Position numbers and translations under genes: made by a program. A model generated the notes under the pieces. It was given only the letters and a program-made list of their open reading frames with translations. It did not search any database and had not been told where the DNA came from. A stretch of 64,000 nucleotides of DNA from Fidelibacterota bacterium (GTDB lineage Bacteria; Fidelibacterota; Marinisomatia; Marinisomatales; UBA1611), in NCBI GenBank assembly GCA_028338895.1, contig JAOLAV010000001.1, positions 9,315 to 73,314 of the forward strand. The letters run 5' to 3'. Positions 1 to 64,000 of this stretch are shown here, one piece after another (within the stretch, counting starts at the first letter, position 1; each line of letters starts with the position of its first letter).

Positions 1-17
1 ATTTATGTCTAATTCAA

Positions 18-269
18 CTACCTAACATTTTCTCTCTTGTCTGAACCCATCATTCTTTTATAAATAGTACCATCTTTATCTTTTTCAACTATCCATTCCG
101 TACCATCACCATGATAGGTATCATTTTCGATGGATTTCTTATAATCTTCCACTGCTTTTTTCTCTTTCTTTCGTCTTAACTGGTTTTTGATTTCAGTAAC
201 TGCTTGTACCCTAGTCATCTTACCATCTATGATTTTATCTTTGAGTGTTTCTTTATCTTTTTTTGTCAT
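18..269 (-). CDS. hypothetical small Lys/Glu-rich protein
   Basis: 83-aa ORF. Its ATG overlaps the stop of the upstream 266..535 ORF (ATGA on the minus strand). No recognisable motif. Confidence 0.35.
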   Translation of the reverse strand: MTKKDKETLKDKIIDGKMTRVQAVTEIKNQLRRKKEKKAVEDYKKSIENDTYHGDGTEWIVEKDKDGTIYKRMMGSDKRENVR

Positions 270-535
270 CTTTTTAAAATGGTTTTATCCGTGTGAAATT
301 CGATGTTTTCTTTATCTTCCATTGGTTTATTAAAGTCCCTCGATGGCATATATTCAACAAAATTTTCTTCTAATGCTAAATTTTCAATAGTTTTTAATGC
401 GCTCATTAAATGGTACTTATCCTCACCTTTTAGTTCTTTCTCTAATTTCTTAAAGTATCTTTGTTGAACCTCAAGTTCTGTGAGTTCTTTCTCCCAAACG
501 CTATTCCATACTTGTTTTAAATCTTTTTTATTCAT
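266..535 (-). CDS. hypothetical protein
   Basis: 89-aa ORF, 4-nt coupled to 18..269. No recognisable motif. Confidence 0.35.
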   Translation of the reverse strand: MNKKDLKQVWNSVWEKELTELEVQQRYFKKLEKELKGEDKYHLMSALKTIENLALEENFVEYMPSRDFNKPMEDKENIEFHTDKTILKR

Positions 536-609
536 TTGAGCGTTTTTTCTACTTGAATCAATAGAAACGAGCTTTTTGTCGTTAATTCTTGTGAATTTGA
601 AAATAGACT

Positions 610-1050
610 TTAACCATAAATAGTTAAAATGTTTTCATTTAACTGTGTATTATATTCTTGAAGACTACCATTTGCTGGGCTTGAGATTGCAATACCATTT
701 GAATTAAATCTACCTCCGTGTCCAGATACACAAGTTGAGATACCATTTTGAAATGGTTTTAAATCATAGCCTGAATGTGTACAATTATTAGTAAATGCTT
801 TGACAATATCATTGGAACGTAGTAGGAGTAATCCTTGTGAATCAATAATATTACTATTAGTTACCACTGATCCTCCATTTTGCAATAATGGGTTATAGAA
901 ATCTAAATTCAAATCAATAAGTAATTCTTCTCTATTTTCCGATGACATCACAACATTTTCTGTGCAACTCTTTAAAAAGGGGACTCCAACACCAATGGCA
1001 CAAGCACAAAAGATTTTAGTTGTGTTATTCAAAAAATCACGTCTTTTCAT
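610..1050 (-). CDS. Rieske-like [2Fe-2S] domain protein with twin-arginine signal
   Basis: The N-terminus MKRRDFL fits a Tat motif. CTHSG...(14 aa)...CVSGHGGRF resembles the Rieske CxH...CxxH cluster motif, but the second box is CxxxH and therefore atypical. Confidence 0.55.
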   Translation of the reverse strand: MKRRDFLNNTTKIFCACAIGVGVPFLKSCTENVVMSSENREELLIDLNLDFYNPLLQNGGSVVTNSNIIDSQGLLLLRSNDIVKAFTNNCTHSGYDLKPFQNGISTCVSGHGGRFNSNGIAISSPANGSLQEYNTQLNENILTIYG

Positions 1051-1329
1051 ACTTCACCTTTTATTTTTATATTTGATATCTTACGATAAAGTTAATTAAG
1101 AATACTAAAGGAGATCAAAATGGAATTAAATTAACCAAAAGAAAGTCAGTTGTCTAATGAAGAGGTAAACACATATTATGATTTCGATTGCTTGCATAGC
1201 TTAACTTTTGTTAATAAATAGTATCTTTAATGAGTAAAGTATCTTTTTTAAACGATTGTTCATTGTACAGTAAAAACCTAAAAAAAAATTTGTTGAATCT
1301 CATTAATTAACTCAAGTAGTACTACTATT

Positions 1330-1563
1330 ATGATTAAACACCTACCACTACTACTATTCATTGGGCTAGCTTTCGTTGGATGTCAGCAAGAGGAAAATAT
1401 ACTTTCTCCTGAAAATTGCATAGATGAATCACTTATTTCTGATGATAGTGTTTGTTATGAAATGTATGCCCCTGTTTGTGGTTGCAATGGTGAAAACTAT
1501 TCAAATGATTGCTATGCTGGAATTGCAGGTGTCACAGAATGGACTGAAGGTGAATGCAATTAA
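1330..1563 (+). CDS. Kazal-type protease-inhibitor-like lipoprotein
   Basis: Lipobox LAFVGC. CYEMYAPVCGCNGENYSNDCYAGIAGVTEWTEGEC matches the Kazal core (PVCG-x-[DN]G-x-x-Y-x-N-x-C ... GEC). Confidence 0.6.
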   Translation: MIKHLPLLLFIGLAFVGCQQEENILSPENCIDESLISDDSVCYEMYAPVCGCNGENYSNDCYAGIAGVTEWTEGECN

Positions 1564-1648
1564 AGTCCAAAATTTTACTTTTTAGCACACTTTAAGTGCA
1601 TGGCTTTTGACTTTGTTTGGTTATCTCTTCTACCCCATTAAATAAATC
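1562..1648 (+). repeat. intergenic repeat family, copy A (AAAGTCCAAAATTTTACTTT ... GGCTTTTGACTTTGTTTGGTTATCTCTTCTACCCCATTAAATAAA)
   Basis: Near-identical to copy E, with clear similarity to copies C and D. It begins at the stop codon of the preceding gene. Confidence 0.8.
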
Positions 1649-1724
1649 AAAAAAAGGTTATTTTTATTTATAAAGTGAGATGTAAATTAATTTTTAATTT
1701 AAATAAATAAAGTAAGAGAATCAT

Positions 1725-3890
1725 ATGAAATCAATAACTATTATCATCTTTTTAACCTCCTTTTGTTTTGCCAAAGTTCAATTTCCGGATCATCTTACTA
1801 AGATGGCAAAAGTCATACAAAATAAATATCAAGTCAATTTAAAAAATCATACATCCATTCAACAGAATCAAAGCACTAGAGATGCTGAAGATCTTATTGG
1901 TGAATGGTATGTTTTTAATGCAGAAAATAATGCTTTTATTACTGTTGGAAGTGATCAATCAATCCCTGACCCACTATCAATGATTGCATTAGTAGAAGGT
2001 GCCGGAACGGTGAATGCATCTACAACAATCCCTGAAGTCGCTCAACCATTAGAACTAAATTACTTTTTATCCGCTGGCGCACTAGATGGTGGTGATGGTG
2101 ATGGTGATGGTGATGGTGAATATACCTATGGTCCAAGGATTGGAGCATACCTAACTGATCTCGACCCCAGCTCTGGAGGAGAAGTCTATTTTGATAATAC
2201 GGATAATGAAGCCGTCATTACTTTCATCGATGTTCCTTTATTTGATAATAATGATGAGACTCAAACATTTCAGATTCAATTAATTTATGAAACAGGTGAA
2301 ATCATTCTTTCTTTTCTAGATCTATCACTCTTAGGAGAACATACTGAAACCGCACCTGGTGGTTTAGCAATTGGCGTCGCCAATGGTAGCGGAGAGTATA
2401 CAGGTATTGACCTTAGTGGTTCACCTCAAATAGTGTCTATGAACCCAATTGAAGGGTTTTCAAACGATAATCAACTGGATTTAGAAAATATAAAGGTTAC
2501 ATTCACACCAGGTAACGCTAATATGTTTGGTTATTCTGTTTCAACTGAACCCATCACCGAACTTCCCGGTTCTTACTTGAATCAAATCCCACTTCAAGAT
2601 GATGGTTTTCTTGAGCAAGATTTAAGCTCAAACTTTACATTCTATGGCGAAACATACAGTATGATATATATTAATAATGACGGGAATATTGGCTTTGAAT
2701 CAGGTGATCAATATTGTGTGTGTTGGTTTTGTGATGATGGAGATGGACTTTGTGCGGCTTCTTACTTAGCTGGATATGCCGTTGAAGATGATTCCAGAGA
2801 TGACCATACTGAGTATGGAAGTGTAATGAATATGAATTTTATGGAATTTTCCTCCTTAATGATGGGGGAATCTCTCGGAAATATATCTTCTCCAACCATC
2901 GTTAATTTTGGTTCAAGTAATGACTCTGAAGAAAATATTGATATTGTTAATGCAATGCTATTCAATGGAAGTGAATGGATCGAATTTAGTTTAGAAGAGG
3001 GTAACTCAAGTAATGTTACTCTGGATGAATCAGGTTATACCTTTGAATTTTCAAATGTTGTGTTGACGCATGAAGTGGAAAACTGGACCTTGACATTAAA
3101 TGGTACGATTGGTCCAGAGCTAATTGAATTACAGGCAGGTATTGAAACAGAGTTGACTTTTATGGGAATGATGGATTCCGACTCATCAGGAGAAGAAACA
3201 GAGATGATATTTAACTCTGATGGTACAGGTTTTGAGGTCCTATCTGAGGAAAATGGTTATTCTGAAACAACTGATTTCACATACACGACAAGTGGAGATG
3301 ATAGCCTAACGTTAATTTTTTTAGAGGAAGATTATTATGGTAATGTAGATCCGGAAACAATAGGTTTTAATTATTATTTTATCGAAAGCGAAAGTGATCT
3401 AGTACCGTTTGATACATTGGTTTTATCAGGTGATAATCATCTTTGTGATGGTTATGAAAGTGACGGTGCTACGAACTATCAATTATGTTTGGAAGAGGAA
3501 GGTTTTTCTGAATTACTTGGTGATGTTGAAGATGTGACCTCTTTTGTAGTTACATTTGAGATGTATCTGATTCCGGCAGAATATGTAAAGGTAGATCCTC
3601 TAGTAAATGCTGAATTACCAAATAAATATAGACTCCTTACAGCATATCCAAATCCATTTAATCCCGTAACCACAATTCGCTTTGATCTAGGTGAAAATGT
3701 TGCGAGTAATACAGTATTAAAGATATTTGATATTTCAGGTAGGCTAGTTGCAACGTTACTAGATGAAAGGATACAGCAAGGGTCTTATGAAATAAAATGG
3801 AATGCTTCGACTATGGCAACGGGTATTTATTTCACAGAGCTCAGTTCAGGTAAAATAAGAGAAACTAGTAAAGTTGTATTAATGAAATAA
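1725..3890 (+). CDS. secreted protein with T9SS-type C-terminal sorting domain
   Basis: Signal peptide. GDGDGDGDG repeat. The C-terminus YPNPFNPVTTIRFDL...GIYFTEL...KVVLMK is typical of a T9SS CTD. Confidence 0.8.
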   Translation: MKSITIIIFLTSFCFAKVQFPDHLTKMAKVIQNKYQVNLKNHTSIQQNQSTRDAEDLIGEWYVFNAENNAFITVGSDQSIPDPLSMIALVEGAGTVNASTTIPEVAQPLELNYFLSAGALDGGDGDGDGDGEYTYGPRIGAYLTDLDPSSGGEVYFDNTDNEAVITFIDVPLFDNNDETQTFQIQLIYETGEIILSFLDLSLLGEHTETAPGGLAIGVANGSGEYTGIDLSGSPQIVSMNPIEGFSNDNQLDLENIKVTFTPGNANMFGYSVSTEPITELPGSYLNQIPLQDDGFLEQDLSSNFTFYGETYSMIYINNDGNIGFESGDQYCVCWFCDDGDGLCAASYLAGYAVEDDSRDDHTEYGSVMNMNFMEFSSLMMGESLGNISSPTIVNFGSSNDSEENIDIVNAMLFNGSEWIEFSLEEGNSSNVTLDESGYTFEFSNVVLTHEVENWTLTLNGTIGPELIELQAGIETELTFMGMMDSDSSGEETEMIFNSDGTGFEVLSEENGYSETTDFTYTTSGDDSLTLIFLEEDYYGNVDPETIGFNYYFIESESDLVPFDTLVLSGDNHLCDGYESDGATNYQLCLEEEGFSELLGDVEDVTSFVVTFEMYLIPAEYVKVDPLVNAELPNKYRLLTAYPNPFNPVTTIRFDLGENVASNTVLKIFDISGRLVATLLDERIQQGSYEIKWNASTMATGIYFTELSSGKIRETSKVVLMK

Positions 3891-4016
3891 TATAATTCTA
3901 CCATCTGCATTCTTTTAAATTTTTATTATTTATAATTTTATCTAATGAAGTTTTAATTAACATATATTTTAAAAAAAACATAGCAATTTATTTAACTATT
4001 ACAGGAACATCCGATA

Positions 4017-5888
4017 ATGAAAAATAAAATTTATATTAGTTTATTTATTTCTACTCTCGCAGCACAAGTTGATTACAATACTCAAATTCAGCCAATATTT
4101 GATAATAACTGTATAAGTTGTCATAATAACGGTGGAGGCTACGCCGGAGGATTAGACCTCTCTTCCTACAACAATGTTTTAGAAGGTGGAAATAATAGTA
4201 ATAATATAATTCCCGATGATCATTCGAATAGTCTTCTATATGAAAGAATCACCCTACCTGAAAACAATCAACTATCTATGCCACAAAATGGAACTCCTTT
4301 GTCCCAGCCTGAAATAGGTTTAATTGCTCAATGGATAGATGAAGGTGCTCTAGAAATGCCAGTGGATGTAGATTGCTATGCTGATGATGGTACAGAGGGT
4401 GTTATGATTTGGGAAACTTGCTATTCTATACAGAACACCACTTCGATTGGTTGGCCGCTTTCTATCCCTGATTCTGCAACTTCACTTCCTGCTGAGTTAT
4501 TTACTTTAACCAACCTAACTATTTTGTCTATACAATATTCAAATATAAGCGGATCAATTTCACAAGATATTGGAAACCTTTCTAATTTGACAAGACTTGA
4601 TCTTAGTCACAATCAACTTTCTGGAGAAATTCCATCAGAGATTGGTAATCTAACTAATTTGATAGCTCTTAATCTTAGTTCAAATCAGCTCTCTGGAAAT
4701 ATTCCTGTTGAATTGTATCAATTATTAAATTTAAAAGGTGAAATGGAATACGTTTCTGGCCCCGGTGGAGGTGCATCAGTTTTTCATATGGGATTAAATC
4801 TATCGAACAATAGTCTTACGGGATCCATTCCGGAAGAAATAAGCAATTTTAATAACCTCAAATCTCTCGATCTATCCTTTAATGAATTTTCAGGAGATTT
4901 ACCTGCCGGTTTATATACCTTAGATAGTCTTCAAACTCTTAACCTTAGTAATAATTTATTGACTGGTGAAATTTCTCATGAGATTGGCAACCTATTAAAT
5001 CTTGAAGGTGTTACAACGTACGCGCACAATAGCATGACACAGTATGATGCTCTCAATTTATCCGATAACTTATTTACTGGACTTATACCAGAGAGTATTT
5101 GCGATTTACTTTTGGATTGGGACGATGACTATATGAATGAAAATCAAGGATTTAGTCTCTCAAACAATCAATTCTGTGCCCCTTTCCCTACTTGTATTGA
5201 ACCATTTACAGGTAGTCAAGACACCTCAAACTGTAATTTAATATCTCCTTACTTTATCGAAGGTCGTTGGATTTCAGAGTACTACGGAAATACAATGTAT
5301 GAATTTGATGGGCAAAATAGATTGACTTATTATTGTGATACTTCGGAATGTGATTCAAGTTATTGGAATGCTTTAGATACAAATGATGCCATTCCTGGAA
5401 GAAATCCATATACTTTTATAAATGATACTTTAACCATCGATCTACATTTTGGAAATATTGCGGTAGAAGTAGTGAATTTTTTGTGTGAAGGCAATGTGAT
5501 TGATTTTAATAATCAACAAAGTAATTTAAAAAGAGTAGGAATTGATTTTGATGAATGCGACGATTATGACGGTCAACAACTTGAGCTATCAAATACAACA
5601 AATACTCCTGAATGGTTTAAACTTAATCAAAACTATCCCAACCCATTTAACCCTAATACAAAGATTAAGTATGCGTTACCTGAAGATGCATTGGTAAGTG
5701 TAAGTATATATGATGTTACAGGAAGAATGGTTAAGTCTTTAATAAATATGAATCAGTCTACTGGATATCATTCTATTCGATGGGATGCGACTAATGATAT
5801 TGGTGAAGCTGTCTCCGCTGGTATGTATATCTATACCATTCAAGCGGGTGAATACAGATCTACAAAGAAGATGGTTCTACTTAAATAG
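4017..5888 (+). CDS. secreted CxxCH (Planctomycete-cytochrome-c-like) + leucine-rich-repeat protein with T9SS CTD
   Basis: N-terminal IQPIFDNNCISCHN...MPQNG...WIDEGA. About 8 LRRs of the LxxLxLSxNxLSGxIPxEIGNL type. C-terminal YPNPFNPNTKIKY...KKMVLLK. Confidence 0.85.
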   Translation: MKNKIYISLFISTLAAQVDYNTQIQPIFDNNCISCHNNGGGYAGGLDLSSYNNVLEGGNNSNNIIPDDHSNSLLYERITLPENNQLSMPQNGTPLSQPEIGLIAQWIDEGALEMPVDVDCYADDGTEGVMIWETCYSIQNTTSIGWPLSIPDSATSLPAELFTLTNLTILSIQYSNISGSISQDIGNLSNLTRLDLSHNQLSGEIPSEIGNLTNLIALNLSSNQLSGNIPVELYQLLNLKGEMEYVSGPGGGASVFHMGLNLSNNSLTGSIPEEISNFNNLKSLDLSFNEFSGDLPAGLYTLDSLQTLNLSNNLLTGEISHEIGNLLNLEGVTTYAHNSMTQYDALNLSDNLFTGLIPESICDLLLDWDDDYMNENQGFSLSNNQFCAPFPTCIEPFTGSQDTSNCNLISPYFIEGRWISEYYGNTMYEFDGQNRLTYYCDTSECDSSYWNALDTNDAIPGRNPYTFINDTLTIDLHFGNIAVEVVNFLCEGNVIDFNNQQSNLKRVGIDFDECDDYDGQQLELSNTTNTPEWFKLNQNYPNPFNPNTKIKYALPEDALVSVSIYDVTGRMVKSLINMNQSTGYHSIRWDATNDIGEAVSAGMYIYTIQAGEYRSTKKMVLLK

Positions 5889-5913
5889 TTCTAAACATAG
5901 AATGAATAGAAAA

Positions 5914-5937
5914 GCCTCGATTACTCGAGGCTTTTTT
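5914..5937 (+). terminator. rho-independent terminator
   Basis: Hairpin GCCTCGA-TTAC-TCGAGGC followed by a T6 run, 26 nt after the stop codon. Confidence 0.75.
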
Positions 5938-5952
5938 GATTTTATTTAAATA

Positions 5953-6072
5953 GAATCCAAAATTGTACTTTTAGCACCTTTTCAAAAGATGTTTACGCTT
6001 ATATTGCTAAACTTAAAGACTTTTAAGTTTTTTTAGTAACTCTTTAGACTCCAACCACTTCCCCATTTTACA
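5953..6072 (+). repeat. intergenic repeat family, divergent copy B
   Basis: The 5' block AATCCAAAATTGTACTTTTAGCACC and the 3' block CCACTTCCCCATTTTAC resemble the ends of copies A, C, D and E. The middle part is not conserved. Confidence 0.35.
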
Positions 6073-6205
6073 CTAGTATTATAATAACTAAGCTACTATT
6101 TGCCTCAACCTTCAATAACCAAGATATATAATAAAGATTAGAAACACTATAATATTTATTTCTCATATATTATACAATAATAGATACTTTTTATATATAT
6201 TATAT

Positions 6206-6679
6206 GTGATGAAAACTGCAATATTTGTTGATGTCCAAAATATTTATTATACCACTCGAGATACTTTTAAACGTCCTTTTAATTATAGACGTTTCATGAA
6301 TAAAATAGAATCTAAAGATGAAATATTTAAAGCATATGCTTATGCTATTGATAAAGGAGATGAGAAGCAACAAAAGTTTCAATTTGCTTTGCAAACTATT
6401 GGGTTCAATGTCAAACTAAAACCTTATATATCTCGATCAGATGGAAGCTCTAAAGGCGATTGGGATGTAGGTATAACCATTGATATCTTAGAATCAGCCA
6501 AAGAAGTAGAGAAAATAATTCTATTATCAGGTGATGGTGATTTTGATTTACTCGTGCAAAAAGTAATAGATAAATACGGGTGTATTGTTGATATTTATGG
6601 AGTGAAAGAGTTGACAGCTAATTCTCTTATAGAAACTGCTTCAGAATTTCATTCTATATCAAATAAAGATTTACTCTAA
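6206..6679 (+). CDS. NYN (LabA-like) domain protein
   Basis: AIFVDVQNIYY near the N-terminus and LLSGDGDFDLLV are hallmark NYN/LabA PIN-like motifs. Confidence 0.7.
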   Translation: MMKTAIFVDVQNIYYTTRDTFKRPFNYRRFMNKIESKDEIFKAYAYAIDKGDEKQQKFQFALQTIGFNVKLKPYISRSDGSSKGDWDVGITIDILESAKEVEKIILLSGDGDFDLLVQKVIDKYGCIVDIYGVKELTANSLIETASEFHSISNKDLL

Positions 6680-6875
6680 TCTAAAGGAAAATTATATAAT
6701 GAATCCAAAACTGACCGATTAATTATTTTAAATATTTATAATAAATGTATTTAATGCCATTCTTTAGTAAATCATTATTACTTTTCAAAAAAATTAGGAT
6801 GGTCTTAATAAAATAGGTCTAAATCTTAGAACCAATAAAAATCCTTGATTAATCGGGGTTTTTTTGTTTCTAATT

Positions 6876-6970
6876 AAAGTCCAAAATTTCACTTTTAAGA
6901 GCTTTTACTTTAAAGTCTCTGCATAGCTTTTGACGTTGTTTGGTTATCCTTTCTGCCGCACTAAATAAAC
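6876..6970 (+). repeat. intergenic repeat family, copy C
   Basis: AAAGTCCAAAATTTCACTTTT ... GCTTTTGACGTTGTTTGGTTATCCTTTCTGCCGCACTAAATAAAC. Confidence 0.75.
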
Positions 6971-7060
6971 TAAGAGAAAGACTCCATTTTAAATTTGCAG
7001 GATGATTGGTAAATTATCTGTACGCTAAATAATCATTTATATACATATGAAGTTAAAAAA

Positions 7061-8353
7061 ATGAATAAAAAAACTTATCAAAGACCTATCTCTCTTTTTA
7101 AAGCTTTATCATTTCTAGTAACCGTATCTTTAATACAATCTCAAAATATTATCGATGCTTATTTAATCGGTAACTATACTACTACTTTGATGGGGACACA
7201 GACCCAGGGTTTGATCTTACCACGTGATCTAGACTTTCATAAGGATGTTGAGAGGCAAAATGAGCTTTGGATTATCAATGAAAATAATCTTGATGTTCGA
7301 GACCACGGTGGGAGCACAGTCACATATTATAATGCCGGACAGGATAACCAATGGTCAGAATATAGATGGGATGCTTATTCAGGCCATTTCATGAATATCG
7401 CCAGTGCTATTGCTATTAGCGAAAATGGCACCTTCGGTAATACATTGGATGTTCAAGATGCAAATAATAATAATAATGGTTATTTTACCGGACCTGTTTT
7501 ATGGCCCACAGATACTTCTATTTACGCCCGAGCTAACCAGGATGGTCCGCTGTTGGGTAGTCATTTAGATATGATTCATCAGACTCCCTACGGAGTAGGC
7601 ATTGCCAGTGCCGGCGAAAATGTGTATTGGGTTTTTGATGGGTTTCATAATGCCATTGTAAAATATGATTTTGTGCAGCCCCATATTGTCGGTGGCGACG
7701 ACCACTCTGATGGCAAAGTCTGGCGCCACTCTGAAGTTGTTGTTCAACGCTCCCCCGGATTATCTAGCCATATGGAATTTGACCCGGCCTCCGGGTGGTT
7801 ATACATCGCTGATACAGGAAATGAACGGATTATCAAGATGGATCCTAATTCAGGCACAGTAACAGAAAATCTAAATCCCTACGGAGAAACACTTGCAGGA
7901 TATTATAATATGTCAGGAACGGATTGGGATGTGGTTGTAGATACAGATTTGATCAAGCCCACAGGCTTAGATATCTACGATGGCAGGCTTTTAATAAGTG
8001 ATTATGCCAATGGGGATATTATCGTTTATGATATTACTCAAGATCCCGTTGTTGAATTAGGCAGGATTCAAACAGGGATCAGCAATCAGATCATGGGGTT
8101 AAAGGTTGGACCGGGAGGTGAAATTTGGTTTGTTTGTTATACCACTCATGAATTATATCAACTCACAACTATGTTGAATGGAGATGTGAATGGAGATGGT
8201 AGTTGCACCATTATAGATGTTATTTTTTGCGTACAATTTATAATGGGATTCTACGATCTAGAAGAAGATCAAATATACCGTAGCGATTTAAATTTTGACG
8301 GAGAAATTAATCTTTTCGATTTATTACATATTGTAGATGCGGTTGCGAATTAA
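7061..8353 (+). CDS. secreted NHL-repeat beta-propeller-like protein with C-terminal dockerin-type domain
   Basis: Signal peptide. NHL-like repeats (YIADTGNERIIKMD, LLISDYANGDIIVYD). The C-terminal pair GDVNGDGSCTIIDV...DLNFDGEINLFDLLHIVD is a dockerin-like duplicated Ca-binding loop. Confidence 0.7.
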   Translation: MNKKTYQRPISLFKALSFLVTVSLIQSQNIIDAYLIGNYTTTLMGTQTQGLILPRDLDFHKDVERQNELWIINENNLDVRDHGGSTVTYYNAGQDNQWSEYRWDAYSGHFMNIASAIAISENGTFGNTLDVQDANNNNNGYFTGPVLWPTDTSIYARANQDGPLLGSHLDMIHQTPYGVGIASAGENVYWVFDGFHNAIVKYDFVQPHIVGGDDHSDGKVWRHSEVVVQRSPGLSSHMEFDPASGWLYIADTGNERIIKMDPNSGTVTENLNPYGETLAGYYNMSGTDWDVVVDTDLIKPTGLDIYDGRLLISDYANGDIIVYDITQDPVVELGRIQTGISNQIMGLKVGPGGEIWFVCYTTHELYQLTTMLNGDVNGDGSCTIIDVIFCVQFIMGFYDLEEDQIYRSDLNFDGEINLFDLLHIVDAVAN

Positions 8354-8532
8354 AACTGCCAAAGAGGTGTTTTAAATTTCATAATTGATTTCTATTTCTT
8401 ATTGAAATCTTAAAAATGACTAGTTTCCTAAGTGAAAGAAGAATTAAATCAACATCCAATCCGAGAGTAAAAATTATTGGAGCTATTTTATAATTAACCG
8501 CGCCTACTTCGTGGATTTTTTTGTTTCAAACT

Positions 8533-8628
8533 AAGGTCAATAATTTTACTTTCAGTACCTCTCACTATAAAATCTGAGTATGGTTTTTGACTTTTTTTTT
8601 GTTATCCCTTCTACCCCACTTAATAAAA
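8533..8628 (+). repeat. intergenic repeat family, copy D
   Basis: AAGGTCAATAATTTTACTTTC ... GGTTTTTGACTTTTTTTTGTTATCCCTTCTACCCCACTTAATAAAAA. Confidence 0.7.
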
Positions 8629-8819
8629 ATGAAGAAAGTCCTCTGTTTAATAAGCAGGCAAATACATTCTATTACTATTTTTTATTTTTGTAGTTTAAAT
8701 TGTATGTTTCAGTTGATAAGACCTGTTTTAGATTAAATTCAAAAACAAATGAAAGATATCTCTACTTTTTATTTATCAGTGTCCTGTTATTCTTTATAGA
8801 TATTAACTCCAAGGATTTA

Positions 8820-9587
8820 ATGATTAATACTTCTTTTAAGCAAATACGTGATATTATCAAGATAGCTCCTGAATTAGATATACCTAATATTATTTTAAAA
8901 AATCATTGTGCTCTTGTTCCATCTCAAAATTTCAGTTTTTCTAAAACCAAAAACGGCTCATTGAAAAAATTTGTTAAGGAATGGGATGCGCTAGAGGTAG
9001 ATACACATATGGCCGATAATGGTAGGTATCGACTAAGAAGATATGGCGTATTTTATTTAAGTCAAAAATCCTTGCATTTAGATTATCAATCTAACACTAC
9101 TTTTTACCAAAGCTTGGAATCAAACCCTATTAATGGTGGAATAAATAGAGGATTTTCAAGTCTGTCAGATTCGACCATTAAAAGTCATTTTTTACATGCT
9201 CTTATTCGGCTAGATTTTAAAAACTTACCTAATTCCATTACTTGTAAAAATAAATCTTGGAAAATTGGAGTACATCAAATAAAAATAAAATCTTTTATGG
9301 GTCGTATTGGATTACCTACTCCTGAAGGAATTCATCGTGATGATGAAAATTTTACAGTACAGCATCTAATTGATAGACATAATATTGCTTCAGGAGAAAA
9401 TCTTTTTTACGGTCAAAGCCTAAATCCATCTAAGGAAGCAGAGATAAAATGGTTACAAAAAGATTTTTTTGATTCATACTACTTTGACAAATCAGTTTGG
9501 CACAGTGTGTCTCCGGTTGAATCTCTGGATGGAATTAATGAAGGTTATCGAGATGTTCTGTTGTTAGATTTTGTCCCCAGGGGTTAA
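8820..9587 (+). CDS. 2OG-Fe(II) dioxygenase, IDO-like (2OG-Fe_Oxy_2 family) putative amino-acid hydroxylase
   Basis: PEGIHRDDENF (HxD) plus a downstream WHSVSP His. I place the start at ATG 8820 rather than the track's TTG at 8700. Confidence 0.55.
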   Translation: MINTSFKQIRDIIKIAPELDIPNIILKNHCALVPSQNFSFSKTKNGSLKKFVKEWDALEVDTHMADNGRYRLRRYGVFYLSQKSLHLDYQSNTTFYQSLESNPINGGINRGFSSLSDSTIKSHFLHALIRLDFKNLPNSITCKNKSWKIGVHQIKIKSFMGRIGLPTPEGIHRDDENFTVQHLIDRHNIASGENLFYGQSLNPSKEAEIKWLQKDFFDSYYFDKSVWHSVSPVESLDGINEGYRDVLLLDFVPRG

Positions 9588-9776
9588 GTTTATTTTATTG
9601 GAAATAAATACGGCATCCAAAATTAAATAATTATAGAAAAATCAGAAAAGAGACTTTATAACATTGTTAATAATTATGCTGATATTCTACATTGATTAGC
9701 TCACCCAAAGATCAGGTTAAGAAATAACAGTCCTTCATCTGAAAAAAATATTTTGTATAGAAGATAGCACTAATTA

Positions 9777-10748
9777 ATGGCAATATACACAAAACTTAAT
9801 CACCAAAATATTCAGTTATTAGCTAATGATTATGATCTGAAAATTATTGAGTTTTCGCCTCTTGATGGTGGAAGTGGTAACTCCAGCTACTTATTGAAAG
9901 ATGAAGTAAACAGCTATGTGTTAACTGTCTGTGATGATAAAAGACTGGAGGAAGTAACTAAATTGGGTCAACTGCTGTTGTTACTTAAATCTTATAATGT
10001 ACCTTGCAACCGCTTGATAAAAACTGTGAATGGTGAAATCTTAACCACATATACTATATCTAAAAGCATTAAACCAGTAATCCTTAAATATTTTATCGAG
10101 GGGCAGGTTGTTAAGAAACTAAATGAATCCATGCTAATTCAGGTTGGTAGAAAAGTAGCTCAGCTAAACAAGATTCCTTCACCTGATTACTTGCCAAAGA
10201 ACCATCCTTATGGACGTCATTTTTTTTCAAAAGCTTTAGGCCTAGCTATAGATAATGAATATGAGTCTTGGCTTTCTGAAGAGATTGTTTATCTGGATAA
10301 TAAAATTATTCCTAATTTACCATGTGGTTTAATTCATGGTGATTTATTCTATGATAATTTACTTTTTAAACAATCTCTGAATAAACCAATATCTTTCAAA
10401 GCTATTATAGATTTTGAAGAAGCATGTAATTATTATCTTGTTTTTGAATTGGGTATGGCTATAATTGGTTGTTGCTCAAACGATATTACAATCGACTTAA
10501 AAAAAGCACGTGCTTTTGTACATGGCTACCAACAAGTACGAAAATTAAAAGATATTGAAAAAGAAAGCCTCCAGTTATTTGTTCATTATGCCGCAGTTGC
10601 GACATCTTACTGGCGTTTTAATAAATACAATATAGAAGAACCTCGTAAAGAAATGATTGGGCATCATTGGCAAATGGTAGAGTTATCCAAGGAAGTCTCT
10701 AAAATTTCTACTACTCGCTTTTTTGATGCAATTTTTAACTCTGATTAA
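9777..10748 (+). CDS. homoserine kinase type II-like / APH-fold phosphotransferase
   Basis: The N-terminus MAIYTKL...L..YDL..I.EF.PL.GGSGNSSYLL resembles ThrB type II. Catalytic loop LIHGDLFYDNLLF (HGDxxxxN). Confidence 0.6.
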   Translation: MAIYTKLNHQNIQLLANDYDLKIIEFSPLDGGSGNSSYLLKDEVNSYVLTVCDDKRLEEVTKLGQLLLLLKSYNVPCNRLIKTVNGEILTTYTISKSIKPVILKYFIEGQVVKKLNESMLIQVGRKVAQLNKIPSPDYLPKNHPYGRHFFSKALGLAIDNEYESWLSEEIVYLDNKIIPNLPCGLIHGDLFYDNLLFKQSLNKPISFKAIIDFEEACNYYLVFELGMAIIGCCSNDITIDLKKARAFVHGYQQVRKLKDIEKESLQLFVHYAAVATSYWRFNKYNIEEPRKEMIGHHWQMVELSKEVSKISTTRFFDAIFNSD

Positions 10749-10929
10749 ATCATTCCTAAGAACAGGATTATCTTTAATATTTGAATATGATTAATTTTAT
10801 TATACTATGTTTTTCTTTATTGTCTATTATTTTTGCCCAACCAACTATTGATTTAATTGAACCTGATAACTGACAAAGAATTTGAAAAGACTAAGCAAGA
10901 ATTACTAAAAAGATTTAACGGAGCAACTA

Positions 10930-11214
10930 ATGAAATTTCTAACAATAATATTTTTAACTATTTTTGTTTCAATGCAGGCACAAGAAGAGAAACAAAAGAA
11001 AAGTAAAGATTCAATTTTCCTTGAAATAAAGGTTAAAAACTCTGATTTACAACTAGAAATAAATAACTTAAAAAAGCAATATGATTCAGAGTTAAATAAA
11101 TTAAAAGTCCATTTTAAAGAGGACAAAAAAATACTAAGAAAATCTTACAAACAAAGATTAAAAGAGCTACGAAAAACTTACAAGCAACAAAAAATTAAAA
11201 AAAAGAAAAAATAA
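10930..11214 (+). CDS. secreted Lys-rich coiled-coil-like small protein
   Basis: Signal peptide MKFLTIIFLTIFVSMQAQ followed by highly charged K/E-rich sequence. Confidence 0.45.
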   Translation: MKFLTIIFLTIFVSMQAQEEKQKKSKDSIFLEIKVKNSDLQLEINNLKKQYDSELNKLKVHFKEDKKILRKSYKQRLKELRKTYKQQKIKKKKK

Positions 11215-11317
11215 TTACCATTCTCATAAAGAATGTTTTAAATATAGTATATTCATTGGATAAGCTTTTTAGTAATGTTAAACACTGATAGGGTATGAAT
11301 AAAAAAGAATTTAGTAT

Positions 11318-12976
11318 ATGAGAGTAAAAAGAAAAATATTTGTCACTATTTCCATAATATTTTCATCCCTATTTGGGGATCATACATGGGATATAATTCA
11401 AGATGGTATTCTAACTCCAAAATGTACTATGTGTCATATTAGTGGCTCCTCTTTTGCAGAGCAGTCAGGACTTATACTCACTGAAGATGTTGCTTATGAT
11501 GAATTGATAAATGCTACTCCTAACAATATTCATGCTGCCGACGATGGACTCGAACTCGTGGGAACAAATGGGATAAGTAGCTTATATTCAAGCTTTTTAT
11601 GGGAAAAAATTAATGCCCCTAACTATGAGCATTTTTATGAAGACCATCCTGAATATGGTTCAATTATGCCTATTGGACTTGACTTTCTTACGAATGGAGA
11701 GCTTGAATTTATTAGACAATGGATCATTTCTGGTGCACCCGAAACAGGTGAAGTTGCAGATGAATCCCTACTGTCAGATACTACGATTTTTTCACCCCCT
11801 GAATTTGAACAATTAGAAATACCCGATAATGGATTACAAGTTCATATACCACCATTTAATGTAACACCTCAATCTGATAGAGAAATATTTTATTATGTTG
11901 AGTTAGATACTCAAGATTATGTCTACGTCAATAGAATTACGACAACAATGAGACCTGGAAGTCACCACTTTATACTCTATTCATATTATGAAACTGGAAT
12001 GAATAATCTTCCTCAGCCTAATATATATCGAGATCTTCATAATTTTGATGGTACCACAAACAACCAAGTATTGTATCAAATGCAATTTCAAAAATTTGTT
12101 ACAGGAAGTCAAACAAGGTTATATGATTACACATTTCCAGAGGGGGTCGCGTTGAAAGTTGACCCTGCTTTTGGTTTTGACCTTAACTCGCACTACGCAA
12201 ATTATACAAATGATACCATTATTGGAGAAGTTTATAATAACTTCTATTATTCTGACCCTGATGAGGTAGAACGAGTTGCTGAAATCTTAGATTTAATTAA
12301 TCTAGACCTCTATCTTCCCGCAAATGAAGAAACAGTTGTAAATAAAACCTTCTGGATTGGAAATGAATATGGAATTCCCATAAATATTTTTCAATTATGG
12401 TCGCATGCACACAAACTAAATACTCAGTTTAAAATTTTTAAAGTAAAAGAAGATGACCCTAACTTTCGAGAACTTGTATATATCTCTTATGATTGGGATC
12501 ATCCTCCTGTAATGAAGTATGATCCCCCTATGGCATTAGATATAAATGAAGGTTTAGAACTTGAAGCAACATATTTTAATAGTACAGACCAAACTGTTTC
12601 ATTCGGATTTTTAAGTACAGATGAAATGATGGCATTGTTTGGTCTTTTTTATACAGGGGATCAGTTAAGTAACGATAGTGATGATAGGTATATTTCTTCG
12701 GCATTTTTATTACATGACAATTATCCAAATCCTTTTAACCCAAATACTAAATTAAAATATGATTTGCCAAAAGACTCATTCGTTGATATAACAATATATG
12801 ATTTACTTGGTAATGTGGTAAATCACCTTGTAAAAAAGAATCAAAGCTCTGGCTCTAAATCAGTTCAATGGAATGCTACTAACAATCAAGGTGAACCTGT
12901 ATCTGCAGGAGTTTACTTTTATAAGATTCAAGCAGGTGAGTTTAGTCGAACCAAGAAGATGATTTTACTGAAGTAA
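11318..12976 (+). CDS. PHM/DBH-like copper type II monooxygenase-like protein with N-terminal CxxCH domain and T9SS CTD
   Basis: CTMCH...MPIG...WIISGAP N-domain. Ligand-like pattern HH(216/217)-H292-HxH(363/365)-M(437/438), with spacings of about 70-75 aa as in peptidylglycine monooxygenase (SHHFILY, SHAHKL, STDEMMALFGLFY). C-terminal YPNPFNPNTKLKY...KKMILLK. Confidence 0.6.
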   Translation: MRVKRKIFVTISIIFSSLFGDHTWDIIQDGILTPKCTMCHISGSSFAEQSGLILTEDVAYDELINATPNNIHAADDGLELVGTNGISSLYSSFLWEKINAPNYEHFYEDHPEYGSIMPIGLDFLTNGELEFIRQWIISGAPETGEVADESLLSDTTIFSPPEFEQLEIPDNGLQVHIPPFNVTPQSDREIFYYVELDTQDYVYVNRITTTMRPGSHHFILYSYYETGMNNLPQPNIYRDLHNFDGTTNNQVLYQMQFQKFVTGSQTRLYDYTFPEGVALKVDPAFGFDLNSHYANYTNDTIIGEVYNNFYYSDPDEVERVAEILDLINLDLYLPANEETVVNKTFWIGNEYGIPINIFQLWSHAHKLNTQFKIFKVKEDDPNFRELVYISYDWDHPPVMKYDPPMALDINEGLELEATYFNSTDQTVSFGFLSTDEMMALFGLFYTGDQLSNDSDDRYISSAFLLHDNYPNPFNPNTKLKYDLPKDSFVDITIYDLLGNVVNHLVKKNQSSGSKSVQWNATNNQGEPVSAGVYFYKIQAGEFSRTKKMILLK

Positions 12977-12978
12977 TT

Positions 12979-13063
12979 AAAGTCCTTAATTTTACTTTAA
13001 ACAAACTTTAAGTGTATGGCTTTTGACTTTGTTTGATTATCCCTTCTACCTTACTAAATAAAT
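12979..13063 (+). repeat. intergenic repeat family, copy E
   Basis: AAAGTCCTTAATTTTACTTTAAACAAACTTTAAGTGTATGGCTTTTGACTTTGTTTGATTATCCCTTCTACCTTACTAAATAAA. It starts 3 nt after the stop codon. Confidence 0.8.
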
Positions 13064-13394
13064 TTAAAGAAATTCCGTTGTATAATTAACGGATACATAT
13101 ATTATATTGCTATTTTTTGTAGATTCAAGGATAAGGAAATAATAGGTTTAATATGTCTTTTTTAAAAGTATTGCAAAAAGTTGAAAAAGTAATTCTGGGT
13201 GATAAAGCTGATTTAAAAAAGCCTAAGAACCATTGGAAGAAATATCGCAAACAAAAAAAAGCATAAACTCTGTATGATTCAATTTGTAAGGATTAATTTT
13301 CTCAAGAATGGATAAGAGGCACAAACATTATTATGCTATAGTATGTTGATTTTGTCATCTGATATAAGTTCTAGAAAGAAGAGTATGTTGAAAA

Positions 13395-14306
13395 TTATTT
13401 TATGAGTTTAATTTTTTGTGTTTTAACATAATCTTTATTTTTCATTATCACTATATAGGTTCCAGATGAAACAAGAGAACCATTCATATCTGAACCATTC
13501 CAGCCTAATATATGAGTTCCAGAACTCATATGCTGGCTTAATAAAGTACATACCCATTTCCCCGAAATATCATAAATAGAAATACCTATATTTTCAGAAT
13601 CCATTAAAGTGAACTTTATTTGGACTTTATTATTAAATGGATTTGGAAAAGCAGGATGTAAAACTGACTCTCGGATAGATTTTTTAGATTCTTGATCGAC
13701 AAGAACTGTAGGAGTCTCTTCATTTATTATAATATCAAATATACCGACTAAACCAAATTCTGTCTCTTCTAGAGGTATTACTAATCCTAAATGATTCTCC
13801 TCCCACTGTTCATCAATATAGGGATCTATCTCAAAATAACATTGGGTGACTAATTCTAAACCGGATGGAGTTGTCACTTTATAATGAAAGTGACGAGGTC
13901 GCCCTGCATAGTAACCTGGCCACACAGATTCAAATGAATAATTACCATTTTCATCAGTAGTCATTAGTCCTCTCAAATTATATGAATCCTCATTCGAATT
14001 CCCAGATTCACAATCTTGAAAAACAGTATAGCACCCTTGATCATTTGCATGCCATACATCTACTAAAACATTTGATATTGGTGTTTCACAATCATTCTCT
14101 TTTACTTTACCTGAAATAAAAATTCGGGTTCCAGGTTCATCTGAGTTAGCCAGAATCGTTCTATGGGGATGATTCTCCGACCAATAAGGCCCTAATATAT
14201 CAGATGAAGTAAGATCACAATCTCTATTCCCAAAGCTTGGACTTGGGATTAGAATTCCTGCTAAAGTACTTAAAAAGCTAGTTTTAAGAAACATTCTTCT
14301 TTTCAT
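13395..14306 (-). CDS. intradiol ring-cleavage dioxygenase-like protein with Tat signal and T9SS CTD
   Basis: MKRRMFLK Tat motif. GPYW...VDVWHAN..G.Y...RG...TDENGNYSF..VWPGYYAGRPRHFHYKV matches the intradiol dioxygenase core. C-terminal FPNPFNN...KIKLIK. Confidence 0.75.
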   Translation of the reverse strand: MKRRMFLKTSFLSTLAGILIPSPSFGNRDCDLTSSDILGPYWSENHPHRTILANSDEPGTRIFISGKVKENDCETPISNVLVDVWHANDQGCYTVFQDCESGNSNEDSYNLRGLMTTDENGNYSFESVWPGYYAGRPRHFHYKVTTPSGLELVTQCYFEIDPYIDEQWEENHLGLVIPLEETEFGLVGIFDIIINEETPTVLVDQESKKSIRESVLHPAFPNPFNNKVQIKFTLMDSENIGISIYDISGKWVCTLLSQHMSSGTHILGWNGSDMNGSLVSSGTYIVIMKNKDYVKTQKIKLIK

Positions 14307-14665
14307 AATTAAATATAATTACATAGGTATAAATAAAAAAATATAATTAGAGCATAAAGAAGTATAGAAGAAGATATAATTAAAGGTGAGACTTTGACCA
14401 AAGTACTACCAAATAATTAATCCTATAATTGCAGACTTTATAAAGATTATTTTTTTTGAGCTTTATTCGTATTTCAAATACTTTTTTTTACAATCTCAGA
14501 TATTATATAGCTATTTATTACAGATACATATATTGTGGCAAAATTCAATATCTTCATTCAATATGCCATAACCATATATTTCCTCAATACTATCCATGAA
14601 TAGTAATTAAATTTAGTATTCATGAAAAAAAGTCTCATCCTATCCACAATAATTTTTATTCATTT

Positions 14666-15772
14666 TTGTATAGCCAAATACGTTATAAGAATGAAATTTT
14701 TGACCAAGTTATTAAAACTGAAAATGTAGTATATGCTAATGCACCGGATCTTCCATTTATTTTTTTATTTGAATGGAATACAGTTAATATTGATTTAGAG
14801 ATGCATATTTATGAGCCTGCTGAGGATACGGTAACGAATAGACCTGTAATAATTTTTATTCATCCTGGGGCTTTTTTTACAGGTAACAATGAAGTCGATG
14901 ATATGGTGTCCTTAGCTAATTCATCGGCAAAAAGAGGATACTTATCTGTTAGTATTACTTATCGCTTAGGACTAAATGTTCTGAGCAATTATAGTAGTGA
15001 AAGAGCAGTTTATCGTGGCGTTCAAGATTTAAGCGCGGCAATACGGTATCTACGGGAAAATCATTTGCAGTATGGTATCGATAAAGAAAAAATATATGTT
15101 TGGGGATCTAGTGCCGGATCATTTGTAGGACTCCATTTAAATTATATGGAAGATGATGAGAGGCCTGAATCAACATTTGGTGGTTTTGGTGATCCTGATT
15201 TAAGATGTATTAATTGTGAAGGAAATGATTTTGATCATAATGGAAAACCAAATGGTCTTATAAGTTGTTGGGGGGCTATTGGTGATTTGAATTGGATCGA
15301 TCAAGAAAATAATATTCCTATCATTATGTTTCATGGAACATTTGATGGGGTTGTTCCATTTGAATCAGGCTATCCTTTTACGATTGATGTATTTTTACCA
15401 TTTGTTTATGGATCCAGTATAATTCATGATCAATTGAATTCTTTAAATATTGAAAATTTTTTGTATCCAGAAGATGGTGAGGATCATGAATACTGGGGAA
15501 CCTCTAATGGTACTTGGACAGATGGTCCGAACGAGTACTTTGATTCTATTAAAGAGAGTTCATACGCTTTTCTCTTTGATATCATATACCCATATCAAAT
15601 TGGAGACATTAATAATAATGGAGAAATCAGCAATTTAGATTACTTAGCACTTATAACGATGATATTGAATAATGATATTTCAAATGACTCTTTTTATTAT
15701 TCAAATTTAAACTATGATGGCCATATAAATATATTTGACTTATTTGAATTAATTAAAATTATTTATAGATGA
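14666..15772 (+). CDS. alpha/beta-hydrolase (carboxylesterase-like) with C-terminal dockerin-type domain; N-terminal signal peptide is in another frame
   Basis: IFIHPGAFFTGN (HGG-like box). GSSAGS (GxSxG). C-terminal GDINNNGEISNLDY...NLNYDGHINIFDLFELI. The track start is a TTG; the signal peptide ORF at 14622 is out of frame (see findings). Confidence 0.7.
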   Translation: MYSQIRYKNEIFDQVIKTENVVYANAPDLPFIFLFEWNTVNIDLEMHIYEPAEDTVTNRPVIIFIHPGAFFTGNNEVDDMVSLANSSAKRGYLSVSITYRLGLNVLSNYSSERAVYRGVQDLSAAIRYLRENHLQYGIDKEKIYVWGSSAGSFVGLHLNYMEDDERPESTFGGFGDPDLRCINCEGNDFDHNGKPNGLISCWGAIGDLNWIDQENNIPIIMFHGTFDGVVPFESGYPFTIDVFLPFVYGSSIIHDQLNSLNIENFLYPEDGEDHEYWGTSNGTWTDGPNEYFDSIKESSYAFLFDIIYPYQIGDINNNGEISNLDYLALITMILNNDISNDSFYYSNLNYDGHINIFDLFELIKIIYR

Positions 15773-15850
15773 TTACTCGACTTTTCTTAATAAGATAGGT
15801 TTATTTAATCTGATAACCCTATCTTCGCGTGGTTTTTTGTAAATTTAAAT

Positions 15851-16867
15851 ATGAAAAAATATATATATGTCGTTCTATTAATTGGTTTTTGGAGTTGTGA
15901 GGATACTGATGCTCCTTCTAAATTTGAATTTCACTCAAATAACAGAGTCTCATCTCTTCTTATAACTTCAAGTGAGTACAGTAATTGGATAAACAATGAT
16001 GGTTTTCGAGATTATAGTTTACGAATGCCTCTATTTAATGAGATTTATGAAACCTTTCCAGATGAATATGATTTTATTTTTCTTGTTTTAAATGAGCCAA
16101 ACATTCCATCCAATTTATCTTACTATGGGATGTTGATTGGGGTCTCTAATGATGTTGAAGGCATAGGTAAAACTATGTTTGATTATTCGAGTGATTATGG
16201 TTCTACAGGTAAACTAAAAGCTGTAATGCAATTAACAGGATTAGAATATTTAAAATACGGCCCCTCTCTTCACGAGCTTGCGCACCAATGGGCAAACTCT
16301 GCACTTCCTACTCATAATGTAGATGAAGCGGGTGATAATTTAACTTCATATCCATATTGGGGTCATTGGGGATTTACTGGTGGAAGTACTCCTGGCCAAT
16401 TAGGAGGCTTTAATCAGAGTTCATTAATTGATAATGGAGATAGCTCATATACGGTTGATCATTTTGGTCCTTTTGCAAATGGTGGTAATGGAGTTCCGTA
16501 TAATGAATTAGAGTTATACCTTATGGGTTTCCTACCAATTTCTTCTGTTACAGACTTTGATATGTTTACCAACATAACCTCCTTAAGTGTAAATGAGACA
16601 ACTTTTGATTTAACAGCTACCAAGACTACAATTACACCTAACTACTTAGAGACCTCTCTTGGAGAAAGACTTCCCTCCACAACCGATTCACAAAAAGATT
16701 TTAAGTTATTAGTCGTTGTCTTAACAGATGCACCATTATCTGATGAGGAATGGGGAAAAGTCGATGCCACGGCAGAATGGTTTTCTAAGAAAGAAGATGA
16801 CGGTACAAGTCTTTATAACTTTTGGGAAGCAACAAACGGAGTTGCTTCTATTACAATAGAAAATTAA
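15851..16867 (+). CDS. putative Zn-metallopeptidase lipoprotein (HExxH)
   Basis: Lipobox IGFWSC. LHELAHQW is an HExxH motif. Confidence 0.5.
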   Translation: MKKYIYVVLLIGFWSCEDTDAPSKFEFHSNNRVSSLLITSSEYSNWINNDGFRDYSLRMPLFNEIYETFPDEYDFIFLVLNEPNIPSNLSYYGMLIGVSNDVEGIGKTMFDYSSDYGSTGKLKAVMQLTGLEYLKYGPSLHELAHQWANSALPTHNVDEAGDNLTSYPYWGHWGFTGGSTPGQLGGFNQSSLIDNGDSSYTVDHFGPFANGGNGVPYNELELYLMGFLPISSVTDFDMFTNITSLSVNETTFDLTATKTTITPNYLETSLGERLPSTTDSQKDFKLLVVVLTDAPLSDEEWGKVDATAEWFSKKEDDGTSLYNFWEATNGVASITIEN

Positions 16868-16976
16868 AATATCATTTTACTTTTAATACACTTCTAAATA
16901 TCCTCCTACTGGGCGTACTATTTTTCACATATTGTATATATTCTTTCTTATTCAATAAATAAATGAAAAAAATTTT

Positions 16977-18470
16977 ATGAAAGGTAATATAATATTTTTA
17001 CTCTTTGCTTTTTTAAATGCTCAAGAATGGGAGAGTTCTTTTAGCGCTGGTAATTATGATGAGAATAATAATCTAATGGGTGGATCTGAAGTCTTACATT
17101 TAGTTGCTCATAAAAATAGATTATTCGCATCTATCAGTTACTGGCAAGATGAATCTAATATATGGTATGGAGGAAATAATACTAATATTGGTTGGTCTCA
17201 AATTATTTCTCTAGATGGTCCAAATAACACCTGGTCTGTAGATTTAGACCTTGATTCTTATTACTTAAGACCTGAGATTTTAAAAGAAATTATTTTCACT
17301 AAAAATGCTGGTGGAAATCTATTAGAGACTCCAGATACTCTATTGATCGTTGCGGCTTACTCTTCCAACTATATTTCTGGACCTGTGATTGCGAGTGCTT
17401 TTGTTCGAAATAATAATGATTGGGATCAAACAATTATACATCAAGGGAGTTTGCCTGCCGATGAAGATTACTCCTTGAGAGATATGGAATTATACACTGA
17501 TCAGATAACGGGAGTTGAGCATTTACTTATTTCAGTTGGAACAAAAGGTCTTTTTTCTGGAAAATATAATCCAAGCATTGCCGGTAAAATAGAATGGAGT
17601 CCAGAGCCTGAGATTGGCCCCTTAAACATTCGTCCACTGGGTATTGCGATTGCAAACAATTTTTTATATTTCTCCTCCGGGAATAAACTATATGTTCGGA
17701 ATGATGGCGAAAACCCGACTTATTCTATTGCTCATGATTTTAGCGATTTAAGTTCAAATATTAATTCCGATGTCGGAGGAGTAAGAGGCTTAACAGTCAT
17801 AAAAAATGAAAATGAAAATAATGATTCAATGATTTTAATGTGGTGTCCAAATGGACAATCAAAAGGGCTAATTTTTCGCTTAGAACCTAATTTGAACGGA
17901 GGATTTAACAGAGTTTATGAAACAAAACTTTCATTACTTGTAGAAGATTATTTGCCTGGTGCTTCCGTTAATTATTTACTTGGAGCATACAATGAATTTT
18001 TAAAAGTATTTAATCCTTTGGAAAATGAGTATGTCCACATCGTTGGCTTTGAATCTACAATACAAGGTGGTAACTATCCATCTTGGAATGGATATTATGG
18101 AGGAGCATTATTTGCTGTAAGAAATAGTAATGCTGAGTATACATTAGAACAGGTCAATGATTCTATATCCTTTGATGAAACTCCATTAGTTGCAACTAGA
18201 TGTTATGTTCAATCACCATTTAATGGCGAGAGTGCTATTTATTTTGGAGGTTTTGATCCAAATGGTTTTTTATCAACGAATAAAGCTTGGATTTACAAAC
18301 AAATATTTTCTTTAAGTGGAGATATTAATAATGATGGAGTTATCAATATCTTGGATGTTTTACAATTAGTGAACTTAGTTTTATCTAGTGAATATGAAGA
18401 AAATGCAGACTTAAATAGTGACTCTGCTGTTAGTATTTTTGATTTACTGCAACTGATCGATAAAATCTAA
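16977..18470 (+). CDS. secreted protein with C-terminal dockerin-type domain
   Basis: Signal peptide. C-terminal GDINNDGVINILDVLQLVNLVL...DLNSDSAVSIFDLLQLIDKI. Confidence 0.65.
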   Translation: MKGNIIFLLFAFLNAQEWESSFSAGNYDENNNLMGGSEVLHLVAHKNRLFASISYWQDESNIWYGGNNTNIGWSQIISLDGPNNTWSVDLDLDSYYLRPEILKEIIFTKNAGGNLLETPDTLLIVAAYSSNYISGPVIASAFVRNNNDWDQTIIHQGSLPADEDYSLRDMELYTDQITGVEHLLISVGTKGLFSGKYNPSIAGKIEWSPEPEIGPLNIRPLGIAIANNFLYFSSGNKLYVRNDGENPTYSIAHDFSDLSSNINSDVGGVRGLTVIKNENENNDSMILMWCPNGQSKGLIFRLEPNLNGGFNRVYETKLSLLVEDYLPGASVNYLLGAYNEFLKVFNPLENEYVHIVGFESTIQGGNYPSWNGYYGGALFAVRNSNAEYTLEQVNDSISFDETPLVATRCYVQSPFNGESAIYFGGFDPNGFLSTNKAWIYKQIFSLSGDINNDGVINILDVLQLVNLVLSSEYEENADLNSDSAVSIFDLLQLIDKI

Positions 18471-18675
18471 ACAAATATCATTTCTTTTAAAGTTCTAGAG
18501 TTCAGAAATCAAAATTTCTCAAGTTTAGCTCATTAGTAATATTTCTTATTCTATTTTGAGTAAATTAAAAAACTAAAGTTTCTATTGACCTCTTAAAACG
18601 AACTAAAAAACATAACGAAATAGAAGTACAATAATAGAAAAAATAATGATAATTAAAATTTTTGTAATTTGAAAT

Positions 18676-18963
18676 ATGAAATCAAAAATAAAATCAGACT
18701 ATAAAGTAAATCAAAATATTTATTATAGATCCGGAATCTTTTTTATGTTTATTACTTTAATTATTAACCTGTCAACAAGATTAGGAATAGCTCCATTAGA
18801 TTGGAAATCTTTACGTCTTTTTTCAGGGTCAGTCGGTATATCATTCTATTTTTATGGGATTTATATCTATTATAAAAAAACACGGGATTTATCATTTTTA
18901 AAACAAACTTTTTTAGTGCTATTTATAGGAGTATTCATCTTATTTATATTTTATCTTACATAA
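18676..18963 (+). CDS. small membrane protein
   Basis: 95-aa ORF with three hydrophobic segments. Confidence 0.4.
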   Translation: MKSKIKSDYKVNQNIYYRSGIFFMFITLIINLSTRLGIAPLDWKSLRLFSGSVGISFYFYGIYIYYKKTRDLSFLKQTFLVLFIGVFILFIFYLT

Positions 18964-19029
18964 TTAGGCACAAAGGATAATACGGATTCTTGTATAGTTC
19001 TAATTTTCCAATCGTGCTCTAAATTTTCG

Positions 19030-19212
19030 CTAAGAAAGCCACCTTACTATTAAAGGTATTGGGTCATATATACCTGTTACAATTAGGTATAAGAATACAA
19101 TCAAAATAATAGTGAGTAAAGTTATAGTGAAAAGCCCAAAAGAAAATATCCTAAAAATTTTATTCCAGGAGTACCAAATAAAATCAAAGAAGATTGTAAT
19201 TATCTTTTTCAT
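19030..19212 (-). CDS. small membrane protein
   Basis: 60-aa ORF with two hydrophobic segments. Confidence 0.3.
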   Translation of the reverse strand: MKKIITIFFDFIWYSWNKIFRIFSFGLFTITLLTIILIVFLYLIVTGIYDPIPLIVRWLS

Positions 19213-19232
19213 TCTACACCTTCGGTGATTAA

Positions 19233-19409
19233 TTATTCTTTGTCATAAGCAAAACCAAAACCAAAAAGTACTATCAAAAAAGGAAAATACCATCCTTGGC
19301 TTTGAATTGTTACTATTGCAAGTGTAAACCCAAATACTGTTGCAAAAAAGAGTATACCCATTAGCCTCCATCGTTGTAAGACTCTCTTCTTTTTAAACCA
19401 TTCAAGCAT
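19233..19409 (-). CDS. small membrane protein (58 aa, below track cutoff)
   Basis: Manual translation MLEWFKKKRVLQRWRLMGILFFATVFGFTLAIVTIQSQGWYFPFLIVLFGFGFAYDKE. Two TM segments. It is tandem with 19030..19212. Confidence 0.3.
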   Translation of the reverse strand: MLEWFKKKRVLQRWRLMGILFFATVFGFTLAIVTIQSQGWYFPFLIVLFGFGFAYDKE

Positions 19410-19654
19410 ATTTAAAGTTAATACAAAATGGAATAAAGATTTTATTACAGTAAATAAAGTACCATGTTTATTTTTTGAATATTTTTAGCCTGATAGACCT
19501 ATTTAGCATAACTTTTTACAACATTTTTTAAATCCTTCTCCTCACTTTAATAAAAAAATAATTTATATGATATCTAGGTATAATCAGGGAATAAAAAATG
19601 CTCCCTCTTATGATCGTCGTTTTTATTATTATGTAATGATGATTATATTCAAAT

Positions 19655-21640
19655 ATGATTCGTTATATATTCCTTATTCTTCTATCATCTATCTCTTTTT
19701 CTCAAGATATAATCGGTGAAGGACTTTCTGGACAGCCTCTACTCGATTATTTGGTGAATAATTACAAGACTTCCACAACATTAGGATATACTAATGCCAG
19801 GGATACACTTTACAAAACAATCGATATTCAGGAAGAGAATCAACTTTCGTGTGTTTATTCTGGGTACACGATAACCCTTGATATAACTCAAGACCCAAGT
19901 ACAAATGCGTATAACCAAGGAATTAACTGTGAGCATACTTATCCACAGAGTATGGGTGCATCAGAAGAACCACAAAAGAGTGATATGCATCATTTATTCC
20001 CTTGCAAATCAAATGTGAACTCATCTCGTGGAAATGATCCATATGCAGAAATACCAGATAATGATACGGATACTTGGTATCGGAATGATTATTCACAGTA
20101 TACAATACCCACAGAATACATAAATGATTTTGCAGAGAAGGATAATCCACCGAATTCGAATAATGAAGTATTTGAACCAAGAGAAGATCATAAAGGTAAT
20201 GCCTCACGGGCTATGTTTTATTTCTTTACGATGTATAACAATGTAGCAGACCAGAATTTTTGGGATATTCAAAAAAATGTATTATTAGAATGGCACTATT
20301 ATGATGAGGTCGATGATTCAGAATTAAATAGAACTTGGGCAATTGCATCCTATCAAGAGAATCAACCCAACCCATTTGTATTAGACTCTTCACTTGCCCG
20401 TCGAATATGGTTCATGGATGATGGTGGAACAGATACTTCAAGCACTGACACTTCAAATATAGATACCACCGAGTACAATATTATCATTAATGAGATAATG
20501 CAAAATCCTTTAGCCGTAGGAGATAGTGAGGGTGAATGGTTTGAGATTTATAATAATTCTTATGAGGAAGTTAATTTAAATGGTTTTACAATTAAGGATA
20601 ATGATGATGATTCCCACTTTATTACGGAAGAGACTTTGATTGGACCTCAATCATACGCTGTTTTAGGTCGTAATGCAGATACGACTACTAATGGCGGCAT
20701 AATCCTTGATTATATGTATTCTAATATGAACCTTGCAAATGGTGCTGATGAGATACTTTTAATTGACCCTTACGGGAATACAGTTGATAGTATTACCTAT
20801 GATGGTGGTAGCACATTTCCAGACCCTAATGGTGCAACGATGGCTTTACTTAATTTAAATCTTGATAATAACATTGGTAGCAGCTGGGTTGAATATGACT
20901 CATTGACTTATGGCAACGGAGATTATGGTACGCCAGGTGTATCTAATTTTGCTATAAATATAGAATGGTTATTTACTTTAAGTGAACCGGTTATCACAAT
21001 CTTAGATGATGATAATCAATGGAATCCAGAAGATACTATTTTAATTAAGATGGAACTCTGTAATAACTCCGATTACGACCACAATAATTATCCTGGAGTT
21101 ATCCTTGAAGCCGATTCAAACCTTGTAGGAATAATAAACCAAAACTGGTTTTATGGTATGATGGCAAATACTTGTGATTCAGTGGCTTGGAATGTGATAG
21201 CTAGTAATATAGAAGTTTCCACTCAGGTCAATTTTATTGCTTACCCAACAATATTAAATTGTGATAATAATCCAGAGTTTTGTTTTGAAAGCGACACGAT
21301 TAGTTTCTTTATGCCTATTAATGTTGAGACAGTCTCAAATTATGATAAGATACTGCATCCAAAAGAATACCGCTTACATCAAAATTATCCTAATCCATTC
21401 AATCCAGCTACTTCCATTCAGTATGAACTCCCCAAAGAATCATTTGTTAATGTTTACATATCAAACCTAAAGGGACAACTGATTAGAAAGCTTGTTTCTC
21501 ATAATCAAACGGCAGGATACAAATCTATTCAGTGGAATGGTGTTGACGATAAAAATAAAGTTATTTCTGCTGGGTTATACTTTTATACAATACAAGCAGG
21601 CGATTATAGTCAAACAAAGAAAATGATTTTACTTAAGTAA
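19655..21640 (+). CDS. extracellular endonuclease I family nuclease with lamin-tail-like domain and T9SS CTD
   Basis: CEHTYPQS, DMHHLFP and NSSRGN are endonuclease I motifs. IIINEIMQNP...GEWFEIYNNS...LNGFTIKD is LTD-like. C-terminal YPNPFNPATSIQY...KKMILLK. Confidence 0.8.
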   Translation: MIRYIFLILLSSISFSQDIIGEGLSGQPLLDYLVNNYKTSTTLGYTNARDTLYKTIDIQEENQLSCVYSGYTITLDITQDPSTNAYNQGINCEHTYPQSMGASEEPQKSDMHHLFPCKSNVNSSRGNDPYAEIPDNDTDTWYRNDYSQYTIPTEYINDFAEKDNPPNSNNEVFEPREDHKGNASRAMFYFFTMYNNVADQNFWDIQKNVLLEWHYYDEVDDSELNRTWAIASYQENQPNPFVLDSSLARRIWFMDDGGTDTSSTDTSNIDTTEYNIIINEIMQNPLAVGDSEGEWFEIYNNSYEEVNLNGFTIKDNDDDSHFITEETLIGPQSYAVLGRNADTTTNGGIILDYMYSNMNLANGADEILLIDPYGNTVDSITYDGGSTFPDPNGATMALLNLNLDNNIGSSWVEYDSLTYGNGDYGTPGVSNFAINIEWLFTLSEPVITILDDDNQWNPEDTILIKMELCNNSDYDHNNYPGVILEADSNLVGIINQNWFYGMMANTCDSVAWNVIASNIEVSTQVNFIAYPTILNCDNNPEFCFESDTISFFMPINVETVSNYDKILHPKEYRLHQNYPNPFNPATSIQYELPKESFVNVYISNLKGQLIRKLVSHNQTAGYKSIQWNGVDDKNKVISAGLYFYTIQAGDYSQTKKMILLK

Positions 21641-21736
21641 CTATGGGCTTTATTTTTTAATTTACCTGATTAAGGGATTACCAAATATTTAAATATTTCT
21701 TATTTTTTATTTTATTATTTTTACTTAATCTTTAGT

Positions 21737-21916
21737 ATGAAAATAACAATATTACTTACAGTGATTGGAAGCGTAGCAGGATTTGCATATGCATCAGTAT
21801 CAGGTTGTGATTCAGCTTGTTCTATTGCATCCTCAACCATGAATACAACTGTTTATGGAGCATTTGCAGGTCTAGTCCTTGCATTCCCAATCAATAAAAA
21901 AATTAAAAACAAGTAA
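21737..21916 (+). CDS. small membrane protein, DUF6132-like (59 aa, below track cutoff)
   Basis: MKITILLTVIGSVAGFAYASVSGCDSACSIASSTMNTTVYGAFAGLVLAFP: two TM segments flanking a GC..C loop. A terminator follows. Confidence 0.45.
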   Translation: MKITILLTVIGSVAGFAYASVSGCDSACSIASSTMNTTVYGAFAGLVLAFPINKKIKNK

Positions 21917-21976
21917 GTTCTTATAATTTCAGGTTAGATAGCCTAAATTATTTCTTAATTGTTTTTAAGCAATTCA

Positions 21977-21998
21977 CCCCACAATAGTGGGGTTTTTT
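21977..21998 (+). terminator. rho-independent terminator
   Basis: CCCCAC-AATA-GTGGGG followed by T6. Confidence 0.75.
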
Positions 21999-22105
21999 GT
22001 TTCTGATTACAGCCTTTTTTTGACCATATGTTTTTTTATATTTTCTGATTATGTGTGGATTTTAAAAGATCTTCATATTTAGACTAACATAAATTTTATA
22101 AAAAT

Positions 22106-22756
22106 ATGGATATAAACTCTCTTATAATGATTTCATTAGCATGTGCGGCTGGTGCGATATCTCCAGGCCCTAGCTTAATAGTCGTGATAAGAAATACGAT
22201 CGCTGGAGGACGTAAACAAGGTGTAATGACGGCAATAGGCCATGGCATCGGTCTAGGGCTTTATGCATTGATTGCAGTAATGGGTTTAGCATCTTTAGTA
22301 CTTGCGAATGAAAAGGTTTTCACTATTTTACAGCTGATTGGAGCAATAGTTTTGATCCTTCTTTCTTTTAATATGATTTTTCATAGCACTTTAAAAATAT
22401 CCAATCAGTATACAGTCAGTGGGCGACAGGGATTTATTGAAGGTTTTATGATTTCTTTTTTAAATCCTAAGATACTTGTTTTCTTTTTAGCCGTTTTTAG
22501 CCAGTTTATAAATCAGGAAATAACTAATTATAATCGGTTCATTATCGGTTTTTTAGCTGGGATTATTGATATAACCTGGTATGTACTTGTTGCGGTAGCA
22601 TTATCTGGTACTCGTCTAATTGAAAGGTTTAAAGCAAACAAGAGGCTTGTTGATCGATCAATTGGTCTCGCTCTATTTTTTCTTGCAATAATATTAATAA
22701 TCAGAACTTTAAAAATAGAAATATTTCAAGGTTTGGGAGTAGTCGCTAATGGTTAA
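22106..22756 (+). CDS. LysE/RhtB family amino-acid exporter
   Basis: GAISPGPSLIVVI N-terminal motif. About 6 TM segments and about 210 aa. Confidence 0.75.
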   Translation: MDINSLIMISLACAAGAISPGPSLIVVIRNTIAGGRKQGVMTAIGHGIGLGLYALIAVMGLASLVLANEKVFTILQLIGAIVLILLSFNMIFHSTLKISNQYTVSGRQGFIEGFMISFLNPKILVFFLAVFSQFINQEITNYNRFIIGFLAGIIDITWYVLVAVALSGTRLIERFKANKRLVDRSIGLALFFLAIILIIRTLKIEIFQGLGVVANG

Positions 22757-22825
22757 AATAAAATTGATCCTTGTACCAAAAGGTGAACTAAACTATATTT
22801 TTTACTGAGATGATAAAAGGACTTT

Positions 22826-23182
22826 ATGTTTATAAATCATAGCAAAATGACTTTTGATTTAAAGATTAATTTCAAAGGAATAGAGATTAAATCGGGATCT
22901 ATTAATTTAATTTCCTTTTTAAAAATTAACAGTCGAATTGCTAACTTAATTAACCCCATCTGCAATTTTAATGTTCATGTAAATTTTGCTGAAACTATAA
23001 TCGAGGGTTTACAAATTATCGGTGAAATTGATACAGTTTTTAATCACAAACATTTTACTATAGCACTAATGGAATTTCAAAAAACATATGAAAAAAATTG
23101 GGTCGGTCATTTTACCTACCAAGATAAAGTTGATGTATTTACCTTTAATGCTCCAAAATTTTCTGTTAAAAAAGTAAATTAA
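22826..23182 (+). CDS. hypothetical protein
   Basis: 118-aa ORF with no motif. Confidence 0.35.
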   Translation: MFINHSKMTFDLKINFKGIEIKSGSINLISFLKINSRIANLINPICNFNVHVNFAETIIEGLQIIGEIDTVFNHKHFTIALMEFQKTYEKNWVGHFTYQDKVDVFTFNAPKFSVKKVN

Positions 23183-23206
23183 ACATAATCAGGCTTATTC
23201 ATCATC

Positions 23207-23875
23207 ATGGCTAAAATATTATCATTACTTATCCTGATTGGGTGCACTTTTTTAAACGCTCAACAAGATAATTTACTTAGTCTTAAAAAAAGTAATCTAG
23301 GCGTATATATTAATAATGATAGTGATGGTTTATTTTTAGATGGTTATGCTCATTATTCATTTAGTTCAGGATTCTTTAGTGAAATTTCATTTGATCAGTA
23401 TCGTTTAAATGAGAATAAAAACACATTCTATAATTCGACATTGGGCTTACTCAAGAATGTCTCGACTAAAAGATCTTTCGGTTTAGGTTATTCTAATTAT
23501 TTTAACAATTTAAGATCAATCGAACATGAGCTTTTCTTTGGCTCCAATTTTACTTTCATATCTTCAATATTATATTATGATTTAACCAACAACCTATTTA
23601 CTTATCAAGGAATACTTGATTTAGATTCGTTTTTTAAGATTACTCCAATTGAAATTAATATTTCTTTTATTCATGATAATTCCAGTACTGATTTAATCTG
23701 CAGGCTATCTAAATCCATTAATAATAATATTTTAATCGGATATATTTTATCAAGAGAGAACTCTGAATATTTGAAAGAGATGACCTACATAAAAAATGAT
23801 AAAACAGGTATCTATAGTAAAGAAATGCAGGAGATGTCTTTTTTTCATGAAATATTTATGGGGTTTAATTTTTAA
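23207..23875 (+). CDS. putative outer-membrane beta-barrel protein
   Basis: Signal peptide ending NAQQ. Alternating aromatic pattern. C-terminal ...FMGFNF. Confidence 0.4.
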   Translation: MAKILSLLILIGCTFLNAQQDNLLSLKKSNLGVYINNDSDGLFLDGYAHYSFSSGFFSEISFDQYRLNENKNTFYNSTLGLLKNVSTKRSFGLGYSNYFNNLRSIEHELFFGSNFTFISSILYYDLTNNLFTYQGILDLDSFFKITPIEINISFIHDNSSTDLICRLSKSINNNILIGYILSRENSEYLKEMTYIKNDKTGIYSKEMQEMSFFHEIFMGFNF

Positions 23876-23898
23876 TAAAATAACAATAGGGTATCAAA

Positions 23899-24388
23899 TT
23901 GACTATTCAAGATCTTAGTAGTATTGGTGAATTAATAGCTGCGCTTGTGACTGTTCTAACATTGGGATATTTAGCGATACAACTTAAAATGAATACAAAT
24001 GTATTAAGGTCTCAAACATTTCAACAGAGCAGTATGGATATGAGTCTAACTGCTAACGCAATATCTAGTAGTAATGAACTTGCCTCAATTTTAATAAAAG
24101 CTAAAGACGGTTTGGATATCCTTAATCCCGTGGAGAGATTAAGGTTCCATTTTTTGGATGCTCGTTGCAATTAGACGTTTTGAGGCTATTTATATCCAAG
24201 GTGTTTACGGATCTATTGATCCTGTAAGGAAAAAAGGGTTTGAAAAATCTATTATCACTCTCCTTGCAAGTGGAGGTTCAAATGATTGGTGGAAAATAAC
24301 AAAAAATGCTTTTAGTCGTGATTTTGTTCAATATGCTGATGAGAAACTTTCTTCCGGTAATTTTGATGTAAGTGTTCATCCAGCATAA
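23899..24388 (+). pseudogene. hypothetical membrane-anchored protein split into two ORFs by a frameshift in a T6 run
   Basis: ORFs 23899..24174 and 24158..24388 overlap in different frames. Removing one T from T(24150-24155) gives the continuous reading ...ERLRFHFWMLVAIRRFEAIYIQ... Confidence 0.45.
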
Positions 24389-24418
24389 TAAAAATTATAA
24401 ATATAAAGTCTTTTTGAT

Positions 24419-24973
24419 ATGATAAAATATCTAATAATAATAATAGGAGTATTAATCACCTTACCTCTTATTGCGCAAAATAGAATCAAAACCTTAGGGC
24501 TTGAAAAAAATGGAGAACAAGTCTTTATTGCTATGGGAGAATGGGTTGAGGTCTCTATTTTAGATTCTGCGAGTAATAAGATTAGTGGTACATACTTAGG
24601 TATAACAGCCAATACAATTCAAATAAAACTTAGAAAAAATAAAATTGTAAATAACATACCTTTAAATAAGATTAACTCAATTTTTAAAGGAGGAATGGAT
24701 AAAAACCTTGTATTTTTTGGTATAAAGCGAGGGTTTTTAACTGCATTTACTTATGGGCAAATATTCGGTGTTGCACAGACATTAATAAAAGGTAAAAAAC
24801 TTGATACGAGTTTATTGGCCGGATTCGATTTTTTTATAAATTTAAGCTTTATTACAGTACCAGCAGGTGCTTTGACCGGTTACATGAGTAGAAAATTAAT
24901 TAGAGATAATACAAACGAATATGTGATTGGAAATCAAAATTGGATGTTTATTAGATCCGAAAATTCAAATTAG
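24419..24973 (+). CDS. hypothetical secreted/membrane protein
   Basis: Signal peptide plus C-terminal hydrophobic segments. Confidence 0.4.
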   Translation: MIKYLIIIIGVLITLPLIAQNRIKTLGLEKNGEQVFIAMGEWVEVSILDSASNKISGTYLGITANTIQIKLRKNKIVNNIPLNKINSIFKGGMDKNLVFFGIKRGFLTAFTYGQIFGVAQTLIKGKKLDTSLLAGFDFFINLSFITVPAGALTGYMSRKLIRDNTNEYVIGNQNWMFIRSENSN

Positions 24974-25064
24974 TATGTATTAATTAATAAAGAGTAAAAA
25001 TGATTTATTTAGAAGAGTAAAGTAGTTATTTTTATAGCTAAATAGAATTGGAGCAATTAAAAAT

Positions 25065-25628
25065 ATGCATAAACTAATTTTTATTCTTTTAATTTCAATA
25101 TTTTATGGAAATCAAAATTTAAATAAAAATTCTAATCAATATTTTAGAGAAAATGAAAAACTTCTAGGTGAATTAGTTGTATTTAGTGATCTAAAGTTTA
25201 ATTTACCTATCAATATAGAAAAGGTTCATTCGACAGAAGTAAATAAAACTTTAAATAAAATAGATCATTCAAAAAATAACTTTTTTACTATCGATTCAAT
25301 AAATGTTTACACAAATGAGCCCAATACATTAGGGTTATCAATCGGTAATATTAGTTTGAAAGAAAACCAATCTATAGACAGTGAATCATATAAAAATAAT
25401 TTAATGGATTTCTTTAAAACAGAAAATGTTTTCAAATCTAAATTCTTATTAAATGAAATAAATGTAATTCAATATCAAATTAACAGAAATGATTTAATGG
25501 AACTAAAATTATTTTTAATTACGAATGATCGTATTTTTTTACTAGATTTTATTATAGATAGTAAATCTTTTAATGACTCTATAGAATTCATTGAATCATT
25601 TTTATCTACAGTTCGTTTAATTAATTAA
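25065..25628 (+). CDS. hypothetical secreted protein
   Basis: Signal peptide. No motif. Confidence 0.4.
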   Translation: MHKLIFILLISIFYGNQNLNKNSNQYFRENEKLLGELVVFSDLKFNLPINIEKVHSTEVNKTLNKIDHSKNNFFTIDSINVYTNEPNTLGLSIGNISLKENQSIDSESYKNNLMDFFKTENVFKSKFLLNEINVIQYQINRNDLMELKLFLITNDRIFLLDFIIDSKSFNDSIEFIESFLSTVRLIN

Positions 25629-25640
25629 TTAGGAGCTATA

Positions 25641-25931
25641 ATGAGTATTAAAAAGATAACACAGTGTTCAGTTCTTTCTTTACTTCTTTTTGTTGCTGCT
25701 TGTTCCCCAATGACGCATGTTGTTGGTGACGGAGCTCAAGGAAATAGTGAAACAACAAAAAGACAAATGTGGATTGTAAACTTAGTCCCTCTTAACGCAG
25801 TTGATACCAATGCAATGGCAAAAGGTGCAGCTGATTACGAGATTACAACAAAGAAAACATTTATTGATTTAGTTTTAACAGGAGTTTGTCAGAACCTAAT
25901 TAGCTTTACATCTGTAACAGTTAAAAAATAA
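25641..25931 (+). CDS. small lipoprotein (possibly Bor/Iss-like)
   Basis: Lipobox FVAACS. Size and weak C-terminal similarity to Bor-family lipoproteins, judged from memory only. Confidence 0.4.
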   Translation: MSIKKITQCSVLSLLLFVAACSPMTHVVGDGAQGNSETTKRQMWIVNLVPLNAVDTNAMAKGAADYEITTKKTFIDLVLTGVCQNLISFTSVTVKK

Positions 25932-25987
25932 CTCTAAATAACTTTATCGATTTTATATCGTAGAAGTTTTAGACTTTGTAAAAAAAA

Positions 25988-26010
25988 CCCCACAATAGTG
26001 GGGTTTTTTT
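25988..26010. terminator. bidirectional rho-independent terminator
   Basis: A8-CCCCAC-AATA-GTGGGG-T7, between convergent genes. Confidence 0.75.
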
Positions 26011-26090
26011 ATATTATTTTTCTGACCATTAGACAAATAAAGTTAAAATAGCAATCCCAAGTTTAGAGACATAACTATTCTTTAAAATAA

Positions 26091-26270
26091 CTACTCGTTA
26101 CCATCTGAAATTTCTAATTGAGTTATCTTTTCGTTTTCAAATCTGTATAAAATTTTGTTAGGGTTACAACAAACTTCACAGTCCCAAATTTCGTTGTTAA
26201 ACCCATTCAATATTTCAATTTCAATATTAAATATTTGAAAACAAAAGTGGCAAGTTATTTTAATCTCCAA
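26091..26270 (-). CDS. CPXCG-like cysteine-rich small protein (59 aa, TTG start)
   Basis: Manual translation (M)EIKITCHFCFQIFNIEIEILNGFNNEIWDCEVCCNPNKILYRFENEKITQLEISDGNE. CxxC ... DCEVCC-x-P matches the CPXCG family. Confidence 0.45.
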   Translation of the reverse strand: MEIKITCHFCFQIFNIEIEILNGFNNEIWDCEVCCNPNKILYRFENEKITQLEISDGNE

Positions 26271-26561
26271 TTAGGACTCTTTTAATTAAACGGAAGTTTC
26301 TAATATTATTCTTATTTTTTCTCATCTATTGATAAAAACCTCTATTGCATTAGTTCTTTTTTTGAAATGTAAGATATTGAACCAAAAATTACGCCAACTA
26401 GTAAATGCCAAAATTCATACCCAAGTAAAAAGAATCTAAGTACATAATACAGAGAAGCTATTAGGCTAAATACCCATCCATATTTTATCATTATTGCTTG
26501 CTTTTGCTTTTTAAAACCATAATTTTAAATTACGTACATTTAACTATATCAAAGATAAACG

Positions 26562-27227
26562 CTATTCGTTTTCTATTTGAGATTCTTTTTTTGCTTGAGG
26601 TTTAACCTTCTTAATAAGATCTTCTGAAAGTGCATGTTGTAATTTCATCCAGAATACGGAATTATCGTGCTGTAAATTTTTTAATCGTTCACTTTTCCAT
26701 GCAATGAAAATGACTTCTCCTTTTGCAAGTACATCCGCTGAGGCAGGTTCTCCGGTTAAAAAACTAATTTCAGCAATAAAGGACCCTCTTCCCAAACTAG
26801 CAATTGGTTTTTTATTTACTTCAACGTTGGCCATTCCTGAAAGAACTAATAAAAGGTTATTTTGTTTTTCCCCAGAATGAATGAAGTAATCATCATTTAC
26901 TGATTTGATTGTACCCATATTCCAAAAGTAAAGAAATTCGCTTGCTGTCAAGTTTTTAAATATTCCTTCGTAGAGGTCTCTTATTTCGTCAGGAATAAAT
27001 TTTGGTCGTCTTTCTAAAAAAATTTTAAAAATATTATAAGAATTAACAATTACAAAAACAGATGTCCAAAATGATGCTGAACTATTTGCAGCATAAAAAT
27101 AATGATATGTGAAAAGAGTTATTTGTGCTGCTGTTAGTGTTATTCTTAACCATAAAACTTCTCTTATTGCAAGTGCAACGAAGGTAAGGGCATAACCAAT
27201 ATTTAGAATAATTAATGGATCATTCAT
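26562..27227 (-). CDS. membrane protein with C-terminal cyclic-nucleotide-binding domain (3 TM + cNMP)
   Basis: Three N-terminal hydrophobic helices, then a cNMP-binding-like beta-roll (LLLVLSG...GRGSFIAEISFLTGEPASADV). Confidence 0.6.
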   Translation of the reverse strand: MNDPLIILNIGYALTFVALAIREVLWLRITLTAAQITLFTYHYFYAANSSASFWTSVFVIVNSYNIFKIFLERRPKFIPDEIRDLYEGIFKNLTASEFLYFWNMGTIKSVNDDYFIHSGEKQNNLLLVLSGMANVEVNKKPIASLGRGSFIAEISFLTGEPASADVLAKGEVIFIAWKSERLKNLQHDNSVFWMKLQHALSEDLIKKVKPQAKKESQIENE

Positions 27228-27459
27228 AACAAAAGAATATCATGACTTGTCTTACCTTACATTATAAAATTATAGAATAAAGGGTGGAAAATTTATTCAA
27301 TATTGACGTTTATAAATCATATTTTTTCTAATCAGAAGGATCTTTTATTCGGTTTATTTTTATAAAAAAAAATAAATAAATATTTTATTATATTTATGAG
27401 AATAATTATACTAAGTTTCGCGGCTCGAAAAAGAACATTATTAATTAATAGGAATAAAA

Positions 27460-27579
27460 GTGCATACCAAAGGAAAAAATATTAGACGCTCCAGAAAACG
27501 ATTTATCACAGATAGGTTAAATTCAATTAGGTCACGGAACAGTCGATCGCATCCTTTTGAAAGAAAAGATGTCAAGTAA
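27460..27579 (+). CDS. possible very basic 39-aa peptide (GTG start)
   Basis: AGGA lies 7 nt upstream of the GTG. Translation HTKGKNIRRSRKRFITDRLNSIRSRNSRSHPFERKDVK. A strong terminator follows directly. Confidence 0.25.
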   Translation: MHTKGKNIRRSRKRFITDRLNSIRSRNSRSHPFERKDVK

Positions 27580-27586
27580 TACCAAA

Positions 27587-27608
27587 CCCCACATTTGTGG
27601 GGTTTTTT
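27587..27608 (+). terminator. rho-independent terminator
   Basis: CCCCACA-TTT-GTGGGG followed by T6. Confidence 0.7.
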
Positions 27609-27662
27609 ATTTATAAGGATAAATAATTAAATCATTCCAAATGGATTAATTAAATTAAAATC

Positions 27663-27881
27663 ATGAAAAATAAAAAAGAAGATATAATGAATAAAAATAA
27701 AACGTTTAGAAAACTTATAAATGGAGAAGAGACTGAAGAATTAGGTTCTGCGGTTAATCTTATAATACGTACAAAGTGTCCAAAAAAATGGATTATTGAA
27801 GATCTAGAGACAGGTCAAAGATATAGAGCAAATGGTAGTACAGAAATTGGAAAAATGTTTACTCTTATAGCCCCAGATTAA
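27663..27881 (+). CDS. hypothetical protein
   Basis: 72-aa ORF with no motif. Confidence 0.3.
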   Translation: MKNKKEDIMNKNKTFRKLINGEETEELGSAVNLIIRTKCPKKWIIEDLETGQRYRANGSTEIGKMFTLIAPD

Positions 27882-27887
27882 AAAAGT

Positions 27888-28733
27888 TTAATTAAAATTA
27901 AATGATCTTGTAATATTGAAGCCAAAAAATACATCCCCCCCTTTTAAGGTACCGTTGGCTTCCTCTATATAAGCGCTTTCATAGGTTCCTTGTGCGTTTG
28001 TAATTATTAGTTGGAACACATGACCTCCAGTATCAATATCACAGCCTAGCCCCCAAGATTGTGTGAAACCTACATATCGTCCTCTCCCTCCTAATGGGAA
28101 AAAAGTATCACCGTTTAAAGAAACTCTTTTTGTTAATTTAATCCGGCTTCCGAGACCTATAGAGAAAAGATTATTTTTAGCTTCAAACCTTTGAATTAGA
28201 TTTTTATGTATAAGAGTAGGTATTATTTGAATGGATAAATTTTGATTTACTTTACGAGCTAATAATAATTGGAAGTCATAAATAAGACGATTATTAAAGT
28301 TTTCATTTTTAGCTATTGTTGCAATTTCTACTTTTGAAAATAAAACTATAGATGCGAAAGATAATGATGGTGTTGATTTCTGAGAAAATAATTTAATTTT
28401 TGAAAAAAAGTCATATGTTTTTTTATGACTACTCCTTCCCGCTCCCAAACTTATTTTTTCATTAAAACCATAACTTAGGTCAAACCTAGCCGATGCTTCA
28501 TCTAGTCCATACAAATCATAAAAGCCATTACTCATAGTACCAAATCTATGAGTAATAATGAATTCTAGTGTTTTACTACGTGGTAATTCTACCGATTGTG
28601 CATTAACTATCCTGGTCGCTTTGAAAGTCCCTTGTATTGGCAATGGGACAAACTGTTCATCTTCTATAAAAGACAGCAAATCATCTTGAGCAAAAGTAAA
28701 CGATAATAAAAATATAATTAAAAATTTTCTCAT
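27888..28733 (-). CDS. outer-membrane beta-barrel protein (DUF5777-like)
   Basis: Signal peptide. Beta-strand-like alternation. It is 4-nt coupled to the upstream YceI gene. Confidence 0.5.
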   Translation of the reverse strand: MRKFLIIFLLSFTFAQDDLLSFIEDEQFVPLPIQGTFKATRIVNAQSVELPRSKTLEFIITHRFGTMSNGFYDLYGLDEASARFDLSYGFNEKISLGAGRSSHKKTYDFFSKIKLFSQKSTPSLSFASIVLFSKVEIATIAKNENFNNRLIYDFQLLLARKVNQNLSIQIIPTLIHKNLIQRFEAKNNLFSIGLGSRIKLTKRVSLNGDTFFPLGGRGRYVGFTQSWGLGCDIDTGGHVFQLIITNAQGTYESAYIEEANGTLKGGDVFFGFNITRSFNFN

Positions 28734-29266
28734 TTCTTCTTAAGTATCAGCTCAATATCAATGCTCAATGATTTTGCTATATTCTCTCGAACTATTTTAG
28801 GTATTTCAACACCATAGTCAGCAACAAATAAATTAAAAGTAGCATTCCCATAGATCTTATTATTTTTCATTTGAATAGTTCCATTTTCTTTTATTTTTTG
28901 TTTAATCCCATGAATCGTCATTTCGCCAGATATCATGATTGGTGTTGGGATAGCATTGAATTTAGTATCTTTCCAACCCTCTATAAATCCGCTAAAGCTT
29001 GCATTTGGATATTTCTCAGACTCCAAATAATTCTCATTAAAGTGTTCTTGCATTAAGGCATTTTTAAAAGTGAACCCTCTAATTGGTATTCGGAAAGAGG
29101 CTTGACCTGACTCAGCATCTAAAACACAGGTAACCTGGTCATTTTTTGCTTTTATATCTTCAATAAGTGTGCTAGAAAAAAATGATACAGACCCAGATCG
29201 TGTAAAATATAAATTTTTACCAAAAACAGGAAATGATAGAAATATCAGTATAAGTAGTTTAATCAT
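28730..29266 (-). CDS. YceI-like periplasmic protein
   Basis: The FTRSGSVSFFSST...FRIPIRGFTF...MQEHFNENYLESEKYPNASFSG pattern is typical of the YceI family. Confidence 0.65.
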   Translation of the reverse strand: MIKLLILIFLSFPVFGKNLYFTRSGSVSFFSSTLIEDIKAKNDQVTCVLDAESGQASFRIPIRGFTFKNALMQEHFNENYLESEKYPNASFSGFIEGWKDTKFNAIPTPIMISGEMTIHGIKQKIKENGTIQMKNNKIYGNATFNLFVADYGVEIPKIVRENIAKSLSIDIELILKKK

Positions 29267-29613
29267 TCACATTCCATTTCTAAAAATTGATGAAGAATGG
29301 ATATTTTATCATTCGTTAATTTTTCCCCTCCTAAAGGCATAAAACCAATAACATTTATATCCCTTTCAACTCTATTAATTATGCTGTTCAAACCATTTTT
29401 AACATCTTCATAATTATTTGTTAAGATCCCTCCTGAAGGACTCGTACCTGAGTGGCATCCATTACAACTTTGTGCCATTATTGGTGCCACAGAGCTACTA
29501 TAATATGATTCAATAATCAAACAGTCCTCAATTATTGGATCTGCATCAGCTATATTATTCTCACAGCCTTGAAAGAGTGCTAGCATTGCTAGTAATGTGG
29601 AAAATTTATACAT
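29263..29613 (-). CDS. CxxCH heme-binding-motif lipoprotein
   Basis: Lipobox LFQGC. SCNGCHSG motif. ...MPLGG...L...I..L..F tail as in the PSCyt-like domains of 4017 and 11318. Confidence 0.55.
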   Translation of the reverse strand: MYKFSTLLAMLALFQGCENNIADADPIIEDCLIIESYYSSSVAPIMAQSCNGCHSGTSPSGGILTNNYEDVKNGLNSIINRVERDINVIGFMPLGGEKLTNDKISILHQFLEMECE

Positions 29614-29681
29614 TTATTAAGTTCCAAATATTTAAGATAAAACAATTTGCTATTATAAGGTATACAAATATAGTATTGGAT

Positions 29682-30074
29682 ATGACTCGAGGTGAAATGA
29701 ATTGGAAAATAGTAAGATCAATAATTCCTATTATAGCATTATGTGCTTTTTTTTATTATACGAAGTCAATGCAACCCGACTATACTTCCAAAAATCCGGT
29801 CTTAACTACAAATGCTTCTGAATTATTTTGGAGGTTTCAAATGAATGAGGCAAATGAATTAATCAATCAAGTCGTCCAAATTGATGGTGAAGTAACTGGG
29901 TTTGACTCTATACTAGTTATCCTCAATAATAGTGTGATCTGCTCCCCTGAAAAAGGTAAAAAAATACAACCTAGAATAGGTGAGAATATTAATATAAAAG
30001 GACGATGTATAAGTTATGACGATCTTCTAATGGAACTAAGGCTCGATCATGTGATTTTGGTAGACAAAAATTAA
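29682..30074 (+). CDS. membrane-anchored OB-fold (tRNA_anti-like) protein
   Basis: Start placed at ATG 29682 (MTRGEMNWKIV + TM). ASELFWRFQMNEANELINQVVQIDGEV...IKGRC pattern. Confidence 0.45.
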   Translation: MTRGEMNWKIVRSIIPIIALCAFFYYTKSMQPDYTSKNPVLTTNASELFWRFQMNEANELINQVVQIDGEVTGFDSILVILNNSVICSPEKGKKIQPRIGENINIKGRCISYDDLLMELRLDHVILVDKN

Positions 30075-30133
30075 AATAAAAATTGAGATCATTTATTTGA
30101 TTTCAAAAACAATTAAAAATCAGAATTAAATTA

Positions 30134-30778
30134 ATGACTCGTTTAGAAAAAGCAGATAAGATCCAAAAGATTCTAGATGAACTCTATCCAACTACTCCAA
30201 TCCCCCTAGAGCATTTCAGCTCATACACACTTCTCGTAGCAGTAATGCTTTCAGCGCAAACTACAGATAAAAAAGTAAATGAAGTTACCCCACAATTATT
30301 TAAACAAGCAAAAATACCGGAAGAAATGGCCTCTCTTGATGTAGAGATTATTCAAAATTTAATTAGACATATCGGTTTAGCACCAACTAAAGCAAAAAAT
30401 CTTAAAAAAATGGCTCAGCAATTAATCACCGGTGGCGGTGTGCGTGCAGATTGGGATTATCTCGAGAGTTTAGCTGGTGTGGGTCACAAAACAGCAAGTG
30501 TTGTTATGTCTCAGTGGTACGGAATTCCAGCATTTCCTGTTGATACTCATATTCATCGACTTGCAGCGAGGTGGGGACTATCAAAAGCAAAAAATGTTGA
30601 TATGACAGAACGGGATCTTAAGAAAATATGGGATAAAAAATCTTGGAATAAACTACATCTACAAATCATTTTTTTTGGTAGAGAACATTGTCCTGCAAGA
30701 AGTCATAATATGAGAGAATGTTTAATTTGTTCTTGGGCTTCTTCTGAAAAAAAAATTCTAGAAGAAAGAAAACGTTAA
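30134..30778 (+). CDS. nth: endonuclease III
   Basis: HhH-GPD LAGVGHKTASVV, VDTHIHRL, and a C-terminal Cys cluster. Confidence 0.85.
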   Translation: MTRLEKADKIQKILDELYPTTPIPLEHFSSYTLLVAVMLSAQTTDKKVNEVTPQLFKQAKIPEEMASLDVEIIQNLIRHIGLAPTKAKNLKKMAQQLITGGGVRADWDYLESLAGVGHKTASVVMSQWYGIPAFPVDTHIHRLAARWGLSKAKNVDMTERDLKKIWDKKSWNKLHLQIIFFGREHCPARSHNMRECLICSWASSEKKILEERKR

Positions 30779-30792
30779 ATTCTTATTTTTAA

Positions 30793-32613
30793 CTAATTCA
30801 GTTTTAAAGAGATCCATTTATCCACTTGTTTTTCCAAAATATTTAATGGTAATCGACCATTTGTTAATACTACATCATGATATTCTCGGATATCAAATTT
30901 ATCGCCTAATTCAAATCGTGCTTTTTCTCTTAATTCTAAAATTTTTATCATTCCAATCTTATAGCCTGTTGCTTGTCCAGCCATTATAATATGTCGTTCG
31001 ACCATTTTTATAACATCAGATTCAGCATTGGGAGTGTTTTCAGAGTAATATGCTATGCCTTCTTCTCTTGTCCATTTCATCTTATGTATTCCTGTATCCA
31101 CAACCAATCGACAAGCTCTCCATAATTCCATGGCTAATCTTCCAAAATCTGAATATGGATCTTTATAAAATCCAATCTCTTTTGGAAGGTATTCACTATA
31201 TAATGCCCATCCTTCTCCATAAGCCGTATACCATCCAAACTTTCTAAACATAGGTAGACCCTTTAACTCTTGTGAAATTGCAATTTGCATATGATGTCCA
31301 GGGATACCTTCATGATAAGCAAGCGCCTCCATCTGATATTTTGGAATAGCTTTCATATCAAAAGTATTCACATAATAAATCCCGGGTCTAGATCCATCTA
31401 TTGCAGGACTCCTGTAAAATGCTTTCCCTGCTGATTGTTCCCTGAATTTCTCTACAGGTTTAACAATAATTTTAGCATTAGGCTTTGTATTAAATAAAAG
31501 GTCTAGAGATTTTTTCATATTATCAACAATTTCTTTAGCATCCGCAACATATTCAGTTCTTCCTAAATTAGAGTCCTCGTAAAACAGTTTTTCATCATTA
31601 TTAACATATTGAAAAAAATCTTGTAGATTACCTTTAAACCTTATTTTTTTCATTATTAACTTCATTTCAGAATGAATTCGGCTTACTTCTTGTAAACCAA
31701 CATTATGAATCTCTTCAGCTGTCATATTTGTTGTTGTAATAGATGCTAATTCAGAATTATAAAAATTATTACCATCGGGAAAAGCCCAAACACCATCGGT
31801 AGTAGATGCTTCTTGCTCAAGCTCTTCAAAATAAGTAATAATACTTTGATAAGCCGGTTTAACATATTGAATTAGTGTTTCTCTAGCTTTAGCTATTAAA
31901 CGCTCTTTCTCATTCTTTTTAATATCCAAAGCATAGACTTTTTTGGAAAAGTCATCTAGAAGCGTACTATTAATACGACTATTCTCAAATGGTTCGTTTG
32001 TAATCATATTCTTACAATCTCGAATAATATGAGGGAAAACAAATTCTGGTGGAATTATACCCATATTTCTTCTTTTTTCTAATCCAACAATCGCATGTTT
32101 AAATAATATGGGGATTTTTGATAATCGACTGATATAGTTATTGGCATCCTGGGCATTATCCACATTGTGCATATTGATTAGGTCTGCAGGTATATCAGAT
32201 TGTAGACCAAACATTTGATTAAAAGGATAATTGTGATATCTATATTTATAATTTGAGATCGTACGTTCTGCTTCGTAGACAAATAAATCAAAACTTAATT
32301 TAGTTTGCTCATCTAATTGTTGATAATCGATATTTTTTTTCAACCATCGGAGTTCGCTTTTTGTCCTTTCTAAACTTATTTTAGAGGCTCGCTCCGAATT
32401 ATCATCCCAGCTACCCTGATCCTCCTTAATTCCTAATGACATTTTAAATTCAGGACTTCGATTAACTTTGTCTTGAAATATATTTTCAAAAAACATATTT
32501 GCTTTGTTACTTTCATTCAAAGGGGGATTATCTAAGAATTTTTTATTAGGGTTCATTATTATCATACCTAATAATAAAAAAGTCATAATAATAATTCCAT
32601 TTTCTTCTTTCAT
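30793..32613 (-). CDS. DUF885 family protein
   Basis: AYHEGIPGHHMQ motif and a length of about 600 aa. Confidence 0.75.
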   Translation of the reverse strand: MKEENGIIIMTFLLLGMIIMNPNKKFLDNPPLNESNKANMFFENIFQDKVNRSPEFKMSLGIKEDQGSWDDNSERASKISLERTKSELRWLKKNIDYQQLDEQTKLSFDLFVYEAERTISNYKYRYHNYPFNQMFGLQSDIPADLINMHNVDNAQDANNYISRLSKIPILFKHAIVGLEKRRNMGIIPPEFVFPHIIRDCKNMITNEPFENSRINSTLLDDFSKKVYALDIKKNEKERLIAKARETLIQYVKPAYQSIITYFEELEQEASTTDGVWAFPDGNNFYNSELASITTTNMTAEEIHNVGLQEVSRIHSEMKLIMKKIRFKGNLQDFFQYVNNDEKLFYEDSNLGRTEYVADAKEIVDNMKKSLDLLFNTKPNAKIIVKPVEKFREQSAGKAFYRSPAIDGSRPGIYYVNTFDMKAIPKYQMEALAYHEGIPGHHMQIAISQELKGLPMFRKFGWYTAYGEGWALYSEYLPKEIGFYKDPYSDFGRLAMELWRACRLVVDTGIHKMKWTREEGIAYYSENTPNAESDVIKMVERHIIMAGQATGYKIGMIKILELREKARFELGDKFDIREYHDVVLTNGRLPLNILEKQVDKWISLKLN

Positions 32614-32795
32614 TATTAAACCTTGGTTAGTGTTATATAAAAATTATTAAATAGAATAAATAAAAACTCTAAAGAATTCAGCATTAAAACTAATTGAATA
32701 TTCATAATCTTCTTTTTTCAAAAAAAAGTCACCTGGAATAAATAGAGAATATTTCCGTGGTACAATATACTGTAAGGAGATTCAAATTAAATTTT

Positions 32796-35700
32796 TTAAG
32801 CTGAATGGCGGTTACTGTTTAGACGTTTTACCCATTGTTGAAGACTTGCCATCTTTTCAATCATTATGCTACATACTCCGAATGATTCTTTCACAATACC
32901 TCGAATAATAAATAATTTTTCCCATTGAAGAAGATCTCCAAATTCTTTAAAAGCTTTAGGAAATAAAACACATTCATAAATATCTGTCTCATCTTCTAGT
33001 GTTAAAAATTGCATAGGTTCAGATGTACGAGTTATGGACTCTTTATGGGTAATACACAAACCGATTAAGTAAATTGATTTACCACAATAATTTGAAATAT
33101 CTTTAGCATAAATAATCCGATTACTGAGTATTCCTCTATACCGAGATACTGGATGGATAGAAATGAGATAACCAAAAGATTCTATTTCTAGTCTAAAAGT
33201 ATCTTCCTCATCAATTTTACGATTTAGAGGATTTCCTAACAGGGTATTTCGATTTTTATTTTGCAGGTAATACCCTGCAACTTTATATGCAATCTGTTGG
33301 TGACTTAAGTTGAATCCTATTTTGTCAAAGCAGCTTGCATTTGTAAGTGCCATCGCATCTGCCAGATCAAGGTCTACACGGATTAGAAAGTCATCAAGAG
33401 AATCAAAAAAACCAGCTTTTCGTTCATCCAAAATTAGATAAATTGATTTTTTACGAAGATTTTTAATACTCATAAAACCCATTATAATTTTATCATCATA
33501 ACCTCGCCATTCATAGTAGCTCTTGTTGATATCTGGTTTAATAATTATAATCCCAAACCTCCTTGCTTCACTCATGTATGCATAAGAAGAATAGAAACCA
33601 CCTCTATTCGATATTACCGCGGCTAAAAATTCTGCGGTAAAATGGGCTTTAAGATATGCACAAGTAAATGATAACATGGCATAAGAAGCCGAATGAGATT
33701 TACAAAAGGAATAACCCACGAAAGAAGAAATCATATCCCAAACATCATGAATTACTTCATTAGAATACCCCCTATCTATACATAGGCTGGTAAACTTTTT
33801 TTTCCACAATTTTATATGGCTCTGCATAGAATCACGACTCATTGTTTTACGTAATATTTCTGCTTCACTATATTTTAAACCAGCCATTTTCATAACCGCT
33901 ATCGAGACCTGTTCCTCATAAACCATAATACCATAACTTTCATTTAAAAAGTCTAAATCAGGGTGGATCAAATCCCACTTTTGCCCATGTATTCTAGAAA
34001 GCATTATATTCGTAAACCTATTAGCGGCTGGCCTGATAATAGAGGAGTAAATAACTAAGTGATTAAAATCAACAACTCCTGATTTTGATAATAACTGCCT
34101 AGTTGCAGGACTTTCTATATAAAAGACACCCATTGTTCTTCCAGACTTCATTATTTCATTTGTCTTTTTATCTTCTATCGGTTGAATATAATGATAGTTA
34201 AAATACTTTTTATCTATTTCATCCCCTTGATAATTCAAATTAATATGTTTAATCGTGTCACGAACAACAGATAAACTACGATTACCTAAAATATCAATTT
34301 TTAACAAACCTGAATCTTCGACTTGATCTTTTTCCCATTCTACAATCTGTACACCTTTAGGTGCCTTAAGAACTGGAACATATTTTTCAATCTCATCAGG
34401 TACAATAACTACCCCTCCAGAATGAACTGACGAGTGCCTAAAAGATCCAATTATTTTTTCACTTTCTTTTAAAACCTTAATCAAAGTCTCATCTAAATCT
34501 AGATTAGAAAACTTTGTGTCTGTTCGAATCCAAGAGACTAGATTTTTGCGTGATGTATACCAGCCTATTCTCTTGGTTATCTGATTAATCTCTTCATTAG
34601 AGAGTCCATAAACCTTACCTACTTCTCTAATAGCGGACCTTGGCTTTAAGAATACTTGATTTGAGACCATTGCGGTTCGCTCATCACCATATTTTTTAAA
34701 TATATAATTCAGAATATTATCTCGTTCATCCCATGGGAAATCAATATCAATATCAGGCATATCTTTCCTCTCTGTATGAATAAATCTTTGAAAATTAAGT
34801 GTATACTTAATCGGGTCAACCTGTGTAATAAATAAGCAGTAACTAACAATGGATGCAGCAGCAGAACCTCGACCAATAGTAGCATTGGTCTGCTTAACAA
34901 TATCCTCTACAATTAAGAAATAAGGAGAAAATCCTTTTTCATTAATGAGTTTCAATTCATATTCAATTCTATAACGAATAAGATCATTTAAATTAGTATA
35001 CCGCTTTTTAGCACCAGAATACACTTTATCTTTAAGCTTTGTATTAGACTTATGAGTATTCTTTAAAGAAAGTCCTGGAAAAATTGTATTTATAAATGAC
35101 CAGTTTGTTTTGCAACGGTTAGCTAAATAGTAGCTGTTATTTAAAAAACTTAAGCTGTTTGGAAAGAGCTCTATCATCTGTTCTTCATTTCTAAAGCAGT
35201 GTTGTAATGTTTTATACTGAGAAGAGTCTAAATTATCTTTTGTCGAATTATAATGAATAGCACGAAGTGTTAGATGAGCTTCATGATCACTTTTTGATTT
35301 AAAATAAACATCTCCTGTTACAACAACTTCTAATCTTAATTTTCTAGCTAAATTATGTATGATATTTTCTTGAAATCCAGGTCTTAGCTCTACAAATAAA
35401 TGACTACTTGGAATAATCTTTTTTAATAGACTTAATGTTTTTTCGTTATATGATAAAAAAAATAGACCTATTGATCTATCTCTTATAAGCTCAATAATTG
35501 GTTTATCCAAATTTCTGTGCACATCAGATATAATTCGGCAAAGATTTTCATACCCAGATTGATTTTCTACCAAAACAATTAGTTCATCCATCTTTGTGAT
35601 TAGGTTTACTCCAGCGATCGGACCTAGACCTCTATTACGCGCATGTTGTACAAATCGAATAAAACCCCATAAACCGTTCGTATCAGTTAATGCAATTTTG

Positions 35701-35798
35701 TCCATAGATGATTTTGCTGTCAATTCTACTAAATCATGTAAAGATAAGAGGCCACTCATTTTAGAATAGACTGAATGAGTATTTAAATGAACAAACAT
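32796..35798 (-). CDS. dnaE2: error-prone DNA polymerase III alpha-like (DnaE2)
   Basis: PHP N-terminus MFVHLNTHSVYS. About 1000 aa. It lies immediately downstream of imuB with a 1-nt overlap (TAATG). Confidence 0.85.
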   Translation of the reverse strand: MFVHLNTHSVYSKMSGLLSLHDLVELTAKSSMDKIALTDTNGLWGFIRFVQHARNRGLGPIAGVNLITKMDELIVLVENQSGYENLCRIISDVHRNLDKPIIELIRDRSIGLFFLSYNEKTLSLLKKIIPSSHLFVELRPGFQENIIHNLARKLRLEVVVTGDVYFKSKSDHEAHLTLRAIHYNSTKDNLDSSQYKTLQHCFRNEEQMIELFPNSLSFLNNSYYLANRCKTNWSFINTIFPGLSLKNTHKSNTKLKDKVYSGAKKRYTNLNDLIRYRIEYELKLINEKGFSPYFLIVEDIVKQTNATIGRGSAAASIVSYCLFITQVDPIKYTLNFQRFIHTERKDMPDIDIDFPWDERDNILNYIFKKYGDERTAMVSNQVFLKPRSAIREVGKVYGLSNEEINQITKRIGWYTSRKNLVSWIRTDTKFSNLDLDETLIKVLKESEKIIGSFRHSSVHSGGVVIVPDEIEKYVPVLKAPKGVQIVEWEKDQVEDSGLLKIDILGNRSLSVVRDTIKHINLNYQGDEIDKKYFNYHYIQPIEDKKTNEIMKSGRTMGVFYIESPATRQLLSKSGVVDFNHLVIYSSIIRPAANRFTNIMLSRIHGQKWDLIHPDLDFLNESYGIMVYEEQVSIAVMKMAGLKYSEAEILRKTMSRDSMQSHIKLWKKKFTSLCIDRGYSNEVIHDVWDMISSFVGYSFCKSHSASYAMLSFTCAYLKAHFTAEFLAAVISNRGGFYSSYAYMSEARRFGIIIIKPDINKSYYEWRGYDDKIIMGFMSIKNLRKKSIYLILDERKAGFFDSLDDFLIRVDLDLADAMALTNASCFDKIGFNLSHQQIAYKVAGYYLQNKNRNTLLGNPLNRKIDEEDTFRLEIESFGYLISIHPVSRYRGILSNRIIYAKDISNYCGKSIYLIGLCITHKESITRTSEPMQFLTLEDETDIYECVLFPKAFKEFGDLLQWEKLFIIRGIVKESFGVCSIMIEKMASLQQWVKRLNSNRHSA

Positions 35799-36970
35799 TA
35801 TGACTTCCCTAATGCCTGAAAAATATTAGCTGTTTGTAAAGCATTAACTCCGTATCGCTGCCGAATATTTTCAATGGCCTTAGATAACTCCATATTTTTA
35901 TCATCTATTGTTCTAAATATTGTTACTTGGTCAGCAAAAGGAAAAAAATGGCTAGCAACTATTAAAATTGTTCTAATTCGGTTTCTCCTCTTATTTGCTT
36001 GTTCAAATAATAATTGACAGACTTCTATCACTGAAAAATCATCAAGGCTTTCAACTTTCCCATATTGCAACATTTGATAACCATCAGCATAATGTATTTC
36101 AACTTTTATTTTTTTTGCTAACTGCCATCTTTTTCTTAATTCAAATGCAATCTGCTCAGCAAGATCTTTAACCAATGCATCTAAAATATTTTTAGAGTTT
36201 GTATCTTCGAATAAAATTGTTTGCCTTAAAATAATATCTTTTTCTTCTAATGGTTTAACTGGTCGAGAATCTTTGCCGTGTGATTCTTTTGCAAGTTGAA
36301 CAGAATGGACACCAAATAATATTTTGAATTCATCTGGGCTTTTTATTATCGATTGAAGACTCTTGATTTTATTAATTAATAAAAATTTAATTATTTTATT
36401 TACTGATTTCTCTGATGCGGTAGGCAAAATATCTGGGTCTAAATATGAAAAAAATTGAGATTCTAACCCTTCTTTAACTTGATAAATTTTATCTGAAGTA
36501 ACGGTTGTGATTGTTTGACTTACCAATTTATTAGATCCTATCCCGACTTGTCCGATAACTCTTGTTTTATTATTTATAGATTCAAGAATAGATAAACCAT
36601 TATTTTGAACATCTCCTCTTAAAAGTCGCATACCATTCATATCTAAGAAGAACTCTCCTATTCCTCTTGGCTCAACAATAGGTGTATGCATAGATACAGT
36701 GTTGTAGATATATTTATTTAATTTTGTATAAAGTGATTTATTATAGGGCAACAAGCGAACTCCATGATTTACTTTTCGTATTGTTGAGACTTTCATACCA
36801 CAAGAGAACCCTTCTTCTTCAGCTTCCGGAGATAGAGCAATAATTATACTATTAGAACTATTTGATGATATGATGGCAACAGGACGTTTTTTTAAAGTAG
36901 GATCTATAATCTGCTCTGCCTGAAGCTCTAGACCCTTAAGACGTATGTGAAAAACGTCTCTTACATTCAT
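35798..36970 (-). CDS. imuB: ImuB-like inactive Y-family polymerase
   Basis: Y-family-like fold with the catalytic acidic residues replaced (FHIRLKGLELQ instead of DxD; GIGEFFLDMNG). Gene order is lexA-imuB-dnaE2. Confidence 0.7.
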   Translation of the reverse strand: MNVRDVFHIRLKGLELQAEQIIDPTLKKRPVAIISSNSSNSIIIALSPEAEEEGFSCGMKVSTIRKVNHGVRLLPYNKSLYTKLNKYIYNTVSMHTPIVEPRGIGEFFLDMNGMRLLRGDVQNNGLSILESINNKTRVIGQVGIGSNKLVSQTITTVTSDKIYQVKEGLESQFFSYLDPDILPTASEKSVNKIIKFLLINKIKSLQSIIKSPDEFKILFGVHSVQLAKESHGKDSRPVKPLEEKDIILRQTILFEDTNSKNILDALVKDLAEQIAFELRKRWQLAKKIKVEIHYADGYQMLQYGKVESLDDFSVIEVCQLLFEQANKRRNRIRTILIVASHFFPFADQVTIFRTIDDKNMELSKAIENIRQRYGVNALQTANIFQALGKS

Positions 36971-36980
36971 AGAGTTTTAC

Positions 36981-37601
36981 CTAATTCAAATAATTTCTAA
37001 AAGAATAGAGCAGAACACCGTTGATACGGAAATCATCTGTTGGATCAATTTTTATAATTGGAAAATTTGGGTTTCGAGCATGAAGCTCTACACCATTACT
37101 ACTAGGCATGTAACATTTTAAAGTTGCTTCTCCATTAATAATTGCAACAACAATCTGACCAGATCGAGCAATGCTTGTTTTTTTAGCAACAATAAAATCG
37201 CCATCATGAATCTGTTCTTCTATCATCGAATCACCCTTTACTTGTAGCACATAATGATCCGGATGTAATAAAGATGACGGGACGTCCACCATTTCAGGAT
37301 TTTCTAAAGCTTCAATTGGCTCACCAGCAGCAATTAAGCCCAACAACGGTAAACGAGCCATTGTACTTGTGATGTGCTCATTTTGATTTAAAATAAGCGC
37401 TCGTTTCCCGTTGGGGCCTTTTATACGCGATAGATGACCTTTATCTTCCAAGGTCTTTACATACCAATTAACTGTCCCTAATGATCCAAAGCCTAGACTG
37501 GTCATAATCTCTTCATAAGATGGAGATTGACCATTCATGAGTGTAAACCTTTGAATAAAGTTTAAAAACTTTTCTAATTTAGGAGACAGCATCTTGTTCA
37601 T
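36981..37601 (-). CDS. lexA: LexA repressor
   Basis: wHTH (SPSYEEIMTSLGFGSLGTVNWYVKTLEDKGHL). Cleavage region LIAAGEP. Ser-Lys dyad context VKGDSM ... ATLKCY. ATG 37601 is preferred over the track's TTG at 37640. Confidence 0.85.
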   Translation of the reverse strand: MNKMLSPKLEKFLNFIQRFTLMNGQSPSYEEIMTSLGFGSLGTVNWYVKTLEDKGHLSRIKGPNGKRALILNQNEHITSTMARLPLLGLIAAGEPIEALENPEMVDVPSSLLHPDHYVLQVKGDSMIEEQIHDGDFIVAKKTSIARSGQIVVAIINGEATLKCYMPSSNGVELHARNPNFPIIKIDPTDDFRINGVLLYSFRNYLN

Positions 37602-37753
37602 GAGGTAATAGACAAGTTTGTAATTCCCTTTCCATTCCAAACAATAGATTGGGATGATAATTTATTTGCATGACTATTTAAACGTGAAACAGCACGTATT
37701 ACTTCAAAGGATAACATCTGTTTATTTTTTTTCTTAATAAAATATTTCATCAT
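37598..37753 (-). CDS. 51-aa ORF translationally coupled to lexA (ATGA overlap)
   Basis: MMKYFIKKKNKQMLSFEVIRAVSRLNSHANKLSSQSIVWNGKGITNLSITS. Its stop TGA shares TG with the lexA ATG. It sits between the candidate operator and lexA. Confidence 0.3.
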   Translation of the reverse strand: MMKYFIKKKNKQMLSFEVIRAVSRLNSHANKLSSQSIVWNGKGITNLSITS

Positions 37754-37772
37754 AAAAATCTCTCTTTGTTTG

Positions 37773-37794
37773 TTACTCGTAAGTTACTCGTAAG
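37773..37794 (-). promoter_or_regulatory. tandem 11-bp repeat TTACTCGTAAG x2 (two TTAC-N2-GTAA palindromes), candidate LexA operator
   Basis: Perfect direct repeat 19 nt upstream of the small ORF ATG. A TAnnTTTG-like box (TACTTTTG, 37802..37809, minus strand) lies just upstream. Confidence 0.45.
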
Positions 37795-37831
37795 TATATT
37801 ACAAAAGTATTTATTCATCTCCAAATAAAAA

Positions 37832-37848
37832 ACCCTCAATAATGGGGG
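37832..37848. terminator. bidirectional terminator hairpin
   Basis: A-run, CCCTCA-ATAA-TGGGGG, T-run. It separates the PAS-MenA gene from the lexA operon. Confidence 0.6.
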
Positions 37849-37886
37849 TTTTTGAAAAAAGAGAAAGGTTAGAAAACTATTTTATA

Positions 37887-39164
37887 TTAAGCAGAGGCAA
37901 CCCAAAGCCCTATAAATAATAATAAACCCGTAACATTATGCATAATAATAGTCCCCCAATTAGCCGGTTCTAAAAGTCTACTATTATAGTGCTTATATAA
38001 AGTTTGAATAGCTCTAAAACCAAAGTAAGCAGCCAGTAGAGAAATCAAAGATTCAGATGGTAACCTCTCACTCAAGACAAGAGCAATAATACTAAGGAAA
38101 GCTCCAACAACTAAGGAAACATAACCGACTCTCGCTTTTTCGGGTCCAAATACCACAATCAATGTCTTCTTTCCTGTTTGTTTATCACTATCATGATCAG
38201 GGAATTCATTCACATAAACAACAGCAGCAATCAATAGACCAATTGGAATACCGACTAAAAAAGCTTCTGGTAAAAGTTTACCCGTCTGTACTAATGCACT
38301 TCCAGCTACCATTAAAGGACCAAAATTTAAACCTATTAATAGTTCGCCTAATCCTTTTCTAGAAGAAAATTTAAAAGGAGGTGCTGTATAGAATAAACCT
38401 GAAAAGAATCCAACTAGTCCTAACCAAAGTACTGGAAGTCCAGCTTTTTGAATTAAAGGAATACCGACAAGAGCACTAAGCCCAAAAGTTACAATGGCTA
38501 AAGTTAGCATACCTTTTGCTGAGATGAGACCCATTTGAATCCCTCGCCCACCACCATTAAGACCAACATTACTATAATTGTAATTTATTTCATCAGTACC
38601 ACTCACGTGATCGTAGTAGTCATTTGATGTATTTGTACCAATTTGTAGTAATGCACCTCCAAGTGCTGTCAGTGCAAGCCAACCCCACTGAATAGGATAC
38701 CCTGCAAACTTTGCGATAGCTGCTCCAACAAAAATAGGAACAAAAGTTGCGGATAAGAATGGTAATCTCATTATCACAACCCATGTGAATATTTTAGTCA
38801 TTATATCAATTTTGGGACGAACCTCATCAGCTGTTTTATCTTTTAGAGGACTTGTAACACCACAATAGCCTATGTGTTCTCCATCTTTTGATTTAGTTGG
38901 CGTTATTTTAATACGAGATGGTAGCTCACTACCATCCTTATGTAAGAAGACAGTATTGCCTTCCCAGACTCCTTTGTCTACAGCTTCAGCAAGCCAACCA
39001 ACGACATGACCAAGAACGACTTGCCCATCACTAAAATCACTGACTCTCATTTTACCAACAACTTCCTCTTCAGAATAACCAAAAAGGTCAACAGCCCCTT
39101 CACTAAATGTTTCGACTTTACCATCTACATCACATGTTATGACACTTTTCAAATGCTCACTCAT
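37887..39164 (-). CDS. PAS domain fused to MenA-like UbiA-family prenyltransferase
   Basis: N-terminal ~110 aa are PAS-like (DGKVETFSEGAVDLFGYSEEEVVGK...FLHKDGSELP). Then a polytopic domain with NDYYDHVSGTD and NEFPDHDSDKQTGKKTL motifs. Confidence 0.7.
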   Translation of the reverse strand: MSEHLKSVITCDVDGKVETFSEGAVDLFGYSEEEVVGKMRVSDFSDGQVVLGHVVGWLAEAVDKGVWEGNTVFLHKDGSELPSRIKITPTKSKDGEHIGYCGVTSPLKDKTADEVRPKIDIMTKIFTWVVIMRLPFLSATFVPIFVGAAIAKFAGYPIQWGWLALTALGGALLQIGTNTSNDYYDHVSGTDEINYNYSNVGLNGGGRGIQMGLISAKGMLTLAIVTFGLSALVGIPLIQKAGLPVLWLGLVGFFSGLFYTAPPFKFSSRKGLGELLIGLNFGPLMVAGSALVQTGKLLPEAFLVGIPIGLLIAAVVYVNEFPDHDSDKQTGKKTLIVVFGPEKARVGYVSLVVGAFLSIIALVLSERLPSESLISLLAAYFGFRAIQTLYKHYNSRLLEPANWGTIIMHNVTGLLLFIGLWVASA

Positions 39165-39239
39165 TATTCTAAGTAACCTTTCTTAGTTATTAATTATATC
39201 TAAAATTACATAAGTATTTAAAAGCATGAAAAACTAAAA

Positions 39240-40013
39240 TCACACTGGATAAAAAATCGGTCGGCTTGGTGCAGCATCTAGATTCCAATTAGGAATTTGA
39301 ATTTGTAAAAAGCCAAAACTGTCCTCTACCGAATTAGGTATGTATAATAATTCAGATATAGTTTTTCCTTTTTTAAAAAATTCATGATGGTTTCCAAGTA
39401 TTCCACCATCATCGGCTTTATCAATTGAAGGTAAATCTACCAGTAGATGCTGGACAGAGAGTTTGCTTAAGTATTTAATAGCATCTGAAGTAAAAAATGG
39501 AGCTATCTCTAGGTCGTAATTCCGGTTTTTTTTGAGGCTTGTATTAGGCAAAGTCCGAATAATTAAAGAGGATATCTGGTCTTTAATTTTACTCACTAAC
39601 ATTTTCTTTGATATTACAAGATCTGAAGCGATTTTAGCATGATATGAATCTGAAGTATTAGATATATGATCAGGCTTTAAAGAAATTAATTGTGAAGGAA
39701 TAAAACTTCTAGGACAAACATCAACTATTTTAGTTTCACTTTCACTCACATGGCTTATACATTCAGTATGAGTTCCTGTACAATGAATATCAATAGAAGC
39801 AATACCAACATTACAACTTCCACCCTGTTTTATATCACCTTTAAAGCCTCCAATTTGAACAGGATTCAGACTCGATTGTTTAGCCTTAAAAAAAATAGGA
39901 TTTTTATTATCAAAGTTATTTTTTAATGAAAGGTCAATCCCCTGGTCAGTTTTTATAAAATATGACCTGCCTTTATACTCGACCTTAGTCGTTAGCTCTG
40001 TTTCAGATTCCAT
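39240..40013 (-). CDS. putative cyclase / arylformamidase-family protein
   Basis: HCTGTHTECISH resembles HxGTHxDxPxH. DLPSID resembles the family's DxxSxD motif. Confidence 0.5.
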   Translation of the reverse strand: MESETELTTKVEYKGRSYFIKTDQGIDLSLKNNFDNKNPIFFKAKQSSLNPVQIGGFKGDIKQGGSCNVGIASIDIHCTGTHTECISHVSESETKIVDVCPRSFIPSQLISLKPDHISNTSDSYHAKIASDLVISKKMLVSKIKDQISSLIIRTLPNTSLKKNRNYDLEIAPFFTSDAIKYLSKLSVQHLLVDLPSIDKADDGGILGNHHEFFKKGKTISELLYIPNSVEDSFGFLQIQIPNWNLDAAPSRPIFYPV

Positions 40014-40227
40014 TTATTAGTTTAATAATCTCTCCATCGTTGGGAAAACGTTTTAGTGATTTTTTTGAAAAAATTAAATTCTCATCAAGCATGACTTCAA
40101 AAACACCTCCACTGCTAGATATCAAATTAATATCAATATTACTAAATTCGTTTTTTAATTCATGTTCCAAACTGGAAGCATTAGGAAGGTAATTTCACAT
40201 GCTACAATATTCGATAGAGACTTTCAT
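40003..40227 (-). CDS. SelW/Rdx-family selenoprotein (C-x-x-U), 74 aa with in-frame TGA at 40195..40197
   Basis: Manual translation MKVSIEYCSM-U-NYLPNASSLEHELKNEF...SSSGGVFEVMLDENLIFSKKSLKRFPNDGEIIKLI matches the Rdx family pattern (IxYC..[CU]. ... GG.FEV...g.LI.SK....FP). The ATG overlaps the upstream stop (TAATG). Confidence 0.75.
40165..40177 (-). other. candidate bacterial SECIS apical hairpin for the SelW-like gene
   Basis: UUCCA-GUU-UGGAA, with the loop G 23 nt after the UGA. Possible lower stem UAAU/AUUA. Confidence 0.4.
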
Positions 40228-40727
40228 TAATCCTCCATTTTTTGTTCATTAAAAAATTTTAAAATATCTTCAGGGTGACTATGAATATTTACTTCATCAA
40301 AAATATGTACTAAAATTCCATTTTCGTCAATTAAAAATGTTTTTCTAGAAGGGAAAAAATAATATTTATTTACTTTATATGCAGAGCCAGTTGTTTTTTT
40401 GCTATCCGATAAAAAGTTGAAAGGTAGGTTATATTTTTCTTTAAACTTTTTCAGACTACTTTTTGAGTCAAAGCTGATGCCTAATATTGAGATATCAAAA
40501 TCACTAAAATTTTGGAATTCATCACGGAACCCACAGGCCTGTTTAATTCATCCAGGAGTCTCAGCTTTAGGGAAAAAATAAATAACAAGTTTTTCACCTC
40601 TGTAATCTTTTAGATTATGCAGCTTATTATCTTGATCATATAATTTAAATTCAGGCGCATGTTCACCAACTTTTAGAGGTGAGCTAAAAAGTAATGTATT
40701 TAAAAATAAAATCAATAAATTTCTCAT
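40227..40727 (-). CDS. BCP/PrxQ-type peroxiredoxin with selenocysteine at the peroxidatic position (U60), in-frame TGA at 40548..40550
   Basis: The track ORF stops at FFPKAETPG-TGA. The same frame continues IKQACGFRDEF...ILGISFDS...FNFLSDS...RKTFLIDENGILVHIFD to TAA at 40227 and is collinear with E. coli Bcp (FYPKAMTPGCTVQACGLRD...). Start placed at ATG 40727. Confidence 0.8.
40523..40541 (-). other. candidate SECIS hairpin for the Sec-peroxiredoxin
   Basis: CAGGCC-UGUG-GG(UU)CC(G)UG begins 7 nt after the UGA. Possible lower stem AAUU/AAUU. The sequence also encodes the conserved QACGFR, so the structure is unproven. Confidence 0.3.
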
Positions 40728-40792
40728 AAGATTAACTAATTCTAGAACATAAACTAAACTACTATAATCTTTAATAGTATTAAATTTAATTT

Positions 40793-41773
40793 GTGAAAAA
40801 TATAGATATAAAATCAATAGGACGAAGAGTCATAAAAATTGAAGCAGATGCAGTTTCAATGATAGAAAATCGTATTGATGATAAATTTGAATTAGCTGTA
40901 GAGTCAATACTCAATTGCCCTGGTCGCTTGATCATATCTGGAATGGGTAAATCAGGCTTAATAGCTCAAAAGATAGCATCAACTATGGCATCAACAGGTA
41001 CACCCGCTTATTTTGTACACCCAAGTGAGGCAATCCATGGTGATCTCGGTATGATTACAAATCAAGATATCATGATAATATTAAGTAATAGTGGCGAGAC
41101 TTCAGAATTAATTCAAATTTTACCAGCATTAAGAAAAAAAAACGTGACTATTATTGGATTGATTGGAGCAAAAGAATCAACCTTGTCTATCCAGGCCGAT
41201 CTATTCCTAGATACATCTGTTGAAAAGGAAGCCTGCACACTTGACCTCGCACCAACTGCAAGTACTACCGCAACATTAGCCATGGGAGATGCTCTGGCTA
41301 TTTCACTTCTAGAATTACGTGGGTTTAATAAAGAAAACTTTGCTGAGCTTCATCCCGGCGGAATACTTGGTAAGCGTCTTTTATTAACGATAGATCATCT
41401 TATTCACAAAGAGCAGAGTCTACCCTTTGTCACGATCTCAACAACAATTAAGAAAGCATTACTTACTATTTCAGAGAAAGGCTTAGGAGTAACAGGTGTT
41501 TTAGATGAAAAAAATCAGATGATCGGCATTATAACTGATGGTGATATTCGCCGCGGGATTGAAGAAAATTATAAAGATTTTTTTGATCAACCTGCCAAAA
41601 TAATTATGTCAAAAAATCCAAAATCCGTGACATCTGATACTCTCGCAATTTCAGCTTTAGAGCTTATGGAAAAACATTCGATCACTAGCCTATTTGTATA
41701 TTCCAACACGGAATTAAAAAAACCAGATGGAATTATACATATTCACGATATCTTAAAATTAGGTATCCGATAA
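40793..41773 (+). CDS. kpsF: arabinose-5-phosphate isomerase (SIS + tandem CBS)
   Basis: GMGKSG, SNSGET, the C-terminal CBS pair and a GTG start. Confidence 0.85.
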   Translation: MKNIDIKSIGRRVIKIEADAVSMIENRIDDKFELAVESILNCPGRLIISGMGKSGLIAQKIASTMASTGTPAYFVHPSEAIHGDLGMITNQDIMIILSNSGETSELIQILPALRKKNVTIIGLIGAKESTLSIQADLFLDTSVEKEACTLDLAPTASTTATLAMGDALAISLLELRGFNKENFAELHPGGILGKRLLLTIDHLIHKEQSLPFVTISTTIKKALLTISEKGLGVTGVLDEKNQMIGIITDGDIRRGIEENYKDFFDQPAKIIMSKNPKSVTSDTLAISALELMEKHSITSLFVYSNTELKKPDGIIHIHDILKLGIR

Positions 41774-41790
41774 TTATATATATAAATATT

Positions 41791-42204
41791 GTGATTAAGA
41801 TCAGTATAACTTTACTTTTTATTTTTTTGCAAGCTTGCGATACTAAACCTCCCGTTAATATTTATAAATCAGATGAATACAATAGGTTCACAGAACAAGA
41901 TAGAATAATTGGAGAATCAATTTGGGCAACTACATGTTTTCGCTGCCATATGTACGGCTCAAATGGAGGAAAAACGCTGTCAGAAAAAGATTACTGGAAT
42001 GAAGCAGCAGGTAAAGGATTCCAAGCACTATATAAAAGTGTTTGGGAAGGTAAAGCTGGAGATGAAGGGGTTATGCCACCCAAAGGTCTCTGCAACCCTT
42101 GTTCTGAAGAAGAAATTAAAAAATCAGTATTATATTTATTTCAGCTTGCTAAAAAAATTCAAACATCCGATTCTTTAAAACAGGTTTCTAAATTGAATCT
42201 TTAA
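41791..42204 (+). CDS. class I c-type cytochrome lipoprotein
   Basis: Lipobox LQAC. CFRCH heme motif. GVMPPKG Met ligand region. Confidence 0.7.
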   Translation: MIKISITLLFIFLQACDTKPPVNIYKSDEYNRFTEQDRIIGESIWATTCFRCHMYGSNGGKTLSEKDYWNEAAGKGFQALYKSVWEGKAGDEGVMPPKGLCNPCSEEEIKKSVLYLFQLAKKIQTSDSLKQVSKLNL

Positions 42205-44530
42205 AAAGTGCTGATCCTTCAACAGCATCTGCTAAATTTCGAGCAATGCTTAAAAAACTAGAAACGTTCATCTCTTTTAAGTAAACCGCTCCATGAACTG
42301 CCCTTAAATGAGGGCTTTCATTTCGGTACCAATAATCACGACCTAACATTAACTGGAGATCTCGATGTTGATTCACCCAAATCTTCTGTGAAAGTTCTGA
42401 AAATGGCCCATCAAAATCATAACTTGGAAAGGAAGCTTCTTTTTGACTTAAATAACAATTCATGAAAGTTGAGTTCATAATTGATAGTGAGTTTAATGTA
42501 ACTGGAACAATTATATCTGCTTCTGCTAAATCAAACTTATACCAAACATTTCTATAGCCCCAAATTCTCAAATTTGATAAATCTTTTATCTTACTCCATT
42601 GTCTTACAGCTTCAGCAATTGTTTGTAAAACTTTATAATGTGTATCAGGACCACTTCCTTCAGGATCCAATGCTAATGATATAACAGTCGGGTTTATCTT
42701 TTTCAATTGTTCTAATACTGGAGCAACATCTCTTAAATCTTCTGGTTGCTCTGTGAATATTTCCCCTTGGTAAAAACCTAAACGCAGGTGATTAACATCT
42801 TGAACTCGGACACCATAATTTGCCCAAACTAGCTCTTCTTCATACTCACGAACCATGCCTTTTAATTTTTGAATTTTAGGAGAATTTTTTTGTCCATCAT
42901 AGCTATTATCTAATTCCTCTAAAATTGTTTTCAATCTTTTTTCTAATTGTTTTTTGCTCTCGACGCCATAAACTTCTACTAATGCCCTAACAACTCTGTG
43001 TGAAAGCCCTCTATTTTGGCCTTGAATATCATTATTTGCAATTTTATCTAGATAATGGTAGACATCTTTATCCCATCTATATTTATATCCATCTGTGAAA
43101 AAGTTATCATAATTTATCATTTGAATCTTATCACTATGAAATAAGTCCAATGTCTTTTTAATTATTTTTCGTATGAAGGAATTTGTAACACTTGTAAATC
43201 CCGAAGTCATATTTGTAAAAATATGCTTATTCGTTGGCTCTCGAATTAAATGAATAATGTGTGGCATCATACCCAACATGATATCATCATGATGAGGACC
43301 AGTATGATAATAGACCTGATCTTTTTCTTGTTTAATCCCTTTTTTTACTTTGGCATCAATACTATCAATTATTTCAGAGACAGTATTCTCCGATAGGTTC
43401 GGAATATTTTTACAAATGGAGTCTTCTCTTAATTCATTTAAACTGATCTTTTTACCAAAAATATTCTTTTCTTTTGCCAAATGGAGTAGTGCCCTTTGAC
43501 TCTTTTTCAAATTCCAATCTTTATTCTCCCAATAAACTTTTTTATAGTTCGTCAACTTTTTTGTTGCACCAACTGTGAGATAGAATCTACTATTATTTAA
43601 TTTCTGAAGGCATGTTGCTGGAAATTTAATCGTTGGGGCTGATTCTAAAGACTTTTGAATTATAGCTGATTTTGCTTCTCCAGCAGCAATTATTATTGCG
43701 GTTGCATTTTCGTTATATGTTATTGTTCCTAAGCCAATAGTAATAACCAACCTATTTTTACTAATTTCAATACCGCCTAAGTCTGTTGCTGCGGCGGCTT
43801 GAGTCTCAAAATTTGTCTCCATTAAGCGCGTTGTGGAATTGTGATCAGATCCCCTGACATTAAAAGCAATATGTCCATCGGGCCCAATTCCTCCAAGAAA
43901 AAAACCAATCCCGCCTAAGAATCTAATCTTCTCTTCATACTCGTTACACCATTGATCAATTAAATAGATTGACTCTTGTTGCTTTTCTTCATGTAATGAG
44001 ATGGGATTTCTATATCGTAGACTTAAATCAATTTTACTTTCAGGAAAAACCTGTTCCCAAGGCTCTTTATTATATAGATCAATTTCTCGAGAATTTATTA
44101 ATAGTGATTTTTCTAATGAGAGCTTAAAACCATCAATATAAAAGTGCTTAACATAATCATAAAAAGAATTTTTTTGAATTGGATCTAAGGGATAAAATTC
44201 ATCTATTTGGACAAACTTTAAATTCGAAAGATTTGGTTTCTGATTCGTTTTGAAATTATATTTTTCTAAAAGTGAAGAGACTTTTGGACTTTTCCAATTT
44301 TTAAGTAGATAATGAGTCCATTTGATAAAGTATTCAGGAGTTTTTCCTGTAGGTAGACTGATTACTCCATTAGGATTTTGGATCACCCACTCCAAGAATC
44401 TCAATGATGTTAATAATCCCAGATCGGGAAAATTATCAACAGTAAGGTACGGTAATTTTACGTTTTGATCGTTAAAATTACTTTTTGGAAAGAATGCTTC
44501 TTCAAGAGGAGACCAAGAGTTAAGATTCAT
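42188..44530 (-). CDS. glucosamine-6-phosphate deaminase-like domain fused to LmbE/PIG-L-like deacetylase domain
   Basis: GIGPDGHIAFN (NagB/Pgl fold) in the N-half. HTGPHHDDIMLG (LmbE-type metal motif) in the C-half. Confidence 0.7.
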   Translation of the reverse strand: MNLNSWSPLEEAFFPKSNFNDQNVKLPYLTVDNFPDLGLLTSLRFLEWVIQNPNGVISLPTGKTPEYFIKWTHYLLKNWKSPKVSSLLEKYNFKTNQKPNLSNLKFVQIDEFYPLDPIQKNSFYDYVKHFYIDGFKLSLEKSLLINSREIDLYNKEPWEQVFPESKIDLSLRYRNPISLHEEKQQESIYLIDQWCNEYEEKIRFLGGIGFFLGGIGPDGHIAFNVRGSDHNSTTRLMETNFETQAAAATDLGGIEISKNRLVITIGLGTITYNENATAIIIAAGEAKSAIIQKSLESAPTIKFPATCLQKLNNSRFYLTVGATKKLTNYKKVYWENKDWNLKKSQRALLHLAKEKNIFGKKISLNELREDSICKNIPNLSENTVSEIIDSIDAKVKKGIKQEKDQVYYHTGPHHDDIMLGMMPHIIHLIREPTNKHIFTNMTSGFTSVTNSFIRKIIKKTLDLFHSDKIQMINYDNFFTDGYKYRWDKDVYHYLDKIANNDIQGQNRGLSHRVVRALVEVYGVESKKQLEKRLKTILEELDNSYDGQKNSPKIQKLKGMVREYEEELVWANYGVRVQDVNHLRLGFYQGEIFTEQPEDLRDVAPVLEQLKKINPTVISLALDPEGSGPDTHYKVLQTIAEAVRQWSKIKDLSNLRIWGYRNVWYKFDLAEADIIVPVTLNSLSIMNSTFMNCYLSQKEASFPSYDFDGPFSELSQKIWVNQHRDLQLMLGRDYWYRNESPHLRAVHGAVYLKEMNVSSFLSIARNLADAVEGSALFKDSI

Positions 44531-44531
44531 A

Positions 44532-45908
44532 TTATTTGAGGTAGGCTATTTTTTTTATTATTTGAGTTTTATTGCCAGAGACTTTAATAAAAAAGACACC
44601 GGAACTAATTGTTTGTGAAATATCATTTTTATTCCAATCCAGGTAGATTTTACCTATTGGTAATTCACGATTCAATAATTGGCCAATGTACTGCCCAGTT
44701 ATTGATATAATACTTACTTTAATATTTTCTGGTGATTTAATATCTAACTCTATTGTACAATTTGAATTGAAAGGATTTGGATAAGATTTCAAGGAAAAAG
44801 ACTTAGGATTTATACTTTTTTTTTCGTCAACCAATGATAAATAATTTTGATTTATAGATTCAATCAACTTTTGTTCTCCTTGAACTAAATCATAGCTAAG
44901 AGCCCAAATCATAACTCCCCCTAGGCTTCTATCATGTGCAAACTCACATTTATACTTTATTGATTCTTCATCATCAAAGGTTATAATCTTTGATTGCTCG
45001 TCATTTCTAAGATAAGGACATCGTGCTACACTATCCCATTCATAGGTCCATCCGTTGTCAATTAGATTTATTATTTCAGGATAAAATTTGTCTACTACAT
45101 CACCACTAAATGACATATTAATATCTGAAGCATTATATTTTTTGCCCCAAAATGGTAACCCAAGATTGACTTGATTCGCTGGAATACCTCTAGTATAAAC
45201 TAGATAATTTATTCCTGTTTCCACTGATCCGTCTGGGTCTCCAACTGGAGATGAATAAAGAGGGGAATTATGTCCAGCATGACTAGACCAAGAGCCATGA
45301 ATATCGTAGGTCATAGCATTAAAAAAATCAATATAAAATCTTAAAAATGAGAAATCATACCATTGTCCCGACCAATTTGAAACCGGTACAGCCATTGTAA
45401 TTAATAAATCCGGATCATGCGCATTAAAAGTTGAATCCATTTCAGAAATCAGAAAATTTAAATTTTGACGATCATCATTCGATGTCGGGTGCTCCCAATC
45501 CATATCAACGCCATCATATCCATAGGTATCCATTACATCTAATAAATTATTTATAAATGTTGATCGTAAATCAGGGGATGCCGCTACAACTCTAAAACCG
45601 ACATCATTCCCCCAACCACCAAGAGAAAGTAAGATTTTGGCACCATTCGTATGCACGATTTGACTTATAATAGGATTAAACATATTACTATATGACATTA
45701 TGTTACCACTCTGATCCGGCCATGCAAAAGCGTGATTAACATGAGTAACAACACTATAATCTATATTTGAGATAGATAGATTTCCTGAAACCCAATCCGG
45801 AAGATAACCAACAACACGTTGGGAAAGTAATATCTGAAAACAAAAAACAAAAACTATTAGTCGAGGCTTAAGATCTAAAAGAGGTAATCTTTTTATTTTA
45901 TATTTCAT
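44532..45908 (-). CDS. GH18 chitinase-like glycosidase with T9SS CTD
   Basis: DGVDMDWEHP (DxxDxDxE). C-terminal YPNPFNSNCTIEL...KIAYLK. Confidence 0.8.
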   Translation of the reverse strand: MKYKIKRLPLLDLKPRLIVFVFCFQILLSQRVVGYLPDWVSGNLSISNIDYSVVTHVNHAFAWPDQSGNIMSYSNMFNPIISQIVHTNGAKILLSLGGWGNDVGFRVVAASPDLRSTFINNLLDVMDTYGYDGVDMDWEHPTSNDDRQNLNFLISEMDSTFNAHDPDLLITMAVPVSNWSGQWYDFSFLRFYIDFFNAMTYDIHGSWSSHAGHNSPLYSSPVGDPDGSVETGINYLVYTRGIPANQVNLGLPFWGKKYNASDINMSFSGDVVDKFYPEIINLIDNGWTYEWDSVARCPYLRNDEQSKIITFDDEESIKYKCEFAHDRSLGGVMIWALSYDLVQGEQKLIESINQNYLSLVDEKKSINPKSFSLKSYPNPFNSNCTIELDIKSPENIKVSIISITGQYIGQLLNRELPIGKIYLDWNKNDISQTISSGVFFIKVSGNKTQIIKKIAYLK

Positions 45909-46013
45909 GCTGGCACTTACTTAATCTTTAATTTTAATTAGCTTAAATTATGTTAAAATAATTTTCATTCTTAAGAATAATTAATATTAATCAAAAAATC
46001 ATTACATATAGTT

Positions 46014-47450
46014 ATGGTAAAAAATCGAATTACTCATTTTTTTTCTAAAAGTTTCAAGCTCTATCCGATTCTTATATATTGCATATTCGCTTTTTCTTGT
46101 TCCTCAACACTTAATTACTCAATTAAGAAAAAACGGAGATATTTTCAAAAAAACATAGCCTTAATTCTTGAAGAAGCTAATCTAAATGCAACAATTGGAA
46201 TTAAAATTGTTTCATTAGAAAATAGTAAAACTCTCTATGAGCTGAATAGTAAAAGACTATTAATACCAGCAAGTAATATGAAACTTTTGACTTTCGCCTC
46301 TGCTTTGGAATCACTCGGACCAGAATATTTTTTCAAAACAATAATTGGCAAAGATAAAGAAAATATTGTTTTAATCGGAGGCGGGGACCCTACTCTTACA
46401 AGTTATAACCTTGACTCTTTAGCTAGAGTCATTTCTATTGACAAAACAAATATTGATACTCTTTTTATCAATACTTCTATATTGGATACTTTAGATTATG
46501 GGATGGGTTGGATGTGGGATGAAGGGTCTGATGAATTTTCTGCTCCAATAAGTGCGATTACGGTAGATAATAACTGTATTACTTTTGAATACTCTCCATC
46601 TGAAATGGGAGAACCCGCTCAGATTAACTTCTCCCCTTATTCAAACCTAATTTCCATAGAGAATCAATCTATTACTGTTAATGATACATTAGACTATGAT
46701 CCGTTTAGAATTGATCGAGACTGGGTGAATCAAACTAATAAGTTCATAATAAGCGGTGAAGTTTTAAGAGGGGCTATACCTGATACCTTAAAAAAAAATA
46801 TTTATAACCCCAGAAATTATAATGCAGAGTTGTTTGAACATTTTCTATCCTCGCATGGGGTTAAAACCAATCATATTAAATTTAGTAATGTTGAAAAAAA
46901 AATTGATACATTGATAGTGCATGAGTCTAAACCATTCTGGGCTGTATCAAAAAAAATGATGTTTGAAAGTAACAATCAAATTGCCGAATTATTATTAAGA
47001 AAGATTGGTTATAAAGCATTTGGAATTGGTTCTTCACAATCTGGCAGTAAAGCTATAAAATCATTCCTTTTTAATAAAGTAAATATTGATACTAACTTTC
47101 TACGGATTGCAGATGGATCAGGCTTATCTCGATATAATTTATTAAGTGCAGATCAAATAGTTAATTTGTTAGTTTATATGAATGAAAATCATTTTACTGA
47201 ATATTTCAAAAATAAGTTACCAAATGGTGGCTCAAAAAATAGTGGCCTAGAAGATCGTTTGGTCAATACGGGAGATAACGTTATAGCTAAAACAGGTTCT
47301 TTGTCTGGTGTGTCGACTTTATCAGGCTATATCAACTCTGAAAAACATGGACCTTTAGCCTTTTCTATACTTATAAATGGTTTTACTGGATCGCTAGAAC
47401 CTCTTCGGGAATTCCAAAATCAACTGTGCAGGTGGCTTGTAAAAGGATGA
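46014..47450 (+). CDS. dacB: D-alanyl-D-alanine carboxypeptidase/endopeptidase (PBP4, S13)
   Basis: SxxK (ASNMK), SNN and KTGS boxes. Confidence 0.85.
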   Translation: MVKNRITHFFSKSFKLYPILIYCIFAFSCSSTLNYSIKKKRRYFQKNIALILEEANLNATIGIKIVSLENSKTLYELNSKRLLIPASNMKLLTFASALESLGPEYFFKTIIGKDKENIVLIGGGDPTLTSYNLDSLARVISIDKTNIDTLFINTSILDTLDYGMGWMWDEGSDEFSAPISAITVDNNCITFEYSPSEMGEPAQINFSPYSNLISIENQSITVNDTLDYDPFRIDRDWVNQTNKFIISGEVLRGAIPDTLKKNIYNPRNYNAELFEHFLSSHGVKTNHIKFSNVEKKIDTLIVHESKPFWAVSKKMMFESNNQIAELLLRKIGYKAFGIGSSQSGSKAIKSFLFNKVNIDTNFLRIADGSGLSRYNLLSADQIVNLLVYMNENHFTEYFKNKLPNGGSKNSGLEDRLVNTGDNVIAKTGSLSGVSTLSGYINSEKHGPLAFSILINGFTGSLEPLREFQNQLCRWLVKG

Positions 47451-48565
47451 AAAAAGACAAGAAGCTATTAAGTTGCTTTATTTTATTAAAAATATTTTTT
47501 TTATTTAGCTGTAATTCAAGTGTTCAAATTGAAAAAGATTTCAATGGTCGTTATTCCGCTATAGCTAATGACTTTATCAAAGATAAAACGCTAGAAATAA
47601 ACGAAGTCTTCTTAAACTATAAAAAGAAAAATTGGGTTCTCGAAGGTAAGACAAGCAATAAAAAAGTCTACACAGAAGTAAAATCTTATGCAGAATCCCG
47701 GTCTTATTTCTTTGAAGTTAATTTATTACCCGACACTCTACTAAATGATAGCATATATGGTTTAGTAAATGTGAGCGTTACTCCATTACGCCAAGAACCA
47801 AAGCATTCATCCCAAATGGTTGACCAAGTAATCATGGGAAACTACGTCAGATTACAGGAGCAAAAAGGAGATTGGTTTTTATGTCAATCTGAGTATGACT
47901 ATGTTGGTTGGATAAACAAAAGTGCTATTGTTCGCTGCGACGAGTTAACAGTGAAAAAATGGCTTAAAAATTCAAATTATATGATCCAAAAATCACATAG
48001 CACTATTTATTCAGAGCCAGATAAATCAAGTCTGCCAATCAGTGATATAATTTTAAATAATGTCGTTTGGGGTACAAAAACTATTAATAAATGGACAAAA
48101 GTTATTCTACCTGACAATAGGAAAGGATTTATTTTAACAGAAGATTTAATTTTATCGAATCAAATTAATCATCACCCAGCTGGGATTAAAAAGAGCCTCG
48201 CATATAAGGCAAAGCAACTAATTGGAACTCCATATATCTGGGGTGGAAACTCTTCAAAAGGGAGTGACTGTTCGGGTTTCACCCAAACAGTTTTCAAAGC
48301 AGTCGGATTATCCCTGCCTAGAGATGCTCGGCAACAAGCAGTCCTCGGGAAAAAAATTGATATTAATAATGCTCTTTCTGGAGATTTATTATTTTTTGGA
48401 GATGGTGAAAAAGTTACTCATGTAGGGATTAGTCTTGGCGATATGAATTTTATCCATCAAGGTGGAAAAGTCGATATTCATTCACTTGATTCTAACTCAA
48501 TTCTTTACAATGATTACAGAGCTAAGTCATTTATGTTTTTAAAAAGAATATTAGATGAGGGTTAA
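47447..48565 (+). CDS. SH3 + NlpC/P60 cell-wall peptidase lipoprotein
   Basis: Lipobox LFSC. YIWGGNSSKGSDCSGFTQ catalytic Cys and THVGI His. The start at 47447 overlaps the dacB stop (ATGA). Confidence 0.8.
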   Translation: MKKDKKLLSCFILLKIFFLFSCNSSVQIEKDFNGRYSAIANDFIKDKTLEINEVFLNYKKKNWVLEGKTSNKKVYTEVKSYAESRSYFFEVNLLPDTLLNDSIYGLVNVSVTPLRQEPKHSSQMVDQVIMGNYVRLQEQKGDWFLCQSEYDYVGWINKSAIVRCDELTVKKWLKNSNYMIQKSHSTIYSEPDKSSLPISDIILNNVVWGTKTINKWTKVILPDNRKGFILTEDLILSNQINHHPAGIKKSLAYKAKQLIGTPYIWGGNSSKGSDCSGFTQTVFKAVGLSLPRDARQQAVLGKKIDINNALSGDLLFFGDGEKVTHVGISLGDMNFIHQGGKVDIHSLDSNSILYNDYRAKSFMFLKRILDEG

Positions 48566-49401
48566 TTTTCAGACGATTTATTTAATTTATAAAACATTAA
48601 GCCATCAAATCTATAATTATCCTCATCTTTAAGATAACTCATTAAATCAACAGCTACCGTTTTATTATATTCTGATGAAGCGTGAAAAAATGTTCGTTTA
48701 TCTACTAAAAACCCTTCGTGCGCAATCACAAGACCTAACTTAAAGTAGCTTTTTTTTACAAATGCGATACCACATACTTCTGGTAATTTATTTAAAAGTT
48801 GTCTATCTAATTTTTCGATTGAGATATATTTTATTTCTTCTTTTGATGTCCAGTTTAAATTCAGAAAAGGTTGACCATTCTTTTTTTTATTTAATTCAAT
48901 CCTCACAGTCTCAAGATAATCATCATTTGCTATAGATGATGTGATATCAGGAGTTTGGGGATTGTTTAATAATCTATCTGAAGTAAAATGCCAGCGAGAT
49001 TCATAAGTGGCACTACTTTTGCCATCTTTATTTTTTTTATAATGTATATTTCGCATTACTTTTTTCGCTTCAAGATAACTAGAGCTTTCGGCAAAAGCCA
49101 TCGTTGTTAAAACATGGACAGTACAGTCTGAAGAGTCATTACGAATAATGGGGTCTTTATCTTGCCCACTTTCTTCACCAAGGCAATATAGGCCATAAGG
49201 CGTATTCAACCTCCATATGTTCAAAGCTTTTAGTCTGTTTAAATAATTAGGGTATCTTGATAGAAATTGAGGCAGAAATGTTTCAAATTCATCTTCTGAG
49301 AGCGTCCAGGGTTTTGGTAGTGTTTCAACCCAACTATATGAAGATGCAAACCCATTACATGAAAAAAAAAATAAAATAAAGAGTGAAAAAATTTTATTCA
49401 T
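48562..49401 (-). CDS. DUF1460 (amidase-like) lipoprotein
   Basis: Signal/lipobox FFFSC. ...DCTVHVLTTMAFA motif. Start placed at 49401, 2 nt after the upstream stop codon. Confidence 0.55.
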   Translation of the reverse strand: MNKIFSLFILFFFSCNGFASSYSWVETLPKPWTLSEDEFETFLPQFLSRYPNYLNRLKALNIWRLNTPYGLYCLGEESGQDKDPIIRNDSSDCTVHVLTTMAFAESSSYLEAKKVMRNIHYKKNKDGKSSATYESRWHFTSDRLLNNPQTPDITSSIANDDYLETVRIELNKKKNGQPFLNLNWTSKEEIKYISIEKLDRQLLNKLPEVCGIAFVKKSYFKLGLVIAHEGFLVDKRTFFHASSEYNKTVAVDLMSYLKDEDNYRFDGLMFYKLNKSSEN

Positions 49402-50677
49402 ATAAATGGTACTGCTTTTTTTCTCGATGAAAAAGTTCAATATCTTGTTTAATAATTCCACGGATAGAACTATGCGTATTTTCAATCATAAATATTTTTC
49501 TTACAGCACTAGTTCCCATTGCTTTATCGTACATTTTAATTTTTTCAGGCTTAGCCATTGAGAATGGATTTTTATCAGGATATAAAATATGATGAACTTG
49601 TAAAAAATAAAATTGTATTGAGTACAAATCGACTTCATTATAATCTGTAATATGGATTTGAACACCTCCAACAGATCTGCCACTGTATAAAGAATAGTAT
49701 GGGCTATAATCGATTGGTCTAAAAGTCACCCCCTTTAACTTTAATTCATTCATCTTTACTGAAATTAATTGAGAATTAATCCATGGTGCCGCAATAGTCT
49801 GGAATGGGATTGTATAACCAACTCCAATAGAAAAGACACCTAATTCTCCTAGAATTCCCGTTGCAACCATGAAATAAGGTGTTTTATCGTTTGGTACATG
49901 TGGAGATGTTGGCACCCAGTTTAAAAAGGTCTCTTTAAAGGATTTTTTGCGGGACCAATGAAGCATTTTTATCACTTCTAAATCACACTTTTTTTTACTA
50001 ATGAAAGACTTTTCATTGATGAATGTAGCCAATTCTCCGGATGTTAGACCATAAACGTAGGGTATTGGGTACATTCCAATAAAAGACTGATAATCCATAT
50101 CGAGTGAATTACCTTCAACTCTTATGCCTCCGAGTGGATTAGGTCTATCTAAAACTAAGAATTCTACACCGTTTTTGGCCGCAGCATCCATCGCTAAACC
50201 CATAGTTGAAATGTATGTATAAGATCTTATTCCAATATCTTGAATATCAAAAACTAATATATCGATATCTTTTAACATCTCAGCTGTTGGCGATTTTTCT
50301 TTTCCATAAAGCGAGTAAAACCTTAAGCCAGTTATACTATCTCTTGTATCTAATATTACCTTCCCAGCCTCTTCGGACCCTTTAAAACCGTGCTCAGGAC
50401 TAAAGACTGCTCTTAGATTAACGTTCCCAGAATTTTGAAACAAATCAATATTCTGTATTAAATTACGATCAACCCCTGTTTGATTCGTAATTAAGCCTAC
50501 TCTTCTTCCATTTAAAGCATCAAAATTATTTTGTGAAAGAATATCCAATCCTGTTAGAACTTTATTTACCTCTTTAACACTTGTAGTCGCTTGAGGGGCC
50601 GTTGAGCAACTGCCAATAAATAAAGACGCAAAAAAAATCATCATAAAAAAAACTTTTATATAATAATATCTTTTCAT
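49394..50677 (-). CDS. DUF1343 family, NamZ-like exo-beta-N-acetylmuramidase
   Basis: VGLITNQTGVD, FSPEHGF, DIQDIGIRSYTYISTM and LDRPNPLGG motifs. Lipobox IGSC. Confidence 0.75.
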   Translation of the reverse strand: MKRYYYIKVFFMMIFFASLFIGSCSTAPQATTSVKEVNKVLTGLDILSQNNFDALNGRRVGLITNQTGVDRNLIQNIDLFQNSGNVNLRAVFSPEHGFKGSEEAGKVILDTRDSITGLRFYSLYGKEKSPTAEMLKDIDILVFDIQDIGIRSYTYISTMGLAMDAAAKNGVEFLVLDRPNPLGGIRVEGNSLDMDYQSFIGMYPIPYVYGLTSGELATFINEKSFISKKKCDLEVIKMLHWSRKKSFKETFLNWVPTSPHVPNDKTPYFMVATGILGELGVFSIGVGYTIPFQTIAAPWINSQLISVKMNELKLKGVTFRPIDYSPYYSLYSGRSVGGVQIHITDYNEVDLYSIQFYFLQVHHILYPDKNPFSMAKPEKIKMYDKAMGTSAVRKIFMIENTHSSIRGIIKQDIELFHREKKQYHLYE

Positions 50678-50711
50678 TCGTGATTAAATTTATTCAATTT
50701 ATCTTTTATGT

Positions 50712-51758
50712 ATGACAAAATCTATTAAGCAAGAAATTGGTCAACTTATCATAGCTGGTTTTCGAGGAACCTCAATTAATAAAGAATCAGACATAGTCAA
50801 ATTTATTAATGATTATAACCTTGGCGGAGTGATTCTTTATGATGAGGATCTAGAGATAGGTGGCTCTGGATCAAGAAATATTAGTTCTCCAAAACAACTA
50901 AAAAAATTGGTAGCAGACCTACAAAGCATTACTGAAAAATCACTCCTTATTGCAGTAGACCAGGAAGGTGGAGAAGTCGAACGATTAAGGAAAATATATG
51001 GTTTTTCTGACACTCCATCATGGAATCAAATTGGATTATTAAATAGTAAATTAATGACGAAACAATTTGCCGAGGATATGGTTGAGGACCTTTCATCAAT
51101 GGGTATCAACTTAAATTTTGCACCAGTTATTGATTTAGATTATGGAGTCGGGACGGTAATATCTGATACAAAACGCGCATTTTCTCATGATACAGAAGTA
51201 CTTATTGAACATACTCGTATTTTTACGGAGGTACATCGTTCTAAAAATATTATCACATCTGGAAAACATTTCCCAGGATTAGGTTCAGCAAACACAGATA
51301 CACATGAAGGATATACCGATATAACGGAAACTTGGTCTGTTAAAGACTTACATCCTTTTAATGAATTAATTAAATCAAAAGATTTAGATACTATAATGGT
51401 CTCTCATGCTCTAGATAAAAAGCTAGATGATAAATTTCCAGCTTCTCTTTCAAAGAAAATAATCCAAGGAATGTTAAGAGAGGATCTAGGTTTTAATGGT
51501 ATTATCATATGTGACGATCCAAGTATGCGAGCAATTTCAGATCATTACAGCCTAAAAGAAATTTTCAAGTTAATGATCAATGCAGGTGTAGATTTATTTT
51601 GTCTTGGAAATAACCTGATTTACGATAAAAATTATATTCCAAAATCAATAGAAGCTATAACGAAGCTTGTGGAAAACAATGAGGTTTCTATGGAAAGAAT
51701 ACGAGATTCAATAAAACGTATAAATACTATAAAACTGAAATATGGACTAGATGTCTAG
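50712..51758 (+). CDS. nagZ: beta-N-acetylhexosaminidase (GH3)
   Basis: VDQEGG and KHFPGLG motifs. Confidence 0.8.
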   Translation: MTKSIKQEIGQLIIAGFRGTSINKESDIVKFINDYNLGGVILYDEDLEIGGSGSRNISSPKQLKKLVADLQSITEKSLLIAVDQEGGEVERLRKIYGFSDTPSWNQIGLLNSKLMTKQFAEDMVEDLSSMGINLNFAPVIDLDYGVGTVISDTKRAFSHDTEVLIEHTRIFTEVHRSKNIITSGKHFPGLGSANTDTHEGYTDITETWSVKDLHPFNELIKSKDLDTIMVSHALDKKLDDKFPASLSKKIIQGMLREDLGFNGIIICDDPSMRAISDHYSLKEIFKLMINAGVDLFCLGNNLIYDKNYIPKSIEAITKLVENNEVSMERIRDSIKRINTIKLKYGLDV

Positions 51759-52689
51759 TCAGTATATCTTGGGTGTTGATTGCGGAGCGACTAAAGTTAT
51801 TTCTCAATTAGCATTCTTTGATAAAAAGCTTGATTTAGTCTTCCCAAAAGGGAAATACTCTGAATTTTTATATTCTTCCGATGAAAGCTGGATTAAAAAC
51901 TTTGATCCAGTTCAAATAGAAATACAAAAAAAAGAACTCATCCAAAATAATATTTTATTATCAAAAAATGAAATCATTCAAGGTAATATGATTATTAAAA
52001 CTATTCAAAATGCTTTAAATGTTTCAAAAAATAAAAGAGTAAGTATTTGCTACCCTGGTATCAAAGATCATAATGGTGTCGTTATTATGGCTAATGGACC
52101 ACGAATCCCTTCTTTGAAGAAAATATTAAATCATTATAGTAATTTTTATAATGATTCAGACTGTTGCATTTTAGGTGAATGGAAATCGTCGGTTGGTAGT
52201 ATGTTAAATGTAACCGATGGAATGTATATCGGCGGTGGAACAGGAATTGCAGATGGGGTAATCATTAAAAACCAATTAATTGATTTTAACAATGAAAAAA
52301 AATTAAAACGATCCTGGGAATTAATGCACAACGGTAACTCAATTGAGTCTCTTTTGTCGCCTGCTGGAATGATTAGAGATTTTAATAATAAATTTAATAA
52401 AAATGTGAGAACCTTAGATCAGTTTATTGAATCAAAAAAATCTCTATTTATTTTAGAACAAGCAATTGAAGCTCTATCAATTTTAATTAAAGATAGAGTC
52501 AAATTTTTCAAATTAAATAAATCAAAACTAAGTCTAATAGTTATTGGGCAAAGACTTGGCTCTTTTTTATTTAATCAAAATAATCAAATTAAAGATATGT
52601 TCCAAGAATCTACAAAAATTCCTATGAAGTTCTCATTTGATAGAAGAACAGCGGCTCTTGGAGCAGTTTATAAATTTAATTGTACCTAA
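51751..52689 (+). CDS. BadF/BadG/BcrA/BcrD-type ATPase, putative amino-sugar kinase
   Basis: ILGVDCGATK phosphate-1 motif and GGGTGIADG. Sits between nagZ and SpoIID. Confidence 0.5.
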   Translation: MSSQYILGVDCGATKVISQLAFFDKKLDLVFPKGKYSEFLYSSDESWIKNFDPVQIEIQKKELIQNNILLSKNEIIQGNMIIKTIQNALNVSKNKRVSICYPGIKDHNGVVIMANGPRIPSLKKILNHYSNFYNDSDCCILGEWKSSVGSMLNVTDGMYIGGGTGIADGVIIKNQLIDFNNEKKLKRSWELMHNGNSIESLLSPAGMIRDFNNKFNKNVRTLDQFIESKKSLFILEQAIEALSILIKDRVKFFKLNKSKLSLIVIGQRLGSFLFNQNNQIKDMFQESTKIPMKFSFDRRTAALGAVYKFNCT

Positions 52690-52692
52690 AAG

Positions 52693-53943
52693 ATGATTAA
52701 GTATTCCATTGATCAAGAACCAATCATTTCAGTTGGTTTAGTTTTACCGAGCGACAAGCAAAAGGTGTTATTTATAATTGATTCCAAAAATAAAAAGAGC
52801 TACAAAATAAAATGTCAGAATAATAATCTTTATGTTAATGATGTATTAGTCGATTTTTTTGAACTGAAAAATGAGGATAATCAAGATATTTTTTCAGTCA
52901 ATGATATCCCTGCAGGAAGAGGGTTTCATTGGAAAAAAAGTATTGCTATAAAAGTAAAAGGATCTTTAAAAGTAACAGTTATTGTTAACTCTCTTTTTTT
53001 AACAAATTATATACCTATTGAATCGTATCTAATGTGTGTAGCAACATCAGAAATGAGCGGAAAATGTCCTATTCCATTACTTGAATCTCAAACAATAGCT
53101 GCTCGATCTTGGCTTTTAGCAGCGGTTGAAAAAAAGCATCAAAACTTAGGTCTCGATGTATGCAATGATGATTGCTGTCAAAGGTATCAAGGTATCAATC
53201 AATTAACCCAGTCTGCAATTAATGCTTCAAAAAACACACGTGGAAATGTTTTGTTTTCTGATACAGAAATTTGCGATACACGATATTCAAAGTCCTGTGG
53301 TGGCTTTTCTGAAAATAATCAGAATGTTTGGAAGACTCCATCAAAAACATATCTTCAAGGTCTCTATGATAATCAGAATGAGAAAATGTATAATTTAGAG
53401 GATGAAGATTCTTTTATTCAATGGATTAAGAGCCCTCCCTCAGCTTTTTGTAACAATCAAAATATTGATGAGAAAGAATTGAAATATTACTTAGGAACAG
53501 TTGATGAAAAAGCCAGCTATTTCCGATGGAGATTCAATTTTTCACAAGTAGAAATCACGAAGATAATTAATAAAAAAATGGGATTAAATTGTGAAAATAT
53601 TTTATCTATCATACCGATTAAACGTGGAGTTTCTGGTAGAATTATAAAATTAGAAATTATTGCTTCCTCAAAAAATAAAGTTATTGAATTCTTATTAAAC
53701 AGTGAATATGAAATTAGAAGAGTCTTACATACTGACTTTCTATACAGTTCTGCATTTATAGTTGAAACCACAATTATTGATAATCCCATTCCAACAAATT
53801 TTATATTAAGGGGTGCTGGATGGGGACATGGCGTTGGGCTATGCCAAATTGGAGCGCTAGGTATGGCTTTAAAAGGTAAAAAAACAAATGAAATATTATC
53901 TCACTATTTTTCATCAACGGAGCTAAAAAAAATATATGACTGA
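52693..53943 (+). CDS. SpoIID/LytB domain protein
   Basis: ARSW..., CNDDCCQRYQG and GAGWGHGVGLCQIGA motifs. Confidence 0.75.
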   Translation: MIKYSIDQEPIISVGLVLPSDKQKVLFIIDSKNKKSYKIKCQNNNLYVNDVLVDFFELKNEDNQDIFSVNDIPAGRGFHWKKSIAIKVKGSLKVTVIVNSLFLTNYIPIESYLMCVATSEMSGKCPIPLLESQTIAARSWLLAAVEKKHQNLGLDVCNDDCCQRYQGINQLTQSAINASKNTRGNVLFSDTEICDTRYSKSCGGFSENNQNVWKTPSKTYLQGLYDNQNEKMYNLEDEDSFIQWIKSPPSAFCNNQNIDEKELKYYLGTVDEKASYFRWRFNFSQVEITKIINKKMGLNCENILSIIPIKRGVSGRIIKLEIIASSKNKVIEFLLNSEYEIRRVLHTDFLYSSAFIVETTIIDNPIPTNFILRGAGWGHGVGLCQIGALGMALKGKKTNEILSHYFSSTELKKIYD

Positions 53944-55774
53944 TACAATTACATTACACTGGGTTGATTGGACAATAATAATTACGTACATTATTTTTTC
54001 TTTAGGTGTAGGGATCTACTTCTCAAAAAGAGCAGCAAAAAATACTGAAGAGTATTTTCTGTCAGGTAGATCACTTCCATGGTGGCTTGTTGGAACATCC
54101 ATGGTTGCAACAACTTTTGCTGCTGATACTCCTCTTGCCATAACTGAGTTTGTTCGAGGACCTGGAATATGGGAGAATTGGTTTTGGTGGAACCTATTAA
54201 TGGGTTCTCTTTTAGGCGTTTTTCTTTTTTCTAGATTATGGAGAAGAGCCGAAGTTTTAACAGATAATGAACTACTAGAAATACGATATAGTGGAAAACC
54301 GGCTGCTTTTTTGCGGATATTTAAAGCTAGCTATTTTTCTATTTTATACAATTTTATCGTTATGGGATGGGTTATAAATGCAATGGCTTCTATTGTTTCA
54401 GTGATGCTAAATATGGATAAATGGACCGCTGTCTGGCTCTGTGTTTTAATTGCACTTGTCTATGCTATTTTATCCGGATTTTGGGGTGTTGTTGTTACGG
54501 ACCTTGTTCAATTTGTAATTGCGATGTTTGGATCTATATCACTTGCAATAATTGCTGTAAACCATGTTGGAGGTATGGAGTCTCTTTTAAATCAAATTTC
54601 TAATCTTATGGGTACAGATGCAGTTAACGAAAACACCTTGAAGTTTATACCTCCTCTACCAATTGAAAGCGTTACAACGATGACCTTTTGGGAGTCACCT
54701 TTTTCAAAATTTTTAATTTTCATTACAATTATGTGGTGGTCTCATCATGGTACCGATGGTGGTGGTTATATTATTCAAAGAATGTCATCGGCTAAGAATG
54801 AACGACATGCTCTCTTGGCAACTTTATGGTTTAATGTTGCTCACTATTCGCTCAGAGTCTGGCCGTGGATTATTGTTGCAGTAGTCTCCATCGTATTATT
54901 CCCTATTATTCCAAATGAATATTCTGAACTTGGGGTTAAGGCAGGCTACCCTTTAGTTATGAACAGCCTTCTCGGCCCGGGTATGAAAGGTATTTTAATC
55001 GTTTCTTTTCTTGCCGCTTTTATGTCCACAATAGATACTCATCTTAATTGGGGGGCATCTTATTTGATTAATGATATATATAAACGTTTTTTAAAGCCAA
55101 ATGAATCTGAGCGTCATTACGTGTTGGTTGGAAAAGGCTTTACCGTGATCTTAATGATTCTTGCCGCATTTACATCCTTAAAAATGCAGAGTATTTCAAA
55201 AGCGTGGGAATTTATATTTTCAATGGGTGCAGGTATTGGTCTTGTTTTAATTCTAAGATGGTTTTGGTGGCGTGTAAATGCATGGACAGAAATAACAGCA
55301 TTAGCGGTTTCTATAATGACAACTATTACTTTGGAAATTATTGCAAGTTATCAAACGATTAGTTCTGGAAATGAATATACATTATTCGGAGAAGCTCCAA
55401 TATTATTTGGTATTTCATTACAAATACACCATAAACTCATGATTATTGTCCCTTTATCCATAATCAGTTGGTTGATCATGACTTTTATGACAAATCCTGA
55501 GCCAACAGAAAAATTACAAGAGTTCTATAAAAGAGTTCAACCTGGTGGATGGTGGGGACCAATTTCAAAAGATTTCAAACATACAATGCAACCTGTTAGC
55601 AAAGGTTTTTTGATACAATGGATTGCGGGTGTTCTAATGATTTATGGCCTTACCTTTGGAATAGGGAATTTACTATTTATAAACTACAGTACCGCTATAT
55701 TATGCTTCGGATGTGCTGCTATTGGGTCTTATCTAGTTTGGAATAGAAGCTTATCTAAGCTTGATAATGTCTAA
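53936..55774 (+). CDS. sodium:solute symporter family transporter
   Basis: About 13 TM segments. SSF-like GRSLPWW..G.S..AT.FAADTPL N-terminus. Confidence 0.75.
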   Translation: MTDTITLHWVDWTIIITYIIFSLGVGIYFSKRAAKNTEEYFLSGRSLPWWLVGTSMVATTFAADTPLAITEFVRGPGIWENWFWWNLLMGSLLGVFLFSRLWRRAEVLTDNELLEIRYSGKPAAFLRIFKASYFSILYNFIVMGWVINAMASIVSVMLNMDKWTAVWLCVLIALVYAILSGFWGVVVTDLVQFVIAMFGSISLAIIAVNHVGGMESLLNQISNLMGTDAVNENTLKFIPPLPIESVTTMTFWESPFSKFLIFITIMWWSHHGTDGGGYIIQRMSSAKNERHALLATLWFNVAHYSLRVWPWIIVAVVSIVLFPIIPNEYSELGVKAGYPLVMNSLLGPGMKGILIVSFLAAFMSTIDTHLNWGASYLINDIYKRFLKPNESERHYVLVGKGFTVILMILAAFTSLKMQSISKAWEFIFSMGAGIGLVLILRWFWWRVNAWTEITALAVSIMTTITLEIIASYQTISSGNEYTLFGEAPILFGISLQIHHKLMIIVPLSIISWLIMTFMTNPEPTEKLQEFYKRVQPGGWWGPISKDFKHTMQPVSKGFLIQWIAGVLMIYGLTFGIGNLLFINYSTAILCFGCAAIGSYLVWNRSLSKLDNV

Positions 55775-56879
55775 CCCCAGAAGAATTGATTCGATTGATA
55801 TCTTTAGAGGGATAACTATCTCTTTGATGATAATTGTCAATAATCCCGGAAGCTGGGGGAGTGTTTACTCACCATTCTTACATGCCAAATGGCATGGGTG
55901 TACTTTAACTGATTTAGTCTTTCCATTCTTTTTATTTCTAGTTGGGGCTTCTACGCGATTTGCATTTGTCCGATGGCATTATTATGCATCTAAACAATTT
56001 TATCAACATATTTTTTGGCGCTCGTTTTCTATTTTTATGGTTGGAATACTTTTAAATGCTTTTCCTTTTATACGGCAAGACTGGGATTGGACAACATTTC
56101 GAATTATGGGAGTGTTACAAAGAATTGCAATTGCTTATGGAATTAGCTCTCTTTTGATTATTTGGTATGACTTTAAAACTCTGGTGAAAATCATTTGTTC
56201 TCTTTTACTCTTTTATTGGGCTGCATTATTTTTTGGTGGATCTGGTGATCCCTATAGTCTTGAAACCAATTTTTCTCGAAATTTTGATATATTTATCTTT
56301 GGTGAGAAACACCTATATCAAGGTTTTGGTTTAAGTTTTGATCCAGAAGGAATTTTTAGTACAATACCTTCTATCGCAACTGTACTCATTGGATATTTAA
56401 TGGGTGGTATGCTTCACACAACTAAAAACTATAACGATTGCACTAAAAGAATGGCTGTATTTGGCTTTACCCTTGTAATTATTGGTTATATATGGGGGTT
56501 TATTTTCCCTATAAATAAACCACTTTGGAGCAGCTCTTATGTTCTTTTTAGTGGAGGAATTGCTGCCTTGATACTTGCTCTACTCACTTACCTTATTGAT
56601 ATTAAAAATTTCAAAAAGCCGTTCTGGTTTTTTAAAATATTTGGGACAAATTCAATTTTTCTATTTTTATTATCTGGTTTGTGGACAAAAACTATTTTAT
56701 CAATACAATTAAATCTTGATGGTAAAATGGTTAATGGATACCACTATTTATTCAAAACAATTTTCTTACCCCTGGCTGGAAGTTTTAATGGTTCATTATT
56801 ATTTGCTCTAGCACATCTTATTGGTTTTTGGCTTATTTTATTATGGATGTATAAAAAAGAAATTAGAATAAAATTATAA
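55761..56879 (+). CDS. HGSNAT-like / DUF5009 membrane acyltransferase
   Basis: RIDSIDIFRGITISLMIIVNNPGSW N-terminal signature. Polytopic. Confidence 0.65.
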   Translation: MIMSNPRRIDSIDIFRGITISLMIIVNNPGSWGSVYSPFLHAKWHGCTLTDLVFPFFLFLVGASTRFAFVRWHYYASKQFYQHIFWRSFSIFMVGILLNAFPFIRQDWDWTTFRIMGVLQRIAIAYGISSLLIIWYDFKTLVKIICSLLLFYWAALFFGGSGDPYSLETNFSRNFDIFIFGEKHLYQGFGLSFDPEGIFSTIPSIATVLIGYLMGGMLHTTKNYNDCTKRMAVFGFTLVIIGYIWGFIFPINKPLWSSSYVLFSGGIAALILALLTYLIDIKNFKKPFWFFKIFGTNSIFLFLLSGLWTKTILSIQLNLDGKMVNGYHYLFKTIFLPLAGSFNGSLLFALAHLIGFWLILLWMYKKEIRIKL

Positions 56880-57779
56880 ATGAAATTTCTTCTCTCGGCC
56901 ATTTCATCCTTTTTTTTATTAATTGGTGATGAAGATCCATATGTCGTCATTCTTGGGATAACCCAAGATGGTGGTTATCCTCAAGCAGGATGCATTAAAA
57001 GTTGTTGTAAAGATCTTTGGGGAGTTAATTCTAAAAAAGTATCTTGTATTGGTATAGTCGATCCTCCTTCAAAAAAAAGCTGGATGGTAGATTCTACACC
57101 AGACTTCCCGGAGCAATACCATATTCTCAAAGAACATCATCAATCCAAAATTGAAGGTATATTTCTTACACATGCTCATATGGGACACTATACAGGCCTA
57201 TTGAACTTTGGAAAAGAAGTAATGGGATCTAATAAAATATCTGTTTTCACTATGCCGAAAATGAAACTCTTTTTAACAAATAATGCCCCTTGGAGCCAAT
57301 TAATTAAAATAAATAATATTGAACTTATACCAATATTCAAAGATCGAGAAATTCAATTAAATAGTCATTTAATTATAGAACCAATACTTGTACCACATAG
57401 AGATGAGTTTTCTGAGACTGTAGGTTTTAAAATAATGGGTAGTAAAAAGTCTCTTGTATATATTCCAGATATCGATAAATGGAATGTTTGGGAGCGAGAT
57501 ATTATTAAAATTATTTTAAATAATGATTTTATTTTAATTGACGGAACTTTTTATGCAAATAATGAAATTCCTAACCGTGATATGAGTATGATCCCTCATC
57601 CCTTCATTACGGAATCAATGGAACTATTTTCGACCCTTAACACGATAAATCGAAACAAAGTTTATTTCATCCATTTAAACCATACAAATCCCGCAATAAA
57701 AAATAATAGCGCTGCTTTTAATAGAATAAGATCTAAAAGGTTTAATATTGCCCAGGAAGGTCAAAAGTTTAATCTATGA
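56880..57779 (+). CDS. MBL-fold metallo-hydrolase (PqqB-like)
   Basis: ILGITQDGGYPQAGC and THAHMGHYTGL motifs. Confidence 0.5.
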   Translation: MKFLLSAISSFFLLIGDEDPYVVILGITQDGGYPQAGCIKSCCKDLWGVNSKKVSCIGIVDPPSKKSWMVDSTPDFPEQYHILKEHHQSKIEGIFLTHAHMGHYTGLLNFGKEVMGSNKISVFTMPKMKLFLTNNAPWSQLIKINNIELIPIFKDREIQLNSHLIIEPILVPHRDEFSETVGFKIMGSKKSLVYIPDIDKWNVWERDIIKIILNNDFILIDGTFYANNEIPNRDMSMIPHPFITESMELFSTLNTINRNKVYFIHLNHTNPAIKNNSAAFNRIRSKRFNIAQEGQKFNL

Positions 57780-58558
57780 AAAAAGTTTTCATCTCTGGTT
57801 GCTCATCTGGTATTGGTAAATCTTTAGCATATACATATTCCAAAAAAGGATATATAGTGGGACTTGGTTCTAGAAATATGGTCGCTTTGAATTTGGTTAA
57901 AAAAGAATGCGAAGAGATAGGAGGTTGTGTATTTATTTATAGACTAGATGTTCGAGATCATAAAAATTGTTCTCTAGTTGCAAGTCGATTTCAATTAGAT
58001 GCTGGTGGAATTGATTTTGTTATTGCAAATGCGGGCATTGGTGGACACGATAACCTTTTTTCAGGAAAGAGTTTTGAAATTAATAATATATTAAAAACAA
58101 ATCTTTTGGGCATGACAAACGTACTTATGCCGTTCATCCCATTTATGAAAAAAGAGAGAAAAGGAACTTTAGTCTGTATTAGCTCCGTTGCCGGATTTAT
58201 TCCAACCCCTCATCACGGAGGATATTCTTCATCAAAAGTTGCAATAAGGATGATATTTGATTCATGGAGGCCAACACTTAAAAGATTTAATATTAAAACC
58301 GTTACAATTTGTCCTGGATTTATTGATACACCTATGGTTGCTGGTTTAGGTAAATCATTTCCAATGAAATCAAGTAATCAAGCAAGCCAAAAATTTGTTG
58401 AGATTATCGAAAAAGGAACCCCAACATTTATCTACCCATGGCCTTATAGACTTCTCATATGGATTTATTACATAACGCCTAAAAGTTTATATAATTTTTT
58501 AATTCTTAAAATCTTTAACAAGCCAATATCAAAAAAAATTAATAATATAGAACCATGA
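57776..58558 (+). CDS. short-chain dehydrogenase/reductase
   Basis: GCSSGIGK (TGxxxGIG-like) and YSSSK catalytic motif. Confidence 0.8.
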   Translation: MKKVFISGCSSGIGKSLAYTYSKKGYIVGLGSRNMVALNLVKKECEEIGGCVFIYRLDVRDHKNCSLVASRFQLDAGGIDFVIANAGIGGHDNLFSGKSFEINNILKTNLLGMTNVLMPFIPFMKKERKGTLVCISSVAGFIPTPHHGGYSSSKVAIRMIFDSWRPTLKRFNIKTVTICPGFIDTPMVAGLGKSFPMKSSNQASQKFVEIIEKGTPTFIYPWPYRLLIWIYYITPKSLYNFLILKIFNKPISKKINNIEP

Positions 58559-59118
58559 AATCATTAAACTTTAAACAATCTGGTGTATTATCACTTCCTC
58601 ATAATACCGCTAATATTTTTTCAGTCCTCATTGGCTCATTATTTATAGCGGTTCTAGCTCAAATTTCAATTCCTATTCCTTTTAGCCCCGTTCCAATTAC
58701 AGGCCAGACTATTGGAGTCGTTTTATTAGGTGGTTTATTGGGCTCTAAAATCGCTTCATTAGCAGTTTTAGCCTATCTATTTGAAGGCGCAATGGGGCTA
58801 CCTGTATTTGCAAATATGCAATCCGGTCCACATATACTTATAGGTCCAACGGGTGGATACTTATGGGGTTTTGTTATCGCTGCCTTTCTAACTGGTTATA
58901 TTACAGAAAAAGGGTTAACAAATACACCAATCTCTAGCTTTTTAACTTGTTTATTTTCAACAACACTTATTTTAATAATTGGAACAGGATATCTTGCATT
59001 ATTTGGATTAGGTCTTGAAAAAGCTTTAATTGCTGGATTTTATCCATTTCTTATTGGAGACGTTATAAAATCTTCAATCTGCGCAATGATCATTGCCTAT
59101 TCAAGAAAATCTTCTTAG
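58555..59118 (+). CDS. bioY: biotin transporter BioY
   Basis: PVPITGQT motif. About 6 TM segments and about 190 aa. Confidence 0.75.
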   Translation: MKSLNFKQSGVLSLPHNTANIFSVLIGSLFIAVLAQISIPIPFSPVPITGQTIGVVLLGGLLGSKIASLAVLAYLFEGAMGLPVFANMQSGPHILIGPTGGYLWGFVIAAFLTGYITEKGLTNTPISSFLTCLFSTTLILIIGTGYLALFGLGLEKALIAGFYPFLIGDVIKSSICAMIIAYSRKSS

Positions 59119-59399
59119 GCTAAGAAAACCTTTTCTGCTGATTTTGCCATAATAAGGCATTTATCTGTTACTCCTCCCTCATCGTGTGAAGTCAAAGTAA
59201 TCTTAATACTGCACCAGCCAACTACCATATCTGGATGATGGTTATACTTTTCTGCTTCTACAGCTAATTTATTAATGAATTGAATACTGTTCATATAAGA
59301 TGGGAATGTGTATTCTTTAGATATTTTATTATCTTTTAAAATCCAGTTTTTAAGATCTCTCAATTCTTTTTTAATATTTTTTATATCTAAAACTGCCAT
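59115..59399 (-). CDS. pterin-4-alpha-carbinolamine dehydratase
   Basis: EAEKYNHHPDM...TLTSHDEGGVTDKC motif. 94 aa. Confidence 0.8.
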   Translation of the reverse strand: MAVLDIKNIKKELRDLKNWILKDNKISKEYTFPSYMNSIQFINKLAVEAEKYNHHPDMVVGWCSIKITLTSHDEGGVTDKCLIMAKSAEKVFLA

Positions 59400-59401
59400 G
59401 A

Positions 59402-60793
59402 TTAAACTCCATATGCTTTATTAATCTTTTTTAATTCGAACCTTACCCAATTTATTGCAATCAAAAAAGAAACGCTTGCAGAAAACATCATTGCATACCA
59501 ATTCCATTCTACTGGCTTATCCAAGATTAAGCTAAAATATAATGCGAGTGGAGCACCTAAGCCTAAAACTCGGATCGATGTAATAATCAATACTGGCAAG
59601 CCTCGCCCTAATCCTTGCATAACGCGTCCGGATGTAATTGCAATTGCAACAAGTGGATATATAAAACATAACAGCCTAAGAAATCCAACAGAAACATCAA
59701 TAATCTCTTGATCATCAGTAAACCATGCTGAAAATGTTTCAGCAAAAACATAAACAAACGTTGAAGAAACTAATGTAATTAAAAAAGCACTTTTAATTCC
59801 GTAGGTTATAATTTCATTTAAAGCTTCAATTTTTTTAGCTCCAAAGAACATACCTACTAACGTTGTCATACCTCCTGCAATTGCAAAAATAGGCAAGAAT
59901 ATAAGCATATCTAACCTTCCTGCGACTTGATATGCAGCCACTGTTTGAGGAGAATAATGAATTAAAATTTTATTAAAGACACCTTGCCCAACAGCCATTA
60001 TTATCATGGATAAAGATGCTGGAACTCCAACCTTAATAATATCCCAAAAAATTTCTTTTGATAATACAAATTCTTTGAAATTAAATGTTATATACGCATG
60101 CTTTTTAATAAAAAGCATATATAAAAATATTATAAAAACAGACATTTGCGATATGACCGTAGCAAAAGCGGCACCCCTTACACCCATCCCAAAACCTATA
60201 TTACCATAATTTTCTAATTTAAAAATAAAGATTGGATCTAAAATAAGGTTTAAAACTGTTCCAAGTCCAGCGATCATCATTGGGAACTTCATATCACCTT
60301 CGCCAGCCAGGATTGATCTGAAGAACCCTGAAAAAACCATGAAAGGAATTCCAATAACAATACAAGATAGATAATCATAGCCGAGAGTTAAGATATCACC
60401 CTTAGCACCAAGAAGAATTAATATATCTTTTCCGTAAAGAATACCTGCAATGGTAGAGATAAAAGATATGCCAGCACCAATTAGAATAGCATGCTCGGCA
60501 CTATTATCCGCCTTCTTTTTATTCTTTTCTCCTATAAAACGTGCTATCGATGCTGTTACCCCAGACCCAAGTCCCATTGTGAGCCCAAGCATTAAAAAAA
60601 ATATTGGCATATTAAATGCAACACCAGCTATAGCACTTCCGCCTAAACGTCCGATAAAAATCATATCGACTAAGTTGTAAAGAGTATGAATACCCATACC
60701 AAACATTATTGGAATGGCCAATGTCCAGAGTGCTTTTGGAGGATTAACTAAAAAAGAATCTATTCTTGATTTTGACGGAGAAGATTGTTCCAC
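59402..60793 (-). CDS. MATE family efflux transporter
   Basis: 12 TM segments. N-terminal ...P.....LYNLVDMIFIGRLG pattern. Confidence 0.8.
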   Translation of the reverse strand: MEQSSPSKSRIDSFLVNPPKALWTLAIPIMFGMGIHTLYNLVDMIFIGRLGGSAIAGVAFNMPIFFLMLGLTMGLGSGVTASIARFIGEKNKKKADNSAEHAILIGAGISFISTIAGILYGKDILILLGAKGDILTLGYDYLSCIVIGIPFMVFSGFFRSILAGEGDMKFPMMIAGLGTVLNLILDPIFIFKLENYGNIGFGMGVRGAAFATVISQMSVFIIFLYMLFIKKHAYITFNFKEFVLSKEIFWDIIKVGVPASLSMIIMAVGQGVFNKILIHYSPQTVAAYQVAGRLDMLIFLPIFAIAGGMTTLVGMFFGAKKIEALNEIITYGIKSAFLITLVSSTFVYVFAETFSAWFTDDQEIIDVSVGFLRLLCFIYPLVAIAITSGRVMQGLGRGLPVLIITSIRVLGLGAPLALYFSLILDKPVEWNWYAMMFSASVSFLIAINWVRFELKKINKAYGV

Positions 60794-60851
60794 TATGTAA
60801 GAATATACAGGATTTAAGTTCCTGAACTACCTATAAACAAAGTTTAAAAAC

Positions 60852-61238
60852 TTAAATTTTATCTATTGCTGTTTTAAGCATTTTATTAACATCTCTACCG
60901 ATTTGAACTAAGTCTTCTAAATCTGTAACTCGTAGTTGTTGCTCAACATCTACTCCAGAGATCGTCACCGTTGAATCTTCATTCTCCCAGATTACTATGT
61001 TACATGGCATTAGCATGCTGACTTCTGACTGAATATTCAAAGCTTGACTAGCAAGTAAAGGATTACACGCACCTAAAATTTTAAATTGGGGATATTCAAG
61101 ATTCAATTTTTCTTTAAAGGTTTTTTTTATATTTATTTCAGTGATAATACCAAAACCGACATCTTCTAAAGCATTTCTCAATAATTTATCTGTATCTTCA
61201 AAAGATTTTTTAATAGTTCTTTGATATCCATAATTCAT
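60852..61238 (-). CDS. DUF302 domain protein
   Basis: 128 aa. ...GFGIITEINIKKTFKEKL...ILGACNP pattern. Confidence 0.6.
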   Translation of the reverse strand: MNYGYQRTIKKSFEDTDKLLRNALEDVGFGIITEINIKKTFKEKLNLEYPQFKILGACNPLLASQALNIQSEVSMLMPCNIVIWENEDSTVTISGVDVEQQLRVTDLEDLVQIGRDVNKMLKTAIDKI

Positions 61239-61239
61239 C

Positions 61240-61635
61240 TTATTGAATTCCTTTACTTGTTTTACCAGTCCAGCTCATTATTCCTCCATCCATATTAAAG
61301 GCTTTAAAACCATTCTGATTCAGGAGATTAGTAGCCCTTAGCGAGCGACTACCACTCCGGCAATAAACGATAATCTTACTATCTTTTTGGTCAGCTAATA
61401 AATCGAGTTTTTTTTCTAATATGTTGATTGGAATATTAAATGTATTTGGTATATGTTTTATTTCATGTTCTTTTTTGGTGCGAACATCCAAAAAAAAATA
61501 TCCCGATTGTTTAATTAATTTTTCAGCATCTACGCAAGAGATTGAACCCGATGATGTTTCTTTATTTTGGCAAGCAAGAGGTAATGAAATTATGAATAGT
61601 AAAGAAGCTCTTATTATAAATAAAGGTAAAGACAT
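61240..61635 (-). CDS. rhodanese-domain lipoprotein
   Basis: Lipobox LPLAC. Active-site loop YCRSGSRS. The ATG at 61635 overlaps the upstream stop by 1 nt. Confidence 0.7.
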   Translation of the reverse strand: MSLPLFIIRASLLFIISLPLACQNKETSSGSISCVDAEKLIKQSGYFFLDVRTKKEHEIKHIPNTFNIPINILEKKLDLLADQKDSKIIVYCRSGSRSLRATNLLNQNGFKAFNMDGGIMSWTGKTSKGIQ

Positions 61636-63428
61636 CAAATCGGCCATAAAATAGGCAGAATAATTATTGCCATAATCCAAAAGACTAAGGCAAGCGGAAA
61701 TCCAACTTTAATATAATCACTGAATTTATAGCCCCCAGGTCCATAGACCATCAAGTTCGTCTGATACCCAACGGGTGTGATAAAAGAAGCTGATGCTGCA
61801 AAGGCAACAGCAAATATAAATGCACGTGGATCTAATCCCATTTGAGCTGTTACCGCAATCGCTATTGGAGTCATAATTATTGCCGTTGCAGCATTCGAAG
61901 ATACTTCTGTCAATATAACCGTTAATAAATAAATTAATGCAAGTAATACTCTTGGCTGCCATTCTTCTGGTGCAGATGTAACGGCAAATGTAATAAGTCC
62001 TGCAATCCAATCAGCTGTTCCAGTTTTTTGTATAGCAATACCAACTGGAATTAAGGCAGAGATTAAGATAATAACCTGCCAATTTATAGACTGATAACTT
62101 TCTTGCGGAGTAACAATCCTCAATACAAGGAGTATCATTACACCAAGCATAGCACTCTTAACAATAGGCATAAGTCCTGTAGCTGCAAAACCTATAGTAA
62201 CAAAAATTGCGACAATAGTCATCCACCAAAACTTTTGTTTTTTAAGCTCAGCATCAACTTCTCCAAGAACAATAAAATCACCACTATTAGAGAGTTCACT
62301 TACTTTATTCTTTGGTCCATAAACAAGTAATGTATCGTATGAATGCAAAACTACGTGTGCAATCTTCTTTCTGAAGATTGTACCTTCTCTTCTAATTGCT
62401 AAAATAAATGAACCAAAACGCCTTCTAAAATTACTAGCCTTTAAACTTTTCCCAACCAGATCAGATTTATCAGTAATTAAACATTCTACTACGACATTAT
62501 CATCTTTTTCAAGTTCATCTTGGGTAAGCTTTTCATCCGTCAATAAAGCTACTTTTTCAACCTCTTTCATCCTTAAAAAATTCTCTAATGTCCCTCTGAC
62601 AAATAAAATATCATTTTCTTTGAGCCTAGTTAAACGAATACTATTGGTAATTAATGTATCTCCTCTCAAAATATCAAGAACCATTACGTCATAATTTTTA
62701 TTAACTCCTCTATCCAAACACGTTTTACCAACGAGAGGTGATTCAGGTGTAAGTTTCATTTCAGTTAAATATCCACCTAAATGATAACTCTTTGTCAAGC
62801 TAGATGTTGTTGTTCTTGATGGAAGGATTAAAGGAGCGATGAAAAGAATATAAAGTAACCCCACGCTCATTAAAATAACACCATATTTAAAAAACTCAAA
62901 CATTCCCAAAGGTTCAACACCTGGTGAAGATATATAGATTGAATTAACCAGCAAGTTTGTAGATGTACCTACTAAGGTTAGCGTACCACCAAGAATAGCT
63001 GCATAGCTTAATGGAATTAACATTTTAGAAGGGCTAATTTTATATTTTTGAGCTAATCTAATTGTAACAGGCATAAAAATTGCTACAATCGCTGTATTAT
63101 TTACCACTGCCGAAGCTAATCCAATTGTAAGTAAGTAAACGGCACGTCCTAAGATCATTGATCTATCAGCTAGTCTTCGAACTCGGATTACAAGATACTC
63201 TAGAATTCTTGTTTTTTGCAGTGCTTTACTAATGATAAAAAGAAATGCAATGGTTAAAACAGCTGGATTTGAGAAACCCGAGGTTGCTTCTTCCGGCGTC
63301 AAATATCCAAATAAAAAGAGAATTGATAGCAGTATCATTGCCGTTACATCAATAGAGAATAATTCAGTAACGAATAAAATAAAACCTAAAGCAATTAAGC
63401 TAAGAACAAATACAATATCAGGAGTCAT
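61635..63428 (-). CDS. SLC13/DASS-type anion permease with two central TrkA-C domains
   Basis: Polytopic halves flank a soluble ~200-aa insert with TrkA-C-like repeats. Confidence 0.7.
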   Translation of the reverse strand: MTPDIVFVLSLIALGFILFVTELFSIDVTAMILLSILFLFGYLTPEEATSGFSNPAVLTIAFLFIISKALQKTRILEYLVIRVRRLADRSMILGRAVYLLTIGLASAVVNNTAIVAIFMPVTIRLAQKYKISPSKMLIPLSYAAILGGTLTLVGTSTNLLVNSIYISSPGVEPLGMFEFFKYGVILMSVGLLYILFIAPLILPSRTTTSSLTKSYHLGGYLTEMKLTPESPLVGKTCLDRGVNKNYDVMVLDILRGDTLITNSIRLTRLKENDILFVRGTLENFLRMKEVEKVALLTDEKLTQDELEKDDNVVVECLITDKSDLVGKSLKASNFRRRFGSFILAIRREGTIFRKKIAHVVLHSYDTLLVYGPKNKVSELSNSGDFIVLGEVDAELKKQKFWWMTIVAIFVTIGFAATGLMPIVKSAMLGVMILLVLRIVTPQESYQSINWQVIILISALIPVGIAIQKTGTADWIAGLITFAVTSAPEEWQPRVLLALIYLLTVILTEVSSNAATAIIMTPIAIAVTAQMGLDPRAFIFAVAFAASASFITPVGYQTNLMVYGPGGYKFSDYIKVGFPLALVFWIMAIIILPILWPI

Positions 63429-63476
63429 AATAAGTAAATTTAATCCAATAGAGTTTTAAAAGAAAAATAGTATTTT

Positions 63477-63800
63477 TTAATTAAAGGGGTGTTCACCAAA
63501 ATGAGAAAAACTTTTTTTATTTTTAAAAATTTTTTGCCTCTCTAGACTGGATGATTTATTTTTATTTAAAATAGAGGAAATAATTGTATCGATAATTATG
63601 GGACGTCGAATGTTATTTAAAACAGCCATTATAAAAATTGGATATTCTGCCTCAGGGATTAATTCTTCCCACTCTTCAAATAATAAGGTATTATCTAAAA
63701 ATGTATCAACATTCGGATCTGTTTTGAGGTGAATTAAAACAATATCAAATAAATCGAATAAGCTTTTTTTCAACTCAGTTTTATTAAACTGATTTAGCAA
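63477..63800 (-). CDS. hypothetical protein (TTG start)
   Basis: 107-aa ORF with no motif. Confidence 0.3.
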   Translation of the reverse strand: MLNQFNKTELKKSLFDLFDIVLIHLKTDPNVDTFLDNTLLFEEWEELIPEAEYPIFIMAVLNNIRRPIIIDTIISSILNKNKSSSLERQKIFKNKKSFSHFGEHPFN

Positions 63801-63802
63801 AA

Positions 63803-64000
63803 TTACCTCCCAAGGACTTTTTGCTCTTGGACGTCATCAATTTGATTAGATGCTACGTACTTTTCAGCATAATGCTTATATGTCCCTGAAGAAACAAATA
63901 TTTCAAAAAGGTCCTCATCTATATGATAATCGTCTTTCATAAAACCCATTATTCTCATTGCATCAGATAATTTTTTCCCATCTTTATACGGTCTATCAGC
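63803..64000 (-). CDS. HD-GYP domain protein, C-terminal fragment (runs off window)
   Basis: The manual translation ADRPYKDGKKLSDAMRIMGFM...GTYKHYAEKY is typical of the HD-GYP C-terminus (DRPYK). Confidence 0.55.
   Translation of the reverse strand, partial: ADRPYKDGKKLSDAMRIMGFMKDDYHIDEDLFEIFVSSGTYKHYAEKYVASNQIDDVQEQKVLGR

Follow-up and report, generated by a model that had tools for sequence, protein, structure and literature searches.

A Bcp/PrxQ-type peroxiredoxin gene with a predicted selenocysteine codon at the peroxidatic position, coupled to a SelW-like gene in a marine bacterium

The window, a stretch of 64,000 nucleotides of bacterial DNA, carries on its minus strand a string of three genes, the first two of which are interrupted by an in-frame TGA (Table 1). 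The leading frame, which runs through ...VIYFFPKAETPG to the TGA at 40550-40548, stays open past this codon for 106 further codons (IKQACGFRDEFQNF...ILKFFNEQKMED) up to the TAA at 40229-40227, and its product would be a peroxiredoxin (Prx). This TAA shares one nucleotide with the start codon of a SelW-like gene (TAATG), behind which lies a gene of the cyclase family. When genes are called with code 11 on long contigs, the peroxiredoxin gene shrinks to a stub of 59 amino acids followed by a gap.

Table 1. Genes, codons and RNA elements of the locus, in positions of the window; offsets with a plus sign are counted from the UGA of the peroxiredoxin gene.
Feature	Position	Strand	Remarks
Read-through coding sequence, Bcp/PrxQ-type peroxiredoxin	40227..40727	-	166 codons including the UGA; ATG 40727-40725; TAA 40229-40227
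N-terminal segment of the peroxiredoxin, 17 residues (MRNLLILFLNTLLFSSP)	40677..40727	-	basic, then hydrophobic; precedes the Bcp domain
In-frame UGA, predicted selenocysteine U60, peroxidatic residue	40548..40550	-	aligned with the peroxidatic Cys of solved Bcps
Cys65 codon (UGU), resolving Cys at U+5	40533..40535	-	also in the 5' arm of the hairpin
SECIS-like region, two overlapping hairpins	40515..40535	-	synonymous-codon bias, pairing across homologues
Hairpin A, U-G-U-G-G[GUU]C-C-G-U-G	+13 to +25 (40535-40523)	-	
Hairpin B, GGGUUC[CGUGAU]GAAUUC	+16 to +33 (40532-40515)	-	
Arg128 codon, conserved peroxiredoxin active-site Arg	40344..40346	-	downstream of the UGA; invariant column
SelW-like/Rdx gene, predicted second selenoprotein gene	40003..40227	-	74 codons; ATG 40227-40225; TAA 40005-40003
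In-frame UGA of the SelW-like gene	40195..40197	-	U residue in the redox motif CxxU (C-S-M-U)
SECIS-like hairpin of the SelW-like gene, AUG(C)UUCCA[GUU]UGGAACAU	40162..40181	-	16-35 nt past its UGA
Cyclase-family gene (PF04199, arylformamidase-like)	39240..40013	-	overlaps the SelW-like stop; assigned by Pfam

With Cys placed at the TGA, residues 20-141 of the read-through protein match positions 1-123 of the 124 in the Pfam profile AhpC-TSA (PF00578; E=9.6e-35), unbroken across the TGA, and the solved Bcp structure 3drn is matched by sequence (E=2.7e-29). The AhpC/TSA domain is whole only if the UGA is read through, and the truncated product of 59 residues would be without Arg128. An AF2 model reaches a pLDDT above 90 on either side of the UGA site and finds its closest structural matches among Bcp/PrxQ proteins (TM 0.87-0.92). 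The active-site motif around the UGA reads P53-K-A-E-T57-P-G-U60, and the TPGC of the solved structure 5enu aligns with the TPG-TGA position. In atypical 2-Cys enzymes of the Bcp/PrxQ type with the resolving Cys in helix alpha2, this residue follows the peroxidatic one by five positions, which is the spacing of the second Cys, C65, in the predicted protein. The domain, the position of the UGA together with the Arg, and the Sec/Cys pair place the protein in the Sec-containing Prx (TxxU) family, Bcp/PrxQ subfamily. The first-pass annotation had described the interrupted frame and its continuation to the TAA, the Bcp-type product, the TGA at the peroxidatic Cys of the TPG-C motif and a resolving Cys at U+5; translation, the profile and structure-sequence searches, the alignment with 5enu and the invariance of Cys65 bear out these points.

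The curated NCBIfam cutoffs were missed both for Bcp (NF006960, an E. coli-type equivalog; 125.6 against 140) and for PrxQ (NF053650; 108.5 against 260). By profile score, the predicted protein is thus a family member at the Pfam level and an equivalog of neither E. coli-type Bcp nor PrxQ. Solved Bcp structures align to it from residue 18 onward only, while the preceding segment is modelled by AF2 as a helix outside the domain. A like segment is kept in the homologues, and it is possibly a signal peptide or a membrane anchor.

The interrupting codon itself is conserved, and the clade that shares it is large. A scan of JGI marine metagenomes, using a pattern neutral at the third base (TGN), returned unique homologous contexts with 98 TGA, 8 TGC, 3 TGT and 0 TGG codons at this position, so that counterparts with Sec or Cys at U60, which the first-pass annotation had proposed to look for, do occur (98 TGA, 11 TGY). 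Among the top 120 clusters of database homologues, a 'W' is stored at the UGA column in 115 and a Cys in 5; checked in the DNA, the stored 'W' is TGA, and two relatives with a TPPC motif (P0086 and P0090) carry Cys at the same column. A contig scan with the protein alignment, back-translated with W as TGG, yielded almost only distant Cys homologues (at most 46% identity) from many phyla, and none of these showed synteny with the window. At least 11 metagenome assemblies made independently of one another, from TARA, Logan and other ENA sources, agree base for base around the TGA, which is therefore not a sequencing error. A miscalled or misassembled TGT or TGC, which the first-pass annotation had envisaged as an outcome of resequencing, would have to recur in all of these assemblies and in 98 distinct relatives; that TGA is one base away from TGY is all that speaks for it, and we regard such an error as practically out of the question.

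The frame beyond the UGA behaves in the same manner. Its length falls between 94 and 112 codons in 89 of 96 sequences, where the first-pass annotation had allowed for homologues that end at the TGA, and differences from the window downstream of the UGA amount to 0.34/0.25/0.54 at codon positions 1/2/3. The alignments of homologues show C65 and R128 to be invariant, with Cys65 kept in 120 of 120 database homologues; T57 is invariant as well, but the other 16 sequences were chosen for the TPx motif, so that this residue is not independent evidence. We conclude from these patterns that the frame past the UGA is conserved and changes in the way that coding sequence does. A pseudogene, in which the TGA would be a true stop and the 106 downstream codons would be decaying, might explain why standard gene calling gives a 59-residue product and then a gap. 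It is very improbable, however, given that both the TGA and the frame beyond it persist in 98 unique homologous contexts, at identities down to about 50%, that substitutions concentrate at third codon positions, that neither the resolving Cys nor the catalytic Arg varies, and that the adjoining SelW-like gene likewise contains an in-frame UGA. Frameshifts or extra stops were not seen in the downstream part of the orthologues.

TGA serves as an ordinary stop elsewhere in the window, where it ends 8 of the 46 ORFs with 150 codons or more, which indicates the standard genetic code. A rough look by eye through the gaps of the window, at TAA/TAG-bounded frames with one or two TGAs, gave no other convincing interrupted gene; the in-frame TGAs that came to notice numbered two, and each sits at a Cys/Sec column. 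Were TGA a sense codon throughout the genome (Trp as in code 4, or Gly as in code 25), the W stored at the Prx column in 115 of the 120 top database homologues would find an explanation, and the AT-rich genome, with a GC content of about 31%, would suit such a reassignment. The 'W' proteins in public databases come from gene callers that assumed TGA to be a sense codon (code-4 calls on short contigs). Reassignment is nevertheless highly improbable in view of the long ORFs ending at TGA, the 59-residue stub called under code 11 on long contigs, and the restriction of the in-frame TGAs noticed in the by-eye screen to two known Sec positions. In addition, the Prx column holds Cys in relatives and never TGG, and Trp or Gly as peroxidatic residue would inactivate the enzyme.

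For Sec insertion, a SECIS element is expected close to the UGA, and bSECISearch uses a distance window of about 16-37 nt from this codon. Bacterial SECIS criteria call for a stem-loop shortly after the UGA with a small apical loop that contains G (PMC1088965). The first-pass annotation had assigned this role to a GC-rich hairpin from +7 (+7 to +25), which does form in the minimum free energy (MFE) fold of a 60-nt segment but gives z=+0.43 against shuffles. Tried as a conserved element, this hairpin was rejected, 56% of its cells being paired in 78 homologues, which is no better than in slid registers. The SECIS-like element is a smaller hairpin at +13 to +25/+33, and it is marked by synonymous-codon bias, computed over 89 homologues. 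All 89 of the 89 genes use CGN for Arg8 (27% at the other sites of these genes), and CGA never occurs; Phe7 is UUC in 79 of 80 (18% elsewhere), Gly6 is GGG in 74% (15% elsewhere) and Cys5 is UGC in 84% (25% in the window). Together, these preferences build hairpin A, the family-level form of which is U-G-Y-G-G[GUU]C-C-G-Y-R at +13 to +25. Across the homologues, 87% of the cells of hairpin A are paired, as compared to at most 73.5% in slid registers, and 70% of those of hairpin B. Variants with Leu shift the register of the hairpin, and in these the third bases of the Ala and Arg codons are always complementary (G-C three times, C-G three times and A-U three times). Applied to all sequences, the shifted register (A') pairs only 64% of cells and was dropped as a general form; it fits the Leu-variant subgroup only. 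Given that the amino acid sequence fixes one side of every pair, two-sided covariation is confined to this small subgroup. The hairpins of the window itself are weak (two G-C and three G-U pairs in A; an MFE of -4.2 kcal/mol for B), and single-sequence folding does not distinguish A or B from shuffles; at such small hairpin sizes, the z-scores obtained in this way (+0.43, +1.35, -0.22, -0.17) are uninformative. The Rfam SECIS models gave no match at gathering thresholds, and chance matches only at E<=10. Codon usage and pairing across the family thus show that selection acts on the nucleotide sequence to keep a hairpin directly behind the Prx UGA, which at family level has the position and the loop of a bacterial SECIS element.

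The first-pass annotation had overlooked the SelW-like selenoprotein gene. Its predicted protein matches Pfam Rdx (PF10262; E=9.7e-22) and, at 107.4 bits, passes the cutoff of 88 for NCBIfam NF041051, SelT/SelW/SelH (seleno)protein. At the UGA, all 84 of the 84 full-length database homologues have a mistranslated 'W' (=TGA), and the codon is read as TGA in the DNA at 28 homologous loci. In the hairpin downstream of it, 91% of cells are paired as compared to at most 55% in slid registers (29 homologues), compensatory changes occur at three of its pairs, 2 of 500 shuffles score as high in covariation, and RNAalifold recovers the same helix. The Rdx domain, the N-terminal CxxU with UGA at the U, and the SECIS-like hairpin agree with the bacterial SelW-like/Rdx CxxU selenoproteins (PF10262; NF041051, TIGR02174), which the predicted protein resembles further in its length of about 74 residues and in scoring above the family cutoffs; this resemblance belongs to the neighbour and not to the Prx gene. 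The order Prx-SelW-cyclase is repeated in loci L102 and L104-L106, and SelW and the cyclase gene stand behind Prx(U) in 22 of the 68 unique metagenome loci with enough downstream sequence. In a promoter and terminator scan of 37600-41000, counts equalled those of shuffles. Judged by gene order, the three genes make up a conserved module, and the bacterium that carries them is marine, of low GC content and probably a member of the Fidelibacterota (Marinimicrobia/SAR406).

Genes for the Sec machinery did not turn up in the DNA at hand: searches for selA, selB, selD and tRNA-Sec came out negative in the window, in about 10 kb beyond each end (a tiny part of one genome) and in related loci, as did the search for tRNA-Sec in 1.06 Mb of related loci. 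The E. coli proteins SelD and SelB, used as tblastn queries on the window and every locus, gave no matches, which is a weak test. This negative result could favour decoding of the Prx UGA by another route, that is, by a SelB-dependent tRNA variant delivering Cys or by near-cognate read-through with Trp or Cys, which would produce a full-length enzyme without selenium; recoding variants of the Sec system have been described in a few bacteria. We nonetheless consider this quite improbable, since the gene could simply carry a Cys codon, as those of relatives do, TGG is never found at this codon, and the position of the hairpin and its G-containing loop are as expected of bacterial SECIS elements. 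Moreover, both interrupted genes come from marine families that most often contain Sec, and in each the interruption coincides with the redox-active residue (PMC1088965; PMC2398784). SAR406 single-cell genomes have been listed as carrying SelD (PMC5029168), which, like the UGA in the adjoining SelW-like gene, lends the Sec machinery indirect support.

Taken together, the conserved UGA, the Cys counterparts, the coding character of the downstream frame, the selection on the hairpin, the use of TGA as a normal stop elsewhere and the UGA in the SelW-like neighbour support the selenocysteine reading put forward in the first-pass annotation. The gene at 40727-40227 very probably encodes an atypical 2-Cys peroxiredoxin of the Bcp/PrxQ type with Sec as peroxidatic residue. 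Based on known mechanisms of bacterial Sec insertion and of atypical 2-Cys peroxiredoxins, SelB with Sec-tRNA(Sec) would bind the small stem-loop at +13 to +33, with its G-containing loop (GUU or CGNGAU), and UGA-60 would be recoded as Sec rather than serve as a stop. The 166-residue enzyme with its Trx fold would hold U60 at the start of helix alpha2, beside Thr57 and Arg128. The selenolate of U60 might then reduce peroxide and become a selenenic acid, which Cys65 would resolve as an intramolecular selenenylsulfide, and a thioredoxin-like reductant would regenerate the enzyme. Through the TAATG overlap, its translation would be coupled to that of the SelW-like CxxU gene, which has a UGA and a SECIS-like hairpin of its own, the cyclase-family gene being next.

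Both the Prx (TxxU) family and the Prx/SelW gene pair have already been described in ocean metagenomes, between 2005 and 2008. The selenoproteome surveys of the Sargasso Sea and of the GOS samples reported the family (Zhang et al., 2005, PMC1088965; Zhang and Gladyshev, 2008, PMC2398784), which ranks with the most abundant selenoprotein families of the sea (COG1225/PF00578), and the latter listed ten reads with adjoining Prx/SelW selenoprotein genes (PMC2398784). The GOS read JCVI_READ_1098679 (...FFPKADTPGUIKQACGFRDEY...) is 68% identical to the window Prx over 157 residues. The two have in common the Pfam and COG family, the TxxU position of Sec, a marine metagenomic origin and the Prx/SelW neighbourhood, whereas the window Prx is another orthologue (68% identity) and stands on a 64-kb contig with its full context. 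The earlier papers worked from single reads with no organism attached, while the window Prx is tentatively of the Fidelibacterota; the cyclase-family third gene and the alternative hairpin registers were apparently not described there. Cys-type Bcp/PrxQ enzymes (E. coli Bcp; Sulfolobus solfataricus Bcp1, PDB 3drn; Xanthomonas PrxQ) share the fold and the PxxxTxxC...R active site, and differ in having the peroxidatic Cys in place of the UGA/Sec and in lacking the additional hydrophobic N-terminal segment. The experimentally grounded precedent for a Sec peroxiredoxin is PrxU of Eubacterium acidaminophilum, which likewise holds Sec at the peroxidatic position. PrxU belongs to another Prx subfamily, however, and at 39.7 bits, as compared to the cutoff of 270 (NF040737), the window Prx is not its orthologue. 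A 2026 review lists Prx TxxU among characterised selenoproteins (PMC13188914).

The value of the two UGA codons is one of annotation, and knowledge of selenoproteins itself is unchanged by this gene pair. At present, the Prx is either cut to its 59-residue stub (code 11, long contigs) or stored with Trp at the active site (code-4 calls, short contigs); in a collection of 5.8 billion proteins, the latter error affects 115 of the top 120 Prx clusters and 84 of 84 full-length SelW-like homologues. Once the UGA is recognised, two redox enzymes return to the known repertoire of an ocean bacterium that is widespread, and the 'Prx/SelW' read pairs long known as orphans from the GOS survey can tentatively be tied to the Fidelibacterota/SAR406.

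The gene order invites the hypothesis that the SelW-like protein is a reductant of Prx. In its strongest form, the Prx(U)-SelW(U)-cyclase string would be a dedicated two-selenoprotein peroxide-reduction module of the Fidelibacterota (SAR406), in which the SelW-like CxxU protein reduces the Prx selenenylsulfide; we regard this as rather doubtful, although, if true, it would be the first time that a SelW-like protein of bacteria is given a functional partner. The N-termini complicate such a pairing, as Prx begins with a segment that resembles an export signal or an anchor, which the SelW-like protein lacks; this mismatch would mean either that the pairing is wrong or that the two proteins are arranged at a membrane.

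The minus-strand gene under study (hereafter Prx) very probably encodes a selenocysteine (Sec) peroxiredoxin of the Bcp/PrxQ type. This prediction agrees with the first-pass annotation and is supported by a conserved UGA, by Cys-containing counterparts and by a downstream frame of coding type. Re-translation of the minus strand bore out that the open reading frame, MRNLLILFLNTLLFSSPLKVGEHAPEFKLYDQDNKLHNLKDYRGEKLVIYFFPKAETPG, runs into TGA at 40550-40548, after which the frame stays open over 106 codons (IKQACGFRDEFQNF...HPEDILKFFNEQKMED) as far as TAA at 40229-40227. With Cys substituted at the TGA, profile searches of the 166-residue product returned one Pfam AhpC-TSA match spanning the TGA (residues 20-141 on profile positions 1-123 of 124, E=9.6e-35) and a Redoxin match (E=1.4e-24). 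Among solved structures, Sulfolobus Bcp1 comes closest (3drn, E=2.7e-29, residues 18-165). The top NCBIfam models are those of E. coli-type Bcp and PrxQ, neither reaching its equivalog cutoff. The AlphaFold model, computed from database entry P0001 (the window's Prx sequence with W at the TGA site), has a mean pLDDT of 87 (>90 within the domain, both before and after the site), places the UGA site at the start of a helix and compares best with Bcp/PrxQ proteins (TM 0.87-0.92). Given these matches in sequence and structure, the TGA is at the peroxidatic position of P53xxxT57xxU60. TPG-TGA aligns with TPGC of 5enu and Cys65 lies at +5 from U60, bearing out the earlier claim of a peroxidatic position with a second Cys at U+5. 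The Bcp domain is preceded by a basic-hydrophobic extension; leaders of like kind occur in Prx homologues, and that of one Cys-type relative contains a lipobox-like FISC. The segment resembles a signal peptide or anchor and suggests export or membrane anchoring, which, if true, would be unusual for a Bcp.

A sequencing error at the TGA is ruled out, because identical DNA including the TGA recurs in many independent marine assemblies. The genetic code in the window (GC ~31%) is standard, and TGA terminates 8 of the 46 ORFs that are 150 codons or longer. Code-11 gene calls on long contigs yield a 59-residue Prx stub followed by an empty gap. A large protein collection holds 243 Prx homologues, and in the best 120 clusters the U60 column reads 'W' in 115 and Cys (TPPC...) in 5. 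This 'W' is an artefact, since the U60 codon is TGA in every Prx locus whose DNA was read and the stored proteins are not reproduced by table 11 translation of their loci. We scanned JGI metagenome contigs with the pattern FP..A.TP[G/P]-TGN-x-K-[Q/E]-A-C-G, leaving the third base of the U60 codon open, and pooled the matches listed with the Prx loci read beforehand. The resulting tally of at least 109 unique contexts comprises at least 98 TGA, 8 TGC, 3 TGT and no TGG, so that the UGA is conserved and Cys takes its place in relatives (11 contexts listed). Homologues do not terminate at the TGA either: an open frame of 94-112 codons follows in 89/96 Prx sequences. Differences from the window's sequence amount to 0.34/0.25/0.54 at codon positions 1/2/3, and Cys65 and Arg128 are invariant across aligned homologues; Thr57 is invariant too, but adds little, most homologues having been selected for the TPx motif. 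Conserved TGA, Cys counterparts and a downstream frame that appears to be translated form the classical sequence signature of a selenoprotein gene. A pseudogene is ruled out by the conserved TGA and the conserved coding-like frame behind it, and reassignment of TGA to Trp or Gly by the selenoprotein signature, the lack of TGG among the contexts listed and the standard code of the window.

The hairpin first put forward as the SECIS element (+7 to +25 after the UGA) did not prove conserved: 56% of cells are paired, which does not exceed the level in slid registers, in which the same pairing is shifted as a control. Single-sequence folding after the UGA was uninformative (z-scores near zero or positive), and an Rfam search for the Prx element found no matching model. 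Comparative data for a putative RNA element at this place are clear. In 89 genes, synonymous codon usage right after the UGA diverges sharply from that in all other parts of the gene: Arg8, the eighth codon after the UGA, is CGN in 89/89 and never AGR or CGA (CGN elsewhere 27%), Phe7 is UUC in 79/80 (elsewhere 18%), Gly6 is GGG in 74% (elsewhere 15%) and Cys5 is UGC in 84% (25% elsewhere in the window). The biased codons form 5'-U-G-Y-G-G[GUU]C-C-G-Y-R-3' at +13 to +25 (hairpin A), with 87% of cells paired in 78 distinct sequences (slid registers: up to 73.5%), and RNAalifold recovers the core of this helix. Its main register is without two-sided covariation, because the protein fixes one side of each pair. 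Where Leu (CUG or UUG) replaces Phe7 (n=9), the register has moved by one, and Ala4 and Arg8 have complementary third bases in 9/9 (G-C, C-G and A-U three times each). Sequences with GGA and CGG adopt a third arrangement, GGAUUC[CGGGAU]GAAUCU, at +16 to +33 (the register of the window's hairpin B). All variants share a small loop with G ~16-27 nt after the UGA, which the Sargasso Sea paper gives as the common feature of bacterial SECIS elements (PMC1088965).

Prx ends in an overlap (TAATG) with the next gene, a predicted SelW-like selenoprotein gene that is absent from the first-pass annotation. Its product is Rdx/SelW-like (Pfam E=9.7e-22) and scores 107.4 bits against NCBIfam NF041051, 'SelT/SelW/SelH family (seleno)protein' (cutoff 88). 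All full-length database homologues (84/84) carry a mistranslated 'W' at CxxU; the remaining matches are post-UGA fragments, several of them JGI-named 'selenoprotein W-related'. GCUUCCA[GUU]UGGAAGC sits 16 nt past the UGA. In 29 homologues, 91% of cells of this hairpin are paired, and slid registers reach no more than 55%. Three pairs show compensatory double changes (U-A to C-G, C-G to U-A), and the covariation score was equalled in only 2/500 shuffles. Because both neighbouring genes have UGA at a known Sec position together with a GUU-loop hairpin, they provide strong internal evidence that the organism decodes Sec. Sec machinery was not found in the window, ~10 kb past each end or the related loci, which is too little sequence to mean absence; SelD has been reported in three SAR406 single-cell genomes (Peng et al., PMC5029168).

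Prx, the SelW-like gene and a cyclase-family gene lie on the same strand, overlapping or abutting, and this order is repeated in relatives (loci L102, L104-L106). Among 68 unique metagenome loci of Sec-type homologues, Prx(U), with at least 1.2 kb downstream, the SelW-like gene follows in 27 and the cyclase as well in 22; the P0112 clade has a TonB-dependent receptor downstream instead. Extrapolating from known bacterial Sec insertion and atypical 2-Cys Bcp/PrxQ mechanisms, SelB and Sec-tRNA(Sec) would bind the downstream hairpin and place Sec at UGA-60. With Thr57 and Arg128 activating it, the selenolate would reduce a hydroperoxide and become a selenenic acid, which Cys65 would resolve to a selenenylsulfide, and a thioredoxin-fold reductant would regenerate the enzyme. 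A candidate for this role is the SelW-like CxxU protein encoded by the coupled gene. The pairing is uncertain, because only Prx has a signal-peptide- or anchor-like segment; the SelW-like protein, unlike Prx, is without an N-terminal leader.

Coordinates of features in the window
Feature	Position	Strand	Remark
Prx N-terminal extension, 17 residues (MRNLLILFLNTLLFSSP)	40677-40727	-	residues 1-17
Hairpin A	40535-40523	-	weak: 2 G-C + 3 G-U pairs
Hairpin B, GGGUUC[CGUGAU]GAAUUC	40532-40515	-	local MFE, -4.2 kcal/mol
Catalytic Arg128 codon	40346-40344	-	downstream of Prx TGA
SelW-like gene, MKVSIEYCSM-TGA-NYLPNASSLEHELKNEF...LINGI	40227-40003	-	overlaps Prx stop by one base
In-frame TGA of SelW-like gene, at U of CxxU	40197-40195	-	translation
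SelW-like hairpin, AUG(C)UUCCA[GUU]UGGAACAU	40181-40162	-	covarying, GUU loop
Cyclase-family gene, PF04199, arylformamidase-like	39240-40013	-	overlaps SelW-like stop
MenA/UbiA-type prenyltransferase, N-terminal PAS fusion	37887-39164	-	just downstream of Prx-SelW-cyclase
LexA-like S24 peptidase	36981-37640	-	Pfam label
Y-family polymerase/ImuB-like IMS protein	35798-36970	-	Pfam label
DnaE-type polymerase, 1000 aa	32796-35798	-	Pfam label
T9SS-domain proteins	1725-3890, 4017-5888, 44532-45908		PF18962 match
T9SS-type proteins	11318-12976, 13395-14306, 19655-21640		sequence motif alone

The Prx(U) gene is of an already catalogued kind. The Sargasso Sea selenoproteome lists 'Peroxiredoxin (Prx), COG1225, TXXU' with 43 genes, second in abundance behind SelW-like (PMC1088965), and the GOS study 253 Prx (PF00578, TxxU) selenoproteins, with neighbouring Prx and SelW selenoprotein genes on ten reads from closely related organisms (PMC2398784); the operon observation is repeated in a 2026 review (PMC13188914). 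JCVI_READ_1098679 of the GOS supplement (...FFPKADTPGUIKQACGFRDEY...) is 68% identical to the window's Prx. Prx scores 39.7 bits against the experimentally studied PrxU (NF040737, cutoff 270) and is not its orthologue. The additions made here are modest: the window's SelW-like gene, the true position and alternative registers of the SECIS-like hairpin, the conserved third gene of the module, a tentative phylum, and the Trp at the active site in large protein sets. Public collections hold this Trp at the Sec position of both families, and the entries likely stem from gene calling of short AT-rich contigs under a TGA=Trp code; where the contigs are long, the selenoprotein genes are truncated (59-aa stub) rather than Trp-substituted.

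Many large secreted proteins of the window carry a C-terminal T9SS sorting domain ending ...YPNPFNP...T-x-I-x-[FY].... Where homologues of its GH18 protein carry an organism label, it is '[Fidelibacterota bacterium]' or '[Candidatus Marinimicrobia bacterium]', with 59% identity in each case. T9SS domains and GH18 labels point to a SAR406-type organism, and the source is probably a marine member of Fidelibacterota (SAR406), a placement drawn from a handful of labels rather than from a tree. One SelW-like database fragment is labelled Marinimicrobia, and Fidelibacterota is a phylum within the FCB group.

Elsewhere in the window, the PAS-UbiA prenyltransferase fusion looks unusual, and three consecutive genes (32796-37640, minus strand) resemble an SOS mutagenesis cassette. 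A 780-aa ORF at 42188-44530 (minus strand) matches no Pfam family at E<=0.01 and has none recorded in public gene calls; it contains the stretch GIGPDGHIAFN, which we take to be typical of glucosamine-6-phosphate deaminase/6-phosphogluconolactonase-type enzymes. By Pfam, 46014-53943 is a cell-wall turnover cluster (S13 D-Ala-D-Ala carboxypeptidase, NlpC/P60 with SH3, AmiA-like, NamZ-like, GH3, SpoIID). At 60852-61680 (minus strand), a CitMHS/TrkA_C transporter gene is followed by two genes, a small one with a rhodanese domain and one with DUF302; in other systems, rhodanese domains take part in the trafficking of sulfur and selenium.
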